Sequence record: MK327932.1
Direction: 5' to 3' (one strand)
From: Escherichia phage vB_EcoM_G2248
DNA length: 64,000 nt
Shown here: positions 1 through 64,000 of the stretch, piece after piece
Numbering within the stretch: position 1 is the first letter of the stretch
Layout of the letters: the number at the start of each line of letters is the position of its first letter
Position numbers and translations under genes: made by a program
Notes under the pieces: model-generated
The model's input: only the letters and a program-made list of their open reading frames with translations
Told to the model about the DNA's origin: nothing
Database searches by the model: none

Positions 1-1507
1 TTGCCTCAACTGAGATGGTCCATACTCCACCAGAACGAACACTAATAGCGTGTGGCTGTTTAGTGATGTTCATAGTGGATTTGGTGGCGTCTACAGAAAC
101 CTGAACTTCATTGGAATCTTTAACGATGCGATGATTCGAGATACCCATAGAAACCACGCATTTATAACGACCCTCGTCGGCTTTAGTGATAGCAGAAAAA
201 TGTAATGAATCCGAAGTTTTATTTGGGATCAACTCATTATCCTTATACCACTGATAATCTAATTTGAAATGTTCATAATTAGACGTTGCTCGACAAGTAA
301 GAGTTTGAGATGAACTCACACGAACGTTATTGATCGGCTGTGGTTGTTGGGTGATCGTGATCACCGGAGATGACCCGACCAGAAGTGTTGCTACCTCTGA
401 TTCGGTGATCTGATTATTTCCATATGTAATTCGAGCTTTGAATTTAGCCTCATTAACATCATTGGTCGCCGGAATGATTTTTAACTCTTTTTCCGTTTCT
501 CCAACGATAGGAGTAAATTCACCTTCTTCTTTTTTCTGGCGTAGCCACTGTATTTTAACATTGGTGTAATTTGTTACATAATCAACACTTAGTACCGCTG
601 GCGTTAATGCCGGAACATTAGTGTTTAATGGCTGTCGGGAAATTCGGAAATATGAACGTCCAGACACAACAACATTACAATCTTTAGAATAAACTACAGT
701 ACCCCCTTGACGAACTTCGAGACGCCAGATCCCAGCATCGGCTTGTGTTACATACGGGATGATCATTGCTGTACCGTCTTGATCGATGATCTTTTTCCCG
801 TTATGAATCCATGTGTACTCAATATCACGAGTTGCATCATCGGACCTTACCGTAACTTCTAAATCCAAACGAGCATCTTCTAATACGGTGACAGTATCAG
901 AATAATGTTCTTCGATGTGAATTACTGGCGGTTTATCGTTTTCTTCCACAACAACCGGACTAATACGGTAATATGCTCGTGCGTCCTGGATAACAAATAC
1001 TTTACAAGTATAATTGCCGAAGTCTTCACGAGATACCCTATCAACGTGTACGTTTTTAGCTTGTACTTTGTTGGGGTCAATCATAACATGATCTTTATAC
1101 CAGATTGTATCAAATTGATAACCGTCTTCGACAATCGGAGTGGCAAAAACATCAAGTGCTTCGCCAATTCGTTTGTAGATGTAAGTCGGAGATTGGTCTT
1201 GTGGTGCGATAAATGGAATACGCTCAACCAAAATCGGATCAATATCCACATAATCCAGTGGATTCTCTTTCAATTTGACACGCGCGGTATATGTGCCAAA
1301 TTGTTCTTGAGTCAATTCGGCAATGTACAGAGATTGGTCTGGTTCTGCAACTTGATCCGCTGGCACACTCTGACCGTTTAGCTTCCATTCTACGATATAG
1401 TCTTTAAAATCTGATGTACTTACTACCAATTTAAGAACAAGTTCATGTCCCACTGATGCGTGGACAGGACCAGTAGTTTGATGTAAAATATTGATTTTAT
1501 CAGACAT
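1..1507 (-). CDS. hoc: Hoc-like outer capsid decoration protein with tandem Ig-like domains (partial; C-terminal part beyond window start)
   Basis: Manual translation from ATG at 1505-1507 (RBS AAGAGGA upstream on minus strand) gives MSDKINILHQTTGPVHASVGHELVLKLVV...; repeated Ig-like signatures (YxWYKDN, GxYxCVV). Absent from ORF track, consistent with no stop before window edge. Position upstream of uvsW as in T4. Confidence 0.7.
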   Translation of the reverse strand, partial: MSDKINILHQTTGPVHASVGHELVLKLVVSTSDFKDYIVEWKLNGQSVPADQVAEPDQSLYIAELTQEQFGTYTARVKLKENPLDYVDIDPILVERIPFIAPQDQSPTYIYKRIGEALDVFATPIVEDGYQFDTIWYKDHVMIDPNKVQAKNVHVDRVSREDFGNYTCKVFVIQDARAYYRISPVVVEENDKPPVIHIEEHYSDTVTVLEDARLDLEVTVRSDDATRDIEYTWIHNGKKIIDQDGTAMIIPYVTQADAGIWRLEVRQGGTVVYSKDCNVVVSGRSYFRISRQPLNTNVPALTPAVLSVDYVTNYTNVKIQWLRQKKEEGEFTPIVGETEKELKIIPATNDVNEAKFKARITYGNNQITESEVATLLVGSSPVITITQQPQPINNVRVSSSQTLTCRATSNYEHFKLDYQWYKDNELIPNKTSDSLHFSAITKADEGRYKCVVSMGISNHRIVKDSNEVQVSVDATKSTMNITKQPHAISVRSGGVWTISVEA

Positions 1508-1586
1508 GTTATATCCTCTTTTTAATTGTATAACGGAACTACAATTAAAATCATAACAAATATTTCACAACTTTCATCACCCAAAA

Positions 1587-2315
1587 TTACTTGAGTGTGT
1601 GAAATTGGCTATGTTTGGTTTCCCGTACCTTGACAGACCCATCACGTTTGATATAATAGATCAGTGACTTGAGGGTGTCGTGTACATACGCGTGAGGGAA
1701 ACGCTCTGGATACTTCTTCCAATCTGGAGTATTAACGATCCAGTCGAAAATCCACCACGGGCATGAGTAGTAACCACGACCGCCACCGATCAAACAAATG
1801 GTTGGACGGAAACCAGTAAGATCGCAAAATGAATCAGTATCATGTGCAGGAGAACGATGCTCTGCTTCGTCAGAGAAAATGTTTGCTACCGGAGATTCCA
1901 CTTTAACTTCCGGTACAACCACAATTTCAACTGGTACTGTGTGTGGTTCGGCTTCTTCTACAACTGTAACTGTAATTGTAATTGGTTCTTCTTTTTGTTC
2001 TGGTTCTTTCATTGCTTCAACCAGAGACGGATCAACTTCGTCGAATACCACTTTATCATCTGCGGTATCTGCTGCCAGAATAAGGTCGTTAATGCTGGTT
2101 CCCTCTTCCTGGGTTTCTTCTTCCATTTCGGATGCCAGTTTAGTTAATTCTGTTTCTACGAACTCGATCATGTTCTCTAGTGATAGCGTCTTTTTGACCT
2201 TGATGTCAAATTGTTTTGCGTAGTCCGCTAATTCTGTTTTAGCGGCTTTCTGTGCTTCTTTGTCGTCGGACGCCGCAATAGCGCGGAGTTCTTCGAAATA
2301 TTCTTTATCAAACAT
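1587..2315 (-). CDS. hypothetical protein in the hoc-uvsW interval (position of T4 inh; identity not confirmed)
   Basis: 242-aa ORF with ATG and RBS GGAGA; acidic N-terminal half, Cys/Trp-rich C-terminal half; assignment by position only. Confidence 0.5.
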   Translation of the reverse strand: MFDKEYFEELRAIAASDDKEAQKAAKTELADYAKQFDIKVKKTLSLENMIEFVETELTKLASEMEEETQEEGTSINDLILAADTADDKVVFDEVDPSLVEAMKEPEQKEEPITITVTVVEEAEPHTVPVEIVVVPEVKVESPVANIFSDEAEHRSPAHDTDSFCDLTGFRPTICLIGGGRGYYSCPWWIFDWIVNTPDWKKYPERFPHAYVHDTLKSLIYYIKRDGSVKVRETKHSQFHTLK

Positions 2316-2341
2316 GTTATTCTCCTGATTGGGGGTGTTTG

Positions 2342-2349
2342 TATAAATA
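2342..2349 (+). promoter_or_regulatory. T4-type late promoter box TATAAATA upstream of uvsW
   Basis: Exact TATAAATA 37 nt upstream of the uvsW ATG at 2386; T4 late promoters are defined by this octamer. Confidence 0.5.
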
Positions 2350-2385
2350 TTTGTATACTGTATTTATTGAGTGAGGCTATTCGCT

Positions 2386-3888
2386 ATGCAAGATATTAAA
2401 ATTCACTTTCTGAACTACTCCCATGTTCAAATTGAATGTAGTGATTCAATTTTATTAGAAATGCGAGATTATTTTAGTTTTGAAGTCGAGGGAGCGCGGT
2501 TTCAAAAAAGATTTAAGTATGGCGGTTGGGATGGGCGTATTCGTCTTTTAGACTACAACGGAAAGTTGCCTATCGGCCTAACTAAAACCGTTGGTATCTT
2601 CGCTAAAAATATGGGTTATTCTGTATGGGTAGATCCTCGCTTATTCGAAAAAGAACAGGTTACAGAAGAAGAGATCACAAAATGGTGTAACGACTTAGAA
2701 TTATATTCCGGTGCTAACAGGATCACCCCGCACTGGTATCAATCAAAGGCTGTCTTTGAAGGTATTCATCATAAACGCCGTATGTTAGTTTTGCCTACGT
2801 CCGCTGGTAAATCTGCGATTGCTTGTATGTTGTCTCGTTGGTACTTAGAGAACTACGAAGGGAAAGTGCTGATCATCGTTCCTACCACGTCGCTAGTGCT
2901 GCAAATGCGTGATGATTTTGTTGATTATCGCCAGTTTCCGTATGAAGCAATTCATACTATCATGAGCGGTACTAGTAAACACGTAGGTGATCGCCTGATC
3001 GTTGTTAGTACGTGGCAATCAGCATGTAAACAGCCGAGTGAATGGTTCCAGCAATTTGGGATGGTTATTGTTGATGAATGTCACAAGGCCACTGCTAAAA
3101 ACCTGCTAAACATCGTTACTGATATGGATCATTGCCAGTTTAAGATCGGTATGACTGGTTCCCCTCGTGACGGGAAAGCTAACATGATGCAGTATGTCGG
3201 TCTTTTCGGTGATATTTCTAAGATCGTGAGTATTGACCGCCTGATGGAAGAAGGTCAAGTGACGAAACTGAAAATCAACTGTCTTTTCCTTCGTTATACC
3301 GATGAGGAATGTAGCGCGGTTAAGGGTAGAGAATATGCGGAAGAGATCAAGTATATTACGTCTAACCCACGACGTAATAAGTTTGCTTGTAATTTGGCGC
3401 TAAAACTCGCTAAGAAGGGCGAAAACGTATTCCTGATGTTCCGCAATACTAAGCACGGAAAACTTATGTATGACGCGTTACAGAAGGTACACGACAAGGT
3501 TTATTATATTGACGGTGGAGTTAAGACAGAAGAACGTGATGAATTTAAGAAATTAGCGGAAGGGGAAACAGGGATCATTTGTGTTGCTTCCTATGGTGTT
3601 TTCTCTACTGGTGTTTCAATTAAGAATTTGCACCATGTTATTTTCGGTCATCCCGTGAAGGAATCAACTATCGTTCGTCAGAGTATCGGTCGTGCATTGC
3701 GTAAACATGGTTCGAAAGACATTGCAACGGTCTGGGATCTTATCGATCATTTGGCAGTTAAGACAAAGAGCAAGAATGCTAAGAAACAGTTTAGTCACCT
3801 TAATTATGCTCTTAAACATGCCCTGGAAAGAATAAAAATTTACAACACAGATCGATTCGAATATGTAACGAAAACTATAGAGATTTAA
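2386..3888 (+). CDS. uvsW: UvsW DNA/RNA helicase (SF2)
   Basis: Near-colinear with T4 UvsW as recalled (DIKIHF..SHV, RIRLLDYN, Walker A PTSAGKS, DECH box, HLNYxLKH). Start moved from track GTG 2371 to ATG 2386 (MQDIKIHF, RBS GAGG). Confidence 0.9.
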   Translation: MQDIKIHFLNYSHVQIECSDSILLEMRDYFSFEVEGARFQKRFKYGGWDGRIRLLDYNGKLPIGLTKTVGIFAKNMGYSVWVDPRLFEKEQVTEEEITKWCNDLELYSGANRITPHWYQSKAVFEGIHHKRRMLVLPTSAGKSAIACMLSRWYLENYEGKVLIIVPTTSLVLQMRDDFVDYRQFPYEAIHTIMSGTSKHVGDRLIVVSTWQSACKQPSEWFQQFGMVIVDECHKATAKNLLNIVTDMDHCQFKIGMTGSPRDGKANMMQYVGLFGDISKIVSIDRLMEEGQVTKLKINCLFLRYTDEECSAVKGREYAEEIKYITSNPRRNKFACNLALKLAKKGENVFLMFRNTKHGKLMYDALQKVHDKVYYIDGGVKTEERDEFKKLAEGETGIICVASYGVFSTGVSIKNLHHVIFGHPVKESTIVRQSIGRALRKHGSKDIATVWDLIDHLAVKTKSKNAKKQFSHLNYALKHALERIKIYNTDRFEYVTKTIEI

Positions 3889-3893
3889 TAAAT

Positions 3894-3917
3894 AGGGGCT
3901 TTAATGCCCCTTTATTC
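3894..3917 (+). terminator. rho-independent terminator after uvsW
   Basis: Hairpin AGGGGC-TTTAAT-GCCCCT followed by TTATTCT. Confidence 0.6.
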
Positions 3918-3931
3918 TACGGAGATTAAAA

Positions 3932-4168
3932 ATGATTAGCTTTAAACGTTTTTTGGTTGAGGCCGTTATTGACGGTTTTATGAGTAAGATTTATTCTTGT
4001 AATACTATCGAGGGATTAAATGAACTTGAGGCATATTATGAGAAGCGCAAGAAAGAAACAGAATTGAAACCTGCTGATGATATTTCGATCCGTGATGCCA
4101 TCGCTGGACGCCGTAAGCAACTGGAAGCGGACAACGAGCCGGAAGAGGAGCCGGAAGAGGATTTTTAA
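3932..4168 (+). CDS. uvsW.1: UvsW.1-like small acidic protein
   Basis: 78-aa ORF immediately after uvsW with acidic EPEE tail; synteny with T4 uvsW.1. Confidence 0.6.
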   Translation: MISFKRFLVEAVIDGFMSKIYSCNTIEGLNELEAYYEKRKKETELKPADDISIRDAIAGRRKQLEADNEPEEEPEEDF

Positions 4169-4173
4169 GATAT

Positions 4174-4207
4174 AAAAAAAGCCCCATCATTGATGGGGCA
4201 AAATAAA
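4174..4207. terminator. hairpin terminator between convergent uvsW.1 and uvsY operons
   Basis: A7-GCCCCATCA-T-TGATGGGGC-AAAATAAA; U-run on the minus-strand transcript side. Confidence 0.55.
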
Positions 4208-4232
4208 CCAATTAAAATCGGTTATCAACAAA

Positions 4233-4409
4233 TTACATTAACAGCATTGTTTGCTCTACGAGTTGTTCTTGTTCTTCGCCGTTCGCATCTTCACTAATCG
4301 AACGTTCTGTTACTAGCTGTAAGCAGTAGCCAGTGTGAACAACGCCGTTTTCTGTCTGAACGGATAACGCATCCTCGACAGGTTGTTTACAACAAATACA
4401 GATTTTCAT
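4233..4409 (-). CDS. small Cys-rich protein (uvsY.-2 position)
   Basis: Start moved to internal ATG (MKICICCKQ...) because the track's first 6 codons contain the AGGAGG RBS; 58 aa. Confidence 0.5.
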   Translation of the reverse strand: MKICICCKQPVEDALSVQTENGVVHTGYCLQLVTERSISEDANGEEQEQLVEQTMLLM

Positions 4410-4431
4410 AAAAAATTCCTCCTGCATGTAT

Positions 4432-4839
4432 TTAGCGACCAGATTCCAGCATACGCAATTCTATAGCATTCTTGATCGCAAAGCCACGAGATTTAACGAT
4501 ATCAAGTGCGCGACCAGCAAAATCCATTACCATCTGGTAATATGCAATTTTTGTATCAAGCGGTAAGATCTCGTCGTCTGCTGCCATGACAACTTTCAAT
4601 TCTGATTTCTCATATTCAGCACGACACCAGTCATCACTACGGTTAGTGTAAAAGTCAAGACGATTTTTCATAGCCTTTTTCTTTTTAGCCTCAAGAGCAA
4701 TCGTCTCTCTTTTCGCCTCGCTGTAAATCCTTAACCACTTTGAGTATACTACCGGATTATTCAGCGCCTCCCATTGCAACTTAGTCGCATCGATCTTCAT
4801 GTCAGCTTCTAATTGTTCTTTCAAATCGTTTAGGTCCAT
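4432..4839 (-). CDS. uvsY: UvsY recombination mediator
   Basis: 135 aa; matches T4 UvsY pattern (KLQWEA..YSKWL, C-terminal KSRGFAIK). Confidence 0.9.
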   Translation of the reverse strand: MDLNDLKEQLEADMKIDATKLQWEALNNPVVYSKWLRIYSEAKRETIALEAKKKKAMKNRLDFYTNRSDDWCRAEYEKSELKVVMAADDEILPLDTKIAYYQMVMDFAGRALDIVKSRGFAIKNAIELRMLESGR

Positions 4840-4886
4840 AATATCCCCTTATTCACACTAAGACCTATATCATATCACACACAAAA

Positions 4887-5285
4887 TCACTTTGCAAGTC
4901 TTATGCGTAGTTGTTCAAGATCATCTGGGTTGTCTATTACTGAAAAGTAGATTGATACTATGATTGAGTTATCGTCGTACTGCGGAGTTACTTCTACTGT
5001 CAGGTTTCGGACCCGTGGTTCATAGTTTCGGATCGCCTCATTGATGTTTTTTGATAAGGTATCCACTGTCAGTGGGTTCATGTTCTCAAACAAAGATTTA
5101 TTGAGATCGCATCCAAACAGTGGATCAAATGGACGAGATCCCTTGCGAGTAGTAACGATCAGTAGAATAGAATCCTTAACCGCTTTAATCCCTATGTTCT
5201 TTTTAACGTCGTTATTCCACGATCTGGATATATTGAGATCCAAATCAGTATACATCTGATTAATAGTTGCCATGTTATACCTCAA
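4887..5285 (-). CDS. 25: baseplate wedge protein gp25 (lysozyme-fold)
   Basis: TTRKGSRPFDPxFGCDL and FSVIDNPDD motifs as in T4 gp25. Confidence 0.9.
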   Translation of the reverse strand: MRYNMATINQMYTDLDLNISRSWNNDVKKNIGIKAVKDSILLIVTTRKGSRPFDPLFGCDLNKSLFENMNPLTVDTLSKNINEAIRNYEPRVRNLTVEVTPQYDDNSIIVSIYFSVIDNPDDLEQLRIRLAK

Positions 5286-5911
5286 AGAATTTTAAGGAAA
5301 CTGGATAGACCTGATAATGAATATACACCAGATTCCCCGCATTCGCACTTGATCGGTACTGCCAGCGTGATTTGATTTCTTGTTAGCTCGTCGATCACTT
5401 CTTCCACTTTATCCGTGGTAAGCATATCCAGCAAGCGGTCAAAGTCCTGTGCGTTCAGGTCGTCTATATTGAATTGCTGATCGCCGATCACGATATATTC
5501 GATACATGCAATTACCATCTGCATAATATCAACATCTTCTGTAAACTTAGGTTGACGAAACTTGATTTTTACTTGTCCTAAGTCTAAAATATATGGTTCA
5601 ACTTCTGGTATCTGTGTGCGTGAAACATCAAGAGAGTATACTTTCTCTTTATTGCATACACCACACACCCAAGTAGCATCAATTTTCATCTTATTGAGGC
5701 TGTGACACCATAAGAGAAGAAAAATATATTCTGCTTCGCATTTCTCTAGCTCTAATGCATTGATCCCCGTACATTCATGTATGATCTCTATAACAACCTC
5801 TGACAGCTTGCCAGTCTCTTTTGCTGCTACCAGTTTTTGAAATTCGCCGAAGGTGAAAGCACGGGCGTGTATCAACTTTTCGCCTAATTGGATCTTGAAA
5901 AAGTATTGCAT
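5282..5911 (-). CDS. 26: baseplate hub protein gp26
   Basis: 209 aa, ATGA-overlap with gene 25, synteny 25-26-51. Confidence 0.8.
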   Translation of the reverse strand: MQYFFKIQLGEKLIHARAFTFGEFQKLVAAKETGKLSEVVIEIIHECTGINALELEKCEAEYIFLLLWCHSLNKMKIDATWVCGVCNKEKVYSLDVSRTQIPEVEPYILDLGQVKIKFRQPKFTEDVDIMQMVIACIEYIVIGDQQFNIDDLNAQDFDRLLDMLTTDKVEEVIDELTRNQITLAVPIKCECGESGVYSLSGLSSFLKIL

Positions 5912-5953
5912 AATAAAACACCCTTTATAAACACATAGAATTATTTAGTATTT

Positions 5954-5961
5954 TATAAATA
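5954..5961 (+). promoter_or_regulatory. T4-type late promoter TATAAATA upstream of gene 51
   Basis: Exact TATAAATA 21 nt upstream of ATG 5982, followed by GGGGGA RBS. Confidence 0.55.
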
Positions 5962-5981
5962 CCCGAAAGGGGGATTATACC

Positions 5982-6752
5982 ATGAATATTATCCGAATAA
6001 AACTGCCGGAAGGTGTGCAGAGATTTAAACCATTCACGGTAAAAGATTATAGAGATTTCCTTCTGGTGTCAACTGAAATTAAGATGAATCCAGAAGAAGA
6101 ACAAACGATTCTTGATGAGCTATTAGAAGAAATATATCCAGACGTAGACCCGGCATTTCGTGAATATATTTTCCTGAATGTCTTTACTAGTTCAATTGGT
6201 AAAACTAAGATACCGCTTTGTTTTACTTGCCCGACTTGCAACAAAGAAAGAAAAATGTTGCTTAACTTACAGGTTGAAGCACTAAAACCAATCGTTCTAG
6301 AGGCCGCAGGGCTTAAAATAACTTTCCGGTATGTTAAACCATCAACCGACTATGCAAAAACGTTTCTGGATGCGATAGAGCGTGTATCTGATGGTATTAA
6401 TGATTATCTATGGACTGAATTACCGGAAGAAGTTAGAGAACAGGTTATCGATTCAATCTCATTTGCTGAATTTGAAGAAGTTGTTAAGCAGATGCACACA
6501 ATCAAGATCGAACAAAAGATATCTTGTTGTGAAAGTCATGACCTGAAATACATAGGTCTTCTTCCATTATTCAAATTGTTGTTGAATCCAGATGAGTTAT
6601 TCATCTTTTATCGAATAAACCATCTATTGGCAAAATCAAATTATTCTATCAGTGATCTTATGGATATGTTACCGATTGAGAGAAACATTGCACTGACACT
6701 GGTCGAGAAAGACGTAAAAGAGGCAAATAATGCAAAGAACGGGGTTTCCTAA
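5982..6752 (+). CDS. 51: baseplate hub assembly protein gp51
   Basis: 256 aa, divergent from 26, followed by 27; synteny with T4. Confidence 0.75.
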   Translation: MNIIRIKLPEGVQRFKPFTVKDYRDFLLVSTEIKMNPEEEQTILDELLEEIYPDVDPAFREYIFLNVFTSSIGKTKIPLCFTCPTCNKERKMLLNLQVEALKPIVLEAAGLKITFRYVKPSTDYAKTFLDAIERVSDGINDYLWTELPEEVREQVIDSISFAEFEEVVKQMHTIKIEQKISCCESHDLKYIGLLPLFKLLLNPDELFIFYRINHLLAKSNYSISDLMDMLPIERNIALTLVEKDVKEANNAKNGVS

Positions 6753-7839
6753 TGTCTCAATAAAACTTTATCAGGATTATGAGGCATTTCTAAATCATCG
6801 CTTTATAGAGTTGGGTGCTACCTTTGTTACAATGACTCTGCGTGATTCGATTCGTGGGGTGAATGAAGGATTGTTGCAATTCTATGATAATAAGGCGATG
6901 CATACAAAATTAAACGGGAGAGAGATCATTCAGATTTCGCTATCCACTGCTAATACAGATGAAGTGTTTAACCGAATCTATGGGATCTCTCATAGTAATG
7001 TAACAATTGACCAAAAATCCGACAATATTTTAACATTCCAGTTAAAGAGCTATCACGAAACATTAAACCTTAAATTTTCTCGCTCATTGACAAATAACGC
7101 GGTTAATAACGTAACTAGCATGATTGATGCCATCTATAAGGAAGTTCCTTTATGGAAACCTACTATAAAGGGTGATAACGTTGTTATTCCTCGTTGTCCG
7201 TGGGTTAGTACCATAAATGACTATATGGATTTTGTTAGGGCATACGGGCAAAGCGTAGAAACCGAGTCTTTCGTGTATTGCTGGGAAGATTTTGATGGTA
7301 TAACGATTGCTGGATACGATACAATATTAAAAAATGAGCCAATACCAGCTATAATCTGTGAGCCTAGACTCATGGGGCAATTTATTGATATGTCGCCTAA
7401 TCTGATGGTTTTTAATTTCGAGTGGCAGACTAAGAGCAATGCTAAAGTTAAAAATTCATTTAGCAATGTGACATACACAACTATTGATTTTGTTACTAAG
7501 CAGTATAATAAAATTGTTGTTGGTAATGGGGATAATATTGCACACTTTGCTCATGGTGGCGCTTATGGTAATTTAACTTATAAGAATGCGTTTTTGGAAG
7601 GTTCTAAACTTGCCACAATAGAACAATATGATTCATATGCTACCGCCGTGTGTCACGGTAATTTTTCGTTGCGCCCCGGCATGGTTATTCGATTCTTTGA
7701 TGAGAAGCAACAAGCACGCAATGATTTTATTGTTGACGAAGTGGTGCATGAAATTAGCCGAGAGCAATCATTAACTCACCTGTATATGATCGGTAACAGC
7801 GAAGAATTACAGGAAGTCAAATTTGAAGGTAAGATATAA
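6730..7839 (+). CDS. 27: baseplate hub protein gp27
   Basis: 369 aa; N-terminus MQRTGFPNVSIKLY resembles T4 gp27 start. Confidence 0.85.
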   Translation: MQRTGFPNVSIKLYQDYEAFLNHRFIELGATFVTMTLRDSIRGVNEGLLQFYDNKAMHTKLNGREIIQISLSTANTDEVFNRIYGISHSNVTIDQKSDNILTFQLKSYHETLNLKFSRSLTNNAVNNVTSMIDAIYKEVPLWKPTIKGDNVVIPRCPWVSTINDYMDFVRAYGQSVETESFVYCWEDFDGITIAGYDTILKNEPIPAIICEPRLMGQFIDMSPNLMVFNFEWQTKSNAKVKNSFSNVTYTTIDFVTKQYNKIVVGNGDNIAHFAHGGAYGNLTYKNAFLEGSKLATIEQYDSYATAVCHGNFSLRPGMVIRFFDEKQQARNDFIVDEVVHEISREQSLTHLYMIGNSEELQEVKFEGKI

Positions 7840-8357
7840 TGACAGAAACTAAACCTATGTTAAAATTTGTTGTTCCTGTAAAAAAATTAGAGATAAACGG
7901 GAAACATATTAAGATCCCAAAAATGGGGATTAAGCAACATCGATTATTAAAAGATGTTCGTAGCTGTGATGAAACATTAAAGATTCTTCTTGATTCAATC
8001 TGTCCTGGGTTAAACGCTGCCGAGTCTGAATTGGTTATGCTTAACCTTTGTGCGTTTAATGGTAAGTGTCTGGAAGAAAAAGATGGTCTTAAGCTGTCTG
8101 ATGTGTATATTTGTACAGAGACTGAATTTACTTTAAATGGTAAAGTCTTTAAATTTAAAAATCCAATGTATACTTCTGACCCCATTATCGATGACGCTGA
8201 TTTCTTGAGTCATCATTATCACGATCCTAGCGTAGACTTCCATGATTTCCCAGCTTTTATTATGGATTGGGCTACAGGATTAAGAAAAACTATTGCACTG
8301 GATACACCGGAAGGTACTATCTATGGTGGAATTAACATATTGGATCGCCTATCATGA
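7839..8357 (+). CDS. 28: baseplate hub distal subunit gp28
   Basis: 172 aa, ATGA coupling to 27 and 29. Confidence 0.8.
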   Translation: MTETKPMLKFVVPVKKLEINGKHIKIPKMGIKQHRLLKDVRSCDETLKILLDSICPGLNAAESELVMLNLCAFNGKCLEEKDGLKLSDVYICTETEFTLNGKVFKFKNPMYTSDPIIDDADFLSHHYHDPSVDFHDFPAFIMDWATGLRKTIALDTPEGTIYGGINILDRLS

Positions 8358-10087
8358 ATGACGCATTAACATCATTTCGCGGGATGCGCAAGGAAGCGGA
8401 AGAAAACCCGATTGATAAACTTAACAAATTAGATAAACTTGATTCTATTGATAATTTGCAAGCCGCTACCGAATTGGTGGCAGAGACAGTAGAACAAAAA
8501 TCTAATGAAGTTGTTGGTGCGGTCGAGGATAACACCGCAGCCAATGAATTGACGGCAGAAAATACACAATCTACCGCTGGCAATACACAAAAAACTTATG
8601 AAGAATTGCAAAAACTCAATAATTTCTCTTCTCAGATGAATGAGAAATTACGTGGTTTTGGTGTTATGATGGAACGTAGATTTGGTGTTGTCAGTAAAAT
8701 GGCTAGCGGTATTGGTGCGATTGAAGAAGCATTGAAAAAACCGGAACAACCGCAAACAATGCCATCACCTCAGCCAGTTTTGCCTACTGTACCGGAACAG
8801 CCTAACAATGACAACTATCAAGGTCTTCCAAAGAAAAAACCAGATGTTGAGGAACGGAAGAAAAAGAACGCCGCAGATAAGCGTAATGCTGATTCTATGG
8901 AAAATCTTCTTAAAGTTGTTCGTGGAGGATTTAAAGAAACCATAGGTATCTCTAATAAGGTCTTAGGGATGTTATTTAAGATCACTTTGACCGCTATGGC
9001 AGAAGCCGCAAAATGGGGTGCTATTTTGATGGGTATTGTTTTTGTCATTGATACCCTGATGGTTCATTTCAGATATTGGAGTGATTTATTCGAAACAAAA
9101 TTCAAGGAATTTATGGATAAGGCCGGAGGATGGGCTGGTCCTATTAGCGATATTTTAACTACTGTTCGTCAGGTTCGAGATTATTGGTCTAAAGGAGAAT
9201 ATAAAGAATTAATTAAATCGCTGGTTATGGGTATTGGTGATGCGTTCTATAAAACCTTTATCCAACTTGATCGAATTATCACTACTGGTATTGCTAAAAT
9301 TCTTCGCATGATCCCTGGTATGGGTGATTATGCCGATAATTTAGAATACGGTGCTTTAAAATCTGCTGTTGCTAAAGGCTATAAGCCAAATGAAAGAGAA
9401 CTCGAATTAATGGATAAGGTCGAGTCTGAACACGAAGAAGACAAATATGGAGAGCGCACAGGATGGACAGGAAAAGCCCGTGATATTGGCGAGGCCATAG
9501 GCGAATCTATTAAAGATAAATTTAATGAAGGTCTTGTTAGTCTGGGCTGGAGAGATCAAAAGGATGTTGACGCAGAGAAACGACAAGAAGAATTAAAACG
9601 CGGGGAATACAAGTCTGTTTCTGCTGAACAACGATCTGCTAGTCGTAAACTTAAAATTAAAAGCGAGGGAGCGATCAATAATATTAATGAAGTTATGGAG
9701 AATTTGAGCGGTGACTATGACAAAGAAAGAATGGAAGAGTTGAAAAAGGATATTGATGTTTACCGTGAGCAAGTTCAAGATCCTACATTAGTTGAAAGTG
9801 ACCGTTCTCAGTTAGAGCGTCTTATTGAAAAATTTGATGAGATGTATGCTGATAAAACTAAGGGTGTGGTTCCAACTAATCCTGTTCCTGCAACTGAAAC
9901 GGAAACAGCAAAACAAGCGGAACGTACTGAACAAATGCAGAAACAAGCTGCAATCCAGCAACAAACGACAAATCAGACCTCAAACGTAAATAATACACAA
10001 ATTGTAACAAACAATAGAACTATTAAACAGGGTGCACCAACAACTAGAATTGATGCCCCAGGTACAATTAATATGGGGAACTTTTAA
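8354..10087 (+). CDS. 29: tail tube length determinator (tape measure) gp29
   Basis: 577 aa, low-complexity Q/N/T-rich C-terminus, synteny. Confidence 0.85.
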   Translation: MNDALTSFRGMRKEAEENPIDKLNKLDKLDSIDNLQAATELVAETVEQKSNEVVGAVEDNTAANELTAENTQSTAGNTQKTYEELQKLNNFSSQMNEKLRGFGVMMERRFGVVSKMASGIGAIEEALKKPEQPQTMPSPQPVLPTVPEQPNNDNYQGLPKKKPDVEERKKKNAADKRNADSMENLLKVVRGGFKETIGISNKVLGMLFKITLTAMAEAAKWGAILMGIVFVIDTLMVHFRYWSDLFETKFKEFMDKAGGWAGPISDILTTVRQVRDYWSKGEYKELIKSLVMGIGDAFYKTFIQLDRIITTGIAKILRMIPGMGDYADNLEYGALKSAVAKGYKPNERELELMDKVESEHEEDKYGERTGWTGKARDIGEAIGESIKDKFNEGLVSLGWRDQKDVDAEKRQEELKRGEYKSVSAEQRSASRKLKIKSEGAINNINEVMENLSGDYDKERMEELKKDIDVYREQVQDPTLVESDRSQLERLIEKFDEMYADKTKGVVPTNPVPATETETAKQAERTEQMQKQAAIQQQTTNQTSNVNNTQIVTNNRTIKQGAPTTRIDAPGTINMGNF

Positions 10088-11145
10088 TGAAAATTAGTGT
10101 TATCAATGATGCCGTTGATAGCTTTAAAGCGGGGGTTAAAACCTCCGCTGGTTTTACCTCAAAAAATAAAGGGAAAACATTAACCGCTCAATTCCCCGCT
10201 GAACGTGCTAGCGGTAATGATTCTAGCGGTTATTATATCAACGACTTATATAATAATGGTCTGTTATTCACTGCATACGATTACACATCTCGTACTACTG
10301 GATCGTTGCGTGATTTCAGGAAAAAGAAAAATGTTGCTAGCGGTTTTGGCGGTAGCGTTAATATCGCTGGTTTTGATTTAAATTTGGGTGGGAGAAATGC
10401 TGCATTTGACCGAGAGGCAATTGCTAATATTCTTCTTCCTCGTAGTCAATCTGACGTTGACGCTGCCAGCCATAAGTTTAATGATGTTGGTGAATCTGTT
10501 ATTTCTCGCGGCGGTGGTACTTTAGGCGGTGCTCTTTCTAATATGGCATCTACTGCCGTTTTTGGTGGTATCGAAAGTATTACTGGTGGATACCTTGCCG
10601 ATCACGGTGAACAGATTTATAATACGGCGCGAAGCATGTATGCGGGTGCTGACGCACGAACGAAAAACTACGTATGGCATCTAACCCCACGTAGTATTGA
10701 AGACCTTCGCAATATTCTGATCATATACGAAACGTTTTTAGAGTTGTCTTATGGTTCTAGTGGTATTTCCAGCACCGCAAAAGAATTAAAAGCGGAAGTT
10801 GATGCGTGGTATAAAAATACACTATTGAGCAAATCCACTCCAGCCGAGGCAAAGAGAAATGATACGCTGTTTGAAGGGATCACCGATTTTCTATCAAACG
10901 TAATTACTGTATCTAACCCGACAATATGGATGATCTCTAACTTCGGCAAGCGTACATCGTTTGAAGGGCGTAGCGATGCATTTGGTCCCGCTCAGATCTC
11001 AAGTGTACGTCTGGACAAGTCGCCTGATGGTAAGTTTAATGGCCTTGCTATTTCTCCTAACTTGCCGAGTACCTTTGTTCTGGAAGTATCATTTAGAGAG
11101 ATCTTGACACTTTCCCGTGGTACTATATTTGGGAGTGCGGCATAA
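10087..11145 (+). CDS. 48: baseplate-tail tube junction protein gp48
   Basis: 352 aa, synteny 29-48-54. Confidence 0.85.
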   Translation: MKISVINDAVDSFKAGVKTSAGFTSKNKGKTLTAQFPAERASGNDSSGYYINDLYNNGLLFTAYDYTSRTTGSLRDFRKKKNVASGFGGSVNIAGFDLNLGGRNAAFDREAIANILLPRSQSDVDAASHKFNDVGESVISRGGGTLGGALSNMASTAVFGGIESITGGYLADHGEQIYNTARSMYAGADARTKNYVWHLTPRSIEDLRNILIIYETFLELSYGSSGISSTAKELKAEVDAWYKNTLLSKSTPAEAKRNDTLFEGITDFLSNVITVSNPTIWMISNFGKRTSFEGRSDAFGPAQISSVRLDKSPDGKFNGLAISPNLPSTFVLEVSFREILTLSRGTIFGSAA

Positions 11146-12077
11146 TGTTTGATTTAAATGATTTTAACGAACAAGCCGCTAACCTTGACTTTCAGCGATC
11201 TAACTTATTCAGCGTGGCATTTGCCACCACTCCAAGTAATAAGACACAAGCGATCCTAGAAAGTATGGGTGGTGCGGTATATGATATTATACCAAATGCA
11301 TTAAATGACTATTTCGGGATTACTCGTGGTGATTATACTGACGCATTAACAAATCTTGCTGTACAGGGTGTTAGGCGTGCTGTTGATTCATCTGGTGTCA
11401 AAAAGTATCTTTTAGGTGCAATGTCATCCCGCGTAGTTCAATCTCTTCTGGGGCAATTTGATGTTGGTACATATGCGCTTGACTGGTTCAATATGGCATA
11501 TAAGACAAACGGTCTTCTGGTGTATGCTGTTAAGGTTCCAGAAAACAGATTGAATTATGAAATGGACCGTAACCACAATGCGCCAAACATTCGAATTACC
11601 GGACGTGATTTTGATCCGCTTGTATTGAGCTTTAGAATGGACTCTAGCGCATCAAACTATAGAGCAATGCAGGATTGGGTTAACTCAGTAGAAGACCCCG
11701 TTACAGGGCTTCGTGCGCTTCCTGTTGACGTTGAAGCAGATATTCAGGTCAACTTACATAACCGAATGGGAGTTCCTCACACGATCATGATGTTTAATGG
11801 TTGTGTTCCTGTTGGTGTGAGTGCACCGGAATTAAACTATGAAAACAACAACGAAATCACAACATTCGATGTTACTTTCGCATATCGTTCTATGCAAACT
11901 GGTGCTGTAGGAGAGCAAGCCGCGCGAGAATGGATTGAGGATAAGGCAATAAACGCAATAACAAACACTTTCGGCAATAATTTACTTGATAGTGGGTTAT
12001 CTGCTGCTGGTAATGCTTTATCGCGTCTAAATGGCGTTGGTGGGCGTGTGGTGAATACTGTCACTAACTGGTTCTGA
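11145..12077 (+). CDS. 54: baseplate-tail tube initiator gp54
   Basis: 310 aa, synteny. Confidence 0.85.
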   Translation: MFDLNDFNEQAANLDFQRSNLFSVAFATTPSNKTQAILESMGGAVYDIIPNALNDYFGITRGDYTDALTNLAVQGVRRAVDSSGVKKYLLGAMSSRVVQSLLGQFDVGTYALDWFNMAYKTNGLLVYAVKVPENRLNYEMDRNHNAPNIRITGRDFDPLVLSFRMDSSASNYRAMQDWVNSVEDPVTGLRALPVDVEADIQVNLHNRMGVPHTIMMFNGCVPVGVSAPELNYENNNEITTFDVTFAYRSMQTGAVGEQAAREWIEDKAINAITNTFGNNLLDSGLSAAGNALSRLNGVGGRVVNTVTNWF

Positions 12078-12084
12078 TAAGCGA

Positions 12085-12116
12085 AAGGCGGGGATTATCC
12101 CCGCCTTTTTATTTTG
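12085..12116 (+). terminator. rho-independent terminator after gene 54
   Basis: AAGGCGGGGA-TTAT-CCCCGCCTT followed by TTTTATTTT; overlaps the stop of the convergent lipoprotein gene. Confidence 0.7.
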
Positions 12117-12594
12117 CTAAATCATTGCAGTATTTTAGTGCCTTAGTTTGAAATTCTGCGCTGTTAAGTTCTTCATAACGGTCATAATCACCGTTTAATG
12201 CTGCCTTTCTTGCTTCTTGCTCTATCTGCATGTCAGACATGATAATACAGCGATCCCGTGCTTTCAGCTTCTCAAGTTGTATAGACTCTTCTTTCTGTTT
12301 GCGCAATTCTTCTTGACGCTTCTTTTCTTCTCGTGCTTTCTCTTCCCGCGCTTCTTTGATTGCATCCTTGAACATCTGCGTTTGTGGTGCTAAACCAACT
12401 TTAACGCGATCCACGTCTCGACGTTCCATTTTAGAAATAAAGCATGATTCGATCTGATCATCACTTGCATATGCTGCTTTACATTCACGAAGCAAGAAAA
12501 CCGGATCTGATTTAGCATTCATCATAGCTTCCATGTTGGCACAACCAGTAAGCATGAATGCAGCCGCAAGACCAATCAGTTTAATCATTTTCAT
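12109..12594 (-). CDS. predicted lipoprotein with coiled-coil region
   Basis: N-terminal signal peptide with lipobox LTGC; E/K-rich helical middle. Confidence 0.6.
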   Translation of the reverse strand: MKMIKLIGLAAAFMLTGCANMEAMMNAKSDPVFLLRECKAAYASDDQIESCFISKMERRDVDRVKVGLAPQTQMFKDAIKEAREEKAREEKKRQEELRKQKEESIQLEKLKARDRCIIMSDMQIEQEARKAALNGDYDRYEELNSAEFQTKALKYCNDLAK

Positions 12595-13415
12595 TTAGTC
12601 ACCTCACCGAAAATTGTAAATTGTCTACGATTCTCATCGCCGAAAGATTCTACTACGTCGTTTACCTTGACGCAAGTCCCGCGCGGTAAAATTACTTCAC
12701 ATTCGCAAGGATTCCATGCAATTGACCCAACAACAAAACCTTTATGATCTTTTACGTCAATTACCCATGATACATTACAAGAATGTTGCATCTTTCCGGT
12801 CATTGATTCATATCGATTCTCACAATAAAGGCTAGTGCTGTTTGATAGCCATCCTCCAAAGATGATCGGTGTCATGCTGGTCGATACAAAGTTTTTAAAG
12901 GTAAACTCCTTATCTTCAATGATGCGCTCTATTGTCTGAATGTCAAGATGTTGACCGCGATAAAGAGTACCGTTTAACTTTTCGGTTTTATCCATGACAC
13001 AATCCATCAAATCAACAATCTCTGATATCTCATCGGTCATGTCTTCTTCCCCTAAGAGAGCACCATTTACCCATTCGTATTGTTCAGATACATAATCACA
13101 GATTGCATTATATTCTGCTGGGGTTATGTTGTTATGTTTGTAATGTTTGAATACATTATCTCCAAAGTCTTCGGAGTGTACTTCATACATCACATTAATG
13201 ATTTTCTTGACAAATCCATAATCTTGTGTCTCGCGCTCAAGGAAGCGGATAACCTTCACATAATCATCAAAGTTAATCTGATCGCTGATCATCTCAGTGA
13301 TCATGTAACCATTAATACCCTCAATGTCATATGTTTCGATGTAATTATCCATACGTTCCATCATTGATTCGCGTGATTCTTCTGAAAGACGAAAATCCTG
13401 TAATTTCTTGAACAT
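12591..13415 (-). CDS. Alt-like ADP-ribosyltransferase paralogue (short form)
   Basis: Shares the C-terminal catalytic signature of the adjacent Alt: YRG..., FKNFVSTS..., ECEVILPRG versus Alt YRG, FKNYVSTS, ECEILLPRG. Confidence 0.75.
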   Translation of the reverse strand: MFKKLQDFRLSEESRESMMERMDNYIETYDIEGINGYMITEMISDQINFDDYVKVIRFLERETQDYGFVKKIINVMYEVHSEDFGDNVFKHYKHNNITPAEYNAICDYVSEQYEWVNGALLGEEDMTDEISEIVDLMDCVMDKTEKLNGTLYRGQHLDIQTIERIIEDKEFTFKNFVSTSMTPIIFGGWLSNSTSLYCENRYESMTGKMQHSCNVSWVIDVKDHKGFVVGSIAWNPCECEVILPRGTCVKVNDVVESFGDENRRQFTIFGEVTK

Positions 13416-13436
13416 TTTAAACCTCCCATATAACAG

Positions 13437-13469
13437 AAAACGGGGCTAGTATAAAACTAGTCCCCGTTT
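13437..13469 (-). terminator. hairpin between alt and the Alt-like paralogue
   Basis: AAAACGGGGCTAGT-ATAAAA-CTAGTCCCCGTTT; U-rich run on the minus transcript. Confidence 0.5.
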
Positions 13470-13493
13470 GAGTCAACCATTATTTCTTAAAAA

Positions 13494-15545
13494 TTACATT
13501 TTAAATTTATCTGGCATTGCGTCTACAGATACCAGATCAGCGATAAGCTGACGTAGAGTTGCCTTATCTGCTTTCTTACGTTCGGTTTTAGCTTCGCTAA
13601 TGAAGCTGGAGAAAGACAGGTCAGAAGCAGGTTTAACAACACCTTCACGGATGAATGCATCACCGTCCGCGATCATCTCGCCAGATTCTTGTAATGCTGC
13701 CAGTTCATTTTTGTTCATAATATGTGCCTCAATGTAATAAGTTTCTTGTGAATCCGTCGATGCCGTAGCACGAGTTACCGTATCAAAGGATAACACAACA
13801 CCGCGAGGAAGTAAAATCTCGCATTCTTTGTAAGCAAATGCTTTGTTACCTACTGGCAAGACAGGGATGTTTTCCGCGCCAGCAATGGAGAAAGCAACAT
13901 TAGCGCCACCTTCACCGCGAGAGCCAGCCATAGAATCAACACCAGCAACGGCACTAGCCACGTTTGCATTCCAGCCGCCAAAAATGTTAGGTGCAAGGGA
14001 AGTGCTCACATAGTTTTTAAAGTAAAACGCTTTTTGCTTACGTGCAGTTTCCCACATTTGCGACCGGAAGTCCATACCACGATACAGAATAGTACCCGGA
14101 TCAAGTTTAACGCCATAGTTGGAGAAGGCATTATCCAGTGCATCGCACATCTTGACCAATTCTTCTGGATCTGAGATGCCTTCAAACTCTTCCAGCTTAC
14201 GATCAGTTAGGAAGTTGTTCATATTGATGTATGCTGCATCGGCATATTCGCTCAACACAAAACCTTCCGCGCCTGGCAGATCAAGATCAATATCTGCCAT
14301 CATTTCACCCATGTTACTAGCAATTGCTTCAAACATACCGGAAGCAACATTACGCAGGGCATCGGTTTTAATCTGGGTGATATGACTACGCAGCATTTCA
14401 GCTTTTACATCTGCTGGCATAGACTGGTCTACTCGATCCATTGCCAGGGCGGTGATCTTGTTTTCGAATACTTCCTCGCTCATGATTTCTTTTAAGCGTT
14501 TGATTGATGCTGCGATAACTTCCGCAGACAACGGATCATATTGATCCTGAACTTTTACCAGTTCGCTTACTGCGTATTTTGCATCGGCTTCGCTTTCAAA
14601 AATAGTACGCATGAAACCATAGCGAGTGATAATATCACTTGTCCAGTCATTCAGAGAACGGGCGGTTGAACGTTCTAAGGCTTGACGATCAATCAGAGTA
14701 TTAAACTGTTTCTTAGGTTCGGCTTCGGTGATATCTTCTTCCGGTTTAAGATTAATTTTTTCTGGATGATTCACATAGTCGCTGTTATAGGTCGCTTGAG
14801 TTTTCAGCATTTCTTCTTTAGTCAAACGAGATTTAGCCGCTACGCGTTGTTCCGCTTCCGCGTTTCGTTCTTCTTCTGACACCAGACTAGCCGCATACGC
14901 CTCATCTTTAGTCAGAGATTCACCAGTAGCCTTAGATACCCAGCGATCACCTAAATCACTTTCTACTTTAGTGAACAAGGAATCATCAAGTTTAATCCCT
15001 TTAATCTTATCAATCGCCATACCGCGACGCTTGACAACAACTAAAGCGATCTTTTTGCTGGTCATTACTTCCTGCTGGAATACTTCAAACTTCGGTGTAC
15101 GACGCACCAAACGCTCTATAACGCGCTTAACCAGTTCGGTCTTACCTTTCATGCGGGATACGTTAAAACGGAACATAACAGCGTCTAATTGCGCTTTACG
15201 GGCTGTTTCCATAACCACATCAAAAGCACTTGCCATAACTGCAATCGGGTTATCGCCTAGACCATTTTTAAGCTGTACAATACGACCGCTTTTGTTCATT
15301 TCGCACAGTACAACATGTGCGGTCTTGTCACCCATACGAATGATTTTAGGTGTTTTGTTGGTGAAGTTACAAAGACGGACAATCACATCTTTATCGCGTG
15401 TCTGTACTGCAAAAAGCTGTTTAGGATTCTGCTTAGGCTTTAAGCACTGTACCGGAGCAATACTGCCAAAGTTTTCTTCCTCTTCCGTCAACAGCCATTT
15501 CTCGAAAGATTCAATCATTAGATCGTCGATTTCTAAGTTAAACAT
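13494..15545 (-). CDS. alt: Alt ADP-ribosyltransferase (packaged, modifies host RNA polymerase in T4)
   Basis: 683 aa (T4 Alt ~682); R-S-ExE catalytic motifs; position after gene 54 as in T4. Confidence 0.85.
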   Translation of the reverse strand: MFNLEIDDLMIESFEKWLLTEEEENFGSIAPVQCLKPKQNPKQLFAVQTRDKDVIVRLCNFTNKTPKIIRMGDKTAHVVLCEMNKSGRIVQLKNGLGDNPIAVMASAFDVVMETARKAQLDAVMFRFNVSRMKGKTELVKRVIERLVRRTPKFEVFQQEVMTSKKIALVVVKRRGMAIDKIKGIKLDDSLFTKVESDLGDRWVSKATGESLTKDEAYAASLVSEEERNAEAEQRVAAKSRLTKEEMLKTQATYNSDYVNHPEKINLKPEEDITEAEPKKQFNTLIDRQALERSTARSLNDWTSDIITRYGFMRTIFESEADAKYAVSELVKVQDQYDPLSAEVIAASIKRLKEIMSEEVFENKITALAMDRVDQSMPADVKAEMLRSHITQIKTDALRNVASGMFEAIASNMGEMMADIDLDLPGAEGFVLSEYADAAYINMNNFLTDRKLEEFEGISDPEELVKMCDALDNAFSNYGVKLDPGTILYRGMDFRSQMWETARKQKAFYFKNYVSTSLAPNIFGGWNANVASAVAGVDSMAGSRGEGGANVAFSIAGAENIPVLPVGNKAFAYKECEILLPRGVVLSFDTVTRATASTDSQETYYIEAHIMNKNELAALQESGEMIADGDAFIREGVVKPASDLSFSSFISEAKTERKKADKATLRQLIADLVSVDAMPDKFKM

Positions 15546-15586
15546 TTTATATCCTCTAGTTGATAACCTATAAACCTATATTTATG

Positions 15587-15614
15587 AAAACGGGGCTTAA
15601 CGCCCCCTTTTATT
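15587..15614 (-). terminator. rho-independent terminator closing the early gene array upstream of alt
   Basis: Minus strand reads GGGGGCG-UUAA-GCCCCG followed by UUUUCAU. Confidence 0.55.
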
Positions 15615-15825
15615 ATAATGCACCAGCAAGCAATTGCTCTAAGGTGTATCCTGAATAGTCTTTTTCAATCAGGGTATATTTTCCTACTCGTTTAATCCAG
15701 CCACGCATTTCAACGTATTCTGCGTAGTTGATGGTACGAGTTGTTCCATCTTCTAGCAAAGCAGTACCGATTTCGTTAATGCGGTCATAAGTTACGTCGG
15801 TAATGATGATTTCGATGTTAGCCAT
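15613..15825 (-). CDS. hypothetical early protein
   Basis: 70-aa ORF behind a promoter cassette (-35 TTGACA at 15885-15890 on minus strand). Confidence 0.5.
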   Translation of the reverse strand: MANIEIIITDVTYDRINEIGTALLEDGTTRTINYAEYVEMRGWIKRVGKYTLIEKDYSGYTLEQLLAGAL

Positions 15826-15896
15826 TTGATACTCCTTAGTAGTTCGTTTCGGTATGGGTGTATTATGATATACACCCTCTGTTATGTCAACAACTT

Positions 15897-16076
15897 TTAG
15901 AACATTTTTGAAATTAATTCTGCTTTGATTTCGCAGAGAACATCTAAAGATTTCTCGTCACCCGCTTTTGCTGCTTCTGCTTGCATTTTTGAAATGGCTT
16001 CAATCTCAGTGCAATTATAAGCCGCTTGAACTTTAGCGATTGCGATGATTGCCGATTCGATGGTTAAGTGTTTCAT
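15897..16076 (-). CDS. hypothetical small helical protein (59 aa, not in ORF track)
   Basis: Manual translation MKHLTIESAIIAIAKVQAAY...; preceded by conserved GGAGAATCAAAC leader and promoter cassette. Confidence 0.45.
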   Translation of the reverse strand: MKHLTIESAIIAIAKVQAAYNCTEIEAISKMQAEAAKAGDEKSLDVLCEIKAELISKMF

Positions 16077-16108
16077 GTTTGATTCTCCTTTCGTTTCGGT
16101 ATGTGTGC

Positions 16109-16137
16109 ATTATAGGGGATCGGTGACCCCCTGTCAA
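16109..16137 (-). promoter_or_regulatory. sigma70-type early promoter cassette (example)
   Basis: Minus strand TTGACA (16132-16137), 17-nt palindromic spacer GGGGGTCACCGATCCCC, TATAAT (16109-16114), then conserved leader with GGAGAA RBS. Confidence 0.7.
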
Positions 16138-16144
16138 CAACTTT

Positions 16145-16663
16145 TTAGTTATTTTTTAATTGTTCATCTTGCAATAATGCAATCACATGCTGGCGATGTT
16201 CTTCCGATTGAGGCACACCGAAAAAGTTTGTTTTGTAGAAATACTCTAATCGGTCTTCTCGTGTGCTCTCTTCCATCATGATCGCGGGTAGTCCGAGATT
16301 TCGGAAACGTCGCTTTTCTGCTGGCGTAAAATCACTGTAATACAACATAGAATCATCATTACCAGCAATGCTAAACTCATCATTCATGAAGGAGAATATT
16401 GCGTTTAAACGCTGTTTACCGTCCACGATTTCGATCTCATAGCGAGAGCCATCATCAATCTTAGCCATTGCGATAGCACCAACCGGAAAATCATTAATCA
16501 GGTTTTCGATAAACATACGTTTGTTTTCGGTGTCCCATACCAAAGGACGCTGATAATCTGGGTTCATGTTGATATATCCATCTTCTAACCACGCCTCATA
16601 AACAGAGATGACAAAGTTTTTAGTATTGGTATAGTAACGGCGTTTAGGCGTTAAACGGTTCAT
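16145..16663 (-). CDS. DUF262 / ParB-like domain protein (GmrSD N-terminal-domain-like)
   Basis: Motifs DYQRPLVWD and IVDGKQRL typical of DUF262; start moved to ATG at 16663 (MNRLTPK, RBS AGGAGA), 172 aa. Confidence 0.6.
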   Translation of the reverse strand: MNRLTPKRRYYTNTKNFVISVYEAWLEDGYINMNPDYQRPLVWDTENKRMFIENLINDFPVGAIAMAKIDDGSRYEIEIVDGKQRLNAIFSFMNDEFSIAGNDDSMLYYSDFTPAEKRRFRNLGLPAIMMEESTREDRLEYFYKTNFFGVPQSEEHRQHVIALLQDEQLKNN

Positions 16664-16664
16664 G

Positions 16665-16997
16665 TTATAGTCTCCTGAATGGATCATCACGTAAATCAAT
16701 ATCTTTTAAGAACTCATCCCATGAATGGCGGATATTGTTCTTAATTCTCCAGATAAGCGCAGGGATTGAACGCTCTCCCATCTGGAAGTATGGATCATAT
16801 GATCCGTATGCCCAATATGCTACTACAATTCCACAATCAGCGCAATAGTATTCTATTTCACTTGCTGGCGACCAAAGTCCATCAATATGATCGGTGATCT
16901 TGCTTTCGATGTTATGGCTATGACAATCAGGGCAACGGATGCAATGACCTTGTTTATCGTAATTTGACGTTAGCGAATACTTAAACAATCTCATCAT
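16665..16997 (-). CDS. zinc-ribbon protein
   Basis: CxxC...CxxC (CIRCPDCHSH ... YCADCG); translationally coupled to both neighbours. Confidence 0.55.
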   Translation of the reverse strand: MMRLFKYSLTSNYDKQGHCIRCPDCHSHNIESKITDHIDGLWSPASEIEYYCADCGIVVAYWAYGSYDPYFQMGERSIPALIWRIKNNIRHSWDEFLKDIDLRDDPFRRL

Positions 16998-17710
16998 AGA
17001 TCCTTATTTGCTTCAAATACTGCCTTTGCGAATCCTCGCGGGGTAAGTGACCTGATAGTCTTTGTTTTCGTTCCTTTCCCGCCTAGCTTAGAATGCTGTT
17101 TACTGTACCCTTTATTAATCTGCAAAGGTTTCTTTTCTGGCATTATAAAGCCTTGTCCGGTCCATAAGCAAGTCTTTTTCGGGTACATATCACGGGCGGC
17201 AATATACTCAGGAAAAGTAGGATGTTTATCATCTTCCGGCAAATAACCGCCATATTCCCACGGATGGAACATATAATCAGGCTTACGCCACATGCTAGAG
17301 ATAACGCTTACAGGATTCTCTATCATGTAGGGAACTCCTAGCCATTCACCCAAATAAGCGGTTATTTTAGCTGCCCTTACATCATGAACTTGAATCAATG
17401 GTCCTTGCTCTCGTTTCTTTCGTTCAAAGTGTGCAGCGCCACTAACAGCTAAATTGGTGCACGGTGGGAATGCAAAGATAATATCCGGTTTCCCCCATTC
17501 AAGGTCCATTGCTCTTTCCAGCCAGTTCAAATCAATCCATGTGTTTACATAGGTAATGTTTGGATGTTCAAATCGGGTATTATACTTTTTGTATGTACCG
17601 TGGTCGCCATCGTCAGCATTAAAGCAGATCACCTTATGACCTGCTTTAGCCCATTCTAACCCCATTATCCCCGATCCGTCAAAGTTGCAGAATATTAATT
17701 TTTGTTTCAC
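16994..17710 (-). CDS. minimal C5-cytosine methyltransferase-like protein (no obvious target-recognition domain)
   Basis: Motif I-like FDGSGIMG, motif IV-like FPPCTNLAVSG (Pro-Cys), motif VI-like IENPV, C-terminal RSLTPRG resembling the LTPRE motif; only 238 aa. Confidence 0.55.
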   Translation of the reverse strand: MKQKLIFCNFDGSGIMGLEWAKAGHKVICFNADDGDHGTYKKYNTRFEHPNITYVNTWIDLNWLERAMDLEWGKPDIIFAFPPCTNLAVSGAAHFERKKREQGPLIQVHDVRAAKITAYLGEWLGVPYMIENPVSVISSMWRKPDYMFHPWEYGGYLPEDDKHPTFPEYIAARDMYPKKTCLWTGQGFIMPEKKPLQINKGYSKQHSKLGGKGTKTKTIRSLTPRGFAKAVFEANKDL

Positions 17711-17958
17711 GCTGCCCCCATTGGTTTGATAGTAACAGAATCTAAAAGACCTTTGTTAGCCAGTTCGCGGCAAGTTTTCAGATCCGCAACTTCCCAGCCA
17801 GCCGCAATCAGGTTGTCAATGAGGCTGTTAGCAACTTCTTCGCTCATGAAAGAGCACTGTTTGCCGATGGTGTAGCGTACACGCTGTAATTTCAGTTTAC
17901 GGAAGCCTTTAACGTTCAGGTCTTTAGCGATTTTCTTTGCGGTTTCGATGTTAGCCAT
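17707..17958 (-). CDS. hypothetical early protein
   Basis: 83 aa, promoter cassette upstream (TTGACA at 18022-18027 minus). Confidence 0.5.
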   Translation of the reverse strand: MANIETAKKIAKDLNVKGFRKLKLQRVRYTIGKQCSFMSEEVANSLIDNLIAAGWEVADLKTCRELANKGLLDSVTIKPMGAA

Positions 17959-18041
17959 TGTTTGATTCTCCTAAGTGGTATCTCGTCTTGATGGTTGCAT
18001 TGTAGGGGAGTTATCCTCCCCTGTCAACACTTTTTATAAAA

Positions 18042-18209
18042 TTATTTGTTAATTTCTGGTGCGTTGCTAGGATAGTAACCTTCTTTAACTCCGAGGTATT
18101 TCGCAACCATCCCTACAATCTTCTGTGCTACTACAATGTCAAATTTCAGATAATCTTCGCCGTGGGTTTCAATGATATATGCTTCACATGCTGCTTTAGT
18201 CTCGAACAT
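18042..18209 (-). CDS. hypothetical 55-aa protein, copy A of a duplicated gene (not in ORF track)
   Basis: Manual translation MFETKAACEAYIIETHGEDYLKFDIVVAQKIVGMVAKYLGVKEGYYPSNAPEINK; near-identical to 21322..21489. Confidence 0.6.
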   Translation of the reverse strand: MFETKAACEAYIIETHGEDYLKFDIVVAQKIVGMVAKYLGVKEGYYPSNAPEINK

Positions 18210-18285
18210 TTTGATTCTCCTATTTCGTTTCGGTATGTGTGTAGTATAGGGGATCTCCCGATCCCCGTCAACAACTTTTTTAAAA

Positions 18286-18567
18286 TTATTCGTGATTAGT
18301 TTCGATGTTGTGCATTTTGCACCAGTTCAGCCAATCACCCAGATCCTGATAGTTAATGCTTTTATCTGCTGCCATCGTTTTTGTCTTGATACCCATATGT
18401 GCGTTATGAGTAAGCATTTTTACAGTGAACTCGATTTTATCGCCTTTAGCTTTAACATCAACCAGTTTGGTCCACTGGCTACCAGCGCCGCGAATGTTCA
18501 TGCCAACGATGTTTCCGATGTATGCTTCTTTGTTTTTCATGATTTCGGTTGCTTTGATGAATTTCAT
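18286..18567 (-). CDS. hypothetical early protein
   Basis: 93 aa, own promoter cassette. Confidence 0.5.
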   Translation of the reverse strand: MKFIKATEIMKNKEAYIGNIVGMNIRGAGSQWTKLVDVKAKGDKIEFTVKMLTHNAHMGIKTKTMAADKSINYQDLGDWLNWCKMHNIETNHE

Positions 18568-18636
18568 TTTTGATTCTCCAATTCGTTTCGGTATGGGTGT
18601 ATTATGCTATGTTCTTACTTTGGTGTCAACAACTTT

Positions 18637-18906
18637 TTAGATATTTTCAGAAATAAATTTTAAAACTTGACGTAAATGTTTCTCATCTTTGATAGTCGCC
18701 GGAAGTTCTTCTTTTACTTCTTGTGCAAGATAGATATTTCCGTTCCAAGTGAAAGATCCGTCTTCGTTTACGCGATAGCTGAACATCCACTCGCAATCAT
18801 TTTCGATTTCATATACACACAGAAGGGTGTAATCGTTAAAGCTATTGATTTCAAGGTCGAAGCCGTGACGTTTTGCAAAGTTGGTAGTGGTTTTAGTCAG
18901 TACCAT
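18637..18906 (-). CDS. hypothetical early protein
   Basis: 89 aa, own promoter cassette. Confidence 0.5.
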   Translation of the reverse strand: MVLTKTTTNFAKRHGFDLEINSFNDYTLLCVYEIENDCEWMFSYRVNEDGSFTWNGNIYLAQEVKEELPATIKDEKHLRQVLKFISENI

Positions 18907-19032
18907 TGTTTGATTCTCCTAAGTGGTATCTCGTTTCGATGGTTGTATTATGCTATACACAGGATCTGGTGTCAATACCTTTTTTAAAAATTTTGGCAAT
19001 AAAAAAGCCGACACTAAGGTCGGCTAATAAAA

Positions 19033-19341
19033 TCAACGAGATAGATAATCGTTTTGCGCGATCTGGTCGGCGTATGCTGGTGTTACGTCAATCGCCAGCA
19101 CTTTAACGCGTGCTTTCTTGCGACCTGGGTTTTCTCGTAACCAGTGCTCATGACCGTGAACATTTTTATACTGCGATGCTTCTTCGAAGGTACGGATCGG
19201 ACCTGGGTAATCAGCGTAAAGGATCTCTAGATCTTCGGTGATGTAAAAATATACATCGTAATTGCTGTTCTCTAGCTTAAGCAGAGACTTTCGGAACATT
19301 GGGAGATTTTCGCGGGTAAATTCAAAGATATTATCTTTCAT
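19033..19341 (-). CDS. gp30.3-like family protein (paralogue 1)
   Basis: Conserved core HGHEHW...VKVLAIDV shared with five other ORFs in this region. Confidence 0.55.
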   Translation of the reverse strand: MKDNIFEFTRENLPMFRKSLLKLENSNYDVYFYITEDLEILYADYPGPIRTFEEASQYKNVHGHEHWLRENPGRKKARVKVLAIDVTPAYADQIAQNDYLSR

Positions 19342-19397
19342 AGTATTATCCTCAATAGTTGGATGAAAAGGGGGGGGGGGGCTTAATGCCCCGTATA

Positions 19398-19685
19398 TTA
19401 AAACAGTCCTTCCTGTACACCGTAGTAGAGTTCATCGCTGATAATTTCATTAATGCGACGGTGTGCATATTCCTGATTTGCGAAGTTGTCAGCAAGTTCT
19501 ACTTTAGTTTCGCCGTCATGAGTCCATTTAGTGATAACTTTACCATCTGCAAATTTGAAGTTGAACTCTTTAGCTACCGCATCGCGTACCAGACGTGCAA
19601 ACTTATTGTTGCGGATTGCATTGTCGGTTTCGTGTGCAGCGTGAGCGAATTTGTTAACTTTCAGAGTGATAGTAATGTATGCCAT
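19398..19685 (-). CDS. hypothetical early protein (AKEFN family, paralogue of 22949..23260)
   Basis: Shares VRDAVAKEFNFK segment with VRKALAKEFNTK in 22949..23260. Confidence 0.5.
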   Translation of the reverse strand: MAYITITLKVNKFAHAAHETDNAIRNNKFARLVRDAVAKEFNFKFADGKVITKWTHDGETKVELADNFANQEYAHRRINEIISDELYYGVQEGLF

Positions 19686-19766
19686 AATTTGATTCTCCTA
19701 GTTAGAAAGTGTATCTCGTTTCGATGGGGATATTATGCTATATCCCCGATCCGGTGTCAACACTTT

Positions 19767-20045
19767 TTATAAAATAATTTTTTGATATTTTTCTATGATG
19801 TTCGTGTAAGTCACATCAACCGCTAGCACCGTTGCTTCGAATCCACCGTTTAGCCAATGGCTATGATCATGATCGTGAAAGAAACCTAGACCAGTACGAA
19901 GACCTTCTTTATATTCTGCGCGTACATTCAGTTTGTCGTCGATAAACAGATAAAACCATGAATTTTTACTAGGATTGATGATACAACCTTTCAGATTAGG
20001 GAGAATATCACGACTAAGAATAAACTTATCACCTACTTTGAACAT
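19767..20045 (-). CDS. gp30.3-like family protein (paralogue 2)
   Basis: HDHDHSHW...TVLAVDV; start moved to internal ATG (MFKVGDKF, RBS GAGGA) to remove overlap with neighbour. Confidence 0.55.
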   Translation of the reverse strand: MFKVGDKFILSRDILPNLKGCIINPSKNSWFYLFIDDKLNVRAEYKEGLRTGLGFFHDHDHSHWLNGGFEATVLAVDVTYTNIIEKYQKIIL

Positions 20046-20059
20046 AATATTTTCCTCAC

Positions 20060-20368
20060 TTATAAAGTTTGACCGTTGTTTTTCGCGTAATGCTGAATGC
20101 GTGCTTGATCTGCTTCCGCTGGTGATAGATTCCATGCGATCACTACAACTTCTGGCGCATCATGATCATTATCACTTACCCAATGATTATGATTCATACA
20201 ATTGTTTGCTATCGCGTGAGCAAATGATCTCATTACCGGAGACGTATAATCATAGTAACGGATTTTCAGATTTTCATCAACGTACAAGTAGATCGTATAC
20301 GGCTTATATTCAGTAACCAGTAACAGACAGTTACGCAATTCTGGGAAAATCTTTTTAGTTAATTTCAT
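20060..20368 (-). CDS. gp30.3-like family protein (paralogue 3)
   Basis: NHNHW...VVVIAWN; start moved to MKLTKKIF (RBS GAGGA). Confidence 0.55.
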   Translation of the reverse strand: MKLTKKIFPELRNCLLLVTEYKPYTIYLYVDENLKIRYYDYTSPVMRSFAHAIANNCMNHNHWVSDNDHDAPEVVVIAWNLSPAEADQARIQHYAKNNGQTL

Positions 20369-20369
20369 T

Positions 20370-20588
20370 TTATAATCCTCGGTCGCGGCTATAGTACACG
20401 GTACGCCATACAATTTCATGTTTCGTGTCGCTCCAGCACACGATCTCATTTACTCTTAAATCTTTGTTATCAACAAAAGATGAACATTGTGACGCTTCTT
20501 TCATCATTTTATCTGCTGTTTTCTCATCAAATACAGCACAGATTTCTTTATACACTCGATAATCTTTGAATTGACTCTGGATACCCAT
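20370..20588 (-). CDS. hypothetical protein, tandem paralogue of 20591..20800
   Basis: Both contain FKDYxxYxxIxxVxxxxxAxKMMxxASxCxSF; track start is GTG, ATG at 20588 preferred. Confidence 0.45.
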   Translation of the reverse strand: MGIQSQFKDYRVYKEICAVFDEKTADKMMKEASQCSSFVDNKDLRVNEIVCWSDTKHEIVWRTVYYSRDRGL

Positions 20589-20590
20589 AA

Positions 20591-20800
20591 TTAACACCAC
20601 TCAAGAGTTTTTGAAAACACATCTATCCATTGTTGAGTATATGCGGTTTCTTTCCATGAGACAATACCAGTAGAATAATGGTTTTTGTTTCCAGAAAAGG
20701 ACGGGCATTTTGATGCATCTTCCATCATCTTTTCGGCGAACTCTGGTTCGTATACTCGCAAGATCTGTTGATATGCTTTATAATCTTTAAATTTGCTCAT
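20591..20800 (-). CDS. hypothetical protein, tandem paralogue of 20370..20588
   Basis: 69 aa, ATG start. Confidence 0.5.
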   Translation of the reverse strand: MSKFKDYKAYQQILRVYEPEFAEKMMEDASKCPSFSGNKNHYSTGIVSWKETAYTQQWIDVFSKTLEWC

Positions 20801-21065
20801 AATCGTTAACTACCTTATCAGCTTCTTTTATTGTTTTTACATCAACTGCGATAACCCGTAAAGGTTCGTCATGGTTCCACCAATGATCGTGAATATCGGC
20901 TTGTGATTTATCACCAAAGGAATCACGAATATCATTTTTACATTTATAGCTAATGTGACCGTCATAGTCAACATAAAGGTAATTATCGAAAATCGGCGTT
21001 TTTAAGATCATACCGAAAAATCTTTCTTTGTGTGTCTTATCCAGCGTTGCAGTAATTCGCATCAT
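20787..21065 (-). CDS. gp30.3-like family protein (paralogue 4)
   Basis: HDHWWNHDEPLRVIAVDV. Confidence 0.55.
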   Translation of the reverse strand: MMRITATLDKTHKERFFGMILKTPIFDNYLYVDYDGHISYKCKNDIRDSFGDKSQADIHDHWWNHDEPLRVIAVDVKTIKEADKVVNDYEQI

Positions 21066-21077
21066 AATATATTCCTC

Positions 21078-21257
21078 TTAGAAAGGGATGGTCATTTCTT
21101 GAGCTTGTACATTCTCGTTAGGATTAAACTTCATCCAACCGATATTGTCTACCAGCATATGTACATTTTTATCATATCCTACTTGAGTAGTCAACACTAA
21201 ATGTGCTTTACCTTCAACGATGATTTCCATGTACTTCTGAACTTCGATAGCTTTCAT
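21078..21257 (-). CDS. hypothetical small protein (59 aa, not in ORF track)
   Basis: Manual translation MKAIEVQKYMEIIVEGKAHLVL...; conserved leader/RBS upstream. Confidence 0.45.
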   Translation of the reverse strand: MKAIEVQKYMEIIVEGKAHLVLTTQVGYDKNVHMLVDNIGWMKFNPNENVQAQEMTIPF

Positions 21258-21321
21258 TTTGATTCTCCGTTTGTTGTCTTGATGGGAGTATCTTACTACT
21301 CCCTTTAATCATTGTCAACGA

Positions 21322-21489
21322 TTATTTGTTAATTTCCGGTGCGTTGCTTGGATAGTAGCCTTCTTTAACACCCAGATATTTTGCAACCATTCCGGTGATC
21401 TTCTGTGCTACTACGATATCGAATTTCAGGTAGTCTTCACCGTGGTTTGCTACAATGTATGCTTCGCATTCTGCTTTAGTCTGGAACAT
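21322..21489 (-). CDS. hypothetical 55-aa protein, copy B of duplicated gene
   Basis: MFQTKAECEAYIVANHGEDYLKFDIVVAQKITGMVAKYLGVKEGYYPSNAPEINK; track ORF begins 12 codons earlier inside the promoter leader. Confidence 0.6.
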   Translation of the reverse strand: MFQTKAECEAYIVANHGEDYLKFDIVVAQKITGMVAKYLGVKEGYYPSNAPEINK

Positions 21490-21523
21490 TTTTGATTCTC
21501 CTATATCTCGTTGGTATGTGTGC

Positions 21524-21553
21524 ATTATAGGGGATCTCCCGATCCCCTGTCAA
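21524..21553 (-). promoter_or_regulatory. sigma70-type early promoter cassette (example)
   Basis: Minus strand TTGACA-GGGGATCGGGAGATCCCC-TATAAT, then leader ...GGAGAATCAAAA-ATG. Confidence 0.7.
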
Positions 21554-21562
21554 CAACTTTTT

Positions 21563-21898
21563 TTATTCTTTATACGCATATTTCATAAATTTGTCTGCTA
21601 CTTCATCGGCATGTTCCGATTCTACGCCGGATTCGAGAACAATAGCAAGGTCGGTTTCGTCGTGACCTTCGTACCAGTGATTATGTGTGTCGTTTGAATC
21701 AATATAGAATTTATCACCTTCGTAAGTTCGAGCAAATACATCTAAATTCTCGTCGATGTAAAAGATCCAATCTTCATAAAGAATAACCGTATTAGCCAGA
21801 TTTTTATTGCCTTCAACGAAAGGTTCGACTACAAACAAATTAGTATTTTCCTCAAAATTATACAGCTTCGTAAACTTCCCAATGTTCAGCGCCAACAC
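21563..21898 (-). CDS. gp30.3-like family protein (paralogue 5; start uncertain, no in-frame ATG)
   Basis: THNHWYEGHDETDLAIVLES core; track start is GTG and overlaps the upstream gene. Confidence 0.45.
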   Translation of the reverse strand: MLALNIGKFTKLYNFEENTNLFVVEPFVEGNKNLANTVILYEDWIFYIDENLDVFARTYEGDKFYIDSNDTHNHWYEGHDETDLAIVLESGVESEHADEVADKFMKYAYKE

Positions 21899-22049
21899 GC
21901 TTAACGAAAAGGTTTTCTTTGATGTTATTCATAAACGTCTGGATGGATTTAATGCGGTTGGAAGGTTTCCAGTCTTTGTTGGCATTGCGGCGATACATAA
22001 TAATATTACCAGTTCGCTTATATTCAGCAACCATTTTAAGACCACACAT
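21858..22049 (-). CDS. hypothetical small basic protein
   Basis: 63 aa, ATG with strong RBS GAGGA. Confidence 0.5.
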   Translation of the reverse strand: MCGLKMVAEYKRTGNIIMYRRNANKDWKPSNRIKSIQTFMNNIKENLFVKRVGAEHWEVYEAV

Positions 22050-22105
22050 AATATTATCCTCAATTTGTGGGAGAGTATTACCCTCCCGATTATTGTTATA
22101 CTACA

Positions 22106-22408
22106 TTACGCAAAATGGCGTGTCAATGCTTCTTTTGCTGTTCCGCTAAGATTCTCGATCTCTCCTGGCATAACATCAACCGCCAGAACTTCTACAACAT
22201 CCTCTGATCCTAACCAGTGAGTATGACCTTTGTAGAACTTGATATCCCATTTATCGCTATCGCTAGCCCACCACACATCACCGTCTATAAAGTTGATGTA
22301 AAGCACACTACGACACATTGAATTAGTTACTTTCAATACTGCGCCTTTCATCTCTTCCACGGTATGGTCTTCCATTTTGAAGACCTCGCCTACCTTAACT
22401 TTTGCCAT
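22106..22408 (-). CDS. gp30.3-like family protein (paralogue 6)
   Basis: GHTHWLGSEDVVEVLAVDV; start moved to MAKVKVGEV so the gene abuts the upstream stop. Confidence 0.55.
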   Translation of the reverse strand: MAKVKVGEVFKMEDHTVEEMKGAVLKVTNSMCRSVLYINFIDGDVWWASDSDKWDIKFYKGHTHWLGSEDVVEVLAVDVMPGEIENLSGTAKEALTRHFA

Positions 22409-22409
22409 G

Positions 22410-22676
22410 TTACATGCTCCGAATATGTTTAGATGCATCTTCCAGTTCGTCGATAGTGACACTGTGAGCCAGTAAGTGTACTGGTTGTGGTTCTTCACCT
22501 TCCATAGTATTGATCAGATGACCGTTTCCTGGGTGGAATGTATCGTTGCCGTTCCAAATAGCATACACATCATCTTCTGTTACGTAGATAATAAGTCCAA
22601 TCGGTGATTCTGGTAATTGAAAAATTTTACCCACTGCATCTTTGCGATTGTTTACGATATCTTTTACTGTCTTCAT
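22410..22676 (-). CDS. hypothetical early protein
   Basis: 88 aa; C-terminal PVHLLAHSVTIDELEDA loosely resembles the 30.3-like core. Confidence 0.5.
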   Translation of the reverse strand: MKTVKDIVNNRKDAVGKIFQLPESPIGLIIYVTEDDVYAIWNGNDTFHPGNGHLINTMEGEEPQPVHLLAHSVTIDELEDASKHIRSM

Positions 22677-22695
22677 TTAGTTACCTCTCGTTAAA

Positions 22696-22875
22696 TTACA
22701 TCACAATCACGCCAGCCGTTGAAAGTTGATGTTTCAACTGAGCATTTTCTGCTACTGTCAAATCAATGATTTCTTGTGACGCTGCAATCATATAGCCATT
22801 GGTGATATTGTTTTGCATCAGTTCAATGGTTTCTTCGTTGTAGCGGATTTTAGCGATGATTTCGTTGAAGTTCAT
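22696..22875 (-). CDS. hypothetical small helical protein
   Basis: Start moved to MNFNEIIAK after the GGAGAATCAAAC leader; 59 aa. Confidence 0.5.
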   Translation of the reverse strand: MNFNEIIAKIRYNEETIELMQNNITNGYMIAASQEIIDLTVAENAQLKHQLSTAGVIVM

Positions 22876-22948
22876 GTTTGATTCTCCTAGTTCGTTTCGG
22901 TATGTGTGTATTATAGGGGAGTTTAACCTCACCTGTCAACAACTTTTT

Positions 22949-23260
22949 TTAAAGTTTTTCCATGATAACGGTCATAATTACATCTTCTGCGCGAGCGGTC
23001 AGATTATCAGCGTCAGTATGTGGGCGGTTGGTTGTTACAGAGATAACACCGTTGCGCACTGGTTTGATATTGATATCAAGATGATCCGCGAAACGTTCGC
23101 CAGTTACAGAATGAATTTTGGTGTTAAATTCTTTTGCCAGTGCCTTGCGAACTTCACGAATCAGGATAGCGTTTTTCAGTTGGTTCTCCGCGCTCATGGT
23201 CTTCTGGGTGTTCATGGTTCCGTCGAAGTCAATCATTGGCAGCGTTACGATGTATTTCAT
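22949..23260 (-). CDS. hypothetical early protein (AKEFN family)
   Basis: Start moved to MKYIVTLP after the conserved leader; 103 aa; paralogue of 19398..19685. Confidence 0.5.
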   Translation of the reverse strand: MKYIVTLPMIDFDGTMNTQKTMSAENQLKNAILIREVRKALAKEFNTKIHSVTGERFADHLDINIKPVRNGVISVTTNRPHTDADNLTARAEDVIMTVIMEKL

Positions 23261-23289
23261 TTTTGATTCTCCGTTTAAGAAAGTGTGTT

Positions 23290-23369
23290 TCGTTTTGATG
23301 TGTGTAGTATAGGGGATACGTGATCCCCTTCGTTTTGATGTGTGTAGTATAGGGGATACGTGATCCCCT
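23290..23369. repeat. perfect tandem duplication (2 x 40 bp) of a promoter core
   Basis: TCGTTTTGATGTGTGTAGTATAGGGGATACGTGATCCCCT occurs twice back to back (23290-23329, 23330-23369). Confidence 0.85.
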
Positions 23370-23387
23370 GTCAACAACTTTTTTGAA

Positions 23388-23732
23388 TTATTTTTTCATG
23401 AGCTTAATGGCTTCTTCCATAGCCAGCACATTTCGATAGTTAGGGTATCGTGTTAGATCGTCATACATTCGCTTAAGGGTGGAAACTTCCTCAAACTCTG
23501 GGTTTTCTAGATATAGTTGAACAAATTGTTTCTCTACCATCTCGGCTTTTAGCTTGTCTGCTTGTTCCTGTTCATATGATTTCGTTGGACCCAACACCAA
23601 CAAAATGATAAAGGTGATCAACGGGCTAATGATCAATGATAGGATAACATAACCGATAACGCTACGGTTTAAACGGCTTGCGTACATGCCTACCAGGAAA
23701 ACAAAAAGGATATAGATAAACAGAAAGAACAT
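23388..23732 (-). CDS. small membrane protein (two predicted TM helices)
   Basis: Hydrophobic N-terminus MFFLFIYILFVFLVGMY ... ILSLIISPLITFIILLVLG. Confidence 0.5.
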   Translation of the reverse strand: MFFLFIYILFVFLVGMYASRLNRSVIGYVILSLIISPLITFIILLVLGPTKSYEQEQADKLKAEMVEKQFVQLYLENPEFEEVSTLKRMYDDLTRYPNYRNVLAMEEAIKLMKK

Positions 23733-23739
23733 ATAATGG

Positions 23740-24213
23740 TTACTCCTTATTTTCGCGCTCGTACTTTTCGAAATAAAATTCTACTGGCTGGTCATGAATT
23801 GACAGCAAGCCAAAGCGTTTAGCCGCTCGCAATCCCATATTGCGCTGAATGTACTTCTGGAAGTTCTCGCGTATACACTTACGCCAGTATTCTAAGCCCA
23901 TACAGCTTTTATAAAGATTGCATTGCACACACGCCGGATTCATGTTATCAAGTATATCATGTTCCGGTTTATGCATTCCTACAACCTTATACTTCCACGA
24001 TCCATCATCATTACGGGCAATTCGTCCATTTTCATCATAGACTACCTTTGAGCGTCGCAATACTGGTTTGATGTGGTCTGCGTGCCAGCGATCCCCTAGT
24101 TCCTCGCCACAATAGGCACAACGTCCACCATATTTCATTTTCAGGATCTGGCGTTGCTCTTTCTTTGACAATTTTTTAGGTTTAGGGGCTTTCGCCCCTT
24201 CATTATCACACAT
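23740..24213 (-). CDS. HNH endonuclease-like protein
   Basis: CAYCGEEL...HADHIKP...N...CVQCN arrangement (CxxC, HxxH, second CxxC). Confidence 0.6.
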   Translation of the reverse strand: MCDNEGAKAPKPKKLSKKEQRQILKMKYGGRCAYCGEELGDRWHADHIKPVLRRSKVVYDENGRIARNDDGSWKYKVVGMHKPEHDILDNMNPACVQCNLYKSCMGLEYWRKCIRENFQKYIQRNMGLRAAKRFGLLSIHDQPVEFYFEKYERENKE

Positions 24214-25708
24214 CGAATACCTCTTTTACTGTATTTGCAGTGGTCTTGTCGTAGCGAATACGTTTGATGATCGGGAGAAATAAAGAGAACTCAGGTTCAT
24301 CTTCTTTACGTGATTTGCTGCGAATGTACCCGTTGCATGTCATCTCAATGACTTTTCCAATCAGGTTATGACGGTCAGCCCATAACATTTCTCGGTCGAG
24401 TTCATTTCGACGATCGAACGGAATTACACGTTCAATACCATCATCACCTTTTTCGGTTGTGGTGTCGGTTAATCCCGATCCGGTGTTAGTCATCATTCGT
24501 CCGCACGCACTACGGACAGTAAAACCGCCTACCTTATTAGGATCTTTACTATGCGGATATACATCAACAATTTCAGCGTCGAAGTCAATCACTTCTTTAA
24601 ATTTAACCTGGTCTTTACTGCGACGATCTTCAAATACACCATGTAAATTTTTAAGGATAATACCTTCTAAGCCCATGTTTACATAGCGATGATATACTTC
24701 GCGAGCTTCATCTATATTGTTAACTACAGTGTTTTCGATTATCTGAACACGAGGATCGTTAAGTTCTTCAACAATCTGTTTTAGTTCTTCGAATCGATCT
24801 TTATATTGCTTCGTTGCTTTCTCGTTTCCGTAATACACATCACGGTCGATAACATCCCAGACAGTATAAACAATACATTGGGCTTCTTCTTTTGGAATAG
24901 TTCCTTTAAGTGATTTGTTGAGGATACCATTTCCGGTCTGACGATCTGCAACAACGGATTCTTTTACTGCTTCCGCTACTGGCGTTAATGGCATTTCCTC
25001 TTCTTCAAATATCCATGACAGAGTACCATCATAAACGCTCTCAACGAAGTTCTGCGCTGGTGTTTGCGAAAGGGTAGGCATATATACCAATTCGCCATCT
25101 AGAACAATTCCACGGCCTCGTAGACGCTCTAAAACCGCAAACAAATCATCAAGTCCTTGATAGGTATTACCTGAGCGGGTATAGATTGCTAATGTTTCCC
25201 CGTCAATATCAGCCATACCACGAGCGCCATCGCTTTTAAGTTGTGCATACGCCGGATACTTGATATTAGCAATAGTCTTATCAGAACATGACGATGCAAG
25301 GTGACACGGTTGCTGGGGGATCAGTTTCTTCCATACCTTGTTTGCAGTGGTAGCGGAACAACCACATTCCAGATCACGATTCAGGACCATCATTGCAACT
25401 TTAGCATCATCTTCTGACAAGCAAGTCAGAGTATCGGTAACTAGCTGTAATGCTGCGTTACCAGTTACTTGACGCGTGGCAAGTTTATTTTTAAAGACCT
25501 GTAATGCACCGGATAAAGACAATACAGACGAATAACGCGATGGTTTATCGTATTTCTTTACGCCAAACGTAACCTGTTTGCAATATGCCAGATAAAAGCA
25601 TTCTTTCAGTGTTTCATTGCTTGCAGATTCTTTCAGGATCTTTTCTTTCAGCGATGTTTTGTCTGTTGCTGCAAGCTGGTTAATGATATTAAGAATTGAC
25701 ATTTTCAC
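24206..25708 (-). CDS. 30: ATP-dependent DNA ligase
   Basis: 500 aa; colinear with T4 gp30 as recalled (KADGAR adenylation motif, IDGELV, EGIILKN, C-terminal DKTxANT). Confidence 0.9.
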   Translation of the reverse strand: MKMSILNIINQLAATDKTSLKEKILKESASNETLKECFYLAYCKQVTFGVKKYDKPSRYSSVLSLSGALQVFKNKLATRQVTGNAALQLVTDTLTCLSEDDAKVAMMVLNRDLECGCSATTANKVWKKLIPQQPCHLASSCSDKTIANIKYPAYAQLKSDGARGMADIDGETLAIYTRSGNTYQGLDDLFAVLERLRGRGIVLDGELVYMPTLSQTPAQNFVESVYDGTLSWIFEEEEMPLTPVAEAVKESVVADRQTGNGILNKSLKGTIPKEEAQCIVYTVWDVIDRDVYYGNEKATKQYKDRFEELKQIVEELNDPRVQIIENTVVNNIDEAREVYHRYVNMGLEGIILKNLHGVFEDRRSKDQVKFKEVIDFDAEIVDVYPHSKDPNKVGGFTVRSACGRMMTNTGSGLTDTTTEKGDDGIERVIPFDRRNELDREMLWADRHNLIGKVIEMTCNGYIRSKSRKEDEPEFSLFLPIIKRIRYDKTTANTVKEVFDV

Positions 25709-26168
25709 CTCGTTTTGTTAAACGTTCACGAATATCATTGAGGATACTACAAAATTCCGATTCAGTCAATATAGTCTTTAACGGATCAGTTCCACCTATG
25801 CTATGACGTAATTTCTTATTTCCTGTAGCGAGTAATGCTTTACAAAATTCTGGGTTATCCCGTGCCATCGTAACAAATGCCAGATGTACCAGTCTGTAAT
25901 AATGCTCACTCATTCGATGAATAGGGCGACCCTGAAAATATAACATGTGATTCTCAATCTTTTCAGTTCTTCCGGTTCTTTTTGCTTTGCCACCGTGCAT
26001 CAAAAAGATTTCTCTTTGTCTCTGAGGGTTCTTAAATCTTAGCCCCTGTAAAAATCCTTCTGTGCTGTTAATATCGCAACCAAATAGACGGAATGGTCTT
26101 TTATTGAAATTGCTCAATTCACCCGATGGATAAGGTCCACCCGCATAGATATCAATTTCAGAAGTCAT
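25689..26168 (-). CDS. NADAR/YbiA-like (DUF1768) protein
   Basis: N-terminal GELSNF motif and ~160-aa length typical of the YbiA/NADAR family. Confidence 0.6.
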   Translation of the reverse strand: MTSEIDIYAGGPYPSGELSNFNKRPFRLFGCDINSTEGFLQGLRFKNPQRQREIFLMHGGKAKRTGRTEKIENHMLYFQGRPIHRMSEHYYRLVHLAFVTMARDNPEFCKALLATGNKKLRHSIGGTDPLKTILTESEFCSILNDIRERLTKRGENVNS

Positions 26169-26404
26169 TGAAACTAATCTCGCTAATCAGAGAGAACGGA
26201 TCATAATCGTCATTAGGAATATCGATAGTAATCGAATGAGGATTTACCCATACACCAAACTGGTCTTCTTCGGTGAATACTTCGGTATGGATTTCGTGGA
26301 TGTTTACATTCATAGTTTTCATAATAAAATTCCTTAATAATCAATAACTTACAAAATCATATAGCCAAAATATAGGCGGGATTATTACCCGCCGTTTAAA
26401 ATCA

Positions 26405-26728
26405 TTAACCGTAAACTACCACAATATTCTGTTTGTGTGTTACAGTCCATTTCAGGTCGATCTCTTCTTCCTTCTTAACGCCGTTAATAACGTCTGGATG
26501 AGGAACTTTATTCATCTTTCCATGTGGCAGTAGAACAGTTTTACCCAGCAATTCTTGATCTACCGTTTCACCAATATCAATAATCTTACCTACCAGCGGA
26601 ATCTCGCCCATAGTGCGCTTTTGCTCAATAATGATCCCCATAGAGCTTTTTACTTCGGTCCCTGCGCTTTCTGCTTTAGCTTCGATAATTACATAATCAC
26701 CAAGTGCTTTAGGAGTTTTAACGGTCAT
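26405..26728 (-). CDS. 31: GroES-like head-assembly cochaperonin
   Basis: 107 aa; GDYVIIEA and VPHPD segments as in T4 gp31; synteny. Confidence 0.8.
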   Translation of the reverse strand: MTVKTPKALGDYVIIEAKAESAGTEVKSSMGIIIEQKRTMGEIPLVGKIIDIGETVDQELLGKTVLLPHGKMNKVPHPDVINGVKKEEEIDLKWTVTHKQNIVVVYG

Positions 26729-26769
26729 AATTTTATTACCTCTTCAAATCAATACAGTTTAATGATGAA

Positions 26770-27090
26770 TTATTTATAAATTTCGACGATCTGCGCTGGA
26801 GTCAGCCCGTCTACATTAATCAGACTATCAAGCCCAAAACTACGGAAACCTTCAACTGCAATTTCATATACTGGCAAAGATGTTTCTGATTCTTTACGCG
26901 GTTTTTCAACATTCGGAACTAACCACTTTTCGTATGTTTCGAAAGGCATCAGTGCCGGATCTCGCGTAGCGATCATATCTCGGACAGTACCATCTTTCTT
27001 AGTAAACTGCAAAGAGTGAGTACCGACCGAAAACATTTTCTTTAGTGCTTCACGAAGTGCGATATTATCAACTTGTTCAGTCATTATCAA
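26770..27090 (-). CDS. hypothetical protein
   Basis: 106-aa ORF between cd and 31. Confidence 0.45.
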   Translation of the reverse strand: MIMTEQVDNIALREALKKMFSVGTHSLQFTKKDGTVRDMIATRDPALMPFETYEKWLVPNVEKPRKESETSLPVYEIAVEGFRSFGLDSLINVDGLTPAQIVEIYK

Positions 27091-27583
27091 TACCCTTCAA
27101 ATCAGTCAATAATGCTTTTGGAATACGCGTGATCGTAATATCGGCATTATTCAGAATATCAGCCCAATCACGCCCACCATTTCGATCATATGTGTCGCAA
27201 TAGTATAGATGTTTAATTCCACTGTTTGCAATTGCTTTAGCGCAATCTGGACACGGTGAAGCAGTACACCACATACTAGCGCCTTCAATCGATACACCGC
27301 TACGGGCAGCAAACAAAATAGCATTTAATTCAGCGTGGATCTCGTTTTTCTGTGACCATGCACTATGCTCTGGTCGTTTTTCTGGGATCATTTTGCCGTC
27401 ATCATCCAGCCAACCGCTTTTATGTGCATGACAGCTACAATTTACTTGCCCTGCTGGAGTTCCGTTAAATCCAGTAGAAATGATTCGCCCGTCTTTTTCG
27501 ATCAGTGCGCCTACCTTCCACGAAACACATTTAGAGTTCTTTGCGATCAGATAGGCGATCTGCATGTAAGTTTGTGACAACAT
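27077..27583 (-). CDS. cd: dCMP deaminase
   Basis: Zinc-binding deaminase motifs HAELNA and PCxxCA. Confidence 0.85.
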   Translation of the reverse strand: MLSQTYMQIAYLIAKNSKCVSWKVGALIEKDGRIISTGFNGTPAGQVNCSCHAHKSGWLDDDGKMIPEKRPEHSAWSQKNEIHAELNAILFAARSGVSIEGASMWCTASPCPDCAKAIANSGIKHLYYCDTYDRNGGRDWADILNNADITITRIPKALLTDLKGIDND

Positions 27584-27604
27584 AATATAATCCTCACATA
27601 TTAA

Positions 27605-27808
27605 TTAACCGTATACGCGAAAGTATTCTACTGATCCGTCGCTATACTGTTTTACATTGAATGTATTCACACCATGATTATTTCTCATGATGACATATAC
27701 ACTGCGACGCTCATCACCAAACGGCATAACTGGCGCTGGTTCAATATCAACACTAAAACCACGTTTAGCAAGTGCTTCGCCTAATTGCTTGATTTTATCG
27801 GTAAACAT
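27605..27808 (-). CDS. hypothetical protein
   Basis: 67 aa, coupled to pseT stop. Confidence 0.45.
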   Translation of the reverse strand: MFTDKIKQLGEALAKRGFSVDIEPAPVMPFGDERRSVYVIMRNNHGVNTFNVKQYSDGSVEYFRVYG

Positions 27809-28707
27809 TAAAAGTCTCCGTAGTTAACCTGAAAACATTCTACACCAATTGAGCGGTACATGTCAACCACTTGATCACGATCATCTACTGCCAACACAAC
27901 ATGATAACGCGGTGCAATTTCAGAGAAGAAAATCTCTTTCTTCACTTCATGATCGGGACGACGATCATTAGTTTCACGTTGAAAGTGATCACTCGGTTCA
28001 ATACCCTGTTCACGCAACCATTGCAGAGTATCTTCTTCGCAAACATCCTCACGCCCTGAGCATGTAATGATACGATAACCATTATCACGATACAGTTTAA
28101 GCATTTCGATCACTTGCGGACGCGGTTTATCTTCTTTGACCTTTGTCCAGTCAAACGGATGACGACCGCCCTTATCCGCTAATGTTCCATCAATATCAAA
28201 GATCACTGCCTTCGGCAGCATGGTATTCGGTTTGTATACTTCTTGACCCATATATTCCTGCATCAGATAAAATTGGTTACGCAAATGAGAAAGTGGAATT
28301 GCTTTCTCGCCTCGATAGAAATTACGTTTCTTTAGTGTCTCAAATGATTCATTGAACACTTGTTCAGTATACACCGCGTTAAATTCTTTTGCAAGTTCTT
28401 TGTAGAATACACGATGTTTTTCTTTCAGGTTAGTATCAGAGATAATGATACTTAATCCGCGTGATAGAGTCTCACGAGCAATCATTCTCTGAATAGACTC
28501 TACCAGTTTTTCTTTTTCCTTAGTATACTTGTATTTCAAATGTGAGTCAACACCAAACAACATAAGACGAAGATCATCGCGATTCACATTACGATAATTA
28601 CTAAACCGTTTACACGTTTCCATAGCCCATGTAGTTTTACCGGACCCAGAACAACCAACGGTTAAAATCACTTCACATTTCGGCATTATTTCTCCTTCGG
28701 TTTGCAC
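27808..28707 (-). CDS. pseT: polynucleotide 5'-kinase/3'-phosphatase
   Basis: Walker A GCSGSGKTT, NRDDLR, HAD phosphatase motif IFDIDGTLA, C-terminal ECFQV as in T4 Pnk; exact start ambiguous (28707 or 28686). Confidence 0.85.
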   Translation of the reverse strand: MQTEGEIMPKCEVILTVGCSGSGKTTWAMETCKRFSNYRNVNRDDLRLMLFGVDSHLKYKYTKEKEKLVESIQRMIARETLSRGLSIIISDTNLKEKHRVFYKELAKEFNAVYTEQVFNESFETLKKRNFYRGEKAIPLSHLRNQFYLMQEYMGQEVYKPNTMLPKAVIFDIDGTLADKGGRHPFDWTKVKEDKPRPQVIEMLKLYRDNGYRIITCSGREDVCEEDTLQWLREQGIEPSDHFQRETNDRRPDHEVKKEIFFSEIAPRYHVVLAVDDRDQVVDMYRSIGVECFQVNYGDF

Positions 28708-29018
28708 CGTTCCTCATTAAGTTCTTTTCGATAATAACACATGATCAACTTACTTTCAAGTGTATATCTCTTAATATCAGCAAGCCAGACTCTAAATTTT
28801 TGGGAGTCCTCCCACGACATAGAAACTCTAGGTTTACCGTCTATTGTATCCACTTTCAGGTCAATGTCAACTTTTTCTATTGGTGCTGGTAGTTGAGGAT
28901 GTAATTTCGGTTCCTGTGAATAATGGTCCAGTGTACACGAAGAAAGAGCAAATACAATAGGCACAGCGAAGACATGGATTATGGCGGTCTGAAAATTCTT
29001 ATGTGCTTTCTTAAACAT
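28686..29018 (-). CDS. o-spanin-like outer-membrane lipoprotein (pseT.2 position)
   Basis: Internal start MFKKAHK... gives signal peptide with lipobox ALSSC and a Pro-rich periplasmic region; lies directly after the i-spanin candidate. Confidence 0.5.
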   Translation of the reverse strand: MFKKAHKNFQTAIIHVFAVPIVFALSSCTLDHYSQEPKLHPQLPAPIEKVDIDLKVDTIDGKPRVSMSWEDSQKFRVWLADIKRYTLESKLIMCYYRKELNEERCKPKEK

Positions 29019-29134
29019 CCGGTGTATCACGAAAATTGAAAACACCATCAGGATAATAATGCTTGCCCCTATCCCCAGATAATCAACCAGATTAAAATTG
29101 CTTATCTGCTCTTGCGTAGGCAATATTTCTATGC

Positions 29135-29458
29135 TCATTTAGTAGCCTCCTTTAATTCTTCGGTAAACTCCTTAAATGAATCATTAAGCTGTTTCTCTAC
29201 CAACTTGGGTTTTTGTGCTACTACATAGCCTCGTGTAGCGTCTTTCATTGCTTTGTTTTGTTCTTCTGCAAACTTAGTTCTTATTCCGTACATATCCTTT
29301 TGTAGTGAGTCTACGACCTTCATCTTTTCATCTGTCTTTTTCTTATACTCTGTAAATTCCTGATTCAGTCGGTCTACCTCCTTTTTATTTTCCCACCACA
29401 TATTACCACCTACCCCTAGCAACACAGAGATGATAACAATGTATATCAGCTTTGACAT
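29135..29458 (-). CDS. i-spanin-like protein (pseT.3 position)
   Basis: Start moved to MSKLIYIVIISVLLGVGG (N-terminal TM) followed by coiled-coil; RBS GGGGG. Confidence 0.55.
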   Translation of the reverse strand: MSKLIYIVIISVLLGVGGNMWWENKKEVDRLNQEFTEYKKKTDEKMKVVDSLQKDMYGIRTKFAEEQNKAMKDATRGYVVAQKPKLVEKQLNDSFKEFTEELKEATK

Positions 29459-29502
29459 ATTACCCCCAACGACAAAAGGCGGGGAACTAGCCCCGCTTAT
29501 TA

Positions 29503-30672
29503 TTACCAATCAATCTTATCAGCCGGAATAAGTTTCTTATAATTCCGTAGATAGTAAGTTTTCATTGAATCCAGAATACGGTCATAATCAAGACCATCAA
29601 ATGCAATCATCAGACACATGAAAATATATGCTTGTGCATCACCATGTTTACGTGATTCGATAGTCGCATTTGATGCATATGTCTTTCTGTCTTCTCCCGC
29701 GTGTGCGTTATAAAATTCTGTTGCTGTCGTGAAGGCATTGCGAAGAATAGACCTGAATGCTTCCTCGAATAGCTCGATTCGTTCCAGTGCTTCCGGTTCG
29801 CCTTCATATGCAGCACGCAAATCATCGGTTTCGCTTTCTACGACATAGTAGATCAGGTTATTAGGAAACATCGATGTGTTTTTAATGTTATGCACACCAA
29901 TATACCATTCACTCTTCACTTTGAACATTTGACCGTCTTTAGTGCGTGCAACAATTCCTTCGATACCTTCTGCGGTCCGAACTTCGTCAAGAATATTGCC
30001 AAAACGCGCTGAATCAACCTGTAACGCATTTACCAGATGAGGACGTAGGATTGCGTCAGCAAATAGCATTTGATGCGGTACGTACTCTCCTGTGACGTTA
30101 TGGCGTACATTCAGAAGTGTTAGCGACGGTTCAGAATATTCTACAACAATTCGGTTGCTGGGTGCTGTATATTCAAAGTTGAAAGTATAATCAGACCCAA
30201 TATCAGCAATCTTAGCGCGTAGATCCGCATACTTCTCTGAATACAGAAGACCGTTTGCTCTCTCTGCCTGGCTTGAGTACAAGGCCGCTTTAGACTTCAA
30301 CTGAACATAGCCGTTATCAATGTATGTGCTTACTAGACTACCGTCCATTTTGTCCATGACCATTTCCACATCTTCCGGCTTAAAGCGAGCGCGATCATTC
30401 TCACCCAAATTAAAAAACTTCTCCATAGGACGAGATGCGATGCGGACCGGACGACCTTTATCGTCAATTTCAAACATGATCCCGCGACACTCTAACGCAT
30501 CTGGTTTATTCCACATTTCCGGTTTGCTCAAGTACAGATAACTAAAAATGCGCATACGGGTTTGCATCGCCGTAATTTCATCTTTGTAATAGAACGTATC
30601 AGATCCGTCACATAGTGCCATCAGATTTTTGAACAATGCTAAAACTTTTTTGTTGTTTTCTTTTGTTGACAT
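29503..30672 (-). CDS. rnlA: RNA ligase 1 / tail-fibre attachment protein
   Basis: LECRGIMFE, RIASRPMEKFFNL and nucleotidyltransferase Lys motif region as in T4 Rnl1. Confidence 0.85.
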   Translation of the reverse strand: MSTKENNKKVLALFKNLMALCDGSDTFYYKDEITAMQTRMRIFSYLYLSKPEMWNKPDALECRGIMFEIDDKGRPVRIASRPMEKFFNLGENDRARFKPEDVEMVMDKMDGSLVSTYIDNGYVQLKSKAALYSSQAERANGLLYSEKYADLRAKIADIGSDYTFNFEYTAPSNRIVVEYSEPSLTLLNVRHNVTGEYVPHQMLFADAILRPHLVNALQVDSARFGNILDEVRTAEGIEGIVARTKDGQMFKVKSEWYIGVHNIKNTSMFPNNLIYYVVESETDDLRAAYEGEPEALERIELFEEAFRSILRNAFTTATEFYNAHAGEDRKTYASNATIESRKHGDAQAYIFMCLMIAFDGLDYDRILDSMKTYYLRNYKKLIPADKIDW

Positions 30673-31069
30673 AATTTGTGTTCCATTCTGGTTTAAATTT
30701 GGTGATCAAAACAGGTTCTTCGATATCGGCAGTGCTTATAATATCCTTACCCGTTGGATTCTCGATGTACAACTCAAAGCACTGTCGGTAATAGAATGTT
30801 ACTGTCTTACCTTCCTCTAGCGCCTTATGAATATTCTTACTCTTGCGAGTATCCGCTGTTGGTGTTTGTCTGTTAATGCTAGTCCTGTAATAATTGATCC
30901 TCTTTCTGAGATTGACAGTCTGACCAATGTATACCAGTTCATCATCAACAACAATAGCGTAAAGAACATTTAAACGGTTCTTCTGAGGCGGCAGAATCAC
31001 ATCACCATCTTTACACTCTAAACATGAATATTTAACGAATCCATAGTTTTCTATTAGCTCATTAATCAT
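30608..31069 (-). CDS. denA: GIY-YIG nuclease, probably endonuclease II (denA-like)
   Basis: LYAI...x9...YIGQT...R..R..Y GIY-YIG core; position between rnlA and nrdB as T4 denA. Confidence 0.6.
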   Translation of the reverse strand: MINELIENYGFVKYSCLECKDGDVILPPQKNRLNVLYAIVVDDELVYIGQTVNLRKRINYYRTSINRQTPTADTRKSKNIHKALEEGKTVTFYYRQCFELYIENPTGKDIISTADIEEPVLITKFKPEWNTNYVNKRKQQKSFSIVQKSDGTM

Positions 31070-31119
31070 TATCCTTTCCTCACGTCACAACAAAGGCGGG
31101 ATTTCTCCCGCCCACCTTA

Positions 31120-31518
31120 TTAACTTTCCAGAATATCGCGAGCTTCGTTACGCTCCTTGATGATTTTCAGGACAAATTCCAGTTTTTCTTTGTTCAGTGT
31201 TCCGTTTTCCATTGCTTCTTTGACGGTAAACACTCCGCCACCTTGCCCGTATACAGTGACAGTGATTTCACCTAACATCGTGGTGTGAAAACCGCCAATT
31301 TTCGGTGATTCGAAAGAAACAATTACCTCGCGGACAGTATTACCGTCGTTGATTTCTGAGAGGGTAATGTCGTTTTTGTAGGCGGTTGCTTTAACCATAC
31401 GGATCAGCATAGTCTGATCTGGGGAGATGGTCATTTTGTCCATTGCATGTTGCAATGCAGCGTAACCGAAAACTTTAACGAAGTCCAGAACGTCTTTGCG
31501 AGTTTGAAATTTAATCAT
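31120..31518 (-). CDS. hypothetical protein
   Basis: 132 aa behind a promoter cassette. Confidence 0.5.
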   Translation of the reverse strand: MIKFQTRKDVLDFVKVFGYAALQHAMDKMTISPDQTMLIRMVKATAYKNDITLSEINDGNTVREVIVSFESPKIGGFHTTMLGEITVTVYGQGGGVFTVKEAMENGTLNKEKLEFVLKIIKERNEARDILES

Positions 31519-31588
31519 CTTGATACTCCTTAGTTGTTTTGGTATGGGAGTATCTTACTACTCCCGTGATATGCTGTCAACTGCTTTT

Positions 31589-31738
31589 TTATGCAACCGC
31601 AAACATCAACATTTGAACATTCTTGGCTGTCTGGCTTTCAAAGTTCTGACATTCTTTGATAATGTCCTCTACTTTCTCGCCGGAGATCTCCGCGTAAGTT
31701 TCGATTGCCATTTTCAGTACCGCGTCAAAGTTGTTCAT
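31589..31738 (-). CDS. hypothetical small helical protein
   Basis: Start moved to MNNFDAVLK after conserved leader; 49 aa. Confidence 0.45.
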   Translation of the reverse strand: MNNFDAVLKMAIETYAEISGEKVEDIIKECQNFESQTAKNVQMLMFAVA

Positions 31739-31806
31739 TTGATTCTCCTTAAAGTGTATTTCGTTTCGATGGGGGTATATTACTACCCCCCGTTTCATGC
31801 TGTCAA

Positions 31807-32025
31807 CTACTTTTTAATGACAAGTTCGAATTTTGCTACCTTGCGTCCTCGTTTATTGAAAGCAACCCACGGACGATTTTCAATGTAGAACAATTCTTCG
31901 CCAATAATGAATACTGGCTGATTGTAAAGGCGACCCATCAGGTCACGCTGGCGAATGGTAGTAGATTCGTATACTTCGCCTACTACAAAGTGCTTGCTGA
32001 TAGAGTCGGTGCAAGTAAATTTCAT
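31807..32025 (-). CDS. hypothetical protein
   Basis: 72 aa, own promoter cassette. Confidence 0.5.
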   Translation of the reverse strand: MKFTCTDSISKHFVVGEVYESTTIRQRDLMGRLYNQPVFIIGEELFYIENRPWVAFNKRGRKVAKFELVIKK

Positions 32026-32094
32026 TTTGATTCTCCTTTGTTTCGTTTCGATGGGGGTATATTACTACCCCCGTTATTCAGTGTCAACTACTTT

Positions 32095-32313
32095 TTACTT
32101 GTTGTATTCATTCCACCATTGGGTTAGCTTATCAATTATTTTTGTGTTTCTATCCAACTTATCCCACCGTTTTCGAGGGTTTATCAACCGTAATAGGTAA
32201 GGTGTACTTGTTAAGTGAACTCGGTCAATGTAGTGATTGATGTACTGTTTTTCGATTCTAAGTTTCATCTTTTTACGATGAAAATATGCAATGACTTGTT
32301 CTTCTGTTTCCAT
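32095..32313 (-). CDS. hypothetical basic protein
   Basis: Start moved to METEEQVIAY (RBS GGAGG); 72 aa. Confidence 0.45.
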   Translation of the reverse strand: METEEQVIAYFHRKKMKLRIEKQYINHYIDRVHLTSTPYLLRLINPRKRWDKLDRNTKIIDKLTQWWNEYNK

Positions 32314-32411
32314 ATGTTCCTCCGTTTCGATGTGCATTATGCTATACCCCGATCCGATTGTCAACACCCAATAACAAAAAAGTCGCCACGATGGGCGACT
32401 TTGAACAAACA

Positions 32412-32888
32412 TTAATCATGACCGTGATTTGCAATATCCGCTCGCGTCTTATCTTTGTGATTTCCTACGTCAAAGACACGATAACCATTTTCACGCAAAA
32501 CTTTAATCACTTCTGGGTTATCCTCAAAGACTCCGACAACTTCATCTTTATCAAAGGATTTAATTACCTCTAATTTGATGTGATAGTCTTTACGGGAATC
32601 GGTACGGCCTCTCATAAAGATTTTATCAAAACACACCCCGTTAGAAATTAACCAATCAATTGTTTCCATGTAAGCATGTGAACTTCGTCCGGTGAGGATG
32701 TAAATCAAATGCCCGTTGTCGGAAAGAGCATTAATAACACGAATTACATCGTAAATGGGGGAATCTCCCCCACATGCTTTGTTATATTCGATCCATGACT
32801 CGACTTTATCAAGATTTTCGGTTGGCATCTTTGCTAGTCGATGCGTTGGATCTGTGATCGTAAAATCTAAATCGACAAAATATATCAT
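32412..32888 (-). CDS. HAD-superfamily phosphatase-like protein
   Basis: N-terminal DLDFT (DxDxT) motif at residues 6-10; coupled to nrdB. Confidence 0.55.
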   Translation of the reverse strand: MIYFVDLDFTITDPTHRLAKMPTENLDKVESWIEYNKACGGDSPIYDVIRVINALSDNGHLIYILTGRSSHAYMETIDWLISNGVCFDKIFMRGRTDSRKDYHIKLEVIKSFDKDEVVGVFEDNPEVIKVLRENGYRVFDVGNHKDKTRADIANHGHD

Positions 32889-34045
32889 AGATATTTCCCG
32901 AATCGGTTGTAGTCGTCGTCTGTTAAATCGGTATTAACCTGAGATACCAGATACATGATCTCTACTTCTTGCGCCGCGTTTTGAACTTCGTCAGAGTTTA
33001 ACCACTTACGCATCCACGGTAAAGGATGACGACGAACACTAAACGGGCTTTTCAGTCCGGCAGCACGCATACGGGAATCTGCCAGGTATTCTACATAGGT
33101 TTTCAGAATTTCCGGTGACAGGTTAGGAATTGCCCCCATTGCGAATAAGTGATCTACCCATTCTTTTTCTTGCTCGACAACATCCAGAAAGATTTTCGTT
33201 GCTTCGCCTTCAAGTTCTTCCGCAATCTGTTTCCACTCATCACCATCAGCCCCCGTTTGCCATTGACGAATAATGTATTGTGTGCCTTTTAAGTGAAGTT
33301 GTTCATCACGCGCAATAAATTTCATGATCTTCGCGTTACCTTCCAGTAAACCACGTTCGGCAAAGCTGAAAGTACATGCAAAGGACACATAAAAACGGAT
33401 TGCTTCCAGTGCATTTACGCAGTGTGCACACAGATAAATCGAAGCCATCAGATCTCGTTTTGTATCTTCAAAAAATCTTCTTGCATCATCTAATTCTGTC
33501 TGATCGTCTCGTTCTTCCCAATAGCGGAGATCTTCTTTTGCATTCTCATACTTACGAATCCAATAGAGAACATCATCATAATATTGCCCGATAGATTCCG
33601 CTCGCTTCATGATAGCAGGGTTATCGATGATCTGGTCGAACTCACTAGCCGGATCAATGAAACAGTTACGCATAATGTGTGTATAGCTTCGGCTATGAAT
33701 CGTTTCGCTGAATGTCCATGTTTGCAACCATGTATCAAGAGTCGGATCAGATACAATTGGACCAAATGCTGCGGACGGTGCGCGACCTTGAATAGAATCA
33801 AGTAATGTCTGATACTTCAAGTTTTCGGTAAAGAAACGCTTTTCAACGTCACCCATATTAAGATATTGAATACGGTCGGTTGCAAGTGAAATCTCTTCTG
33901 GACGCCAGAAAAATGACAATTGCTTTTCGATCAGTTCTTCAAATACTTGATGACGCTGAATATCATAGCGAGCGATACCCAACCCACTACCCAGAAACAT
34001 TGGTTCGTTCATAATATCAACATGTTCGCGGTTAAATACGCTCAT
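32885..34045 (-). CDS. nrdB: ribonucleotide reductase class Ia beta subunit
   Basis: 386 aa; diiron-carboxylate R2 features; uninterrupted ORF. Confidence 0.9.
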   Translation of the reverse strand: MSVFNREHVDIMNEPMFLGSGLGIARYDIQRHQVFEELIEKQLSFFWRPEEISLATDRIQYLNMGDVEKRFFTENLKYQTLLDSIQGRAPSAAFGPIVSDPTLDTWLQTWTFSETIHSRSYTHIMRNCFIDPASEFDQIIDNPAIMKRAESIGQYYDDVLYWIRKYENAKEDLRYWEERDDQTELDDARRFFEDTKRDLMASIYLCAHCVNALEAIRFYVSFACTFSFAERGLLEGNAKIMKFIARDEQLHLKGTQYIIRQWQTGADGDEWKQIAEELEGEATKIFLDVVEQEKEWVDHLFAMGAIPNLSPEILKTYVEYLADSRMRAAGLKSPFSVRRHPLPWMRKWLNSDEVQNAAQEVEIMYLVSQVNTDLTDDDYNRFGKYL

Positions 34046-34060
34046 TAATTCACCTCACTG

Positions 34061-34228
34061 TCACTTTTTAACACAAAAGAACTTAGTATTTCTGTTAACT
34101 TCGCTATCCTGCTGCAATTCCTGCACAGCTTCAAAACAATTTTGATGTGATGAAAACTCTACGCTGGTAACAGTTCCTTTATTATATAATCCTACGCTAA
34201 CGGAAAGCAATAACCATATTGTAGCCAT
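34061..34228 (-). CDS. small protein with hydrophobic N-terminus (55 aa, not in track), paralogue of 34228..34401
   Basis: MATIWLLLSVSVGLYNKGTVTSVEFSS...; TAATG overlap with next gene. Confidence 0.45.
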   Translation of the reverse strand: MATIWLLLSVSVGLYNKGTVTSVEFSSHQNCFEAVQELQQDSEVNRNTKFFCVKK

Positions 34229-34401
34229 TAGTTCACCTTCTGCTTTTCAACACAGTACAGATTCATAAAGCGTTTATTGTCTTCGCGGATAATCTCGCGA
34301 GCTTTAACGCAATCCTGCTTTGTTGCAAATTCAATGCTTGACATATTTCCGTAATTATACATTGAATTGCTGATTGCAATCAATAACCATACAGTAGCCA
34401 T
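34228..34401 (-). CDS. small protein with hydrophobic N-terminus (57 aa, not in track)
   Basis: MATVWLLIAISNSMYNYGNMSSIEFAT...; TAATG overlaps on both sides. Confidence 0.45.
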   Translation of the reverse strand: MATVWLLIAISNSMYNYGNMSSIEFATKQDCVKAREIIREDNKRFMNLYCVEKQKVN

Positions 34402-34568
34402 TATCCGACAACCTCAAAACATTTATCATCAGGAAGAATCGCCCATTCTACGCCATATTCATCCTCAACGTAGTAGCAAGCCCCATCATGTCGAGCATCA
34501 TATACATCACCGACAACAAAGCTATCAGCTAGCTCAAAATCTACAGCAACACATTTTAATTTGGTCAT
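34401..34568 (-). CDS. hypothetical small protein
   Basis: Start moved to MTKLKCVAVDF (RBS GAGGA); 55 aa. Confidence 0.45.
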   Translation of the reverse strand: MTKLKCVAVDFELADSFVVGDVYDARHDGACYYVEDEYGVEWAILPDDKCFEVVG

Positions 34569-34636
34569 AATAAAATCCTCACTTGTTTTTGATGGTTGTA
34601 TTATAGCGGGGATTTCTCCCCGCGTCAACACTTATT

Positions 34637-36880
34637 TTACAGCTTGCAAGATGAGCACTCGCTAGCGTCTTCTGTACCATCTGCACCGTCGCGAACGTTC
34701 GCATAATACAGGGTTTTCAGACCGTAATGTTGAGCGAACAACATATCATCTAACACATCAGCAATATCGACTTTACCAGTCTTATAAGTGCTTGGATCAT
34801 AGGATGTATTGGAACTAATCGCCTGATCTACAAACTTCTGCATGATCGCTGCCAGTGTCAGATAGGGCTTGTTACCTTTCTTGATCAGTGTCCAAAGCAG
34901 GTCAATAACATCAGCATTATTCTCTACGTTCGGAATAACCTGATTAAATTGCCCTTCTTTCGATCCTTTAACCGATACAATCCCGCGAGGCGGTTCAATA
35001 CCGTTTGTGCTGTTAGACACCTGAGAAGATGACTCACAGGGCATCAGCGCCGAAAGCGTACTGTTACGAATGCCATATTTTTTCAGGTCTTCGCGCAGTT
35101 CTTCCCAATCCATCTCATACACCGGATCAACCAGTTCATCTACTGTCTTTTTGTACCAGTCGATAGGAAGTTCACCGCGACCATAGCGTGTTTCGTGCAT
35201 CAGTTCGCAAGCACCCTTCTCTTTAGCCAGTCGCACACTAGCCTTAATCAGAGCATATTGCAAGCGTTCAAACGTTTTATGCGTAAACTCGTTAGCGTCT
35301 TCATATGTGAAGAAATTATCTGCTAGATATGATGCAAAGTTAGTAACACCAACACCCAGAGAGCGACGTTTTTTGGCTGTCAGAGCTTGTTCTACAGGAT
35401 AATCCTGATAATCTAACAGGTTGTCAAGTGCACGCACCATAACCATAGCAATGCGTTCTACTTCTTCCATATTTTCGATATCGAAATTACCTAAAACATA
35501 TGCTGCCAAAGTACATAGGCTAATTTCTGAATCATCACGACCCATCGGTTTTGTTGGCAGAGCAATTTCACAACACAGGTTAGATTGTTTAATCGGTGCT
35601 ACATTACGAATAAACGCCCCGTGATTGTTCATGTTGTCTGTGAACGCTGGATAGATTCGACCAGTGTTAAAACGTTCAATTGCCACCGCTAAAAACAGGT
35701 CTTCGGCTTTAACACGAGTTTTACGAACACTCGGATCTTTTTCCAGTTTTTCGTAAAGCTGGCGGAAACCTTCCTCATCTCGGAAGTACAGATCCCACAA
35801 CAAGCCACCCGCAACATCTGGACTAAACAGAGTAATGTAATCCCGTTTAAGGAATCGCTCTACCATCAGGTTATTAATCTGTACGCCGTAATCAAGATGA
35901 CGAATGCGGTTATCTTCCACCCCCTTATTGTTCTTTAACACAATCAGACTTTCAAACTCTAAATGCCACATTGGGTAATAGAGTGTCGCTGCCCCGCCAC
36001 GAATACCGCCTTGTGAGCATGACTTAACGGCAGTCTGAAAATGTTTCCAGAATGGGATAACGCCAGTATGACGAACTTCACCATGCCCGATCTTAGATCC
36101 TTCCGCGCGAATCATACCAGCATTGATACCGATACCAGCACGCTTGCTAATATACTTGATGATTGCATTTGCTGTTTCGTTGATGCCCGGCAATGAGTCA
36201 TCACTTTCAATCACCACACACGAACTAAATTGGCGTGTTGGGGTACGCACACCTGCCATAATCGGAGTAGGCAGAGAGATTTGCTTATTCGCAACAGCAT
36301 TATAAAAATCAATCACATGTTCAAGTCGATTTTCTGTCTCTTCTTGATGCAAGCACATACCGATCAGCATATACGCAAATTGCGGTGTTTCGATTATTTT
36401 CTTAGTGCTGCGATCCTGAACAAGATATTTCTCTTTTAACTGCATCGCACCAGCATAGGTCATTTTAAAATCAAGTTTATGGTCGATGAATTTCTCCAGA
36501 TATTCCACTTCTTCACGGGAATACTTTTGCAGAATTTCGCGATCATATTTTCCGGTTGCAATATTACTCTCAATATGGCTGTAAAAATCAATCGGTTGGA
36601 ATTGACCGTATACTGATTTGCGAAGCGCGAACATTGCAAGGTTACTTGCTACATATTGATAATCGGGTGTTTCTACAGTGATGTTATCTGCGGCGACCTT
36701 AATCAATACTTTCTGGATATCATTGGTAGACATACCTTCTGTCAGAAGTGGTTCAACCATATCAAACAATTCATATGGATCAACGTTATGACCTTCGGCT
36801 GCCGCTTCCAGAATTTTCATTACTTTTTCTTTTTCAAACGGAACAGTCAGACCGGAAGACTTAACAACATTTTTAATCAT
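34637..36880 (-). CDS. nrdA: ribonucleotide reductase class Ia alpha subunit
   Basis: 747 aa; ATP-cone N-terminus, catalytic Cys-containing core, C-terminal CSSCKL-type tail. Confidence 0.9.
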   Translation of the reverse strand: MIKNVVKSSGLTVPFEKEKVMKILEAAAEGHNVDPYELFDMVEPLLTEGMSTNDIQKVLIKVAADNITVETPDYQYVASNLAMFALRKSVYGQFQPIDFYSHIESNIATGKYDREILQKYSREEVEYLEKFIDHKLDFKMTYAGAMQLKEKYLVQDRSTKKIIETPQFAYMLIGMCLHQEETENRLEHVIDFYNAVANKQISLPTPIMAGVRTPTRQFSSCVVIESDDSLPGINETANAIIKYISKRAGIGINAGMIRAEGSKIGHGEVRHTGVIPFWKHFQTAVKSCSQGGIRGGAATLYYPMWHLEFESLIVLKNNKGVEDNRIRHLDYGVQINNLMVERFLKRDYITLFSPDVAGGLLWDLYFRDEEGFRQLYEKLEKDPSVRKTRVKAEDLFLAVAIERFNTGRIYPAFTDNMNNHGAFIRNVAPIKQSNLCCEIALPTKPMGRDDSEISLCTLAAYVLGNFDIENMEEVERIAMVMVRALDNLLDYQDYPVEQALTAKKRRSLGVGVTNFASYLADNFFTYEDANEFTHKTFERLQYALIKASVRLAKEKGACELMHETRYGRGELPIDWYKKTVDELVDPVYEMDWEELREDLKKYGIRNSTLSALMPCESSSQVSNSTNGIEPPRGIVSVKGSKEGQFNQVIPNVENNADVIDLLWTLIKKGNKPYLTLAAIMQKFVDQAISSNTSYDPSTYKTGKVDIADVLDDMLFAQHYGLKTLYYANVRDGADGTEDASECSSCKL

Positions 36881-36948
36881 ATTACCTCACTTCATATTTT
36901 AGCAGGAACAAGTTTATCCTCCATATTGGGGGCTTTCGCCCCCTTTGT

Positions 36949-38169
36949 TTATACTGCCATTTGAGCGGTGATTGCTGGATGGCTTTGATAGTTGTGAATT
37001 TTAAAGTCTTTCGGAGTCTTTGTCAATACCTCATCTAAAGATTTAAATTCCGGCAACTCAATTGTTGGTTTATCAAACGGAACACGGCTTAACTGTTCCA
37101 TAACTTGATCAAAATGGTTTTTGTAAATGTGAGTATCTCCACCAGAGAAAATCAGTTCTCCTACCTCAAGATCACACATTTTCGCTATGATGTGAGTTAA
37201 CAGCGCATAGCTGGCGACGTTAAAGGGCAAGCCCAAAAAGCTGTCTACGCTTCGCTGAAACCACATACAAGACAGTTTACCTTCATTGACGTAGAATTGC
37301 ACGAAAGGATGACATACACCTAATACAGCATTATGTGTTCCTTGTACGTTCCATGAGTCAATAATGATCCGGCGATCCGTTGGATTGTTTTTAATTTGTT
37401 CAATCACGTTTTGTAACTGGTCTTCCCAAATCTTCTGGCGATAGACATATTCTTCATCGTCTTTAGGGCTTGATGTGTCTACGTCCATACTAACAAAGAT
37501 CGTGGTATCCGGTGCTAAAATGTCACCGCCCAGATATTCATTATCAAGCAGATAACCGAAATAACCATCATCTACCCATTCCTGGAATCCCCACAAGCAA
37601 TATGCATCATTAACAAAATTAGATTGAGTCTTCCAGTGGTCTGCTACCAGAATATAATCAAACTCTTCATAACGCATACCACGCCAGATAGCACATAAAC
37701 GGTCTTCTGTGTCGTTGGTTGGTGTAAAGTCTTCTACCCACGGGTGCTTAAATGTATGTGTATATTTGCTCTTAACGCGCTTAATTTTGATTTCACCATG
37801 TGGATGAATCGGTTTTCGTCGCCACGCCATACCATACATATTGCCGACATTATAACCATTGAATCGCAAGGGATTCTTTTCTTTCATATCAAGACAGTTG
37901 CCGCGCCAAATATCAAAGGCTTCCTCGTCAAACTTGCCGCGTGTAATTTCCTGTAAGCGACGGCGGTCAAGTGATCCCTCCATAAACCATAGCAATTCGC
38001 CAATTACAGAGGCTGTAGCCATCTTTTTAGTGGTCAGTAATGGGAAACCCTTGCTTAAATCAATTCGCATCTCTGCGCCGAATTTAGAGAGCGTACCTAC
38101 CCCCGTGCGGTCTTCACGAGGACAGCCATTATCAAGAACATCACGCAATAGTTTCAAATATTCTTTCAT
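36949..38169 (-). CDS. td: thymidylate synthase with a ~125-aa in-frame insertion
   Basis: Conserved TS blocks (DRTGVGT, catalytic-Cys region GVCHPFVQFY, RSVDSFLGLPFN) interrupted between WRRKP and DRRIIIDSWN. Confidence 0.85.
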   Translation of the reverse strand: MKEYLKLLRDVLDNGCPREDRTGVGTLSKFGAEMRIDLSKGFPLLTTKKMATASVIGELLWFMEGSLDRRRLQEITRGKFDEEAFDIWRGNCLDMKEKNPLRFNGYNVGNMYGMAWRRKPIHPHGEIKIKRVKSKYTHTFKHPWVEDFTPTNDTEDRLCAIWRGMRYEEFDYILVADHWKTQSNFVNDAYCLWGFQEWVDDGYFGYLLDNEYLGGDILAPDTTIFVSMDVDTSSPKDDEEYVYRQKIWEDQLQNVIEQIKNNPTDRRIIIDSWNVQGTHNAVLGVCHPFVQFYVNEGKLSCMWFQRSVDSFLGLPFNVASYALLTHIIAKMCDLEVGELIFSGGDTHIYKNHFDQVMEQLSRVPFDKPTIELPEFKSLDEVLTKTPKDFKIHNYQSHPAITAQMAV

Positions 38170-38410
38170 CCCACATCACCTTTTTCTTATTGATTGCTTT
38201 CTTACGCAGTTTTGCTACTGTATCGTCAATGTCTATAAAGATAACACCACGGTCGAATATAGTAGCAGGTCTTGATATATCGCTATTTTCTTGCACAGGA
38301 AGCCATGATGCGCTCGCTTCATCATAGAGATATTGTAAACCGTAATAATCTACGGCTACTGCGTAGTTTTCACTGGTAGCTGACCATAATTGAATAATAC
38401 CGACTTTCAT
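38141..38410 (-). CDS. hypothetical protein (start uncertain)
   Basis: ORF between frd and td; overlaps td start by 29 nt. Confidence 0.35.
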   Translation of the reverse strand: MKVGIIQLWSATSENYAVAVDYYGLQYLYDEASASWLPVQENSDISRPATIFDRGVIFIDIDDTVAKLRKKAINKKKVMWDERIFETIA

Positions 38411-38503
38411 TATTGTTCCCGTCCGCAATGTAAACACCGACTACCAGCAAACATCAAAGATTCACCACAATGTTTGCACTCATAATCTGTCAGAATTTTC
38501 ATG

Positions 38504-39073
38504 TTACGCCTTCTTACGTTCTAAAATTTTTTCGCTGATCAGGTAATCATCAAGGAAGTAATTATGTTCTTCTTTTGTTGCAAAATCAAAATATAATTCC
38601 TGAATCATTTCCTTAGAGATACCAACATCATATTCAAATGGATCGTTGATTCCTGAGCGTTGAACATACGTTAACACAATACGATCCGCAAAGTCAACCG
38701 CTTTTTCAATCAGGGAAGGTCCGCCGATAACACTTACCAAACCTTGCATTTTCTCCATGACTTTTAACAGATCCTTCAATTCAATTCCAGTATATACATC
38801 TGGTTGGTCTCCATTTTTTGTTTTCGGTTCTGGCTTGCTGGCATCGGTACTAATAACCACATTCACACGACCTTCCAGTGCTTTAGGGAGACTTTCAAAG
38901 GTATTGCGACCCATCACAACCGCAGCAAGATCAACATCTCCCATAGTGCGCATTTTAAAGTTTTCCATGTCCTTTTTGATTGGACGTCCCCACGGTAAAC
39001 CGCCTTTAAAACCAAAAGCCCAATTTTCATCTGACATTTTAGTGTTACCAATCGCAAATACACATTGAATCAT
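38504..39073 (-). CDS. frd: dihydrofolate reductase
   Basis: 189 aa; GGLPW and glycine-rich NADPH-binding region. Confidence 0.8.
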   Translation of the reverse strand: MIQCVFAIGNTKMSDENWAFGFKGGLPWGRPIKKDMENFKMRTMGDVDLAAVVMGRNTFESLPKALEGRVNVVISTDASKPEPKTKNGDQPDVYTGIELKDLLKVMEKMQGLVSVIGGPSLIEKAVDFADRIVLTYVQRSGINDPFEYDVGISKEMIQELYFDFATKEEHNYFLDDYLISEKILERKKA

Positions 39074-39087
39074 AATATAATCTCCTG

Positions 39088-39417
39088 TCAGATCAGTTTA
39101 AAGAAGTTTTCGTTTACATTTTCTTCGGTGATTGCTGTCTTAAATTCTTGACCGTTATCCGGTGTGATGAAATAACGGTCAGAATAATCACGAAAACGTT
39201 TTAAGTGAGATACCCCAACATTAACACCATTTTCCCAGAAACGAAAGGTAATCATTTTTGGTTCATATCGATAGTCGCTGGTTAACACAGTACCATCACC
39301 GCGACGGGCTTCATAAACCGTAATACATTCACGATTAGCGGCTTTAATACATTCTTCAATAGTGCCACATGAGATAATACTTACTGTTTCATCTACGATT
39401 TGTTCTACAGTCCACAT
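39088..39417 (-). CDS. hypothetical protein
   Basis: 109 aa. Confidence 0.45.
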   Translation of the reverse strand: MWTVEQIVDETVSIISCGTIEECIKAANRECITVYEARRGDGTVLTSDYRYEPKMITFRFWENGVNVGVSHLKRFRDYSDRYFITPDNGQEFKTAITEENVNENFFKLI

Positions 39418-39470
39418 AATATAATCCTCTTTGTTTCGATGTTTGTATTATACATCATCTGTGTTTGACG

Positions 39471-39800
39471 TCAACCTTTTTGTTCCATGAAAAGCGGTGC
39501 TGTTTCTTCTTTCAGTTTAATAACTAGCGCGGAAACTTCATCAAGAAAATCTTTTTCCATATGAGCAAGCATTGATTTAGAATCTTTGATGACTTTCAAA
39601 GAATATTCACTTAGATTTCCTTTTCCTAACAATAATGCGGGATACACACTATGTGGGATCTCGATTTCGTGATATTCGCTCATAGTATAATATTTGTGAA
39701 TTTTTAAATCTATATTTCTTCGTTGTACGTCTACATCAGCAATGACATACAGAAGTTCGATTTTATCACTTTTCTGGGAAAGGGTAGCATTCAAAAACAT
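39471..39800 (-). CDS. hypothetical protein
   Basis: 109 aa, own promoter cassette. Confidence 0.45.
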   Translation of the reverse strand: MFLNATLSQKSDKIELLYVIADVDVQRRNIDLKIHKYYTMSEYHEIEIPHSVYPALLLGKGNLSEYSLKVIKDSKSMLAHMEKDFLDEVSALVIKLKEETAPLFMEQKG

Positions 39801-39919
39801 TGTTAATCCTCCGTTGTTTCGATGAGTTCATTATACATTACCTCGCCAACATGTCAACACCTTTTTCATAAATTTTTAGGCAATAAAAAAGCCTCCCCGA
39901 AGGGAGGCTGTAAAATTCA

Positions 39920-40867
39920 TTACATCGCTAACAGAGAGTCCAGGTCATCCAGATCAGAAGCGGAGGAAGTACCGCCACCCAAGTCCAGAGATGCCATCAG
40001 GTCATCAGCGGAAGAATCGGACGCTGTGCTAGTTGCGGTAGTACCAGCGTCGAATGCATTCATCTGTGCATCAAAATCATCAAGCTGGCTGTTAATCGCT
40101 GCCGCAGCACCAGAAGCCGAAGCACCAGCTACCAGGCTTACACCTTTAACTTTCTTAAATTTAGCATCCAGTTCCTCGAAAGATTTAAACTGGTCTTTTG
40201 CTACGATAACATCAATATCTACCATGTTTTCGAACAGATATTTCTGGAATGCTTCATCTTCGATGTTCGGAATCGCTGATTGCTGCATGAAACGTGAATC
40301 ATCGTAGTTCAGGAATTTATCTACTTTCTTAGCTTTCAGAAGGAAGTTAGCGCCTTCGAACGGACATACGATGTTTACAGGTTTTTCGCCCAATTCCGTG
40401 TTTACGTTGCTCATTGCCAGAATCTTGTCATAAATTTTCTTACCGAAGCGGAATTTAAATACTTTACCTTCGTTTTCCGGCGCTTTCGGATCTTTCATTA
40501 CCAGAATGTTTGCGAAGTAAGAAGATTTACGCTTAACATCTTGATATTCTTTATTGTTGGTGTTGTACAGGTCATTTTCGCTAATGTATTTGCACACAGG
40601 GCAAGAATCAAAATCGCCGTGGGTGCTAGGGCAGTTTTCCCAATAATACTTACCATTTACTTTGAAAGAATGGTTTACAAGGTTGATGATCGGTAAACCG
40701 TCTTCGGTGCGTGCTGGAAGAAAACGAATCACCGCTTCACCGTTACCCGCCGCGTCAGTTTTAATCTTCCACTCTTTCGGATCTTCTTTGGAGAAGCCGT
40801 TGCTACCTTTCAGTGCTGCCAGTTGAGCTTGCAGTTTGGAAGAATCTTGACGACGAAAAATGTTCAT
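39920..40867 (-). CDS. 32: single-stranded DNA-binding protein gp32
   Basis: Zinc site [26 protein letters not shown] and acidic C-tail as in T4 gp32; start moved to MNIFRR. Confidence 0.9.
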
Positions 40868-40933
40868 AATTATACCTCTTTTATACATTAACTATTAATT
40901 TGCTAGATTATTATACAGATTTAAATTTACTTG

Positions 40934-41614
40934 TCAACTATTTGTTTCGGCTTTTAATTGAGATATTTCTTTACACTCTTTAACTACTTTAACAAATAAT
41001 GCTCTTGCTTTTGCGGCGTCAATAACAAGTAGTTTCTTGTACGCCTTCATTTTAACACTATAAGTTTGCCAAATCAAGTCTTTGGCTACCTTGTCGTGTT
41101 CGTCGATTATATTTAGAAAGCTATCTAACAACATAAACGACTCAAACGATATAATCCGATTTTGCAGTAGTTTAAAGATACCGCTAGTTTCGGTTGCGGG
41201 ATTGTATGTAATTAGCTCTTTAAGAGTAACCCCGCGTTTCTCGGAGAAGTATACCAGACTTTTAATGTCATCGTCAAATCTTGTTGCTGCATCGGTTATC
41301 TTTCCTATGTATTCCATATAAAAGCCGTATGCGTCAACATCAGTGATTTCACCTACCCATGCATCGGTATTAGCTACCAGATTGCTTAGGAATAGGAAGT
41401 ATAATTCTCTTAGATTGTACTTATCCGCTAATTTCGCGAAATAATACTTATCTCTGCGTTTATTGAATGCGGCATCAGATAACCGCATCCTCCAATTATA
41501 TTTTACGCAATCATAACGCCCGTTCATATGAGCTTTCATCATGCAATATAACATATACACAGATTTAGCATTAATTCGCATATCTGGATCTGGAGGAAGA
41601 CGGTTTCTGATCAT
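40934..41614 (-). CDS. 59: helicase loader gp59
   Basis: 226 aa; KSVYMLYCM, HMNGRYD, KYNW, LSNLVAN segments matching T4 gp59. Confidence 0.85.
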   Translation of the reverse strand: MIRNRLPPDPDMRINAKSVYMLYCMMKAHMNGRYDCVKYNWRMRLSDAAFNKRRDKYYFAKLADKYNLRELYFLFLSNLVANTDAWVGEITDVDAYGFYMEYIGKITDAATRFDDDIKSLVYFSEKRGVTLKELITYNPATETSGIFKLLQNRIISFESFMLLDSFLNIIDEHDKVAKDLIWQTYSVKMKAYKKLLVIDAAKARALFVKVVKECKEISQLKAETNS

Positions 41615-41623
41615 ACATACCCC

Positions 41624-41893
41624 TTAAATATCGAGAGTGTTGGTCGGTTCGTCGATCACTCCCTTCCTGAGCGTTCTATTTACTATACATTCTTGTGTGA
41701 TCTTGTCAATAATGGACACCGGAATATACTTCTGATAGTGACCATATTCTATAGAGTTTTCCTCTACAAACTGCGTTGTCGCTTCAAGATAAGTCAATCC
41801 CTCTTCAACAACCAGTTTTTCGATTGCAAGACCGTTTGCTGTTTTATTCGCGGCTTTTACCGCATGTTCATTAAGCATTGAACACCCGATCAT
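41624..41893 (-). CDS. 33: late transcription accessory protein gp33-like
   Basis: 89 aa; assignment mainly by synteny (59-33-dsbA). Confidence 0.5.
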   Translation of the reverse strand: MIGCSMLNEHAVKAANKTANGLAIEKLVVEEGLTYLEATTQFVEENSIEYGHYQKYIPVSIIDKITQECIVNRTLRKGVIDEPTNTLDI

Positions 41894-42146
41894 AGAGTTC
41901 TACCGCTTCGTCGCGTTCTGCTTCGAAGGTTTCGCGCTGTTGTTGGTGATACAGTTTAAACAGAATGCCCCACATTTTACCATCTACGCCTAATTCTTCT
42001 TTAGCACGCTGTTTGATCTCTTTGATCTTATCGCCATATGCTTCTTGAATTGTTTTCTGATCGCTGGCTTCTTTAATCAGTTGTGCCAGGGTATTTCCGT
42101 GTACTGCTTCGTCAAATACTACTTTTTCTTTTTTCTGTTCAGTCAT
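41871..42146 (-). CDS. dsbA: DsbA-like double-stranded DNA-binding protein
   Basis: 91-aa basic/acidic helical protein; synteny. Confidence 0.5.
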   Translation of the reverse strand: MTEQKKEKVVFDEAVHGNTLAQLIKEASDQKTIQEAYGDKIKEIKQRAKEELGVDGKMWGILFKLYHQQQRETFEAERDEAVELYDRVFNA

Positions 42147-42150
42147 AATA

Positions 42151-42750
42151 TTAACCCTCTTTCGTCATTAATTGAAAACCACGTTCAGCTTTTGAGATTT
42201 CGCTAGGACTTAAATCATCGCCGACATATTCTAGCATCATTTCTCGGATAATGTCAAGTGCTTTTTCATCACCTGATTTTAACTCGAACTCAAGTTCATA
42301 ATGAGCAGTGTCGCCCATTCCTTCGCCTACTTTGCCATAATAGAAAGTGTCTTTGCACATTTCCACTATACCGCAACCCATATCTAGAGTCAATGACTTG
42401 CGATATGTCATTACTTGCATTATTGTAGTGATATAGTCGGAGTTTACCCCTAGACTATCAATAAAATGGACGAACTCATCCCAATTTGAAAATGTCATTT
42501 CCTCGCGGTTGAATATTCCAGATTCATTATCACCCATTTTGACCATGATCTCTGATTTTCTACAGTCAAGTCGTGCATAAATTCCTTTTTGACGTAGTGC
42601 ATGGTCTTCGGTGTCATAATAAAAATCGTGTTTTAATATGTTATCACGGTCTACGAGATTGTACCCGTCATACATTGCCACCCACAAATCACAGATTGTT
42701 TCTACACCATCCTGTGAATGGGCATAGTATTTTAATTCAAGTTCTTTCAT
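42151..42750 (-). CDS. CYTH-domain (triphosphate tunnel metalloenzyme / CyaB-like) protein
   Basis: N-terminal ExExK (KELELK) and C-terminal acidic YELEFELK motifs; ~200 aa. Confidence 0.5.
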   Translation of the reverse strand: MKELELKYYAHSQDGVETICDLWVAMYDGYNLVDRDNILKHDFYYDTEDHALRQKGIYARLDCRKSEIMVKMGDNESGIFNREEMTFSNWDEFVHFIDSLGVNSDYITTIMQVMTYRKSLTLDMGCGIVEMCKDTFYYGKVGEGMGDTAHYELEFELKSGDEKALDIIREMMLEYVGDDLSPSEISKAERGFQLMTKEG

Positions 42751-42760
42751 ATGTCAACCC

Positions 42761-43708
42761 TTAGAACTCACCAATTTTCTGCAACATTTTAACTAACGCA
42801 TTTGTTACAAAATAGTTATAAATTTTACCGCGTGGTGCTGGTTTAGACTTTTCCCATGACTCCAGAATCTGAGTCTGAATATCATCTGGGATGTAATCGA
42901 AATCAATAAGTTCGCGGTTTTCGTCAAAGCGTCGTGATTCTTCCTCTGTCATCAAAGACTTTGGATCTTCGGCATCGAAAATTTGCTCTAACCATTTGGT
43001 CGCAACTGGTTTAGCTCGCTCCCCTTCCAGTCGAGAGATAATAAAATCACTACGACATTTGACAGAGGCTACACCGTCTTTTGCGTCACCCTTAACACAT
43101 TTTACCATAAGGTCTTTGTAAGGGCTACCATATTTGCATTTCTTCCATGCTTTCTGTACTGGCGCCCACTGTTTCACGTTTTTGTATTTGTGCAACTGTG
43201 TGTAGTCACCATCGCCGGAGTTGATCAGTACCTGGCGACCTTCTACAGAAAACTTTTTAGTTAATACAGCGATTATATCATCTGCTTCAACTTTGTCAAC
43301 CTTAATAACGTGATAAGGCATGTTCTCTTTAAACTCTTCGGTGATCTTATTGATCGCAGCAAAGATCATCTCCCAATCACGCGGATCTGCGTCTCGTTTT
43401 TCCTTACGGTTGCGTTTATAGTAAGGGGCGATATCACGTCGCCAGTAACCTTTGCTTGAATCAAAAGCAAGTACCGTAATAGGGTATTGCTCTTTGAATT
43501 TTGTCATATTATAACGCATGGTGTCAAGAATAAGATGACGGATCATACCTTCACTAATAAGGTCTTCCGGTTTAAAGGTATGCGAGATAGTAGCAATCAT
43601 AAGCTGAGACATATCAATCAAATGCACACCTTCCGGCAGTTTATCTTCTGGATCATCGAAGAAATCATTAAGTGTAGCGGTAGTTTTTGTAAACGGGTTA
43701 TACGTCAT
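42761..43708 (-). CDS. rnh: RNase H (FEN-1 family 5'-3' exonuclease)
   Basis: YWRRD, PYYKxNR, EADDIIAVL, SGDGDYTQLHKY, VKQW, C-terminal PRGKIY as in T4 RNase H. Confidence 0.9.
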   Translation of the reverse strand: MTYNPFTKTTATLNDFFDDPEDKLPEGVHLIDMSQLMIATISHTFKPEDLISEGMIRHLILDTMRYNMTKFKEQYPITVLAFDSSKGYWRRDIAPYYKRNRKEKRDADPRDWEMIFAAINKITEEFKENMPYHVIKVDKVEADDIIAVLTKKFSVEGRQVLINSGDGDYTQLHKYKNVKQWAPVQKAWKKCKYGSPYKDLMVKCVKGDAKDGVASVKCRSDFIISRLEGERAKPVATKWLEQIFDAEDPKSLMTEEESRRFDENRELIDFDYIPDDIQTQILESWEKSKPAPRGKIYNYFVTNALVKMLQKIGEF

Positions 43709-43710
43709 AA

Positions 43711-43896
43711 TTAAGTTCTCTCCACTCTCACAACAACAGTCTCATCAAACGAGTTAGATACTTCACGATCATACCCGTATTTCTCCATAACACGCAGAAT
43801 TGCATTGTTTAGTTCTGCGCGAAAATAATTGTAATCCTTATCAGGGATTCTGTCAACTACCCATTTTGCACCGTCTGACAAATCAACTTTAACCAT
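43711..43896 (-). CDS. hypothetical protein
   Basis: 61 aa, coupled to rnh. Confidence 0.4.
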   Translation of the reverse strand: MVKVDLSDGAKWVVDRIPDKDYNYFRAELNNAILRVMEKYGYDREVSNSFDETVVVRVERT

Positions 43897-43934
43897 AATA
43901 TATCATCCTCTTTTGTTTCTATCAAGCCTCATTT

Positions 43935-43942
43935 TATAAATA
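43935..43942 (+). promoter_or_regulatory. T4-type late promoter TATAAATA upstream of gene 34
   Basis: Exact octamer 29 nt upstream of ATG 43971. Confidence 0.55.
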
Positions 43943-43970
43943 TGAACATACTATAAAAGGAGACCCAATA

Positions 43971-46900
43971 ATGGCAGATTTTTCTCAACATTTCAAGGCC
44001 ACATTTGGCTTTGATGCTGGTAATGAAAAGGTCGTCAATGTAGCATTGGCTGATAAGAATGTCAACACCGATGCGGTCAACGTTGAATTTTTCAATTACC
44101 ATAATGGTATTACTCAGTATGACACAACTCGCGGTTATGATCAATACGGAACTACAATCCATCAAAACCGTCCGTATTATGCAAAAGAAGATATCACAAA
44201 GCCAGCAGGTGACTTTGACCCGACTAAATGGCAAGCACTGCGCACGGACCCACGTTGGGATTATGTTGCAGCAACTTCCGGCGATACTCCTTTAAAGTCC
44301 GGTGATTATATCGCAGCGGACTGTCAGTTTGCAAACTTAACATTCTCAATGCCTACTAATCCGGCAGAGGGCGACACTATAACAGTGAAAGATATCGGTG
44401 GCAAGTGCGGTGTTAATGAGTTATCGTTCCTTGCGGCTGGTCATGAGTTCTATCATAACGGTGTGGTAAACAACCGCAAATGGTACTGTACTACCCCTTA
44501 TGCAATGAACTACTTCATTTTTGTTCGCAATCGCTGGCACGTTTACCAGACGGGAACAGAGCCGCGCGGGGTATATGCACAGCCGTCTATTGATCCGATT
44601 CAGATGCAAAACGGTGATCAGGTATTCCGTCGTAGTTCTTTAGGTAACATCGTTTTGATGCTTCCTAAATTTGCTAATAACGGTGATATGATTCAGACTA
44701 CCGACCTTGACGGATTGACTGCAACCAACCATGTTACGGTAAAAGTGCATGAAGGTGCGCAAGAACAATCAATCGGTACTTTCGGGTTAAAAGAAATTGT
44801 TGGTAAGCGTAGCGGTCACGGCGTATTCATCTTTGACAAGCCGGAAAACTTATGGCGTGTGTGGGATGGTGATCAGTCAGTTCGCTTGAATCCAATCATT
44901 GATGATACTCGCTTATCCCCCAATAGCTATGTTGCTGTATTTGGTGATCATGATGTTACTCTGACATTACCGACTAACGTAGAGCCTGGCGATCGTATCC
45001 AAGTTTCTATGCAGTATATGCACGGAAACCAGACCTGCCGAATCATTACCGCCGCAGAAGATACAAAAATTCTTATGCAGAAAAACATGGTTCAGTTTCC
45101 TAAGCGTAGCGAGTACCCATTCAATGGGACCGATACATGGACGGAAGTGTCTGAATTGTCTTTCAACGCTGCAAATGATTATGTACCTTATCTGGAGTTC
45201 TCTTATTCAGAAGGTGATGATGGTAAGAAACACTGGTTGGTGGCACATGCTCACCCGATTGTAGAACGAGTAGATCCGACTCGTAAAGATCGTGTTGGTG
45301 TAATTGCACTGGCTACCCAGGATGAAACAAACAAAAACCATGAAGATAATCCTAGCGACGAAGTTGCGGTGACTCCAAAGGTTCTGGCTAACAAAACAGC
45401 CAACGAGACTCGACGCGGTATTGCTCGCATTGCGACTCAAGCGGAAACGCATCAAGATACTGGTTCCAGCTTCCTGGATGATGTTATCGTTACACCTAAA
45501 AAGTTAAATGACTGTGTTGCTACCGAAGCCCGTCGTGGTGTGATGGAAATTGCAACTCAGCATGAAACCAACGAAGGTTTAGACGATACTCGCGCAATCA
45601 CTCCTAAGAAGTTAGAAGAACGTCGCGCGTCCGAGGATCTTGCTGGTATCGCTGAAATTGTTCAGGTAGGCGGTAATGCTGCCGCTCGAAGGGGTGAAGC
45701 TGGCACGGGGATCTATAACATCAACGACCACGCTAAAATCGTTACTCCGCAAAACATCAACGAAGTTAAAGCTACTGAAACTTCTCGTGGTGTTGGGTAT
45801 CTGGCAACTGACGCGGAAGTGCAAGGGGCTACTGAATCAACCCCGCAAGATGCATTGCTGATCACTACTCGCACGTTAACTAAGCGTATTGCTACCGAAT
45901 CACGTACTGGTATCGCTGAAATTGCAACTCAGGAAGAAACAAACTTAGGTCAAAGTGATAACCATATCATCACGCCTAAAAAGCTACATACTCGCCGTGC
46001 AACTGAAACTTTACACGGTTTAGCAGAAATTGCAACTCAACCGGAGTTTGACGCAGGTCGTGACGATGCTCGCATTTCTACCCCATTGAAGATTAAAACC
46101 TTCTTTGAGAATGCACAGCGTTTGAAAGTAGATCCGACTCAGGGGCTTAACCTTACTGGTGACTTGTGGCAGGGTATCATGATCAGCGGTCTTGATGCAA
46201 CCGAAGATACAAAAGGTGTCGCGAAAGTTGCAACTACTCAGCTTACGGACGCAGGAGAAGATGACGCTACGATCATTACTCCTAAAAAGCTGCAAGGCAA
46301 AAAGGCCACCGAAGGTAAAGAAGGTATTATCCGAGTTGGTACTCAAGCCGAAACCGTCGCTGGTACTATGGACAATGTAGCAATTTCGCCTAAAAACTTC
46401 AAGTATGTTGCGCAGACAGAAGAGTCATGGCAAGCAACGGAAGCCCGTCGCGGATTCCTGAAAGTAGCAACACAAGAAAACTGTTTTGTTGGTGACAATC
46501 TGCAAGGTTCTACTCAAGATCTCGATAACTATCAGCATGATGGGATTGCAGTAACTCCGAAAGGATTAAACTACGCACTTGCTAATTTCTTACCTAAGAT
46601 GGCAACAGCCCAGAATAGTTTGAAATTGGGTAACGTAGAGGCCGCTAAATGGGCGCGTAGAGACATTGATCAGACCATCGAGAGCAATTACACGTTTAAT
46701 AAAAACGTCAACGTGAAGGGCGATTTAGAGTGCTTAAAATCAGGTTCCTTTGAAACTCTGTATGTGACTAAAAACTCTACTGACGATCCAAGTAATGGTC
46801 ATCTGGTATTGGGTGAGCGTGGAGTTGATGGTCACACCGGAATTACATTGCATGGTACTACCCTGTCAGAAGGTATGGAAAACTCATGGTCTATTATCGT

Positions 46901-47711
46901 TGGTGGTACTGGTACGGCGCAAGTAGTTGATAGTGATGCTATCGCTTTCGGTAAGATTAACGATTCTGGGTTTGTTGAGCATTACGCCTTTGCTATGGAA
47001 CATAATGGCGACGCGGCAGCATATAGAGACTTTATCGCAGGTCGTAACCTGTATGCGAAACAAGGCGGTTTATACATTGTTGATCAGTCTAATCCGGCAA
47101 TGACTCGCTCAGAAGATGGTATGTTGAATATCGGTCACGGTGGAAGTGTTAACATCAAAGCAGGTTATCAGACGCTTACTACAGAGATTGCCGGGCAGAA
47201 ATATCAGATCGTCCACGCAGGAAACGCAGACGAAGTTCTTAATCGTCAGTTTGTTAAGAATGCTGGCGATACAATGACTGGTAAATTGATTATGGATAAT
47301 GCGTCTATTGTATCAGTTAAGCATGAAGCGATCGCTACTACTGCACCAGCAATTGGTAACATTGGCTTCTGGAACATGCGAGTAACTACCCAAAACATCA
47401 AAGAAACCTACCCAGAAAAGAAAAATGGTACATTGATGCAATGGGGTACTGATGAAAACGGCCTTACCCAAATCTGGTCGCCTGATGGTACTCATAAGCA
47501 TTATATCCGTTCCGGTACAGATGGTCAATGGACCGCATGGGGCGAAATTTACACCAAACAGAACAAGCCTACCGCTCAGGAAATAGGGGCAGTGGTTGCC
47601 GAAGGTGGTTTGATGAACTCTATGACGGTTCGTGACTGGATCAAGGTTGGTAATGTTAAAATTATTGCCAATAATCTGACTCGTACCGTAGATTTTATCT
47701 GGGAAGACTAA
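43971..47711 (+). CDS. 34: long tail fibre proximal subunit gp34
   Basis: 1246 aa; N-terminal VNVALADKNV and repeated TExRRGIAxIATQxET units characteristic of gp34. Confidence 0.9.
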   Translation: MADFSQHFKATFGFDAGNEKVVNVALADKNVNTDAVNVEFFNYHNGITQYDTTRGYDQYGTTIHQNRPYYAKEDITKPAGDFDPTKWQALRTDPRWDYVAATSGDTPLKSGDYIAADCQFANLTFSMPTNPAEGDTITVKDIGGKCGVNELSFLAAGHEFYHNGVVNNRKWYCTTPYAMNYFIFVRNRWHVYQTGTEPRGVYAQPSIDPIQMQNGDQVFRRSSLGNIVLMLPKFANNGDMIQTTDLDGLTATNHVTVKVHEGAQEQSIGTFGLKEIVGKRSGHGVFIFDKPENLWRVWDGDQSVRLNPIIDDTRLSPNSYVAVFGDHDVTLTLPTNVEPGDRIQVSMQYMHGNQTCRIITAAEDTKILMQKNMVQFPKRSEYPFNGTDTWTEVSELSFNAANDYVPYLEFSYSEGDDGKKHWLVAHAHPIVERVDPTRKDRVGVIALATQDETNKNHEDNPSDEVAVTPKVLANKTANETRRGIARIATQAETHQDTGSSFLDDVIVTPKKLNDCVATEARRGVMEIATQHETNEGLDDTRAITPKKLEERRASEDLAGIAEIVQVGGNAAARRGEAGTGIYNINDHAKIVTPQNINEVKATETSRGVGYLATDAEVQGATESTPQDALLITTRTLTKRIATESRTGIAEIATQEETNLGQSDNHIITPKKLHTRRATETLHGLAEIATQPEFDAGRDDARISTPLKIKTFFENAQRLKVDPTQGLNLTGDLWQGIMISGLDATEDTKGVAKVATTQLTDAGEDDATIITPKKLQGKKATEGKEGIIRVGTQAETVAGTMDNVAISPKNFKYVAQTEESWQATEARRGFLKVATQENCFVGDNLQGSTQDLDNYQHDGIAVTPKGLNYALANFLPKMATAQNSLKLGNVEAAKWARRDIDQTIESNYTFNKNVNVKGDLECLKSGSFETLYVTKNSTDDPSNGHLVLGERGVDGHTGITLHGTTLSEGMENSWSIIVGGTGTAQVVDSDAIAFGKINDSGFVEHYAFAMEHNGDAAAYRDFIAGRNLYAKQGGLYIVDQSNPAMTRSEDGMLNIGHGGSVNIKAGYQTLTTEIAGQKYQIVHAGNADEVLNRQFVKNAGDTMTGKLIMDNASIVSVKHEAIATTAPAIGNIGFWNMRVTTQNIKETYPEKKNGTLMQWGTDENGLTQIWSPDGTHKHYIRSGTDGQWTAWGEIYTKQNKPTAQEIGAVVAEGGLMNSMTVRDWIKVGNVKIIANNLTRTVDFIWED

Positions 47712-47745
47712 TTAAAAGGGGGCGAAAGCCCCCTATGGGGTTATT

Positions 47746-48885
47746 ATGACACAAGAGATAGAATTACGCAATACTGGAATTAAGTTTGCGCATTTCGACG
47801 AAGACTCCGCGACATTTACAAGCATTTCAGAAAACAACTCTGTGATGTATAAGCTGGAAGTGCGCGGATCTAATGCGGATTCTTCCAAACCAGCAAGGAT
47901 TAGATTTAATGGAGTGGAGATCGTCGGGACTGGCTATGAGACTGGCCTAAACTTTAAAGTTCTTACTCCAACTGGACAATTGCACGAAGAAAAGGTATTC
48001 TATGGTCGTGGTGCTGTATTGGCAATGCGTGATTATCTTTCTTTACTGAAAGGGGATTATATTATCGCAATGGCATCACATGGAGAACTATTTGCAGATG
48101 TTGTAAGTGATGGCATATTTGCTAAGTTAGGATCTGTGTCTTTCCCTAATTATATTCTATTACAGCAAATGCCTCGTGTATCGTATGCAGCAATTTACTC
48201 TACTAAAATGGGTAAAATTGTTTGTGAAGGCATGCAAGCAACTCACGGAGAAGGGCAAGATTCATCTATACAGATTGAGAAAGTCTATGATACTATAGGT
48301 GATCTTGCAATTACAGGAACACCACAACGATTTTTAGATTATCCGGTCGAGTATGTTAGCGAAGATGCCGAACATTTCGAGCTAATACAATGGCCTCATG
48401 ATGAGATCAGCGCACCACTTGAAGATTTTAACATCAAGGCAGGTGACAAACTATCAATATCTTTTGAATTGTTCCGTGATAGTGCCGCAGCCGCAGCCAA
48501 CGTAACAGCGCGATTCTTCCATAACTATTTTATGGAGGGGCAATATAAAACTGGCGTTCGCTACAATGCCAGCCAGAAAGATCAATGGGAAAAATTCGAA
48601 GCTGTTTATACTGTACCGGAAGGTGTCGATAGTGTAGTAACTGGTTGTATCAGATATCCAACCAACTCCAATGAAGGTGTTGTTAAGGTTAGAAACATCC
48701 TGATTACTCCTATAAGCGGTGTCGTCAAAACTACCGGACCTACTTCCTTTGGTGTTAACGGTATTAGAACAACTCACATTCAGGATAACGGCAATTTCGA
48801 TAACCCTGTTATGAGTCTTCTTAAACTACCTAGAGATAATAAACATATCACGTCAAACAACTTTAAAGAGTTTGATGTTGATTAA
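47746..48885 (+). CDS. 35: long tail fibre hinge protein gp35
   Basis: 379 aa; synteny 34-35-36-37. Confidence 0.8.
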   Translation: MTQEIELRNTGIKFAHFDEDSATFTSISENNSVMYKLEVRGSNADSSKPARIRFNGVEIVGTGYETGLNFKVLTPTGQLHEEKVFYGRGAVLAMRDYLSLLKGDYIIAMASHGELFADVVSDGIFAKLGSVSFPNYILLQQMPRVSYAAIYSTKMGKIVCEGMQATHGEGQDSSIQIEKVYDTIGDLAITGTPQRFLDYPVEYVSEDAEHFELIQWPHDEISAPLEDFNIKAGDKLSISFELFRDSAAAAANVTARFFHNYFMEGQYKTGVRYNASQKDQWEKFEAVYTVPEGVDSVVTGCIRYPTNSNEGVVKVRNILITPISGVVKTTGPTSFGVNGIRTTHIQDNGNFDNPVMSLLKLPRDNKHITSNNFKEFDVD

Positions 48886-48896
48886 CATTTTTAACA

Positions 48897-48926
48897 AGCC
48901 GATCCTCGTGGTCGGCTTTATTTTTA
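48897..48926 (+). terminator. rho-independent terminator after gene 35
   Basis: GCCGATCC-TCGT-GGTCGGC followed by TTTATTTTTAT. Confidence 0.6.
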
Positions 48927-49046
48927 TGCAGTTGGTTAAAACATAACCAAAACGAAGAAAGATCTTTAGAATAATAGAAAATTTGTTTCGGTTAAAAAAT
49001 AATCAGTGCCTACGGCACGTCGCGAAGCGATATTTTGTTAACATTC

Positions 49047-49054
49047 TATAAATA
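49047..49054 (+). promoter_or_regulatory. T4-type late promoter TATAAATA upstream of gene 36
   Basis: Exact octamer 34 nt upstream of ATG 49088. Confidence 0.55.
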
Positions 49055-49087
49055 CTCGGAACTATAACTAATTTTTGAGGTTACTTT

Positions 49088-50578
49088 ATGGCAGATTTGA
49101 AACATGGATCTACTGTAGGCGGATCTCCCATTTGGACGCAAGGAAACTTGACGATCCAGCCAGCGGGGGACCAGCTTTTCTATAAAGGTCATAAAATCTA
49201 TACTGCGTTTGACAAGCCAACGGCGGAAGATTCTGATTCCGTCAGTGCAACCGAAGGTGGTACATTTCAGAAACTGGTCCATTTTGAGGAAGGTTTAAGC
49301 GTAGGTAGCGCATCCGGTGGAGAAACCAAAAAGAACGGGATCTTTAAAGGCAAGAGTGATGCTGCTAACTTTGATGGTGTAAGTTGGGGTTTGCATTCGT
49401 GGAAATCCATCGGTTTTGTTAATGCTCGTGATGATGTTATCATGGCTTATATTGACACTACCACAGGTGATTTTAAAACTAAAGGGACCATCGAAGGGAC
49501 AACCATTAAAGACACTGGTCAACGCGTCTATAGCCCTGTTAATAAGCCGACGAATAATGATTTAGATTTGGTGTCTCGTCGCGGTGATACTCTCACAGGA
49601 ACATATAACTTAAACACTGTCACTGTTAAACTATCGGTTGATTCGAAATTAATTGCAAGGGGACGTGATTTAATTAATTTTGATGCGACTAAGATCTATT
49701 ATGGTAACGTTCTTGATACGTTGGTATTCCGTAGCAAAGATGAGCCTACCATTTTTGTTAATGGCAAAGAAGGTCGTTTTTATCACACCAACAATAAACC
49801 AACTAAAGCCGATGTTGGACTAGGTAATGTCACCAATGATGCACAGGTTAAACGTGCTGGTGATATTATGGAAGGTAACTTGCAAGCGCCTAGAATGTTG
49901 GCGACAAACGATCCTGCTGGTCCGAATGAATTGGTTCGTTTGAGCTACTTTGAGAAAAAATCAATGGTAGCAAATCCAACAATCATTGGAAACGTTGATT
50001 GGAACACTCTTATTAATCGCGGTATCTATCGTGTGGAAAATGCTGGATCAGGTACTAATAAACCGTCTGATAGCTATTATAACGGCGTTTTGATGGTATA
50101 TCGCCCAGAAGATGCGGTCGGTACTCGTCGAATTGTTCAGGTATACTATCCTGAATCTATTGATCATCCGATGTGTTGGCGTTCTTGTTCTAATGAATCA
50201 TGGACCGCATGGAACTATGTAGATCACCGTAAATTGGCTGATGCTCGCTATGTTAATGTGACTGGCGATACCATGACGGGTGCTTTGACAGTTCCCGCTG
50301 CAAACGGCGTTCGTACAGCAAAAGCCAACTATAATGGTGATAATTGCTACGCTGGACTTAATAGCTTAGATGGTACAGCAATGATTCATCGTGTTAGCGA
50401 TATTAAAGCGCACGAGAAACTAGGCATCACACATGATTCTAAAATTATTTTCGTTAAATCCCGTGACAATACTCAGGACACCGATACATTTGAATTATAC
50501 CACGAAGGACACAAACCAACTCCTGATGATGTTGGTGCTGTTCCGCTTAATGCGGTAATTGATTTTGGTACTTTCTAA
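49088..50578 (+). CDS. 36: long tail fibre distal subunit gp36 (enlarged, 496 aa)
   Basis: N-terminus MADLKHGSTVGGSPIWTQGN matches T4 gp36 start; internal fibre repeats (NKPT...GDTxTG). Confidence 0.85.
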   Translation: MADLKHGSTVGGSPIWTQGNLTIQPAGDQLFYKGHKIYTAFDKPTAEDSDSVSATEGGTFQKLVHFEEGLSVGSASGGETKKNGIFKGKSDAANFDGVSWGLHSWKSIGFVNARDDVIMAYIDTTTGDFKTKGTIEGTTIKDTGQRVYSPVNKPTNNDLDLVSRRGDTLTGTYNLNTVTVKLSVDSKLIARGRDLINFDATKIYYGNVLDTLVFRSKDEPTIFVNGKEGRFYHTNNKPTKADVGLGNVTNDAQVKRAGDIMEGNLQAPRMLATNDPAGPNELVRLSYFEKKSMVANPTIIGNVDWNTLINRGIYRVENAGSGTNKPSDSYYNGVLMVYRPEDAVGTRRIVQVYYPESIDHPMCWRSCSNESWTAWNYVDHRKLADARYVNVTGDTMTGALTVPAANGVRTAKANYNGDNCYAGLNSLDGTAMIHRVSDIKAHEKLGITHDSKIIFVKSRDNTQDTDTFELYHEGHKPTPDDVGAVPLNAVIDFGTF

Positions 50579-50582
50579 TTCT

Positions 50583-50606
50583 AGCGGGGATAATCCCCGC
50601 TTTTCT
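50583..50606 (+). terminator. rho-independent terminator after gene 36
   Basis: AGCGGGGA-TAAT-CCCCGCT followed by TTTCT. Confidence 0.55.
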
Positions 50607-50645
50607 AAATAATATTATTCTAATAACCGTTAAGGATTTTATAAA

Positions 50646-53600
50646 ATGGCAGATTTACAGAGAATCCAATTTAAAAGAACAAGTACGGCAGGTCGCAAGC
50701 CGGATGCGAATATTCTAACTCCGGGTGAACTTGCTATTAACCTAGCGGATCGAGAACTATATACAAAAGATGACAGCAATAATGTAATTACTTTGGGACA
50801 GTTTCGCGGTGAATTGCCATCTGATGCAAATTTAGATAATTATGGACCTACTGGTAAATTTACTGGCATTTGGTCTAAATCAACTTCAACCAACGCTCAA
50901 CCAACGCATAAATTCCCAGAAGAGAATGCTGTAGGTGTATTAGAAGTATTTGTGGCTGGCCAATTTGCTGGTACTCAGCGATATACAACTAGGTACGGTA
51001 ACGTCTTTATTCGATCTTTGTCTGCTAAATGGAATGGTGTTGATGGTCCGTGGGGTGTGTGGAGAAATATTCAATCCGGTACTCGTCCATTGTCAACCAC
51101 AATTGATCTTAATGATCTAGGTGGCGCGGAACATTTTGGTTTGTGGCGGAATAGTTCAAATACCATTGCTACCTTTGACAGAAATTTCCCAGAAGAAGGA
51201 TCGTCCGCTCAAGGACTTTTAGAAGTATATGAAGGTGGAAACTATTCTCGCACACAGAGATATACGACCAGATTTGGTGTTGTTTATACTCGTTGTCTTG
51301 CTGCTGCGTGGGATGCTACTGCTCCTAAATGGGGACCGTGGCAACAAGTCGGTAACGTCACACCAGCGACTTTCTATGACGGAAACCTGAATGATTTTAA
51401 AACTCCTGGGTTATATAATATTTTAGGCACTGATGCCGTTATTAACTGTCCTACAGGTGAAGGTTTGCCGCCTGTTATTGTTGGTTTACTGGAAGTTAAA
51501 CAGCGTGCTTCCGGTGGTGCTATTTTCCAAAAATTTACTACTGCCGGAACGAGTGCAACTACTCGCGGACGTATTTTTGAGCGTGCATATACTGGTGGTG
51601 CGTGGGGAGCATGGAACGAAGTATATACATCTTATTCTCTGCCAATTACTTTGGGTATGGGTGGTGTTAAATCTCAATTAACAGAGTTAGATTGGCAAAC
51701 ATTTGACTTTATTCCTGGTGGGATGTATAGCGTACCGCTGAATAAAGTCAAGAACATGCCAGCAAATATGGATTGGGGAACGATTGACGGTAACTTAATT
51801 ATGTTATCCGTTGGACCTAGTGAGCATACCGGAACAGGTCGCACCGTTCAAGTTTGGCGTGGTACTGTGACACAAGCTAACTACCGTTATTTTGTCGTTC
51901 GTGTTGCTGGTAATCCGGGAAATAGAACTAATACCGTTCGCCGTGTTGTTGTTGAAGATGGTCGCCACACATGGACGGCGCAGCAAGATTTTAATGGCGC
52001 TGTTAATTTCGGCGGTTCGACCGTATTTAAATCAACTACAACATTCAATACAGAAGTTAAATTCCGCTCATCTAATGCATTTAAAATGTACGGCGGTAAA
52101 TTTGGTACAATTTTCCGTAATGATGGTGAAAGTCTTTATATTCTTTCCACCGACGAAGATGATCAAGATGGAAACTTTAACACAAATAGACCTTTCCGGT
52201 ATCAATTCAAAACTGGTGATGTTACTTTAGGTGGAACTAGCGGTGCTGATATTTTAAGATTAAAAAGTAGTTCGCTTGCTGCTACCTTTGGTGGTGATGT
52301 TAACTTAAGTAAAGGTACATTGACGTTTGCAGCTGGTGGTAAGCAATCACGCGATTACTTCCGGTTTAATCATTGGGGTGATAGCAATAACGCTCGTGAT
52401 AACATTATTCAGTTAGAAGATAGTAAAGGCGCTCATTTTTCCACTGAACGTACTTTAGCGACGGGTGCAATTAAAACTAAATTCTTTGGTGAAGTTGAAT
52501 CCGATGGTCGATTGACTATTAAACGTCCGGGTGATGCTATTGTATTATCGACTACAGCTAGCAACGCTTTGCATATTCGCGGCGATGTTGATGGAAACAA
52601 TAACTGGTATATTGGTAAAGGTGGTGCTGATAATTCACTAGCATTTTATAGCTATGCAACTCAGGCTGGTATACACATCACGAATAATGGCGAGATAGCA
52701 CTTGCGCCACAAAATTTTAATAATGTTAGTATTAGCAAAGACCGCATCTATATCAACGCTACACAGTGGGTTGCTAATCATTCTGGTGCGTGGGATGGGC
52801 AATGGCGCGAAGAAGCACCTATCTTTGTTGATCAGGGTAGTGTTGGAGAAGATAGCTATTATCCACTTATTAAAGGACATAGCCAGATCACAGGTCAAGG
52901 TTATTCTACTAAGGTTGATTTTGGCTTACGTCGTACTCCCCAAACATGGGGACAAGCTGTTATTCGTGTTGGTTCTGCGGAAAACTCTCCGGCTTCTGGA
53001 CGCCCTCAAGGAATATTTGAGTTTCATGCTAACGGAACTTCATATTCTCCTAAAGTTAAAACCGAAGCACTTGCCATCGGTACAGAGTCTATTTGGGGAT
53101 CGCCACATTTAGTTCTCGGTGATAATGACACTGGCTTAATGTGGGGTGGTGATGGACGTATTAACCTGCTTGCTAACGGACAGCATATTGCATCATGGGG
53201 TGTTTTCCATCAAGAACATCCTGGACTATGGTCTGTCGGTGCTGGGTTATGGACAGAAGTCGATAAAGCGATTATTTCTCATGGTCATTTGATTCAGGCG
53301 AATGACAACTATTCGACATATGTTCGTGACATTTATATCCGTTCTGATATTCGCGTGAAGAAGGATTTAGTTAAATTTGAAAATGCATCACAGACACTTT
53401 CAAAAATTAATGGATATATGTACCTTCAAAAGCGAGGATTAAATGAAGACGGTAGCGAACGATGGGAGCCTAATGCTGGTTTGATTGCTCAGGAAGTTCA
53501 ATCCATTTTGCCGGAACTAGTTGAAGGTGATCCGGTTGGTGAGAATCTTCTTCGTTTGAACTATAACGGCGTTATTGGTTTAAATACTGCTGCAATCAAC

Positions 53601-53690
53601 GAACACACAGAAGAAATTTCACTTCTTAAAGAAGAAAATAAACTTCTTCGTGATCGTCTTGCTGCAATTGAGGCTAAATTATTTGGTTAA
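50646..53690 (+). CDS. 37: long tail fibre distal subunit gp37 with C-terminal intramolecular chaperone (peptidase S74-like) domain
   Basis: N-terminus MADLQRIQFKRTSTAGRKPDANILTPGELAINL as in T4 gp37; C-terminal ~130 aa (DIRVKKDLVKF...GYMYLQKRG...LKEENKLLRDRL) resembles autoproteolytic chaperone domains. Confidence 0.85.
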   Translation: MADLQRIQFKRTSTAGRKPDANILTPGELAINLADRELYTKDDSNNVITLGQFRGELPSDANLDNYGPTGKFTGIWSKSTSTNAQPTHKFPEENAVGVLEVFVAGQFAGTQRYTTRYGNVFIRSLSAKWNGVDGPWGVWRNIQSGTRPLSTTIDLNDLGGAEHFGLWRNSSNTIATFDRNFPEEGSSAQGLLEVYEGGNYSRTQRYTTRFGVVYTRCLAAAWDATAPKWGPWQQVGNVTPATFYDGNLNDFKTPGLYNILGTDAVINCPTGEGLPPVIVGLLEVKQRASGGAIFQKFTTAGTSATTRGRIFERAYTGGAWGAWNEVYTSYSLPITLGMGGVKSQLTELDWQTFDFIPGGMYSVPLNKVKNMPANMDWGTIDGNLIMLSVGPSEHTGTGRTVQVWRGTVTQANYRYFVVRVAGNPGNRTNTVRRVVVEDGRHTWTAQQDFNGAVNFGGSTVFKSTTTFNTEVKFRSSNAFKMYGGKFGTIFRNDGESLYILSTDEDDQDGNFNTNRPFRYQFKTGDVTLGGTSGADILRLKSSSLAATFGGDVNLSKGTLTFAAGGKQSRDYFRFNHWGDSNNARDNIIQLEDSKGAHFSTERTLATGAIKTKFFGEVESDGRLTIKRPGDAIVLSTTASNALHIRGDVDGNNNWYIGKGGADNSLAFYSYATQAGIHITNNGEIALAPQNFNNVSISKDRIYINATQWVANHSGAWDGQWREEAPIFVDQGSVGEDSYYPLIKGHSQITGQGYSTKVDFGLRRTPQTWGQAVIRVGSAENSPASGRPQGIFEFHANGTSYSPKVKTEALAIGTESIWGSPHLVLGDNDTGLMWGGDGRINLLANGQHIASWGVFHQEHPGLWSVGAGLWTEVDKAIISHGHLIQANDNYSTYVRDIYIRSDIRVKKDLVKFENASQTLSKINGYMYLQKRGLNEDGSERWEPNAGLIAQEVQSILPELVEGDPVGENLLRLNYNGVIGLNTAAINEHTEEISLLKEENKLLRDRLAAIEAKLFG

Positions 53691-53728
53691 TTAAAATAGC
53701 GGGGAGAAATCCCCGCTAAGGATCTTAA

Positions 53729-54025
53729 ATGGGATATTGGTTCGGTAGTGAAATTAATACTAAAATTGATGCTTTAAAGTGGCATGTTTTTGATATTCCT
53801 AATGGATATGTTCCCGGACGTGCTGGTGTTGCCGTTTTGCGGCATACCGCTCGTGATGGTTGGGGCGATATGCATATTTTCGTTGACGGTGTGGTCGCCG
53901 CGCGTCGTCGTGGTGGTGGGGATTGGGGATTTACGGTTAATGCGTTTGTTCCTGCTGGATGTACTGTCACCTTTGGTCATGGGGGTGTCGGTGGTATTGA
54001 ATACTTTAAATTTATGGAGTTTTAA
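53729..54025 (+). CDS. Gly-rich small protein, paralogue 1 of 3 (gene 38 position)
   Basis: 98 aa, RBS AAGGA; shares W..DIPNGY/W core and GGG(G)D block with next two ORFs. Confidence 0.6.
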   Translation: MGYWFGSEINTKIDALKWHVFDIPNGYVPGRAGVAVLRHTARDGWGDMHIFVDGVVAARRRGGGDWGFTVNAFVPAGCTVTFGHGGVGGIEYFKFMEF

Positions 54026-54027
54026 TT

Positions 54028-54333
54028 ATGGCTGGATGGGTTGCTGGAAGAATGGCTAATGCCATTAGCATTTATGCTAATGGTGGGTGGTTTGGTATCC
54101 CTAATGGTTGGGTGGCTGATTCATGCGGTATTGTGTCTGTTCATGCCGAAGCCGTTGGTGGCGGTGGGGACCTGGACGCAGAATTATATGTAAACGGTAC
54201 TCTCGAATCAGGTCATCACGCTGGTAATGCAGGAAGTTGGGGAGCAAGTTCTTTAGTTGGTGCTGGCGCTACTGTCAGTTTTAGTATTGGTAAAGGAAGT
54301 TTAAACCACTTCCAATTTAGGAGAATGCAATAA
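54028..54333 (+). CDS. Gly-rich small protein, paralogue 2 of 3
   Basis: 101 aa, RBS GGAG; WFGIPNGWVAD, GGGGD. Confidence 0.6.
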   Translation: MAGWVAGRMANAISIYANGGWFGIPNGWVADSCGIVSVHAEAVGGGGDLDAELYVNGTLESGHHAGNAGSWGASSLVGAGATVSFSIGKGSLNHFQFRRMQ

Positions 54334-54635
54334 TGGCATTTTGGGTAGATGGTGCTTTAGGTAATAGAGCAGGTAAAGCGAATCAAGGATGGTTTGATAT
54401 TCCTAACGGTTGGACACCTGACGCTTTCGGCACGGTTTCATTTGGTGCTCATTCTTCTGGTGGTGGCGGTGGTGACTCAGAATTGCTTTTGCATGGCTTT
54501 TGTGTGTCTGGAAGTCATAAGGGTCATGATTGGGGACAGATCCATTCTTGTATTGTGCCGCAGGGAGTAACGATCACGGTAACTACAAACAGGGGTATTT
54601 CCCATCTTCGTTATAGACGCTTGAGCAACCGTTAA
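54333..54635 (+). CDS. Gly-rich small protein, paralogue 3 of 3
   Basis: 100 aa, RBS AGGAGAA; WFDIPNGWTPD, GGGGGD. Confidence 0.6.
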   Translation: MAFWVDGALGNRAGKANQGWFDIPNGWTPDAFGTVSFGAHSSGGGGGDSELLLHGFCVSGSHKGHDWGQIHSCIVPQGVTITVTTNRGISHLRYRRLSNR

Positions 54636-54686
54636 AAAGAATTAAGGAAACCTCCCACGGAAGGGAACTACTAAGGAGAAACGGCT

Positions 54687-54926
54687 ATGGTCTATAATAT
54701 CGTCATTGGTGCTTTGTCTAATTTCGGAATGAAACTATTGTCAAAGTTAATTAGTGAAAAGATGCTCACTAAAATTTTCTTCTATTGCGCTCGTCGTCTT
54801 GCGGCTTATACCAATACGCCAATTGACGATCGTTTCGTGGAAGAACTTTATAAGGAGTTTAATAAAGATCAGTCAGAAGATAGCAACGAGCAAAATAAAA
54901 ATGGTGATAGTCAAGTACCTAAATAA
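54687..54926 (+). CDS. hypothetical protein
   Basis: 79 aa, RBS AAGGAGAA. Confidence 0.45.
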   Translation: MVYNIVIGALSNFGMKLLSKLISEKMLTKIFFYCARRLAAYTNTPIDDRFVEELYKEFNKDQSEDSNEQNKNGDSQVPK

Positions 54927-54959
54927 GAGTACACTGTCATAGTTATCTTAGGGCATTAT

Positions 54960-55616
54960 ATGCAAGTTTCTGAAAAAGGGAAAGACTTTGCTATCTCAAA
55001 TGTCCTGCGCGCTATTTTCACAACTAAAAGCACGGAGTTGCTCGTACTTCGTGTTTTTGCTGCCGTCGTGTTGTCCATATTAGCATTTGTCGTTTATAGT
55101 AAAAACGAGTTATTTGCGCTTTATAAAGAGACTCGTTATGAGACTTATGCTCACGTTCTCCAGGTAGAGAAAGACCGCAATTTTGATAATGCAGCACAGG
55201 AGCAGTTACAGATAGTTCATGTGTCGGCTGATGCCGATTTTTCTGCTGTTTTTAGTTTTCGTCCGAAAAACCTAAACTATTTTGTTGATTTGGTGGCATA
55301 TGAAGGAAAGCTACCGCATACAATCGATGAAAAAAATTTAGGCGGATTCCCTATCAATAAAACGAGTGAAGAATATCGTAGGCATCTTTTAGGTAAATCC
55401 TATTTTACCGATAAAGATTTCCAGTATATTCCATCAAGAGAAAAGAAATTAGAGAGTATCGATATAGGGGTTATGTATTCTTGTCCTATATTCAATCTCG
55501 ACAATGTCTATTCTGGTAGTATCTCCATTGCATGGAAGAATAAACCGGATATTGACATTGAGAATTTAGATACTCTTTGCAATCAATCTGCCAGAATCCT
55601 CGGAAGGATTAGATAA
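54960..55616 (+). CDS. t: holin / lysis-inhibition sensor T
   Basis: 218 aa; single N-terminal TM, QEQLQIVHVSADADFSAVFSFRPKNLNYFVDLVAYEGKLP and C-terminal ARILGR nearly as in T4 T. Confidence 0.9.
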   Translation: MQVSEKGKDFAISNVLRAIFTTKSTELLVLRVFAAVVLSILAFVVYSKNELFALYKETRYETYAHVLQVEKDRNFDNAAQEQLQIVHVSADADFSAVFSFRPKNLNYFVDLVAYEGKLPHTIDEKNLGGFPINKTSEEYRRHLLGKSYFTDKDFQYIPSREKKLESIDIGVMYSCPIFNLDNVYSGSISIAWKNKPDIDIENLDTLCNQSARILGRIR

Positions 55617-55620
55617 CTTA

Positions 55621-55655
55621 AAGGGGAAGCCTTTCGGCCTCCCCTTCTTTTTTAT
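55621..55655. terminator. bidirectional rho-independent terminator after t
   Basis: AAGGGGAAGCC-TTTC-GGCCTCCCCTT followed by CTTTTTTATT. Confidence 0.75.
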
Positions 55656-55900
55656 TGACGCATAGACGCGCCTGAATCGCATTTTGACGCTGTATGATGA
55701 AAACATGTAGCGTACCAGTCATCGGATTGTTTGTCTTCGTCAGAAAACGCGTAATTTCGTTGTATGCCGTTTTCTACTTTGACCAGTGCAATAGCTGTTT
55801 CTGGAAGATCAATCAATCGGACAAAATCACCATCTTCCCACTCTACACGAGCAATATCATAGCCCATCTCAAAGTATACAATCGCTTGTTCTAATTTCAT
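55652..55900 (-). CDS. hypothetical protein
   Basis: 82 aa. Confidence 0.45.
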   Translation of the reverse strand: MKLEQAIVYFEMGYDIARVEWEDGDFVRLIDLPETAIALVKVENGIQRNYAFSDEDKQSDDWYATCFHHTASKCDSGASMRQ

Positions 55901-56226
55901 TCTGGAAACTTCCCGTAAACATTCTCTGCCAGCTTACGTGCATCTTTTACAATATCTTTCATGTAATGACTATAATTTTTAGCTAGATCAATGATACAAT
56001 CAACAAAGAAGTAATAGCGTCGCAGTGCTACCAGCTCAACATCTTCAAGATGACCATTTTCTCCAATCGCTGAAATGTGTTTAAATTCCTTTCGGATCGC
56101 GTCCATCGCTACATTAACTTCTTTTATAATATCTTTAGTATTATATGCACCTCGACTAATCAAAATTTTGGTTAGGTCTTCTGCTTTTTCGTGAAAGTTG
56201 TCAATTTCAAACTCGATCATAATCAC
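55897..56226 (-). CDS. hypothetical protein (paralogue of 56335..56667)
   Basis: C-terminal ...KLAENVYGKF vs ...RIMTENIFGKF; similar length. Confidence 0.45.
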   Translation of the reverse strand: MIMIEFEIDNFHEKAEDLTKILISRGAYNTKDIIKEVNVAMDAIRKEFKHISAIGENGHLEDVELVALRRYYFFVDCIIDLAKNYSHYMKDIVKDARKLAENVYGKFPE

Positions 56227-56334
56227 CTCTCATAATTTCACGCTGTTGTTTCAACATTTTTTCGTGGTTTGCTAATTCTATACAGTGTAATAACATAACC
56301 AGTGCAATTTTCAATGATTCATCATCTTTCATAA

Positions 56335-56667
56335 TCAAAATTTACCGAAAATATTCTCTGTCATAATTCTTGCTTCGTCGATTATTTTCGTCATGTTCAT
56401 GGTGTAGTTATGATCATTTAGTGCCTTAATGACAACGAGCAAGGAATCTAAAAACACTCGATACCGTGTATATTCTACGCTATTTGTGAATACCGATGTT
56501 TTCTCTACTTTATCGATCAGATAGCCTAAAACCGATAGCGCCTCGTTGACTTCCCTTGTTACTTTATCGGCGCTAAACAGCACCGGATAAAGACGCGGTG
56601 TGATTAACCGCGCTGCCTCTTTCAATTCGGTCGCTTTCCATGATTCATATTTGTCATAGTTAAACAT
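56335..56667 (-). CDS. hypothetical protein (paralogue of 55897..56226)
   Basis: 110 aa. Confidence 0.45.
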   Translation of the reverse strand: MFNYDKYESWKATELKEAARLITPRLYPVLFSADKVTREVNEALSVLGYLIDKVEKTSVFTNSVEYTRYRVFLDSLLVVIKALNDHNYTMNMTKIIDEARIMTENIFGKF

Positions 56668-56679
56668 TGTATAATCTCC

Positions 56680-57012
56680 TTACAGATGAAAACCTGTTAC
56701 AATAACCGCATCGATCATACCGCTAGGAATAAACGGTTCGCCCTCTTTTATTTCAACTTTGAATTGATGCCATTTCGCTAATACTTCTTCCGGTACACCC
56801 AGCGATTCGGCGTCTGCTTTAGTTTCATCCATAATCCAACTAGGCTGCATGAGAGCATAGTTTACATAGTCCATTTCTGGGGTCATGTCATCAATGTTAA
56901 TATATTTGCAGTTGACGCGTTTCAGAATTTCAAATTCTTTATTATCAACCTGTACCATGTATAATTCAGTAGTTTCTGGAATCAGTTCCCACACAATCAG
57001 TACATTTTTCAT
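56680..57012 (-). CDS. hypothetical protein
   Basis: 110 aa. Confidence 0.45.
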   Translation of the reverse strand: MKNVLIVWELIPETTELYMVQVDNKEFEILKRVNCKYINIDDMTPEMDYVNYALMQPSWIMDETKADAESLGVPEEVLAKWHQFKVEIKEGEPFIPSGMIDAVIVTGFHL

Positions 57013-57020
57013 AGTTCACC

Positions 57021-57389
57021 TCACTTAACAAAGATTTTCTTTAATGCTTTCAGGATCGTTGCTTCCGGCGCTTCTTCCGGTGGAGGGAGCAATTCTACCA
57101 CTTCCTCTTCCAACTCGATATAGTCTACCAGATATTCTACATAGAATGCAAGTGCTTCCATGAAATTAGATGCTACATCCGATTCACCACACGCGCCTAC
57201 ATGCATTGTATAAACATCACTGCGATCAAGTTTGTGGATGCTTCCCAGATAGTTCCGGTTATACCAGACTTCCCACACTTTCAGCTTTCCAGTTTTGGTT
57301 GCTGTTTTATAATCGGTTTCGTAATGCTGCAATTGACGTTGCAAATCATTGATAATAACACATTTTTCGTAATTGTTTTGAATTTCCAT
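57021..57389 (-). CDS. hypothetical protein
   Basis: 122 aa with acidic/Pro-rich C-terminus. Confidence 0.45.
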   Translation of the reverse strand: MEIQNNYEKCVIINDLQRQLQHYETDYKTATKTGKLKVWEVWYNRNYLGSIHKLDRSDVYTMHVGACGESDVASNFMEALAFYVEYLVDYIELEEEVVELLPPPEEAPEATILKALKKIFVK

Positions 57390-57399
57390 GATGTAATCC

Positions 57400-57591
57400 T
57401 CACTTATCGTTAAGAAGTTCTAAAACTTTCTGTCGTACTTTGTCAATATTAGTTGATTCAAAAACTGTACGGTATCCCCAGCTTTGACCGTATGAGCGGT
57501 TGCAATCTCCATATCCCCATTGTTCAACCTGATAGTATTCAAGGAATGGGTGCTGCCGAACTATGATACCATCGCGATTAAAAATTACCAT
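57400..57591 (-). CDS. hypothetical protein
   Basis: 63 aa. Confidence 0.4.
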   Translation of the reverse strand: MVIFNRDGIIVRQHPFLEYYQVEQWGYGDCNRSYGQSWGYRTVFESTNIDKVRQKVLELLNDK

Positions 57592-57614
57592 AATATAATC
57601 CTCACGTCAACAAC

Positions 57615-57902
57615 TTATTTTCGGTTGTGGTCACGATATGTTTTAAAATATCCCTCGTACCACGGTAAAACATCTGGATTTTTACCACTATACAGACCTT
57701 TAACCATCATGTCAATAAGGCCATCCGGTGTTTGATAGTTTCCAGCTTTTATAAGCTCTCTGATTAAAATCTCTCTGTATATGTCTTTCGGATCTTCGTA
57801 ATCAACTTGTATTGTGGTTGTGGTCTCATTCAATTTGGTTTCTGGAGTATCTCGCATCACATCCCACCAATCTTTTGTGATCTTCATGTTATTGAATTGC
57901 AT
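57615..57902 (-). CDS. hypothetical protein
   Basis: 95 aa. Confidence 0.45.
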   Translation of the reverse strand: MQFNNMKITKDWWDVMRDTPETKLNETTTTIQVDYEDPKDIYREILIRELIKAGNYQTPDGLIDMMVKGLYSGKNPDVLPWYEGYFKTYRDHNRK

Positions 57903-57913
57903 AATTTAACCTC

Positions 57914-58672
57914 TTACTTGCAAACGTATTGATCTACATCAATTGCGCCACCGAATGTAGGATGACGTTTTTCAAATCTAATAGTTCCGTCGTTTGGTTC
58001 GAAAACGGAGTATTCATATAGATCTTTCTTGCCAACATTCTTATAAAACCCGCCTTTAGTCATAACGGTTTCTTGTACGTTTGCTTTGTGTACGTTGTAT
58101 TCGTCAATGTATACAAAATCAACCATCTTCCCATTTTTAATGGTTACTTTAAGATCTACTGGTTGATTTCCATATTTTGCATACAGTGGCGCTTCTTTAA
58201 TTTTTGTGGAAATTCCATCTTTCATACTCCACTCATAACGAACGGTGCATTGATAGGTAAAAGTTTCGACCTTCGGTTCTTCTACCACTTTTGCTTCCTG
58301 TTTCGGTTGTTCTTCTTCAACCTTTGCAGAAGTCTCTGAATCGCTTTCTGACGCGGTTTCTTCTTTAGGTAATACATTCATCAAGTTTTGGATTTGAGCG
58401 TTGTATACAGCCTCCAGTGGCTGAATCTGCCCGATATTGATCATTGTATCACGAACAGTTTTATTCCAGTTTCGTTGCTCTTGTTTCAGAGACGGATCAA
58501 TCTTAACAGCCTTAACATACACCTCATGAAGTTTAGAGTCCAGTGCGGAGATAGACTCATTAGCACAAATAAACTTCTCTGATTTGGTAGTAGCTTTAGC
58601 GCAATCAAAGGACGCAGCGTTAGCACCGAAAGCAGTAGCAGAAAGAACGATAGCAGCGATAATGTTTTTCAT
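57914..58672 (-). CDS. secreted protein with DUF1311/LprI-like N-terminal domain
   Basis: Signal peptide MKNIIAAIVLSATAFGANA; FDCAKA...FICAN...LDxxLxxxY pattern; E/K-rich linker; C-terminal beta-rich domain. Confidence 0.55.
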   Translation of the reverse strand: MKNIIAAIVLSATAFGANAASFDCAKATTKSEKFICANESISALDSKLHEVYVKAVKIDPSLKQEQRNWNKTVRDTMINIGQIQPLEAVYNAQIQNLMNVLPKEETASESDSETSAKVEEEQPKQEAKVVEEPKVETFTYQCTVRYEWSMKDGISTKIKEAPLYAKYGNQPVDLKVTIKNGKMVDFVYIDEYNVHKANVQETVMTKGGFYKNVGKKDLYEYSVFEPNDGTIRFEKRHPTFGGAIDVDQYVCK

Positions 58673-58742
58673 AATATATTCCTCAGTGTTTTGTCTTGAT
58701 TGGAGTATCTTACTACTCCCTTAATCCGGTGTCAACTACTTT

Positions 58743-58898
58743 TTAAATTTCTTCTACAGTAAAGTCTTCAATGTTGTTGTGCTCGGCGAACGTTGCCAGA
58801 CCAGCATTCCATGCATCATCCTCAGAGAAGAATACACCGTAACGTTCATATCCTTTAGCGCCTTCAAATTTAACCATTAATTTGTGAGTATGTTTCAT
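58743..58898 (-). CDS. hypothetical small protein
   Basis: Start moved to MKHTHKL after conserved leader; 51 aa. Confidence 0.45.
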   Translation of the reverse strand: MKHTHKLMVKFEGAKGYERYGVFFSEDDAWNAGLATFAEHNNIEDFTVEEI

Positions 58899-58968
58899 TT
58901 TGATTCTCCTTCGTTGTCTTGATGAGTTTAGTATAGGGGATCGCCGATCCCCTGTCAACAACTATTTT

Positions 58969-59181
58969 TTAATTTTTACCCGCTCGTGCATTAATACGCA
59001 TTTTCTGCATAGCCATGATCTGGCTTACTGCTTCTTCTTTACGTTCTTGCGTGATAACGTGACCAGATTCCGCAAACTCTCCCGCAACTTCTTCTACGAT
59101 CTCGCGAACTTGAGAACGTCCAAAGATGCGGTTTCCTTCGTAGCTCATAAATTCAGTCACTACTTGCTCGATAGATTTCAT
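58969..59181 (-). CDS. hypothetical small protein
   Basis: Start moved to MKSIEQVV after GGAGAATCAC leader; 70 aa. Confidence 0.45.
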   Translation of the reverse strand: MKSIEQVVTEFMSYEGNRIFGRSQVREIVEEVAGEFAESGHVITQERKEEAVSQIMAMQKMRINARAGKN

Positions 59182-59242
59182 GTGATTCTCCTTTCGTTTG
59201 GTATGGGAGTATAATACTACTCCCATTTCTTTACGTCAACAA

Positions 59243-59404
59243 CTATTTTAAATTATTTTCGACCTTCACCCATTCCGCGTATTCTTGCGCGGCTACTTTC
59301 GGATTTAGTCCGTCTTCGTACATTGCATCAAGTAATTCTTTGTCGGTGGGCTTATACCCTAGATAAGCCTCCACCTGATTTTTCCAAATTTTATACCAGT
59401 TCAT
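59243..59404 (-). CDS. hypothetical small protein
   Basis: Start moved to MNWYKIW to abut upstream stop; 53 aa. Confidence 0.4.
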   Translation of the reverse strand: MNWYKIWKNQVEAYLGYKPTDKELLDAMYEDGLNPKVAAQEYAEWVKVENNLK

Positions 59405-59408
59405 ATTA

Positions 59409-59681
59409 TCACCAGTCAAGAGCGCGTGTCTCTGCGTCTTCCCATGCTTGGTCCATAACAGCCTTGAAAACATATTCTAAAGTATCATCTTTAGAGAATC
59501 CGAAGACCTTAGACGGGATATCTTCAATTGCTACTCCAGCAACTTCTGCATTACGCGCTTGGCAATAATGCAACTCTAAGTTATCGAGATAGCGACCGCC
59601 TAATTTCTCCATATCATCCCAGCATTTCCAGTAACCTACTTTATTTGCAATTGCTAACACTTTGCTGTTTTCGTTGCTCAT
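59409..59681 (-). CDS. hypothetical protein
   Basis: Start moved to MSNENSKV after conserved leader; 90 aa. Confidence 0.45.
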   Translation of the reverse strand: MSNENSKVLAIANKVGYWKCWDDMEKLGGRYLDNLELHYCQARNAEVAGVAIEDIPSKVFGFSKDDTLEYVFKAVMDQAWEDAETRALDW

Positions 59682-59791
59682 CTTTGATTCTCCTTTTGTT
59701 TGGTATGTGTGTATTATGCGAGGCTGGATTCGTGAAGTCAACAACTTTTTAAAATAAAAAAGCCGACCACACGGATCGGCTTAATAATCAG

Positions 59792-60187
59792 TTACTTACT
59801 AAATTTCTTTTTGGCTTCGTCTACCGCATGAGATGCCAGTACCGCAGCCGCATGTGCACTTTTATCTGTGTTGCAGAGAACGCCCAGATAAACATCACGC
59901 CAAAGTTTAATCATCTCGTAGATCATATCAATATCATTTTCTTGTTTGTTGGCGATGCTATTCGTTGTTATCTGGTAAGGTAACGGCTTAATCTGTACTG
60001 GTTCCGCCATAGGGCTAATCGGTTGCGGATCAGTCATAATAGGTGCTGTTGTGGGTGGTGTTTTCCATACGCCATTATTCCACGGTTTAATCGTTGTATC
60101 GTAAAGTTTATAAGGATTTTTGTCTGGGTCAACCATCCAGGCATGATGAGTACCCAAACCATTTGAAGTAATGCGTCGTTCAGTCAT
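59792..60187 (-). CDS. hypothetical protein
   Basis: 131 aa. Confidence 0.45.
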   Translation of the reverse strand: MTERRITSNGLGTHHAWMVDPDKNPYKLYDTTIKPWNNGVWKTPPTTAPIMTDPQPISPMAEPVQIKPLPYQITTNSIANKQENDIDMIYEMIKLWRDVYLGVLCNTDKSAHAAAVLASHAVDEAKKKFSK

Positions 60188-60389
60188 ACTTTCCCTCCAA
60201 AAATTCTTTCATCAAATAGTCTATCGTTGCTCTGTGTTCTGGTGTGTTTGTTATCTCTGCTAACTTGTTCAGAGATTCAATAGTGATCCGGTTGGCTTCT
60301 TCCATAGTCTCAACGACCATTGGTACAATCTTTTCATTGTTGTATACGAAAGCCACATAACCGCCTTCTGGATATTCTTTCATAATCAA
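60180..60389 (-). CDS. hypothetical protein
   Basis: 69 aa, coupled between 52 and next gene. Confidence 0.45.
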   Translation of the reverse strand: MIMKEYPEGGYVAFVYNNEKIVPMVVETMEEANRITIESLNKLAEITNTPEHRATIDYLMKEFLEGKYD

Positions 60390-61765
60390 CCCTTCTTAAG
60401 TTCTTTAAGATCTTTCTTATATTCCTTCATTGCGGTCGTCTTTGTCCAATACTCATATTCACTATGATGTTTATCGGCATCTTTGACCAGTCGATCATAC
60501 TCTTCTTGAGTAACGCTATACAATGGCATAGAAACTAGCTTATCGGCGTATGGACGCAGTTTTTCATGTCCATTGATGGATTGCATTACCTCGGCCTTTT
60601 TCTTGCCCTGTAGCTCGATTTCGCCCTTAATTACGCGATCGATAAATTCGGCTTTAGCCATTGCATAATTGTATGCTTCCAGCGTTTCCGCTTGCATCAA
60701 TTCAATGCGTTTATCGACATACCCTAATCGGATTTCGACGAATCGACGGATCAGATCGCTCGCTTTCTCGAATACTTCTACTAAACCACGTTCATTAACC
60801 ACTACGATATTCTGGGCTACTAACTGTGTTAGTTTAAAATCCTTCATGATTTGCTCATGTCGAGCGGATTCATCTTCGCTTTTGAAATAATCGCGTTTCA
60901 GTGTTACTTCAAATCTGAATCCATCCTTAGAGCAACGGTCATTATACGATACAATCAGATCTTTTTCTTCCAGTGCATCCAGTACCGCTACATATTCTTC
61001 ACGGTCGAACTTATAAGGAACTTCTGATATTGTCAGCTTAGTCTTGCCGTTTAGTTCATATGTACCCTCAAGAATCACACCATCGCGGTCATCACGAGGG
61101 ATAACTTTACCCGTGAATTTCGGGAATTGAACACTAGGTTCTTTATCCAGTTTTCCGGCAAGTGCTAGCTCTGTGCATTCAATAAGGCTTTCCAGTGAAT
61201 GCGGTAAAATGTCAGTTTTATACCCTGTAGCAATACCACTAATACCATTAGCCAATACCATTGGCACAACTGGCAAGTAGAACGCTGGCGGGGTGTGTTC
61301 CAGATCTTCGTGCTTAGGTGCGCAATTCATATCTTTATAGATTTTAAAGAAGTTTTCATGCACACGAGCAAAGATATAACGTGCCGCACCTGCTTTCTGG
61401 ACTAAACGCGATCCGAAGTTACCTTGACCGTCAAGCAGTGGAGTATTATTGCTCCATGTATTCGCCATTAGTGATCCGGCTTCTACGGCATTAGTTTCCC
61501 CGTGGTGATAACCCAACTCAGCAACACCAGATCCAATATCTGCCATCTTACGGAATTTCTTACGGTCGCCTTTACTCTTTTGTAAAGCACATTCCATAAC
61601 AAAGCGTTGCACTGGTTTAAGCCCATCCACTAATTGAGGAATCCCGCGTTCCTCGGCAGAATAGATCGCATATTCCTTAGCTTCATTATGTACAATGCTT
61701 TCAAGGCTGCGGTAAGTAAATGTGTTTACAATTTGACTAATTTTATCCATCTTCACCTCATACAC
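60386..61765 (-). CDS. 52: DNA topoisomerase II medium subunit (GyrA-like)
   Basis: 459 aa; GLKPVQR, Q..G.FGS and active-site Tyr region of type IIA topoisomerase A subunit. Confidence 0.85.
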   Translation of the reverse strand: MYEVKMDKISQIVNTFTYRSLESIVHNEAKEYAIYSAEERGIPQLVDGLKPVQRFVMECALQKSKGDRKKFRKMADIGSGVAELGYHHGETNAVEAGSLMANTWSNNTPLLDGQGNFGSRLVQKAGAARYIFARVHENFFKIYKDMNCAPKHEDLEHTPPAFYLPVVPMVLANGISGIATGYKTDILPHSLESLIECTELALAGKLDKEPSVQFPKFTGKVIPRDDRDGVILEGTYELNGKTKLTISEVPYKFDREEYVAVLDALEEKDLIVSYNDRCSKDGFRFEVTLKRDYFKSEDESARHEQIMKDFKLTQLVAQNIVVVNERGLVEVFEKASDLIRRFVEIRLGYVDKRIELMQAETLEAYNYAMAKAEFIDRVIKGEIELQGKKKAEVMQSINGHEKLRPYADKLVSMPLYSVTQEEYDRLVKDADKHHSEYEYWTKTTAMKEYKKDLKELKKG

Positions 61766-62120
61766 GCTTACAAATCACATTCTTTACTTTATCAGATTTA
61801 TCAGCCCAATCCAATAGCCATTTTAACGGAAGGATTGAAACAATAAACGGGGCAGCAATCAAAGCAAACATGATACACCTGATAATCAGGAAAACGCAAG
61901 TGACAAAACTAGCGATAGTGATCCCGACAAAACAAAATACCATAGAAAACAGAGTAATGATATAGAAAGGCCAGAATACCCACTCCCGCATCTTAACGCC
62001 TTTGTATTCTCTGAATTGCTTAAAATCTACAAACAACTCTCGGATAGACGCGTACAGGACCGAAAAATCATCTTTCATTGCTCTGAATGAGCAATCTTCT
62101 ATTTTAGAATGACCTAGCAT
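61758..62120 (-). CDS. small membrane protein (start uncertain)
   Basis: Two hydrophobic helices (FYIITLFSMVFCFVGITIASFV, IMFALIAAPFIVSILPL). Confidence 0.45.
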   Translation of the reverse strand: MLGHSKIEDCSFRAMKDDFSVLYASIRELFVDFKQFREYKGVKMREWVFWPFYIITLFSMVFCFVGITIASFVTCVFLIIRCIMFALIAAPFIVSILPLKWLLDWADKSDKVKNVICKRV

Positions 62121-62122
62121 TA

Positions 62123-62416
62123 TTAACCGCCTTTAACCATTGATACCGGAATTGTTTTCTGATTTGTGTATAAGTGGCCTACTTCAATTTTTTCTTGAAT
62201 CACCACGACGTTACAATATCCACTGTCTTTAAGTTTTCTGATAATGACTCGCTTTTGTTCGTCGGTGATAGGATTGACTGTTCTCACCAATTCACCACAA
62301 ATAATAGCACCATCTTTACAATTACCAGTAACTTTCATGCTACGACCGTGAACAACAACCACGTCACCGTAAATCACATTTTCGTCGTCGTATTTGGTAA
62401 TAACCGTGACCGTCAT
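62123..62416 (-). CDS. hypothetical protein
   Basis: 97 aa. Confidence 0.45.
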   Translation of the reverse strand: MTVTVITKYDDENVIYGDVVVVHGRSMKVTGNCKDGAIICGELVRTVNPITDEQKRVIIRKLKDSGYCNVVVIQEKIEVGHLYTNQKTIPVSMVKGG

Positions 62417-62461
62417 AATGTATTCCCTCTAAGAAAGGCCGCGCAAAGCGGCCTATGTTGA

Positions 62462-62788
62462 TTATTGTTCTACAGTATAACCGTTGTTTTCAAGCCATGC
62501 AATAACAATCTTTTCGCCAATTTCATCGAGCATTTCATCAGAGCCATATTCTTTGATGAAAATCGATGGATCGTTATTGCTTACTACGTGCTGGATCACA
62601 ACATGTTCAGGAATTGCGTCTAGCAGTTCACTATGATCATACTCATTAACGATATCTTCAACACTAACATTATTAACCAAATCAACATCATCCATAGTCA
62701 CAGTAACGCGGCCTGACGGACGCAATGAATATTGGCTACTTTCAACTTCAACATGTGCACTTTCGCAAGTAACTTTCATATCAACCAT
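62462..62788 (-). CDS. hypothetical acidic protein
   Basis: 108 aa. Confidence 0.45.
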   Translation of the reverse strand: MVDMKVTCESAHVEVESSQYSLRPSGRVTVTMDDVDLVNNVSVEDIVNEYDHSELLDAIPEHVVIQHVVSNNDPSIFIKEYGSDEMLDEIGEKIVIAWLENNGYTVEQ

Positions 62789-62802
62789 AATTAATTCCTC
62801 TG

Positions 62803-63804
62803 TTAGTAATGGCTAAAACCTTCGGTTACATCTTCAACCACATAGTAACGATGACAGCGCATTTTGGCATTCGCATAATCTTTCGGGATACTTACAACGT
62901 GACGCGGATCAACTTTACATTTAATGATTCGGCCTCGTCCACCGCCATAGTGCGGAATATAGTGTTTCGCTGCAACGTGGAGGCCATTAGAGCAAGTGCG
63001 ATCATCATCTGGGTCCACGTCTTTACGCTTCATTTTAACCGTGCGCCCTGGGCTATTATCAAACGTATGCGTAAAGAAATCTTTATAATCAACATCAACA
63101 CGTTTCCATGCATAGAAACAACCATCTTCCCCGATCTCAATGTCGTTGTGCTCTAAGAAGTCAAACAGACGATCTACGGCCTTACGGCTAGGGTTTTTCT
63201 TGCACTTCTCAAAGAAGTTCAGATAGTGCGTATATGGCTTATTCTCTTTAATCGACTCCACAACTCGACGAGTCAGATTATTATCAAGAACAATATTATG
63301 ATAATACACAATACCATTTTCGATACGGAAAGCGCCGTGATAATATACTTCAACCGCTTTCTTAATGTCAATCAGCGTAATAGCTTTGATGAAATCATTA
63401 TGTTTAATCGCTTCCAGTGCTTCATTAAAGTTAACATGCGACGGATCAGCAGTATAAACAATGTCACCACATGTAATAGTAATAAACTTAGTTGAGGCTA
63501 TTGCTACGATTTTTGAGGAAGTAGTCACTGGCTTTTTTGCGCGTTCACCGCCTTTTCCTTTACTGGTTTTACGGCGTGCTTTACGTTTTTCTAGTGCCTT
63601 GCGACCTTCCGCTACTGCGTCTTTCTGAATCAGTAATACACGGGAGGCAGTACGACGAGATACCCCAAATGCTGCCGCAAGTGCTTCGCGGGTAGTAAAC
63701 TTACCTTCGCCCCACTGTTTAGCCAGTTTGATTTGTTTTTCAGAATCCAGGCATTGAACGTTACGGTCAGAGACGGTGATTTTTGCTTTAGTCATAGTAT
63801 TCAT
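62803..63804 (-). CDS. rIIB: rIIB-like protein
   Basis: 333 aa; C-terminal half (SRLFDFL..DIEI.EDG.FYAWK...TFDNSPG..VKM...D.DDD.TCS.GLHV..K.YI.H.G......K..V.PR.VVSIP.DY..AKMR...Y.VVEDVTE) fits my recollection of T4 rIIB; lies near gene 52 as in T4. Confidence 0.55.
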   Translation of the reverse strand: MNTMTKAKITVSDRNVQCLDSEKQIKLAKQWGEGKFTTREALAAAFGVSRRTASRVLLIQKDAVAEGRKALEKRKARRKTSKGKGGERAKKPVTTSSKIVAIASTKFITITCGDIVYTADPSHVNFNEALEAIKHNDFIKAITLIDIKKAVEVYYHGAFRIENGIVYYHNIVLDNNLTRRVVESIKENKPYTHYLNFFEKCKKNPSRKAVDRLFDFLEHNDIEIGEDGCFYAWKRVDVDYKDFFTHTFDNSPGRTVKMKRKDVDPDDDRTCSNGLHVAAKHYIPHYGGGRGRIIKCKVDPRHVVSIPKDYANAKMRCHRYYVVEDVTEGFSHY

Positions 63805-63857
63805 TCCTCTATTAGTTTGGCGACTATCGCCGCCCGATTCACATCATTATACCAGAA

Positions 63858-63989
63858 TTATTTTGCTTCTACAACCTTGCGGATTGTGCGGTCTGATACA
63901 TTATAGATTCGTGCCAGTTCGCCTTTAGTCAAGCCGCGAGCGTATTGTTTACGGATGGTTTCTTTCTGGATAGCGGTCAGTTTAGTCAT
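63858..63989 (-). CDS. small HTH-like protein resembling the N-terminal module of the rIIB-like protein (43 aa, not in track)
   Basis: MTKLTAIQKETIRKQYARGLTKGELARIYNVSDRTIRKVVEAK with RBS GAGGTGA; compare rIIB-like residues KQIKLAKQWGEGKFTTREALAAAFGVSRRTASRVL. Confidence 0.45.
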   Translation of the reverse strand: MTKLTAIQKETIRKQYARGLTKGELARIYNVSDRTIRKVVEAK

Positions 63990-64000
63990 AATATCACCTC

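Follow-up and report, generated by a model that had tools for sequence, protein, structure and literature searches.

A divergent seven-copy family of small genes between ligase and alt in an RB49-like phage, distinct from T4 gene 30.3 and with a putative binder role

What are the small proteins with an H-x-H-W motif that are encoded, several times over, next to the DNA ligase gene of Escherichia phage vB_EcoM_G2248, are they relatives of T4 gp30.3, and what might they do for the phage? Phage-therapy cocktails make use of RB49-like phages, whose hyperplastic regions consist largely of uncharacterised genes. The stretch analysed here, 64,000 nt of record MK327932.1, is referred to as the window. 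A sequence-only reading of it had picked out six ORFs with a common C-terminal core, and these served as the starting point.

All six ORFs were confirmed on the minus strand: A at 19033..19341 (102 aa, RB49p197 type, phrog_9345), B at 19767..20045 (92 aa, RB49p199 type, phrog_17255), C at 20060..20368 (102 aa, RB49p200 type, phrog_9345), D at 20787..21065 (92 aa, RB49p203 type, phrog_15972), E at 21563..21898 as first delimited (RB49p206 type, phrog_15965) and F at 22106..22408 (100 aa, RB49p208 type, phrog_16486). The regular expression H.HW occurred in six of the 611 stop-to-stop segments of at least 40 aa found in the six frames of the window, and all six were these ORFs, while residue shuffles averaged 0.68 and never exceeded 4 (n=500). 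A hydrophobic strand, [VIL][LIV][AE]x[DNSG][VIL], followed each H-x-H-W at a distance of 5–14 residues, as in HGHEHW...VKVLAIDV of A. The combination of H-x-H-W with a (V/I)LAx(D/N)V strand was present in all of A–F and nowhere else in the window.

Statistical support also came from a leave-one-out test, in which an HMM built from the remaining subfamilies was used to search for the omitted window ORF. Every ORF was recovered, with E-values of 2.3e-12 (A), 7.4e-8 (B), 2.5e-15 (C), 1.6e-9 (D), 1.4e-7 (E) and 1.7e-11 (F), against 0.02–0.1 for the best unrelated segment. Identity between members was 18–35 %, and since BLASTP alone was significant only for the A–C pair (2e-12; A is the nearest relative of C), the other pairs being marginal, the family must be old and divergent. 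The six ORFs thus belong to a real, ancient paralogous family of small proteins, and the view that it is expanded and grouped in the early region, with other small genes interspersed, was borne out.

The six members counted originally were all genuine but the total was too low, as the window holds seven copies. The divergent seventh, G (22410..22676, minus strand, 88 aa), had been missed; it carries N-G-H-L in place of H-x-H-W and LLAHSV at the last strand, where its orthologues have LLA(V/T/R)DV. An HMM that excluded the G subfamily failed to recover it (E 0.48). Profile–profile comparison by hhalign aligned it with the family at a probability of 95.8 % (E 7.9e-9, 71 collinear columns), and 13 further small proteins encoded in this region, used as a control, reached at most 1.1 %. 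Moreover, the structural model of A retrieved the G-type protein of JSE, C4MZ33, in BFVD (E 4.6e-3), and the predicted order of secondary-structure elements in G is that of A.

The start of E is uncertain. Either of two codons may serve: the GTG at 21898 chosen previously, giving 111 aa, or a TTG at 21838, giving a protein of 91 aa (21563..21838). The ATG used by E orthologues is missing in the window because of a 12-nt deletion between ATACT repeats, seen in comparison with six related phages.

Conservation was evaluated among 29 non-redundant family members. The second His of H-x-H-W was found in 29/29, the first His in 23/29 and the Trp in 24/29, whereas the Asp of the terminal 'DV' was kept in 18/29 and replaced by Asn, Ser or Gly in 11/29 (Asn in 7). 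The flanking histidines were not conserved, position 62 being His in just three of the 29. The motif had been described as His-rich, which comes down to H-x-H-W, with the second His as the only invariant one.

The window belongs to a Krischvirus (RB49-like) phage, with DNA identity of 92–97 % to Krischvirus phages. The cluster is part of the hyperplastic region bounded by the ligase gene (24206..25708) and alt (13494..15545), where seven of approximately 30 small genes are members of the family; this layout is common to RB49, JSE and others, whereas the equivalent region of T4 holds alt.1 only. All 56 records matched by tblastn with the divergent member P0093 were Krischvirus. An exhaustive profile search of 1.84 billion representative proteins gave 22 matches, 21 of which were small ORFs of the family with no functional name and the remaining one marginal, and another search, based on a broader profile, turned up no relatives outside the family. 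These searches show a family essentially confined to RB49-like phages (Krischvirus) with a few metagenomic relatives. Among the latter, a distant T4-like contig has two copies in the same ligase–alt region and a 2.1-kb contig has four family genes with five domains. Gene order was kept in 8 genomes with changes at the level of whole cassettes: RB49, JK32 and KMB43 have no G, and in JSE and KMB43 a C-like copy stands in place of B (B/C swap).

Conserved copies of the family genes carry annotations in 50+ genomes. The dN/dS ratios of all seven (0.11–0.40) indicate purifying selection; the individual values were 0.22 for A, 0.11 for B, 0.25 for C, 0.12 for D, 0.20 for E, which forms the most divergent orthologue set (dS 0.61), and 0.29 for F.

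A G-type copy was also encountered at the edge of Salmonella prophage remnants, adjoining host-type genes and directly downstream of some small ORFs whose matches to Rz-like spanins are weak. Because of this location such a copy can act on its own, in the manner of an accessory gene.

Each protein is predicted to form one compact alpha/beta domain. AlphaFold2 (AF2) models of A (pLDDT 89.1, pTM 0.83) and G (pLDDT 90.8, pTM 0.82) were confident, and the predicted order of elements starts with an N-terminal strand or helix, continues with a small antiparallel sheet and a short helix bearing the invariant His of H-x-H-W, and closes with the last strand, (V/I)LAxDV, followed by a helix at the C terminus. 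The proteins are mostly acidic (pI 4.2–6.9), have no conserved Cys and, on reading of their sequences, no evident transmembrane segment, in keeping with a soluble family. P0088 is a natural tandem fusion of two family domains, which suggests that the domains act as dimers. Searches of Pfam, NCBIfam and PDB sequences gave no significant homology to any characterised protein, and the PHROG matches, spread over five PHROGs, are all of 'unknown function'.

The family had been presented as gp30.3-like, and this label had to be abandoned. PF08010 (Phage_30_3, gathering score 36 bits) matched none of the seven window proteins at E<=1 and none of 54 family members at E<=10, and hhalign of the family profile (alignment A2) against the window's own gp30.3 gave a probability of 0.4 % over 17 columns. 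The true orthologue is a single-copy gene of 159 aa elsewhere in the window (25689..26168, minus strand; PF08010 131.9 bits, E 1.9e-38). Gene 30.3 is located upstream of the ligase gene (gene 30) in the window, T4, RB49 and JSE, being annotated as 30.3 in the latter two, and the family sits on the opposite side, downstream of ligase. The likeness to T4 gp30.3 is that of a small early gene of T4-type phages, close to the one for DNA ligase and with no function assigned; the gp30.3 proteins are about 150–160 aa long, single-copy and encoded upstream of gene 30, unlike the 88–102 aa, seven copies and downstream position of the family. An origin of the seven copies by expansion of T4 gene 30.3, favoured by nearness to the ligase gene alone, is ruled out by the PF08010 and hhalign results, the size of gp30.3 and its side of the ligase gene, the true orthologue being outside the family, so its probability is practically nil. 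Equally negligible is the chance that these are random ORFs with a spurious motif and no real genes: the weak pairwise BLASTP of most pairs would agree with it, but it is refuted by the leave-one-out E-values (1e-7 to 2.5e-15 in rounded terms), the motif count, the dN/dS ratios, the conservation and annotation in other genomes and the confident AF2 models.

It had also been proposed that each copy has its own promoter. PeSLs (promoter-stem-loops) consist of a sigma-70 promoter and a stem-loop, and their function was described by Arbiol et al. 2010 (PMC2839356). In none of the seven members (0/7) do the 70 nt upstream contain a sigma-70/PeSL consensus, contrary to that proposal; the strong promoters precede other small genes, with PeSLs ahead of orf59_22696, orf55_21322, orf95_19398 and others, and the family members are the second to sixth cistrons behind them. 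In the direction of transcription (G, F, E, D, C, B, A; all elements on the minus strand), a PeSL-type early promoter at 22910..22939 (TTGACA-N18-TATAAT, 12/12) precedes orf59 (22696..22875), G and F. A weaker promoter-like site ahead of orf63 and E (22098..22126, 10/12) is situated within the 3' end of F; a hairpin follows it at 22069..22087 (-13.2 kcal/mol, z -3.8), before these two genes. Another promoter-like site (21290..21318, 10/12) stands before orf59 (21078..21257), D, orf69, orf76, C and B, and a PeSL-type early promoter at 19732..19760 (11/12) before orf95 (19398..19685) and A. The gap between orf95 and A contains a terminator- or attenuator-like element (19370..19392) composed of a GC hairpin, a C12 run and a T-tract (-10.2 kcal/mol, z -1.6), with no promoter; the annotations of G2494 and G37-3 list it as a terminator. 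An intrinsic-terminator-like hairpin with a T-run (19006..19025, -11.2 kcal/mol, z -3.7) directly follows A at the end of the cluster. The members thus occupy downstream positions in short operons with PeSL-type sigma-70 promoters, and promoter type and position suggest that they are transcribed together early.

The explanation tentatively preferred, although its chances are put somewhat below even, is that of an early co-transcribed orphan Krischvirus family acting as stoichiometric binders or inhibitors, the function itself being speculative. The proteins would be non-catalytic and would bind host components or small immune-signal molecules. Residue conservation points to a putative pocket, which would be lined by the His/Trp helix together with the Tyr conserved in 'YxYID' and the Asp/Asn that follows the last strand. 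Divergence of the paralogues over the remaining surface could direct them to different targets, in host take-over or counter-defence.

The invariant His would agree with a catalytic or metal-binding role too. In the metal-binding version, raised in the sequence-only reading and considered unlikely, H-x-H(-W) and acidic residues would hold Zn2+ or Ni2+, either intramolecularly or at a His4 site shared by the two chains of a dimer, and the family would buffer, deliver or structurally depend on metal. The frequency of H-x-H (23/29, with the second His in every member), the additional flanking histidines of some copies (HDHDHSHW, HGHEHW), the P0088 fusion, which is compatible with an inter-domain site, and the fact that the sole PDB sequence match, a non-significant one (E 5.1), is the zinc-binding PhtD, a histidine-triad protein of pneumococci, all speak for it. 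A fixed multi-His site is nevertheless doubtful because one His alone is invariant: the first gives way to Asn in the G subfamily and is missing from some E orthologues, and position 62 is rarely His. Furthermore, the replacements of the 'DV' Asp are more like a helix-capping or hydrogen-bonding role, and the lack of a conserved Cys and of any match to Pfam Strep_his_triad or another metal-binding family points in the same direction. Small enzymes with a catalytic His, for instance a phosphodiesterase or hydrolase whose substrate is a host metabolite, signal or nucleic acid, have a slim chance; the absolutely conserved His beside conserved aromatic and acidic residues and the purifying selection on every copy would agree with them.

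It is also rather improbable that the family is a highly diverged, unrecognised branch of DUF2829 (Tad2/AcrIIA7), i.e. an early counter-defence battery of T4-type coliphages made up of oligomeric sponges or inhibitors for nucleotide-derived immune signals (gcADPR, His-ADPR, cyclic oligonucleotides), with the pocket at the His/Trp helix and one signal or defence target for each paralogue. The DUF2829 fold consists of alpha1 and an antiparallel sheet of five strands whose loops contain short helices, and its homotetramer binds gcADPR or cyclic nucleotides via W25/N26 and H71/W73/D79. PF11195 (DUF2829) matched neither the seven proteins nor the 54 members in Pfam scans, DUF2829 alignments gave at most 1.9 % with the family in hhalign and noise-level scores by hmmsearch in both directions, and the model of A did not retrieve DUF2829 proteins (Tad2, AcrIIA7) in a structure search. 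By inspection, the GWNG motif of DUF2829/Tad2/AcrIIA7 is absent from the family, and the predicted fold of the family adds a helix at the C terminus and a longer loop ahead of the last strand.

The 'hypothetical proteins' of five PHROGs become one testable unit, with the invariant His, the conserved Trp, Tyr and Asp/Asn and the likely dimer as features open to testing, along with the natural variants in which copies have been gained, lost or swapped from phage to phage. Should the proposed counter-defence or host take-over role of the binders be true, the outcome would be a new inhibitor family whose panel of specificities resides in one genome; otherwise the analysis still corrects a wrong gp30.3 annotation lead and the claim of one promoter per copy.

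Apart from DUF2829, the closest known systems include Tis1 (PA14_01140), the immunity protein of the T6SS effector Tas1 (PDB 6ox6_B), and the Pht proteins, which are surface proteins of Gram-positive cocci. The local likeness of PhtD ('Y-T-x-D-G-Y-I-F ... H-x-H-W-I') to the family ('Y-x-Y-I-D-E-D-L ... H-x-H-W-L') is the non-significant match mentioned above, and the Pht HxxHxH zinc triad is not conserved in the family. In the hyperplastic regions of RB49, phi1 and JSE, small orphan early genes are located between core genes and interspersed with PeSLs (Arbiol et al. 2010, PMC2839356; Comeau et al. 2014, PMC4122927); in PMC2839356 these ORFs are not treated as a paralogous family and their RB49 gene numbers do not occur. 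The family resembles these PeSL ORFan cassettes in lineage, type of region and gain, loss or swap of whole cassettes, and differs from them in that its members are not directly preceded by a PeSL and are placed as downstream cistrons instead.

The six ORFs that the sequence-only reading had grouped into one family were found at 19033..19341 (A), 19767..20045 (B), 20060..20368 (C), 20787..21065 (D), 21563..21898 (E) and 22106..22408 (F), all on the minus strand. Among 611 six-frame segments of at least 40 aa in the window the H-x-H-W motif occurs six times, always in one of these ORFs, against a shuffled expectation of 0.68 on average and 4 at most (500 trials), and the hydrophobic strand motif comes after it in 6/6 occurrences. 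Pairwise BLASTP was persuasive for A–C only (2e-12). The leave-one-out HMMs, comprising the other subfamilies and their orthologues out of a 5.8-billion-protein search, regained the omitted member in every case (E 1.4e-7 to 2.5e-15), with unrelated segments beginning at E 0.02–0.1. It is these profiles, as opposed to the weak pairwise BLASTP scores, that are decisive for membership. In PHROGs the six ORFs are spread over five families of 'unknown function', with weak cross-matches to phrog_9345.

A seventh member, G (22410..22676, minus strand, 88 aa), is located directly upstream of F and has an architecture like that of A–F, with N-G-H-L replacing H-x-H-W. An HMM prepared without the G subfamily failed to detect G (E 0.48); when its profile was compared with that of A–F, the probability was 95.8% (E 7.9e-9; 71 collinear columns). 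In BFVD the AlphaFold model of A found the G-type protein of phage JSE (E 4.6e-3), and the secondary-structure elements follow the same order in the G and A models. Thirteen other small proteins of the hyperplastic region (HPR), including orf63, which ends in 'EHW', were rejected as members (hhalign ≤1.1%), and a family profile scan of the 64-kb window found no eighth copy.

The label 'gp30.3-like', also given to the family from sequence alone, proved to be wrong, since none of the seven members matched PF08010 in Pfam. The gp30.3 orthologue of the window is a single-copy gene at 25689..26168 (minus strand, 159 aa; PF08010 131.9 bits, E 1.9e-38), which goes by the name 30.3 in the RB49 and JSE annotations and shares about 20 nt with the beginning of the ligase gene. 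Comparison of the family with this protein by hhalign gave 0.4%. In T4 and RB49 the position of 30.3 is upstream of gene 30; the family is found on the downstream side of that gene, and the family HMM found no member in the 121–134 kb part of T4 (30-alt / 30.x region). An origin of the cluster by expansion of gp30.3 is hardly credible.

Over the 3.7 kb around the family, more than 50 Escherichia and Shigella phages, members of the RB49-like T4-type genus Krischvirus, show 92-97% identity, and every gene of the region is carried by the minus strand. The positions of DNA ligase (gene 30, 24206..25708), an HNH endonuclease (23740..24213) and the ADP-ribosyltransferase alt (13494..15545), all on the minus strand, place the cluster within the ligase–alt HPR, already described for RB49, phi1 and JSE (Arbiol et al. 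2010, PMC2839356). Among the other accessory genes there, one encodes a 184-aa product containing a GmrSD_N (DUF262) domain (16145..16699, minus strand, E 5e-20). The RB49 and JSE counterparts of a 238-aa ORF (16994..17710, minus strand) carry the annotation DNA methyltransferase. Downstream of alt there is a further ADP-ribosyltransferase gene (12591..13415, minus strand).

The region was compared in seven further Krischvirus genomes scanned with the family HMM. The gene order G-F-E-D-C-B-A is kept, with G missing in RB49, JK32 and KMB43; in JSE and KMB43 two C-like copies, just 46–53% identical, stand in for B and C. The pooled Nei–Gojobori dN/dS is 0.11–0.40 across all seven genes, the value for G being uninformative at its low divergence. 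The RB49 counterparts (RB49p197, 199, 200, 203, 206 and 208) are all annotated 'hypothetical protein', and the alternative that the ORFs are chance reading frames and not genes is vanishingly improbable. The A-type gene of the JSE and kvi records (JSE locus L008, 6374..6762; proteins P0080 and P0047) has a frameshift exactly at the His motif, reflecting either pseudogenisation or a sequencing error. At the start of E (21839..21853, minus strand) 12 nt between a pair of ATACT repeats have been deleted, and with them the ATG and three codons; six related phages use this ATG to start the orthologous gene. The Shine-Dalgarno sequence is retained, followed by AAT and then TTG, and E starts either at TTG 21838 (11 nt after GAGG) or at the SD-less GTG 21898 preferred in the sequence-only reading.

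Promoter-stem-loop (PeSL) elements recur in the region in the form TTGACA, a GC stem-loop, TATAAT and then GGAGAATCAAA-ATG. The claim that each copy has its own promoter fails because the PeSLs precede other small genes and none of the seven family members, and the gaps between the preceding gene and the family gene are short (0–19 nt, with the exception of 56 nt for A). The putative transcription units, with promoters named by window position, are P22939-orf59-G-F; a weaker site at 22126 with a hairpin (-13.2 kcal/mol, z -3.8) followed by orf63 and E; P21553-orf55; P21318-orf59-D-orf69-orf76-C-B; and P19760-orf95, a hairpin/C12/T-tract (-10.2 kcal/mol, z -1.6), A and a terminator at 19025..19006 (-11.2 kcal/mol, z -3.7). 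By analogy with this promoter type (PMC2839356) the family would be expressed early. The element between orf95 and A (19370..19392, minus strand) has no promoter; in it a GGGGC/GCCCC hairpin runs on into 12 consecutive C residues and then TTTT. The annotations of phages G2494 and G37-3 list it as a terminator, and the length of its C12 homopolymer could be variable.

Other duplications were observed in the region. A 40-nt unit is present as a perfect tandem duplicate (23289..23368, both copies 100% identical) within the PeSL that precedes the gene at 22949, so that the -10/stem-loop part is doubled. Two 55-aa ORFs (18042..18209 and 21322..21489, minus strand; 89% protein identity, 84% DNA identity over 172 nt) form a second paralogue pair; each directly follows a near-identical PeSL promoter, as would be expected if promoter and gene had recently been duplicated together as a cassette. 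A third pair, orf69 and orf76 (20591..20800 and 20370..20600, minus strand), lies in tandem between D and C (41% identical, E 3e-14). In the metagenomic contig L003 (318..1100) two domains of this type and a C-type H-x-H-W domain form one 260-aa ORF; this could be a Rosetta-stone link joining the two families, or else an artefact of assembly or of a frameshift. A, B, D, E and the unrelated orf63 have a similar ribosome-binding context, (T/G)(T/A)GAGGA(T/A)(A/T)AT..T-ATG (19342..19355, 20046..20059, 21066..21077, 21839..21857 and 22050..22063, respectively, minus strand), unlike the post-PeSL leader. Since this context is common to A, B, D and E, the duplicated unit may have contained the translation-initiation region.

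The family has a narrow distribution. An exhaustive profile search of 1.84 billion representative proteins gave just 22 matches at E≤1e-3, all but one of them small family ORFs, nearly all with H-(N/D)-H-W. The exception, P0102, is a marginally matching bacterial lipoprotein of 965 aa in which 'FYINT-TGK-HWL' recurs in about five tandem repeats; its E of 6.5e-4 is summed over the repeats, and the match was judged unreliable and probably spurious. Another large search, run with a broader alignment, brought up no relatives outside the family, and when 50,697 phage records were queried by tblastn with P0093, one divergent member, the only matches were in Krischvirus. Two copies occupy the corresponding ligase–alt interval on a 20-kb metagenomic contig from a T4-like phage that is more distantly related, and the 2.1-kb contig L002 encodes four family genes with five domains altogether, one of them (P0088, 823..1434, 203 aa) being a natural fusion of two family domains in tandem. 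Salmonella enterica prophage remnants (L013-L016, 8001..8294) carry a lone G-type gene (97 aa, 65% identical) immediately downstream of small ORFs that weakly match Rz-like spanins, near terminase and Rha genes and at the edge adjoining host-type genes, which suggests exchange between the virulent T4-type phage region and temperate phages.

In 29 non-redundant sequences (A numbering) H66 is invariant, followed by Y33 (27/29, F in the other 2), V86 (27/29), W67 (24/29, Leu in the G type), H64 (23/29, Asn in 5), A83 (23/29), L82 and D35 (22/29 each) and D85 (18/29, Asn in 7, Gly/Ser in 4). These counts reduce the 'His-rich' stretch to one invariant and one frequent His, as the flanking H62 is present in just 3/29. 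The sequences show no conserved Cys and no evident TM segment, and have pI 4.2–6.9. AlphaFold2 with family alignments gave confident models of A (pLDDT 89.1, pTM 0.83) and G (pLDDT 90.8, pTM 0.82), in which a small antiparallel sheet is followed by a short helix with the invariant His, the final strand ((V/I)LAxDV) and a helix at the C-terminus; a BFVD fold search found nothing except family members. The His/Trp helix with Tyr33 and Asp/Asn85 would constitute the single conserved surface feature, and the natural two-domain fusion suggests that the proteins may dimerise.

The family has seven copies, is lineage-restricted and selectively maintained, belongs to early-type operons of an accessory region and consists of small soluble proteins whose cassettes turn over between phages; this description as a whole has high confidence. 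As to mechanism, the proteins could bind or inhibit host proteins or immune signals stoichiometrically, the paralogues having been diversified by duplication. This proposal is speculative and tentative; description and mechanism taken together are considered possible, somewhat short of probable. The conserved histidines had been taken to suggest metal binding, and an intra- or inter-chain metal site would use the invariant H66 and the frequent H64, the latter being Asn in five sequences; such a site is unlikely. A small His-dependent enzyme would likewise employ H66, and this option is a long shot. A likeness to the pneumococcal histidine triad (PhtD) was noise (E 5.1).

The remaining alternative is a diverged Tad2/AcrIIA7-like counter-defence battery, in which the proteins would be true Tad2-like sponges. 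The published topology and ligand contacts of Tad2 ('GWNG', 'IHAW..SQTD' and then 'LAEDW'; 10.1101/2023.05.01.538930 and PDB sequences) are loosely collinear with 'HxHW…(V/I)LAxDV' of the family. Homology to DUF2829/Tad2 was rejected at the sequence level with 120 aligned PF11195 proteins (hhalign ≤1.9% for the whole family or any subfamily), and HMM-versus-sequence searches in both directions stayed at noise level. Because of these negative searches the DUF2829 link is regarded as a weak structural resemblance suggested by one model, not as membership. A Tad2-like function is decidedly improbable. The genes are already known as hypothetical proteins in public records and their HPR/PeSL context is published; a literature search found no description of the family and no Krischvirus RNA-seq. 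Among characterised proteins it has no significant relative. In T4 one small gene, alt.1, occupies the ligase–alt interval. The family belongs with the small early accessory proteins of T4-type HPRs.

Follow-up and report, generated by a model that had tools for sequence, protein, structure and literature searches.

Arbiol et al. 2010 (PMC2839356) described the promoter-early stem-loops (PeSLs) of phages RB49 and phi1, and Comeau et al. 2014 (PMC4122927) extended the description. They are strong sigma70-type early promoters containing an AT-rich upstream tract and a stem-loop. They span the region from the stop codon of one gene to the Shine–Dalgarno (SD) sequence and ATG of an ORFan, cluster in hyperplastic regions, and allow genes to be shuffled through PeSL–PeSL recombination (PMC2839356, PMC4122927). 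Five positional subclasses of a single stem-loop are distinguished in these two papers, which make no mention of an internal duplication (PMC2839356, PMC4122927). Reporter data have been published for PeSL193/192, PeSL206/205 and the stem-loop of PeSL211/210; the last, inserted between a strong promoter and lacZ, reduced expression to a degree similar to that of the rrnB T1 terminator (PMC2839356). Cloned PeSL promoters became tolerable through point mutations in either the -35 or the -10 box (PMC2839356); since mutation of either box was enough, both boxes appear to be needed. ORFan210, the gene downstream of PeSL211/210, is one of two genes excised through their flanking PeSLs as mini-circles, in monomeric and dimeric form, in RB49 and phi1 (PMC2839356). 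The PeSL authors drew a comparison with the morons of lambdoid phages, which, like PeSL genes, are small accessory genes with their own promoter and terminator. The regulatory sequences of morons, however, are not conserved repeats that mediate exchange, and the comparison has no bearing on the duplication described here.

The window, that is, the whole stretch of 64,000 nucleotides analysed in this work, is by sequence similarity part of the genome of a Krischvirus (an RB49/JSE-like, T4-type coliphage). A 3-kb query around the site matched 58 phage records, all from RB49/JSE-like T4-type coliphages with 95–99% identity and classified in the genus Krischvirus, Straboviridae. A 24-kb query found no phage record identical throughout, the best match having 97% identity over 86% of the query. 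The genes on the minus strand follow the order DNA ligase gp30, an HNH protein, a 114-aa ORF, the spacer with the repeat, a 103-aa ORF and more small ORFs. The 114-aa ORF (23388-23732, minus strand), a predicted membrane protein of the unknown-function family phrog_25625, corresponds to RB49p211, and the 103-aa ORF (22949-23260, minus strand), from the unknown-function family phrog_7474, corresponds to RB49p210; they are called ORF211 and ORFan210 below. Pfam gave no match for either of these two proteins, and the sole Pfam match among the flanking proteins searched was HNH, for the gene next upstream of ORF211. Because these flanking genes are those of RB49p211 and RB49p210, the cassette between them is the orthologue of PeSL211/210, with putative promoter and terminator activity.

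The cassette contains sigma70 boxes, an AT-rich tract (TAATTCAAAAAAGTTG) flanked by the stop codon of ORF211 (23388-23390) and the -35 box, a G-run/C-run stem-loop, and the SD and ATG of the downstream ORFan. Its setting is a hyperplastic part of a T4-type genome, and it is itself a repeated element with ~100 nt of conservation. The minus strand of the window has about eight cassettes of this kind (at 58958, 34628, 23374, 22939, 21553, 18271, 18027 and 16137). Each is composed of GTTGTTGACA, a G-run/C-run hairpin, TATAMT, ACACACAT..CGAAAC.., GGAGAATCAAA and an ATG, and the cassettes align mutually. In the seven others, the hairpin forms the spacer between consensus boxes (16109-16137, 17999-18027, 18243-18271, 21524-21553, 22910-22939, 34600-34628 and 58930-58958, all on the minus strand), and all seven are single-copy, with no internal duplication. 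One of them, PeSL210/209 (22876-22948, minus strand), recombines with PeSL211/210 when ORFan210 is excised; its TTGACA (22939-22934) and TATAAT (22915-22910) are separated by a spacer hairpin of 18 nt.

Compared with PeSL211/210 of RB49 and phi1, the cassette described here is alike in locus, flanking genes, sequence and architecture, but its stem-loop, -10 box and start region are doubled in tandem, which places a second hairpin downstream of the promoter and inside the predicted transcript. The duplication is a new allele of a known element, not a new kind of system.

The duplicated cassette

The perfect 40-bp unit TCGTTTTGATGTGTGTAGTATAGGGGATACGTGATCCCCT (plus strand) occurs twice in direct succession, at 23290-23329 and 23330-23369, with 0 mismatches. 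TRF reported it at 23289-23369, with a period of 40, 2.0 copies, 100% matches, 0 indels and a score of 162, the highest in the 64-kb window, where the runner-up scored 59. The number of perfect 40-nt tandem repeats expected by chance in 64 kb, ~64000 x 4^-40, is effectively zero. The periodic stretch measures 81 nt, as T23289 is the same as the final base of the unit, and this leaves a 1-nt ambiguity (microhomology) at the junction. The repeat is located in the 127-nt intergenic space 5' of ORFan210, and each unit comprises the final base of the -35 box, the 17-nt spacer palindrome, the -10 box TATACT and 16 nt around the start site.

Read along the minus strand, the elements are the ORF211 stop codon, AATTCAAAAAAGTTG, TTGACA, GGGGATCACGTATCCCC, TATACT, ACACACATCAAAACGA, a second copy formed by (A)GGGGATCACGTATCCCC, TATACT and ACACACATCAAAACGA, then AACACACTTTCTTAAACGGAGAATCAAAA and the ATG. 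The AT-rich sequence AATTCAAAAAAGTTG, at 23375-23387, is an UP-like region conserved in relatives. The -35 hexamer TTGACA (23369-23374) is present once only, and the distal 40-nt copy (23330-23369) makes a complete promoter when joined with it. The distal stem-loop (23351-23369) has a 7-bp stem, AGGGGAT/ATCCCCT, and a 5-nt loop; its core GGGGATCACGTATCCCC is the 17-nt promoter spacer, which is followed by the distal -10 hexamer TATACT (23346-23351). The promoter scan called this combination, TTGACA-17-TATACT at 23374-23346 (minus strand), with 11/12 consensus matches. The predicted transcription start, from the standard sigma70 spacing between -10 and +1, is the A at 23339, 7 nt past the distal -10 box. 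The proximal copy (23290-23329) would therefore be inside the 5' leader of transcripts begun at the distal promoter, and its stem-loop (23311-23329), the second PeSL211/210 hairpin, is predicted at ~+11 to +29 of the ORFan210 mRNA. The proximal TATACT (23306-23311) has AACGAA at the -35 position (1/6 matches), with neither an UP region nor a TG extension. The proximal copy was not called by the promoter scan, whose sole call at the cassette was the distal promoter. The SD sequence of ORFan210, GGAG at 23269-23272 (minus strand), is conserved in all relatives, and the ATG is at 23260. The first-pass annotation had described a perfect 40-bp tandem duplication at 23290-23369, placed it within one promoter cassette upstream of the gene 22949-23260, and stated that it doubles the -10 element and the spacer palindrome. 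The sequence and TRF, the ORF list with its 127-nt spacer, and the called promoter agree with it on these three points. It did not identify the cassette as a PeSL.

The stem-loop GGGGATCACGTATCCCC folds with -10 kcal/mol as RNA (z-score -3.2) and with -6.1 kcal/mol as DNA, the proximal and distal copies being identical. When the 82-nt leader is folded, the hairpin again accounts for -10 kcal/mol and the whole leader has a z-score of -2.4. According to the folding, the two palindromes of the duplicated cassette are also able to pair with each other. Directly after the hairpin, the gene strand reads UAUACUACAC, with no U-tract, and the terminator scan made no minus-strand call, which means that the element fails the test for a canonical intrinsic terminator. 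In the antisense direction, the plus-strand junction at 23311-23339 is terminator-like, with a 7-bp hairpin followed by TCGTTTTGAT; it is 1 of 2 calls in 1.2 kb, where 0.8 would be expected, and we ascribe no function to it.

Occurrence among Krischvirus genomes

In the alignment, the cassettes of RB49, JSE and G37-3 show no difference from the window over 111–131 nt, apart from lacking one 40-nt unit; the RB49 cassette matches at 111/111 positions outside the 40-nt gap. Since there is zero divergence between the two copies, and none from the single copy of the relatives, the duplication is best regarded as recent, as the first-pass annotation had supposed. The comparison with related genomes that it had proposed as a check gave the same picture of a single ancestral copy. 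A 101-nt query across the repeat matched 57 phage records; in 55 of these, two overlapping pieces spanning only 61–62 bp of the record accounted for the full query, the pattern given by one copy; the cassette is thus single in 55/55 fully matching phage records. In GEC-3S, the PeSL211/210 locus carries a variant hairpin.

Exact-protein look-ups with ORFan210 and ORF211 in NCBI, ENA and Logan provided 20 further loci. The exact single-copy 48-mer was present in 13 of them, and the rest consisted of two with a chimeric PeSL and no ORFan210, one with a variant cassette, and four cut off inside the cassette; the duplication junction was found in 0/20. The intergenic distance between ORF211 and ORFan210 is 87–88 nt in the further contigs that cover the full spacer, versus 127 nt here. 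The 40-bp difference in length is a handy marker for this phage lineage.

Wider searches were also performed. A 45-mer across the junction was absent from 50,697 phage records and from complete E. coli genomes, and a junction 28-mer had no match in IMG/VR, JGI metagenomes or GTDB genomes. The single-copy 48-mer, used as a control, matched only ECD7 in IMG/VR and nothing in the metagenomes, so that the searches of those two collections have little power and the 101-nt BLAST against phage records is the informative control. The pattern CCCCTATAMT-N8-38-CCCCTATAMT had 18 matches in IMG/VR, located in giant-virus contigs, simple repeats and coding sequence, none of them in a Krischvirus-type PeSL. 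A TRF survey of 50 kb of RB49 and of two complete Krischvirus genomes gave no further perfect tandem repeat with a similar score; a diverged 45-nt x2 repeat, with 80% matches and a score of 117, was the only one in that survey to exceed 60.

Two other interpretations of the locus were considered and rejected. A VNTR-like locus does not fit with one copy in all 55 phage records and in the further assemblies covering the cassette, and two only here. Spans of 500 bp in JSE and RB49 had suggested that these phages have an additional gene flanked by PeSLs, but the spans were BLAST pieces joined to PeSL210/209, and the gene order is the same. A small length change beside the hairpin was observed in OZ035808, 'Krischvirus RB49' (L030 37971-38040), where a 1-nt insertion in the same cassette, CCCCTTATACT, gives an 18-nt promoter spacer.

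Origin of the duplication and its predicted effect

In the ancestral arrangement, represented by G37-3, JSE and RB49, the ends of the duplicated segment are TTGAC|A... and ...AACGA|A, with 1 nt in common, and the new junction joins ...AAAACGA to AGGGG.... A microhomology of 1 nt argues for an illegitimate event and not for a homologous PeSL x PeSL exchange. We consider it likely that the 40-bp duplication is genuine, recent and restricted to this genome, and that it stems from one illegitimate event inside PeSL211/210. The single nucleotide of homology is a poor substrate for simple slippage, a point against the reading we favour, and slipped-strand mispairing in its classical form was rejected, as the ancestral ends have no direct repeats of several nt. 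The first-pass annotation had taken the repeat as direct evidence that these cassettes undergo slippage or unequal recombination. What stands of this is that 40 nt were duplicated once; the homology-driven PeSL mechanism is not the route, given the 1-nt microhomology and two copies that are both pure PeSL211/210, and direct evidence for slippage or unequal recombination is not what the repeat provides. The duplication represents one isolated event rather than an established tendency of the cassettes.

Within the 1-nt ambiguity, one boundary of the unit falls on the outer base of the 7-bp stem. Owing to this coincidence, the likeliest routes by which one illegitimate event with 1 nt of junction homology would have produced the duplication are a template switch during replication or a break-and-join tied to the spacer hairpin. 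The coincidence itself is weak, with a ~1 in 10 chance in an 87-nt spacer, and as a clue to a hairpin-linked origin it is a lead only. Short tandem duplications near hairpins can arise through template switching in replication or slipped mispairing, as in the palindrome- and quasi-palindrome-associated mutagenesis known from T4 rII and E. coli. The present duplication is likewise short, perfect and direct, and one of its endpoints lies at the foot of a stable palindrome, but the classical cases use flanking direct repeats of several nt, instead of 1 nt. A literature search on tandem duplication and illegitimate recombination in T4 returned nothing usable. A bolder proposal, which we regard as clearly improbable, is that the duplication is the footprint of structure-specific processing at PeSL hairpins, and that the allele is a self-attenuated promoter kept because it lowers costly ORFan expression. 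If that were true, PeSL stem-loops would be hot spots of illegitimate as well as homologous rearrangement, possibly through the nuclease or recombinase on which the PeSL authors speculated.

The repeat could also have been created during assembly or finishing, either by a 40-nt overlap (k or k-1) that stayed untrimmed on closure and re-orientation of a permuted or circular contig or by hand-joining contigs that end in a PeSL, in which case the phage really has one copy. The perfect identity of the copies, the presence of exactly one such repeat in the window and its absence from every other genome or assembly are all consistent with such an error. PeSLs are, moreover, multi-copy, a 70-nt core being found at a second locus in many Krischvirus genomes; the short-k Logan contigs L040-L044 (SRR21977551, SRR13517628, SRR21977572, SRR35641394) end 31–54 nt upstream of the ORFan210 ATG, inside the PeSL; and in LF73P4 synteny changes exactly at PeSL211/210, perhaps through a mis-join. 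A period of 40 would, however, need k = 40 or 41, unlike the usual overlaps of SPAdes, Unicycler and MEGAHIT, which are 55, 77, 127 or 141. Assemblers also normally collapse short tandem repeats rather than create them. By our estimate, given the high coding density, a random circularisation point would fall wholly in an intergenic cassette in only a few percent of cases, whereas a viable real duplication is expected in just such a place, because adding 40 nt to a coding sequence would cause a frameshift. The 40-nt unit, finally, is strictly inside the 70-nt core shared by the relatives, 15 nt from each end; if this phage has a second locus like that of ECD7 and LF73P4, a naive join would have duplicated the first or last 40 nt of the core, not an internal 40-mer. 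We therefore judge an artefact to be unlikely, without dismissing it; if it were one, it would serve as a warning about closing assemblies at PeSL repeats.

A real duplication might instead have come from homologous recombination between PeSLs, by unequal crossing-over or by re-integration of an ORFan210 mini-circle followed by imprecise loss. The same cassettes are known to recombine in this way: ORFan210 mini-circles and their dimers occur in RB49 and phi1 (PMC2839356), ORFan210 is deleted, with chimeric PeSLs, in Whisky and in ERZ28576388 scaffold_34, and ORF211 is missing in ECD7 and GEC-3S. Such exchange, however, is driven by homology and takes place in register, and it results in one chimeric PeSL and in a gene being gained or lost, but never in a second, partial copy in tandem. 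Here no gene has been gained or lost, the join is out of register, both copies are 100% PeSL211/210 with no diagnostic bases of PeSL210/209, and the joined sequences ...AAAACGA and AGGGG... share only 1 nt, which makes this origin very improbable. On the functional side, the duplication could be an adaptive tandem promoter, in which both copies fire and transcription of ORFan210 is doubled. PeSL promoters are very strong (PMC2839356), and the proximal copy retains a good -10 box, TATACT, with its native start region and leader, but AACGAA with 1/6 matches takes the place of its -35 box, and it has no UP region, no TG extension and no scan call. The published cloning results imply that both the -35 and the -10 box are needed (PMC2839356). 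Assignment to a functional tandem promoter class was rejected on these features of the proximal copy, and a doubling of transcription seems most improbable.

If the duplication is real and arose by one illegitimate event, as we favour, the distal copy, with the UP region, -35 box, hairpin spacer and -10 box, would remain the sole real promoter, and the proximal copy, without a -35 box, would be transcribed as leader. The ORFan210 leader would grow from ~39 nt to ~79 nt and gain a hairpin of -10 kcal/mol, with an unchanged SD region, and read-through transcripts from ORF211 would meet two hairpins, not one. The predicted effect on ORFan210 and the genes after it is neutral to down-regulating. 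Attenuation is the simplest prediction, since the stem-loop strongly reduced downstream expression in the published reporter; the effect may be small, given that the gene-strand hairpin has no U-tract and the terminator scan was negative, and the two-copy allele may be neutral.

Taken alone, the finding is a minor one: a single small structural change in a cassette of RB49-like phages whose roles in regulation and recombination have already been described. It affects, however, the one PeSL with a stem-loop that has been tested as a terminator, which makes it a natural counterpart of the published construct of promoter, stem-loop and gene, and the two-copy allele could be used to gauge attenuation by the PeSL hairpin in its native context. 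It would also mean that a PeSL can change by an out-of-register, homology-independent event, besides the known homologous shuffling.

Other rearrangements at PeSL loci and minor variation

ORFan210 has been deleted naturally, and independently, in phage Whisky (MZ504878; L049, ~125 kb) and in ENA ERZ28576388 scaffold_34 (L046). In both, ORF211 is directly followed by ORF209 through a single chimeric PeSL (locus positions 930-1035, equivalent to 22876-23387 of the window); the crossover is located after the -10 box (ACACACAT) in Whisky and upstream of the hairpin in ERZ28576388 scaffold_34. These deletions look like genomic counterparts of the ORFan210 mini-circles (PMC2839356).

A second locus, ~80 kb away and upstream of a gene starting with MSNLSFAKVEISK, also carries this 70-nt PeSL core, either as AAAAAAGTTGTTGACAGGGGATCACGTATCCCC...CTTTCTTAA or as a one-hairpin variant, and in many Krischvirus records the 101-nt query found two places. 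The second-locus core is at 10713-10782 in ECD7 (L021, ~44.3 kb), 42972-43041 in RB49 (L025), 33429-33498 in LF73P4 (L027) and 20595-20663 in L032. This recurrence suggests that PeSLs are copied or homogenised between distant loci. In Krischvirus LF73P4 (OZ035795.1; L026 35573-37690 and L027 30813-33513), synteny with the window is lost precisely at PeSL211/210: after the ligase gene, the HNH gene, ORF211 and the PeSL comes the MSNLSF gene at ~83 kb, and ORFan210 with its downstream genes lies inverted at ~37 kb, behind the second locus's upstream flank. The break reflects either a genuine exchange between the two PeSL loci or sequence wrongly joined at the 70-nt repeat.

The gene on the other side of the cassette varies as well. 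ORF211 is missing in ECD7, GEC-3S and Makalu_001, where the HNH gene adjoins the PeSL upstream of ORFan210; in ECD7 (L023) and GEC-3S (L024) the absence is at locus positions 1570-1660, which correspond to 23388-23732 of the window. The presence or absence of ORF211 in these three phages is a further polymorphism bounded by a PeSL. In a gut-metagenome contig, ENA ERZ943789 k127_665432 (L035, 1082-1500), the ORF211 homologue was called with 56 aa and is followed by ~250 nt with no gene call, and it may be a frameshift or nonsense allele. Elsewhere in the window, at 4136-4161 (plus strand), there is a 12-nt x 2.2 tandem repeat, GAGCCGGAAGAG, which appears as GAGCCAGAAGAG in two other Krischvirus genomes scanned (L026 18478-18503 and L030 18587-18612), at seemingly corresponding positions; it probably belongs to a conserved gene and encodes repeats of Glu-Pro-Glu-Glu.

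Follow-up and report, generated by a model that had tools for sequence, protein, structure and literature searches.

The Krischvirus ortholog of T4 gene 30.3 (adfN), a NADAR-fold protein that probably counters DarTG1

Identification of the gene and its relatives

Does the small gene that runs into the start of DNA ligase in an RB49-like coliphage protect phage DNA from ADP-ribosylation by its host? The question arises in a window of 64 kb (the whole stretch of DNA analyzed), where the initial annotation assigned positions 25689-26168 to a 159-aa NADAR/YbiA-like protein and suggested that it defends phage DNA against DarT-type modification or controls the ADP-ribosylation carried out by the phage itself. 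The reading frame is real and was recovered at exactly these coordinates, from ATG to TAA on the minus strand (the strand had been missing from the initial annotation). Judging from its similarity to a large family, it is not a chance ORF: it matches the Pfam model PF08010 (Phage_30_3) with 131.9 bits against a gathering cutoff of 36 (E 1.9e-38, profile positions 2-138 of 138), and its homologs were found by tblastn in 1509 phage records, mainly T4-type phages of enterobacteria, Acinetobacter, Aeromonas, and Vibrio, and by an exhaustive HMMER scan in 973 cluster representatives at E<=1e-3.

A 1-kb stretch that includes the gene matches 59 phage records at 98-99.6% identity, every one of them from an RB49/JSE-like coliphage of the genus Krischvirus, and the window itself belongs to a Krischvirus, an RB49/JSE-like T4-type coliphage outside Tevenvirinae. 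The gene is called 30.3 in the JSE annotation, and the RB49 record AJ550428 lists three genes, 31.-1, 30.3, and 30, with ribosome-binding sites. The window protein is one residue (D104N) apart from gp30.3 of both RB49 and JSE (99.4% identity to the RB49 protein), and it falls into the PHROGs family phrog_652 (E 4.2e-45). BLASTP against T4 gp30.3 (NC_000866) gave 38% identity over 151 residues (E 3e-30), aligning residues 3-150 of the window protein with T4 residues 2-152 and thus reaching the T4 C-terminus. By these sequence comparisons, the gene is the Krischvirus ortholog of T4 30.3, for which Johannesman et al. (Nat Commun 2025, PMC11825919) introduced the name adfN, and its product groups with the T4-type gp30.3 clade. 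Both the family and its function are already known: the gene is annotated as gp30.3 in RB49 and JSE, the gp30.3 family was placed among NADARs by bioinformatic studies, its biochemistry and genetics were described in 2023-2025, and the hypothesis considered here is essentially the one published for T4.

Domains of the gp30.3 type (with the His discussed below) also occur in other architectures, for instance as tandem copies, in metagenomic relatives (P0019, P0020, P0023, P0041, P0058, P0059, and P0077). The NADAR domain is fused to a calcineurin-like phosphoesterase in P0059 and to BspA-type leucine-rich repeats in P0058. Several metagenomic relatives of 460-500 aa carry the gp30.3-type domain at the C-terminus, the remaining ~320 residues having no Pfam match.

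Genomic context of gene 30.3

The overlap with the ligase start described in the initial annotation was confirmed and measured. Counting from the ATG at 25702, the stop codon of 30.3 lies 14 nt inside gene 30, which encodes the ATP-dependent DNA ligase (24206-25702, minus strand; PF01068, E 2.8e-22; phrog_114, E 1.4e-141; 41% identity to T4 gp30). This overlap (25689-25702, minus strand) has the same boundaries in RB49 AJ550428 and in JSE, and it extends to 20 nt if the ligase starts at the GTG two codons upstream of the ATG, as in the ORF listing. Read directly, the 3' end of 30.3 is ...AAA CGA GGT GAA AAT GTC AAT TCT TAA; a GAGG Shine-Dalgarno sequence is located inside 30.3, with the ligase ATG 7 nt after it. 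The 14-nt overlap together with the internal GAGG indicates predicted translational coupling of 30.3 and ligase.

On the other side, the start of 30.3 overlaps by 11 nt the stop of a 54-aa ORF, gene 31.-1 (26158-26322, minus strand; phrog_15277, E 3.7e-42), which is annotated in RB49. Gene 31.-1 has no similarity to 30.4, the gene at the equivalent position in T4. Since 31.-1 runs into the start of 30.3, and 30.3 into that of ligase, the three are probably made together, and both co-expression and translational coupling are suggested by this arrangement. A terminator-like hairpin followed by a T-run was detected by a pattern scan, as a match to the consensus only, at 26375-26393 (minus strand), between gene 31 and the genes 31.-1, 30.3, and 30. 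It is located just after gene 31 and has a perfect 6-bp GC stem (GGCGGG/CCCGCC), and a terminator is annotated at this place in phage G37-3. Sigma-70-like sites were no commoner than in shuffled sequence (10 versus 9.6), and thus no promoter is claimed here.

Synteny with T4 is preserved in the neighborhood (pseT, cd, 31.1, 31, then 30.3, 30, alt), though in compacted form. When the T4 genes from cd to alt were compared with the window by tblastn, matches were obtained for 30, 30.3, 31.1, and cd alone, and gene 31 was recognized by its profile; tblastn detected no homolog of 30.1, 30.2, 30.4-30.9, rIII, 31.2, or alt.1 within the 64 kb. The presence of 30.3 among only four T4 genes of this region that are detectable by tblastn argues for its retention by selection.

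The region from cd to ligase (24206-27600) is strongly compacted relative to T4. The ligase gene is directly followed by an HNH endonuclease ORF of 157 aa (23740-24213, minus strand; PF01844), also annotated in JSE, which overlaps the ligase stop by 8 nt. T4 has no counterpart at that place, and the ORF looks like an insertion of the homing-endonuclease type.

NADAR fold and active-site residues

The Pfam NADAR model, PF08719, scores below threshold on the window protein (15 bits versus 35.1, E 0.03, residues 14-120), and some of its relatives cross-match both PF08010 and PF08719. A search of PDB with a family profile of 13 sequences returned YbiA alone, and weakly (E 0.012). The top match of the single-sequence PDB search, DltA (7vhv, E 4e-4), was spurious, and the search with the family profile no longer retrieved it. 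The superfamily relationship became evident in a profile-profile comparison by hhalign, in which the 63-sequence gp30.3 alignment (A3) and the 37-sequence YbiA alignment (A4) matched over 143 columns with a probability of 97.7% and an E-value of 1.9e-12. In this comparison E37, Q41, and R44 of the window protein are paired with E48, Q52, and K55 of YbiA. The structure predicted by AlphaFold2 from the family alignment (pLDDT 93.9, pTM 0.88) has the helical core flanked by small beta-sheets that characterizes the NADAR fold. When it was compared by Foldseek with viral models (BFVD), gp30.3-like phage proteins were retrieved first, followed by many annotated NADAR proteins.

The profile search proposed with the initial annotation thus upholds membership in the NADAR superfamily, in agreement with the fold. 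The GELSNF signature on which the assignment had been based is present at residues 16-21, and its counterpart in E. coli YbiA is GDFSNF; L18, S19, N20, and F21 of the signature are each shared by 121-160 of the 168 rows of the family alignment. However, the narrower label, YbiA-like, does not hold at the level of subfamily, as the His in the last strand assigns the protein to the phage gp30.3 subfamily.

This residue, H122 (codon CAT, 25803-25805, minus strand), directly follows the predicted strand 119-121, is invariant in alignments A1-A3, and is found in 161 of the 168 family rows. It is the marker histidine of the phage NADAR family (gp30.3), which is defined by His in the position filled by Glu in YbiA-type and by Asp in DarG1-type proteins (PMC11125620, PMC11543638). 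The Glu of the YbiA subfamily is absent from the last strand (KKLRHSIGG in the window protein versus VEHTEND in YbiA). This substitution bears on another possible function, that of a YbiA-like small-molecule N-glycosidase acting on riboflavin-pathway intermediates, as had been mentioned for the family in the initial annotation, or on soluble immune signals derived from ADPr. Such a function is extremely improbable, given that the Glu defining YbiA is replaced by His and that T4 gp30.3 acts on DNA adducts both in vitro and in vivo (PMC11825919, PMC11125620); a riboflavin role in particular is unlikely because the protein belongs to the phage gp30.3 subfamily.

The catalytic glutamate is E37 (codon GAA, 26058-26060, minus strand), aligned with YbiA E48. 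It is invariant in A1-A3, with Glu in 162 of the 168 family rows, and it corresponds to E36 in T4 AdfN, E43 in PnNADAR, and E88 in the E. coli C7 NADAR. In comparisons with up to 168 family rows, the conserved residue is also present at positions Q41, A62, R85, G125, T132, L134, T135, and E138, as well as throughout the LSNF motif. The C-terminal helix (136-157) is intact and predicted with high confidence.

A substitution is observed seven residues after the Glu, where the phosphate-coordinating lysine (K43 in T4, K50 in PnNADAR, and K95 in C7) is replaced by R44 (codon AGA, 26037-26039, minus strand); the BLASTP alignment with T4 is ungapped around this position. R44 is a natural Lys to Arg variant, in which the basic side chain is kept. 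The column contains Lys in 151 and Arg in 11 (~7%) of the 168 rows, and the 11 Arg-bearing rows represent several sequence contexts, with the Glu kept in nine of them and the His in all. Mutations E36A and K43A weaken T4 AdfN (PMC11825919). In the C7 NADAR, K95R retains hydrolysis of G-ADPr in vitro but loses the rescue from DarT1 toxicity in vivo (PMC11543638).

Proposed function

The T4 protein AdfN has a predicted NADAR fold and frees DarT1-modified DNA of its ADP-ribose in vitro (PMC11825919). Both T4 and T2 need adfN on DarTG1 hosts, its deletion rendering them sensitive to DarTG1, and ectopic AdfN is sufficient to rescue RB69, whose own defective allele is short by 15 residues and has a truncated C-terminal helix (PMC11825919). 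DarTG1 ADP-ribosylates guanine (PMC11825919, PMC11125620). In agreement with this target, T4 gp30.3 hydrolyzes G-ADPr, and not T-ADPr, in vitro (PMC11125620, PMC12945103), and the thymidine-directed DarTG2 is not countered by T4 AdfN (PMC11825919). The full action of T4 AdfN is limited to T-even infection (PMC11825919), which implies a helper factor of the phage. Given that T4 AdfN needs such a factor, small coupled neighbors such as 31.-1 are cheap candidates for this role.

By analogy with T4, the window protein is very probably AdfN, a DNA guanine-N2 ADP-ribosyl glycohydrolase directed against DarTG1. The orthology, the NADAR fold, the catalytic E37 and the subfamily marker H122, the intact C-terminal helix, and the conserved position upstream of ligase are all observed in the window, while the activity of the enzyme and its phenotype against DarTG1 would carry over from the literature on T4. 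In the proposed mechanism, the host toxin DarT1 would lay replication-blocking adducts on phage DNA. The protein, as a single-domain N-glycosidase of the NADAR fold, would hydrolyze the bond between ADP-ribose and guanine N2 and so erase the adducts from replicating phage DNA, and their removal would make phage replication possible in DarTG1-bearing E. coli. It would thus act as an orphan, antitoxin-like counter-defense. The initial suggestion that the gene protects phage DNA from a DarT-type defense is therefore the one that gains support, as the ortholog from T4 counters DarTG1 (PMC11825919, PMC11125620) and the Krischvirus protein would be expected to do the same.

Several observations speak against the assignment to AdfN, namely the score of the Pfam NADAR model below its threshold, Arg at the position of T4 K43, and the lack of 30.1, 30.2, and 30.4 in the window. 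In addition, T4 AdfN depends on T-even infection for its full action, whereas Krischvirus lies outside Tevenvirinae. Literature searches found no report of RB49 or any Krischvirus on DarTG1. We infer that the Arg44 allele may have the same function in this non-T-even background. An AdfN that has shifted in function, with the Lys to Arg replacement, the loss of T-even neighbors, and the coupling to ligase leading to an altered substrate range or efficiency, is unlikely but conceivable. Such a protein could, for example, be tuned to Krischvirus DNA or to another guanine-directed ART toxin, or it could be independent of the T-even helper.

A related possibility is that the protein retains the same chemistry but has another natural target, either guanine ADP-ribose on RNA or the adducts of other guanine-directed ART toxins (pierisin/ScARP-like or YarT-like), with Arg44 being an adaptation to this target or to Krischvirus DNA. 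Members of every NADAR family, that of T4 among them, are reported to clear G-ADPr from RNA as well as from DNA (PMC12945103, introduction), and NADARs that are alike in vitro nevertheless differ in the toxin that they neutralize in vivo (PMC11125620). The recurrence of Arg as a minority state in the family, with Glu and His retained, is also consistent with another target. However, the sole phenotype that is known in vivo within the subfamily is activity against DarTG1 (PMC11825919), the sequence gives no hint of a particular other substrate, and Arg is a conservative replacement. We consider another natural target to be quite unlikely.

The remaining explanation connects the gene with the ARTs of the phage. 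The genome does contain two, side by side, and their number is as stated in the initial annotation: a 274-aa ART (12591-13415, minus strand) and a 683-aa Alt homolog with an ART domain (13494-15545, minus strand) both match PF03496 (E 4e-16 and E 2e-9, respectively). They are located ~10 kb from 30.3 and are not adjacent to it. After the 274-aa ART there is a 161-aa ORF without a Pfam match, which overlaps the ART gene by 4 nt. In T4, the Alt and Mod enzymes modify arginine in proteins. That the NADAR protein reverses or tunes the ADP-ribosylation by Alt and the second ART could be argued from the presence of these two genes and from the early expression of NADAR genes along with ARTs in T4-like phages (Iyer et al., PMC9503650), but it is very improbable. 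Apart from the distance between the genes and the protein arginine target of the T4 enzymes, all demonstrated NADAR activities are on N-glycosidic bonds of nucleobases or riboflavin intermediates (PMC11125620, PMC11543638, PMC12945103), and the phenotype of T4 AdfN is specific to defense (PMC11825919). Control of the phage's own ADP-ribosylation, the second role initially suggested, thus finds no support in this analysis. All the alternative explanations considered here are much less likely than an AdfN directed against DarTG1.

With this assignment, an anti-DarTG1 NADAR would have been kept in RB49-like phages although most T4 accessory genes are gone from the region, in line with the idea that T4-type phages are widely under pressure from DNA ADP-ribosylation. 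The gene may also be relevant to the choice of therapeutic coliphages, for instance those similar to JSE. As T4 AdfN depends on a phage factor, a comparison outside Tevenvirinae would be mildly informative, and comparing the Arg44 variant with T4 AdfN could help to locate the helper factor and to clarify what the phosphate-binding residue contributes.

Comparison with known systems

The DarG1 antitoxins of E. coli C7 and Geobacter lovleyi (8BAT) are parts of toxin-antitoxin pairs, whereas the window protein is an orphan: its gene has no adjacent DarT1, being flanked by 31.-1 and ligase, and gave no PADLOC match. The two also differ in the subfamily position, where the window protein has His and DarG1 has the catalytic Asp, and in length, as the window protein lacks the N-terminal extension (159 aa versus 219 aa in the 8bat chain). 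E. coli YbiA (2B3W) is distinguished from the window protein by Glu instead of His in the last strand, and the NADAR model gives the window protein only 15 bits. YbiA has a reported role in riboflavin intermediates and in swarming, and it does not rescue cells from DarT1 toxicity in vivo (PMC11125620).

AdfN(Bas32) and AdfN(Bas60), like the window protein, are orphan NADARs encoded by phages, and both of them counter DarTG1 (PMC11825919). They differ from it in belonging to other NADAR clades, in having been acquired independently, and in needing no phage-specific helper factors (PMC11825919).

The closest of the systems compared is T4 AdfN, but there are differences. Gene 30.3 directly abuts ligase in the window, with 30.1 and 30.2 absent; on its upstream side, 31.-1 takes the place of 30.4; the internal ORF 30.3' of T4 has no counterpart; and the phage is a Krischvirus, outside Tevenvirinae. 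In the protein itself, R44 stands in place of T4 K43. On the other hand, both genes are found in the interval from gene 31 to gene 30 and share the strand of their neighbors, and the two proteins are homologous over the full length, of the same size, and restricted to the core NADAR domain; they have in common the catalytic Glu, the His of the subfamily, and the helix at the C-terminus.

Follow-up and report, generated by a model that had tools for sequence, protein, structure and literature searches.

The block of genes around rnlA in Escherichia phage vB_EcoM_G2248 raises the question of which form of cytosine this phage uses, since an initial annotation of the 64,000-nucleotide stretch analysed here (the window; MK327932.1) had found a denA-like GIY-YIG nuclease but no alc-like gene between the spanins and rnlA, together with a gene resembling C5 cytosine methyltransferases (C5-MTases). 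On templates that contain cytosine, Alc halts E. coli RNA polymerase, and the T-even phages combine hydroxymethylcytosine (hmC) with alc and denB, whereas plain cytosine is found in the RB49 and RB43 groups. Our analysis indicates, with a probability of about 90%, that the window belongs to the Krischvirus lineage of T4-type coliphages with ordinary cytosine DNA and lacks the hmC-dependent network of gene 42, alpha- and beta-glucosyltransferase, alc, denB, arn and ndd. The absence of alc is real but ordinary, and it is expected rather than anomalous because, judging from its known function, Alc would shut off the own genes of a phage with cytosine DNA.

The locus lies in a conserved early-gene block with the order nrdB, denA, rnlA, spanins, pseT and cd, and its features are listed in Table 1. 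In the T4 record the order is denA, rnlA, alc, pseT.3, pseT.2, pseT.1 and pseT, with a 167-aa alc at 10773-11276 of the T4 stretch examined, between rnlA and pseT.3, where the initial annotation had placed it. In the window, the 3' end of denA and the start of rnlA share 65 nt in the ORF map, and the rnlA stop codon (29503-29505) is followed after 44 nt by the i-spanin ATG at 29458, leaving no room for a 167-aa gene such as alc. The earlier statements that the i-spanin candidate adjoins rnlA and that alc is missing between them are thus borne out by the spacer, and no alc homologue was found in the window or in RB49. The spacer contains a Shine-Dalgarno-like GGGGGT and a hairpin at 29496-29479 (GCGGGG-CTAGTT-CCCCGC, then CTTTTGT) detected by a scan for terminator-like structures; we call it terminator-like and nothing stronger because its fold energy was not distinguishable from that of shuffled sequences (z 0.43).

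Table 1 Features of the rnlA-spanin junction and the C5-MTase-like gene in the window.
Feature	Positions	Strand	Description
C5-MTase-like gene, RB49p189 homologue	16994-17710	minus	238 aa, class I methyltransferase-fold protein (predicted)
pseT, polynucleotide 5'-kinase/3'-phosphatase	27808-28686	minus	Pfam domains
pseT.2 homologue, o-spanin	28686-29138	minus	PHROG 812 and T4 PseT.2 homology
pseT.3 homologue, i-spanin	29135-29458	minus	107 aa from ATG at 29458
spacer where T4 has alc	29459-29502	minus	44 nt
rnlA (gene 63), RNA ligase 1 and tail-fibre attachment protein	29503-30672	minus	389 aa
denA-like GIY-YIG endonuclease II	30608-31069	minus	153 aa

The genes flanking the spacer were identified by domain, PHROG and T4 protein matches. 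The rnlA product matches Pfam T4_Rnl1_C (E 1e-32) and RNA_lig_T4_1 (E 3e-20) as well as PHROG 562 (E 2e-124), is 43% identical to T4 RnlA (tblastn E 7e-91), and carries the KxDG motif as DKMDG in its translation. The i-spanin matches PHROG 739 'Rz-like spanin' (E 7e-27) and T4 PseT.3 (34% identity, tblastn E 1e-9), and the o-spanin matches PHROG 812 'Rz-like spanin' over residues 53-150 (E 1e-31) and T4 PseT.2 (48% identity, tblastn E 2e-19). The translation of the o-spanin shows a lipobox, FALSS|C, about 65 residues from the N-terminus, and an internal ATG at 29018 would yield a standard lipoprotein signal peptide. Together with the hydrophobic N-terminal segment that the i-spanin translation shows from the ATG at 29458 (MSKLIYIVIISVLLGVGG), the homology and the lipobox give this pair the features of a two-component spanin. 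A TTG at 29509 (ORF 29135-29509) was also considered as the i-spanin start, but this frame would extend across the hairpin into rnlA, and the TTG is unlikely to be the true start; the ATG at 29458 is preferred because it is preceded by a Shine-Dalgarno-like sequence, GGGGGTAAT, and gains the transmembrane segment. The old RB49 annotation begins pseT.3 at a later Met and loses this segment, whereas the annotation of the Krischvirus SAP uses the start equivalent to 29458, which fits better. The pseT product contains HAD_PNKP (E 1e-52) and AAA_33 (E 2e-18) domains and is annotated as pseT in RB49.

The T4 block (NC_000866, 134.0-138.0 kb) is orthologous to that of the window for denA, rnlA (43%), pseT.3 (34%), pseT.2 (48%) and pseT, and order and orientation are shared. 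Two genes of the T4 block are missing here: alc, which separates rnlA from pseT.3, and pseT.1, which follows pseT.2. T4 DNA contains glucosyl-hmC, in contrast to the plain cytosine of the Krischvirus lineage.

Fifty-eight Krischvirus (RB49-like) genomes, RB49 among them, match the window at 95-99% identity. Over the locus, nucleotide identity is 98.2% with RB49 and reaches 98.8%, the highest value, with vB_EcoM_G5211; in the first 25 kb the best match is 95-97% identical. In the corresponding RB49 and Krischvirus block (AY343333/NC_005066, ~127.7-131.0 kb), genes, order, overlaps and spacer are identical and only point differences occur. These comparisons bear on whether alc was lost by a recent deletion, or is missing through an assembly artefact, peculiar to this sequence. 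We found no support for such an event, although the junction does carry a hairpin, a kind of structure at which frequent recombination has been proposed for T4-like genomes (PMC4122927). On the other hand, in 55 of the 58 independent genomes at least 80% of 27000-33000 aligns to a single place with 95-99% identity and the rnlA-spanin arrangement is the same, so that the absence of alc is not a quirk of one sequence. RB49, SAP and TB34 are annotated with an identical junction, and the Alc family itself is very narrow (20 clusters among 5.8 billion proteins). A deletion or artefact is therefore effectively refuted.

T4 Alc, DenB, Ndd, Arn, alpha-gt, beta-gt and gp42 were used as tblastn queries against the window and the complete RB49 genome; the ~100 kb of the phage genome outside the window was judged from relatives. 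For the six proteins other than gp42, no match in the window or the whole of RB49 was better than E 0.04. Alc gave no match in the window and at best E 0.36 in RB49, and both glucosyltransferases remained at E > 0.7 in the two targets. An Alc HMM built from 20 sequences, which scores T4 at E 1.5e-90 as positive control, reached at best E 0.5 among the ORFs from six-frame translation of the window and RB49, and scans of the local ORFs detected no Pfam PF17527 (Alc, transcription terminator on cytosine DNA). In both targets gp42 matched only its thymidylate synthase paralogue td (E 0.008-0.011). We rejected td as a hidden dCMP hydroxymethylase, as it fits the thymidylate synthase equivalog models and keeps the dUMP-specifying Asn of the LPFN motif. 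The initial annotation had placed no dCMP hydroxymethylase or glucosyltransferase locus in the window, in agreement with these searches, and the complete genome of RB49, the type relative, likewise contains no detectable gene 42, a-gt, b-gt or alc homologue. DenA, RnlA, PseT.3 and PseT.2 homologues were found by tblastn in both the window and RB49, and gp56 and Dam homologues in RB49 only, outside the region of the window.

The loci that carry the hmC genes in T4 gave the same picture. T4 has beta-gt and gene 42 at the uvsX-gene 43 junction, unlike RB49, where uvsX adjoins gene 43 directly with neither gene present. This junction is contiguous in 53/58 Krischvirus records, and the other five carry an insert of ~790 bp annotated as HNH/homing endonuclease in four and as hypothetical protein in one; beta-gt and gene 42 are absent from it in all 58. 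After gene 47, RB49 has an HNH gene, then a-gt.4, a-gt.5 and gene 55; alpha-gt is absent there. Pfam detected no TET/JBP or glycosyltransferase domain in ~30 window ORFs or in ten RB49 proteins, several of which are uncharacterised ORFs near the region equivalent to that of alpha-gt.

The modification state that the initial annotation had left open is answered by the literature on close relatives, whose virion DNA contains canonical cytosine. HpaII and NheI, both sensitive to C5 methylation, cut RB49 DNA, which contains no hmC or glucosyl-hmC (PMC4041780), and only canonical nucleosides were detected in TB34 DNA by HPLC-MS (PMC13390438). Krischvirus has been scored as dCTPase+, hmC-, denB-, denA+, ndd- and alc- (PMC12115623, Table 4). 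Both the alc-lacking pattern and the cytosine state are therefore already published; our finding re-derives a known distinction among T4-type phages from raw sequence and adds nothing new to biology.

The window and RB49 also bear a mark that agrees with unmodified DNA exposed to restriction. In both, EcoKI sites and G/C-containing 6-bp palindromes have been nearly eliminated, which is not the case in T4. Of the testable palindromic hexamers, 17/58 are absent from the window, compared with 10/3870 non-palindromic ones; the corresponding palindrome counts are 20/62 in RB49 and 0/55 in 74 kb of T4. The window contains 0 EcoKI sites, where shuffled sequences have 7.0 +/- 3.0. We found no published work on restriction-site avoidance in RB49. 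Purging of sites, rather than base modification, appears to be the defence of this phage from host restriction, and it would offer an answer to the question raised in PMC2993671 of how unmodified genomes escape it.

The purging signature also argues against a 2026 report of a fully modified Krischvirus, SAP, whose DNA was described as about one third 5-hmdC and two thirds alpha-gentiobiosyl-methyl-dC and as BrxU-sensitive, and for which the authors could identify no pathway (PMC13390438). If this profile is genuine, a phage of this group would hypermodify cytosine through a pathway unrelated to gp42 and the T4 glucosyltransferases, with the C5-MTase-like protein, whose gene is conserved in an operon-like trio, as a possible entry step, and alc would be absent only because an unrelated shut-off factor replaces Alc. 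We regard this as very improbable for the present phage. Blanket protection would not maintain such extreme purging of palindromes and EcoKI sites, RB49 and TB34 DNA behave as described above, and gp42, glucosyltransferase and Alc homologues, as well as TET/JBP and glycosyltransferase domains, are missing from the sequences scanned. SAP is 99.96% identical to the unmodified TB34, and its modification profile is that of seven Tequatrovirus phages isolated with it (PMC13390438). A 46-kb comparison of SAP with TB34, made to look for a genetic switch for modification, turned up one intergenic indel of 79 bp and otherwise only changes of single bases or in homopolymers. The TB34 annotation contains frameshift-split rnlA, nrdB and frd genes, which point to assembly errors. 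In our view, a problem with the sample accounts for the SAP anomaly better than a genetic switch would. It is equally improbable that some Krischvirus, this phage possibly among them, fully hypermodify cytosine without gp42, glucosyltransferase or Alc homologues; were it true, an undiscovered and probably post-replicative pathway would exist, of which the C5-MTase-like protein could be the first step.

What the C5-MTase-like protein itself might do is a separate matter. It matches PHROG 757 'DNA methyltransferase' (E 2e-90), but it has no Pfam match at E <= 0.01, PF00145 included, no NCBIfam match, and no PDB sequence match at E <= 10. Its 7310 homologues are of ~230 aa, and three among the 120 listed carry a precomputed PF00145. 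Canonical C5-MTases share motif I (FxGxG), motif IV (PC, with the catalytic Cys) and motif VI (ENV). In 30 diverse homologues of the phage protein, F10/G12/G14 (FxGxG), P82-P83-C84 and E131-N132-P133 are invariant, a set that resembles the canonical one with ENP in place of ENV and no recognisable target-recognition domain. AlphaFold2 modelled the protein with a mean pLDDT of 89.9, and Foldseek matched the model to generic class I SAM methyltransferases; DIM2, at rank 2 with TM 0.49, was the sole C5 DNA methyltransferase near the top of the list. The other two members of the gene's operon-like trio are a Zn-ribbon ORF and a GmrSD_N/DUF262 ORF. For classifying the protein, PHROGs, remote homologues and the predicted fold were the informative sources, and it is best described as a compact, divergent putative methyltransferase. 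The gene noted in the initial annotation does exist, and nothing shows that it changes the bulk state of cytosine.

Such an enzyme could nevertheless leave bulk cytosine unmodified and set 5-methylcytosine at short sites, marking the DNA against DenA, restriction or both, an idea raised for the RB43 and RB49 groups in PMC8056088. The invariant catalytic-type motifs and the confidently predicted class I methyltransferase fold speak for this possibility, as does the dependence of T4 EndoII on a CG base pair near the scissile bond, three positions away from it (PMC2764454). On the other hand, the protein lacks a sequence match to PF00145, NCBIfam models or solved C5-MTases and a recognisable target-recognition domain, and its only structural link to C5-MTases is the match to DIM2 at TM 0.49. 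In addition, HpaII cuts RB49 DNA (PMC4041780), no modified nucleoside was found in TB34 (PMC13390438), and T4GT7 tolerates DenA without such protection (PMC12115623). Site-specific methylation thus seems unlikely, if less so than hypermodification.

The reading with ordinary cytosine has to accommodate DenA, which the initial annotation had correctly recognised as a denA-like GIY-YIG nuclease. The protein is a DenA orthologue, 49% identical to T4 DenA by tblastn (E 1.5e-41) and 51% by alignment (69/135 aligned residues), and matches PDB 2WSH (T4 endonuclease II) over residues 3-134 (E 2.6e-38) and PHROG 1111 (E 2e-52). Its gene adjoins rnlA upstream, on the nrdB side, in the window, RB49 and T4. 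All five T4 DenA residues whose roles were defined by mutation (K12, G49, R57, K76 and the catalytic E118; PMC2764454) are conserved, and from its sequence the enzyme looks catalytically intact. denA is nearly universal among T4 relatives, and alc and denB co-distribute with gene 42 (PMC2993671, Table 4). The cytosine-DNA laboratory strain T4GT7 (42am 56am delta(rIIB-52, including denB) alc) has listed mutations in 42, 56, denB and alc and none in denA (PMC12115623), so that the presence of denA creates no tension with cytosine DNA; by analogy, the T4GT7 genotype implies that DenA is compatible with cytosine-containing phage DNA. We propose that Krischvirus replicates with ordinary cytosine and that DenA probably still nicks host DNA to a limited degree, starting nucleotide scavenging, and we infer that the phage's own DNA is spared from DenA or repaired.

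Three of the genes that have to be mutated for T4 to make viable cytosine DNA, 42, denB and alc, are naturally absent here, and the glucosyltransferases, arn and ndd are missing from Krischvirus as well. Pseudotevenvirus (RB43/RB16), compared from the literature alone, is hmC-, denB-, alc-, denA+ and dCTPase+, has a cytosine methyltransferase homologue (PMC12115623, Table 4; PMC8056088) and, unlike Krischvirus, has ndd. DNA of cytosine-containing relatives is cut by ordinary restriction enzymes and targeted normally by Cas9, and such phages perform generalized transduction at measurable frequency, which is relevant to phage therapy (PMC4041780, PMC12115623). In T4GT7, gene 56 has to be inactivated as well. 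Krischvirus, by contrast, retains a homologue of this gene (dCTPase/dUTPase), 49% identical to that of T4 in RB49; its retention is not obviously compatible with the use of dCTP unless the dCTPase activity has been lost.

All genes in the part of the window running from nrdA to DNA ligase lie on the minus strand. The initial annotation had found no counterpart of alc, the T4 gene that blocks transcription of cytosine-containing DNA, between the pseT/spanin genes and rnlA. The T4 position of alc given there agrees with the RefSeq record, where the order is denA, rnlA, alc (504 nt), pseT.3, pseT.2, pseT.1, and pseT. In the window, the rnlA stop codon is at 29503-29505 and the best i-spanin start is the ATG at 29458, the first coordinate of the interval flagged initially, which is preceded by GGGGGTAAT and gives a protein with the hydrophobic N-terminal segment MSKLIYIVIISVLLGVGG. 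The spacer is therefore 44 nt and has no room for a gene, which confirms the absence of alc at this junction. A terminator-like hairpin lies inside the spacer (29496-29479), and its fold energy was not statistically separated from that of shuffled sequence. In the o-spanin ORF, the lipoprotein signal FALSS|C is preceded by ~40 additional N-terminal residues that include a separate hydrophobic segment; this extension is missing from T4 PseT.2. Initiation at an internal ATG (29018) would result in a conventional signal peptide.

Positions of the features discussed, with the basis of assignment or a remark
Feature	Position	Strand	Basis or remark
rIIB	62803-63804	-	
Gene 52	60386-61765	-	
Thymidylate synthase, 406 aa	36949-38169	-	
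nrdA	34637-36880	-	ORF map
nrdB	32885-34045	-	ORF map
HAD-type phosphatase	32412-32888	-	ORF map
Four small ORFs	between 31120 and 32412	-	ORF map
denA-like GIY-YIG protein, 153 aa	30608-31069	-	ORF map, Pfam
rnlA, RNA ligase, 389 aa	29503-30672	-	ORF map, Pfam
i-spanin ORF	29135-29509	-	ORF map
o-spanin	28686-29138	-	ORF map
pseT	27808-28707	-	ORF map, Pfam
cd	27077-27583	-	ORF map
Gene 31	26405-26728	-	ORF map
DNA ligase	24206-25708	-	ORF map
C5-MTase-like gene, 238 aa	16994-17710	-	in trio 16145-17710
Zn-ribbon (CxxC) ORF, 110 aa	16665-16997	-	after C5-MTase-like gene
GmrSD_N/DUF262-only ORF, 184 aa, without nuclease half	16145-16699	-	in trio with C5-MTase-like gene
Two adjacent ADP-ribosyltransferase genes	12591-15545	-	683-aa Alt homologue, 274-aa paralogue

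The search was extended beyond the window using T4 RefSeq proteins as tblastn queries against the window and the complete, reassembled genome of RB49. DenA (49% identity, E 1.5e-41), RnlA (43%), PseT.3 (34%), and PseT.2 (48%) matched both, and gp56 (49%) and Dam (45%) matched only RB49, at loci beyond the window. No match above noise (best E 0.04) was obtained in either sequence with Alc, DenB, Ndd, Arn, alpha-gt, beta-gt, or PseT.1. A more sensitive profile HMM, combining T4 Alc with 19 database homologues (lowest identity 48%), recovered the T4 control at E 1.5e-90, and ORFs from all six frames of the window and RB49 scored no better than E 0.5. The Alc family is a very narrow one; 5.8 billion proteins yielded just 20 clusters. 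Thus, neither alc nor the hydroxymethylcytosine (hmC) pathway was found elsewhere in the whole RB49 genome by these searches. T4 gp42 matched only the thymidylate synthase gene in both sequences (E 0.008-0.011), and a hidden gp42 was rejected because the dUMP-specifying asparagine (LPFN) is kept and thymidylate synthase equivalog models are matched. This enzyme owes its length to an in-frame insertion of ~125-140 aa, which falls in the variable small-domain region and separates the parts aligning with the two halves of the Pfam/NCBIfam profile; its gene lacks the intron of T4 td. The RB49 gene 56 homologue (L005, a piece of that genome, 9490-10008), which has a weak Pfam dUTPase_2 match and resembles the T4 dCTPase/dUTPase, is retained although RB49 must incorporate dCTP.

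The window belongs to Krischvirus, the RB49-like relatives of T4. Its 27000-33000 region matched 58 phage records at 95-99% identity, all of them Krischvirus and including RB49 (98.2%), Phi1, JSE, GEC-3S, SAP, and TB34, and at least 80% of the region was covered in one place by 55 of the 58. Since no record is identical to the window, it represents a new isolate within a well-sampled genus. In the RB49 annotation, gene 43 directly follows uvsX without segA, beta-gt, 42, or imm, and gene 47 is followed by an HNH gene, a-gt.4, a-gt.5, and gene 55 without alpha-gt. The uvsX-43 junction is contiguous in 53/58 records and interrupted in the other five only by a ~790-bp insert, for which four records give an HNH/homing endonuclease and the fifth a hypothetical protein. 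Gene 52 and rIIB, which flank ac, stp, ndd, and denB in T4, here (within 60386-63804) enclose three small Krischvirus-specific ORFs (PHROGs 16033 and 14049) instead. The shorter of the two ADP-ribosyltransferases resembles the Alt C-terminus, and these Alt-type enzymes may help a phage that lacks Alc and Ndd to take over its host.

The denA-like nuclease reported initially is indeed present. It aligns over its full length with T4 endonuclease II (EndoII; PDB 2WSH, E 2.6e-38; 69/135 residues identical in a global alignment), lies at the T4 denA position, and conserves K12, G49, R57, K76, and E118, for which mutagenesis established roles in binding, recognition, and catalysis (PMC2764454). The gene is a denA orthologue whose product is probably active. 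T4 EndoII needs hardly anything beyond a CG base pair close to the scissile bond for recognition (PMC2764454), so that avoiding such sites is an implausible means of self-protection. The distribution of alc and denB is the same as that of gene 42 (Petrov et al. 2010, PMC2993671, Table 4), and T4GT7, a T4 strain making cytosine DNA, is amber-mutated in 42 and 56, has lost denB through a rIIB-to-52 deletion, and is mutant in alc, with no denA mutation listed (PMC12115623, 2025). Cytosine-containing phage DNA thus tolerates denA but not alc and denB, and the apparent tension between a present denA and an absent alc dissolves. Krischvirus has been scored dCTPase+, hmC-, denB-, denA+, ndd-, and alc- (PMC12115623, Table 4), a published pattern that supports the initial linking of the missing alc to cytosine state. 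The absence of alc is therefore a re-derivation of biology already known for Krischvirus, with a conventional mechanism. RB49 DNA showed neither hmC nor glucosyl-hmC by digestion and was cut by HpaII and NheI (PMC4041780), and HPLC-MS of TB34 detected canonical nucleosides only (PMC13390438).

Observed hexamer counts were compared with Markov expectations in the window (64 kb), RB49 (164 kb), and T4 (74 kb). Palindromic hexamers were absent in 17/58, 20/62, and 0/55 testable cases, with median O/E of 0.70, 0.69, and 0.93, respectively; the corresponding non-palindromic absences were 10/3870, 10/3998, and 0/3818. For each palindrome missing from the window, 3 to 25 occurrences were expected, and in RB49 TCCGGA (0 observed versus 65 expected), GAATTC (2 versus 46), AAGCTT (0 versus 38), and GGATCC (0 versus 34) were depleted. 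G/C-containing 6-bp palindromes were nearly purged from both sequences, AT-only ones were not avoided, and GATC was not avoided in the window (O/E 1.03; T4, 0.34). EcoKI sites were absent from the window (0 versus 7.0 +/- 3.0 in dinucleotide-preserving shuffles) and from all of RB49. Such purging is the classical footprint left when type II and type I restriction act on unprotected DNA over long periods. It agrees with plain cytosine and is hard to reconcile with blanket modification. Our literature search found no paper on G/C-palindrome purging in RB49.

A hidden modification pathway would be one reading of a single report, in which SAP, 99.96% identical to TB34, was BrxU-sensitive and contained about one-third 5-hmdC and two-thirds alpha-gentiobiosyl-methyl-dC (PMC13390438, 2026). 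Its authors called this unexplained, and seven Tequatrovirus phages from the same collection had an identical profile (PMC13390438). We compared these two Durham genomes over 46 kb homologous to window ~7000-53000. They differed only in homopolymer lengths, a few single bases (two being C-to-T in CCCCGG context), and one 79-bp intergenic indel (L002, the SAP sequence, 8885), with no difference in denA, the C5-MTase-like gene, or td. Because rnlA, nrdB, frd, and pseT.3 are split by frameshifts in the TB34 annotation, most of these differences look like assembly errors. Ten RB49 proteins, including several uncharacterised ones encoded close to the alpha-gt-equivalent region, showed neither a TET/JBP nor a glycosyltransferase domain in Pfam searches. 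Combined with the palindrome purging, these results suggest a stock or sample problem as the likelier source of the SAP profile, a hidden pathway being very improbable.

The cytosine-5 methyltransferase-like (C5-MTase-like) gene noted initially exists and is a homologue of RB49p189 (RefSeq "DNA methyltransferase"), but a bulk effect on cytosine is excluded by the digestion and HPLC-MS results in the literature, which would still allow modification at rare sites. Its product had no sequence match in Pfam, NCBIfam, or PDB, matched PHROG 757 (E 2e-90), and had >7000 homologues of ~230 aa, mostly on phage-sized contigs; PF00145 was carried by 3 of the 120 homologues listed. F-x-G-x-G, P-P-C, and E-N-P were invariant across 30 diverse homologues. 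A confident AlphaFold2 model (pLDDT 89.9) retrieved generic class I methyltransferases with Foldseek, the fungal C5 DNA methyltransferase DIM2 being the only relevant near-top match (TMq 0.49). The protein is best regarded as a compact, divergent putative methyltransferase, possibly of C5 type. Its gene belongs to an operon-like trio with overlapping stop/start codons, in which the GmrSD-like domain is curious for a cytosine-DNA phage competing with hmC phages.
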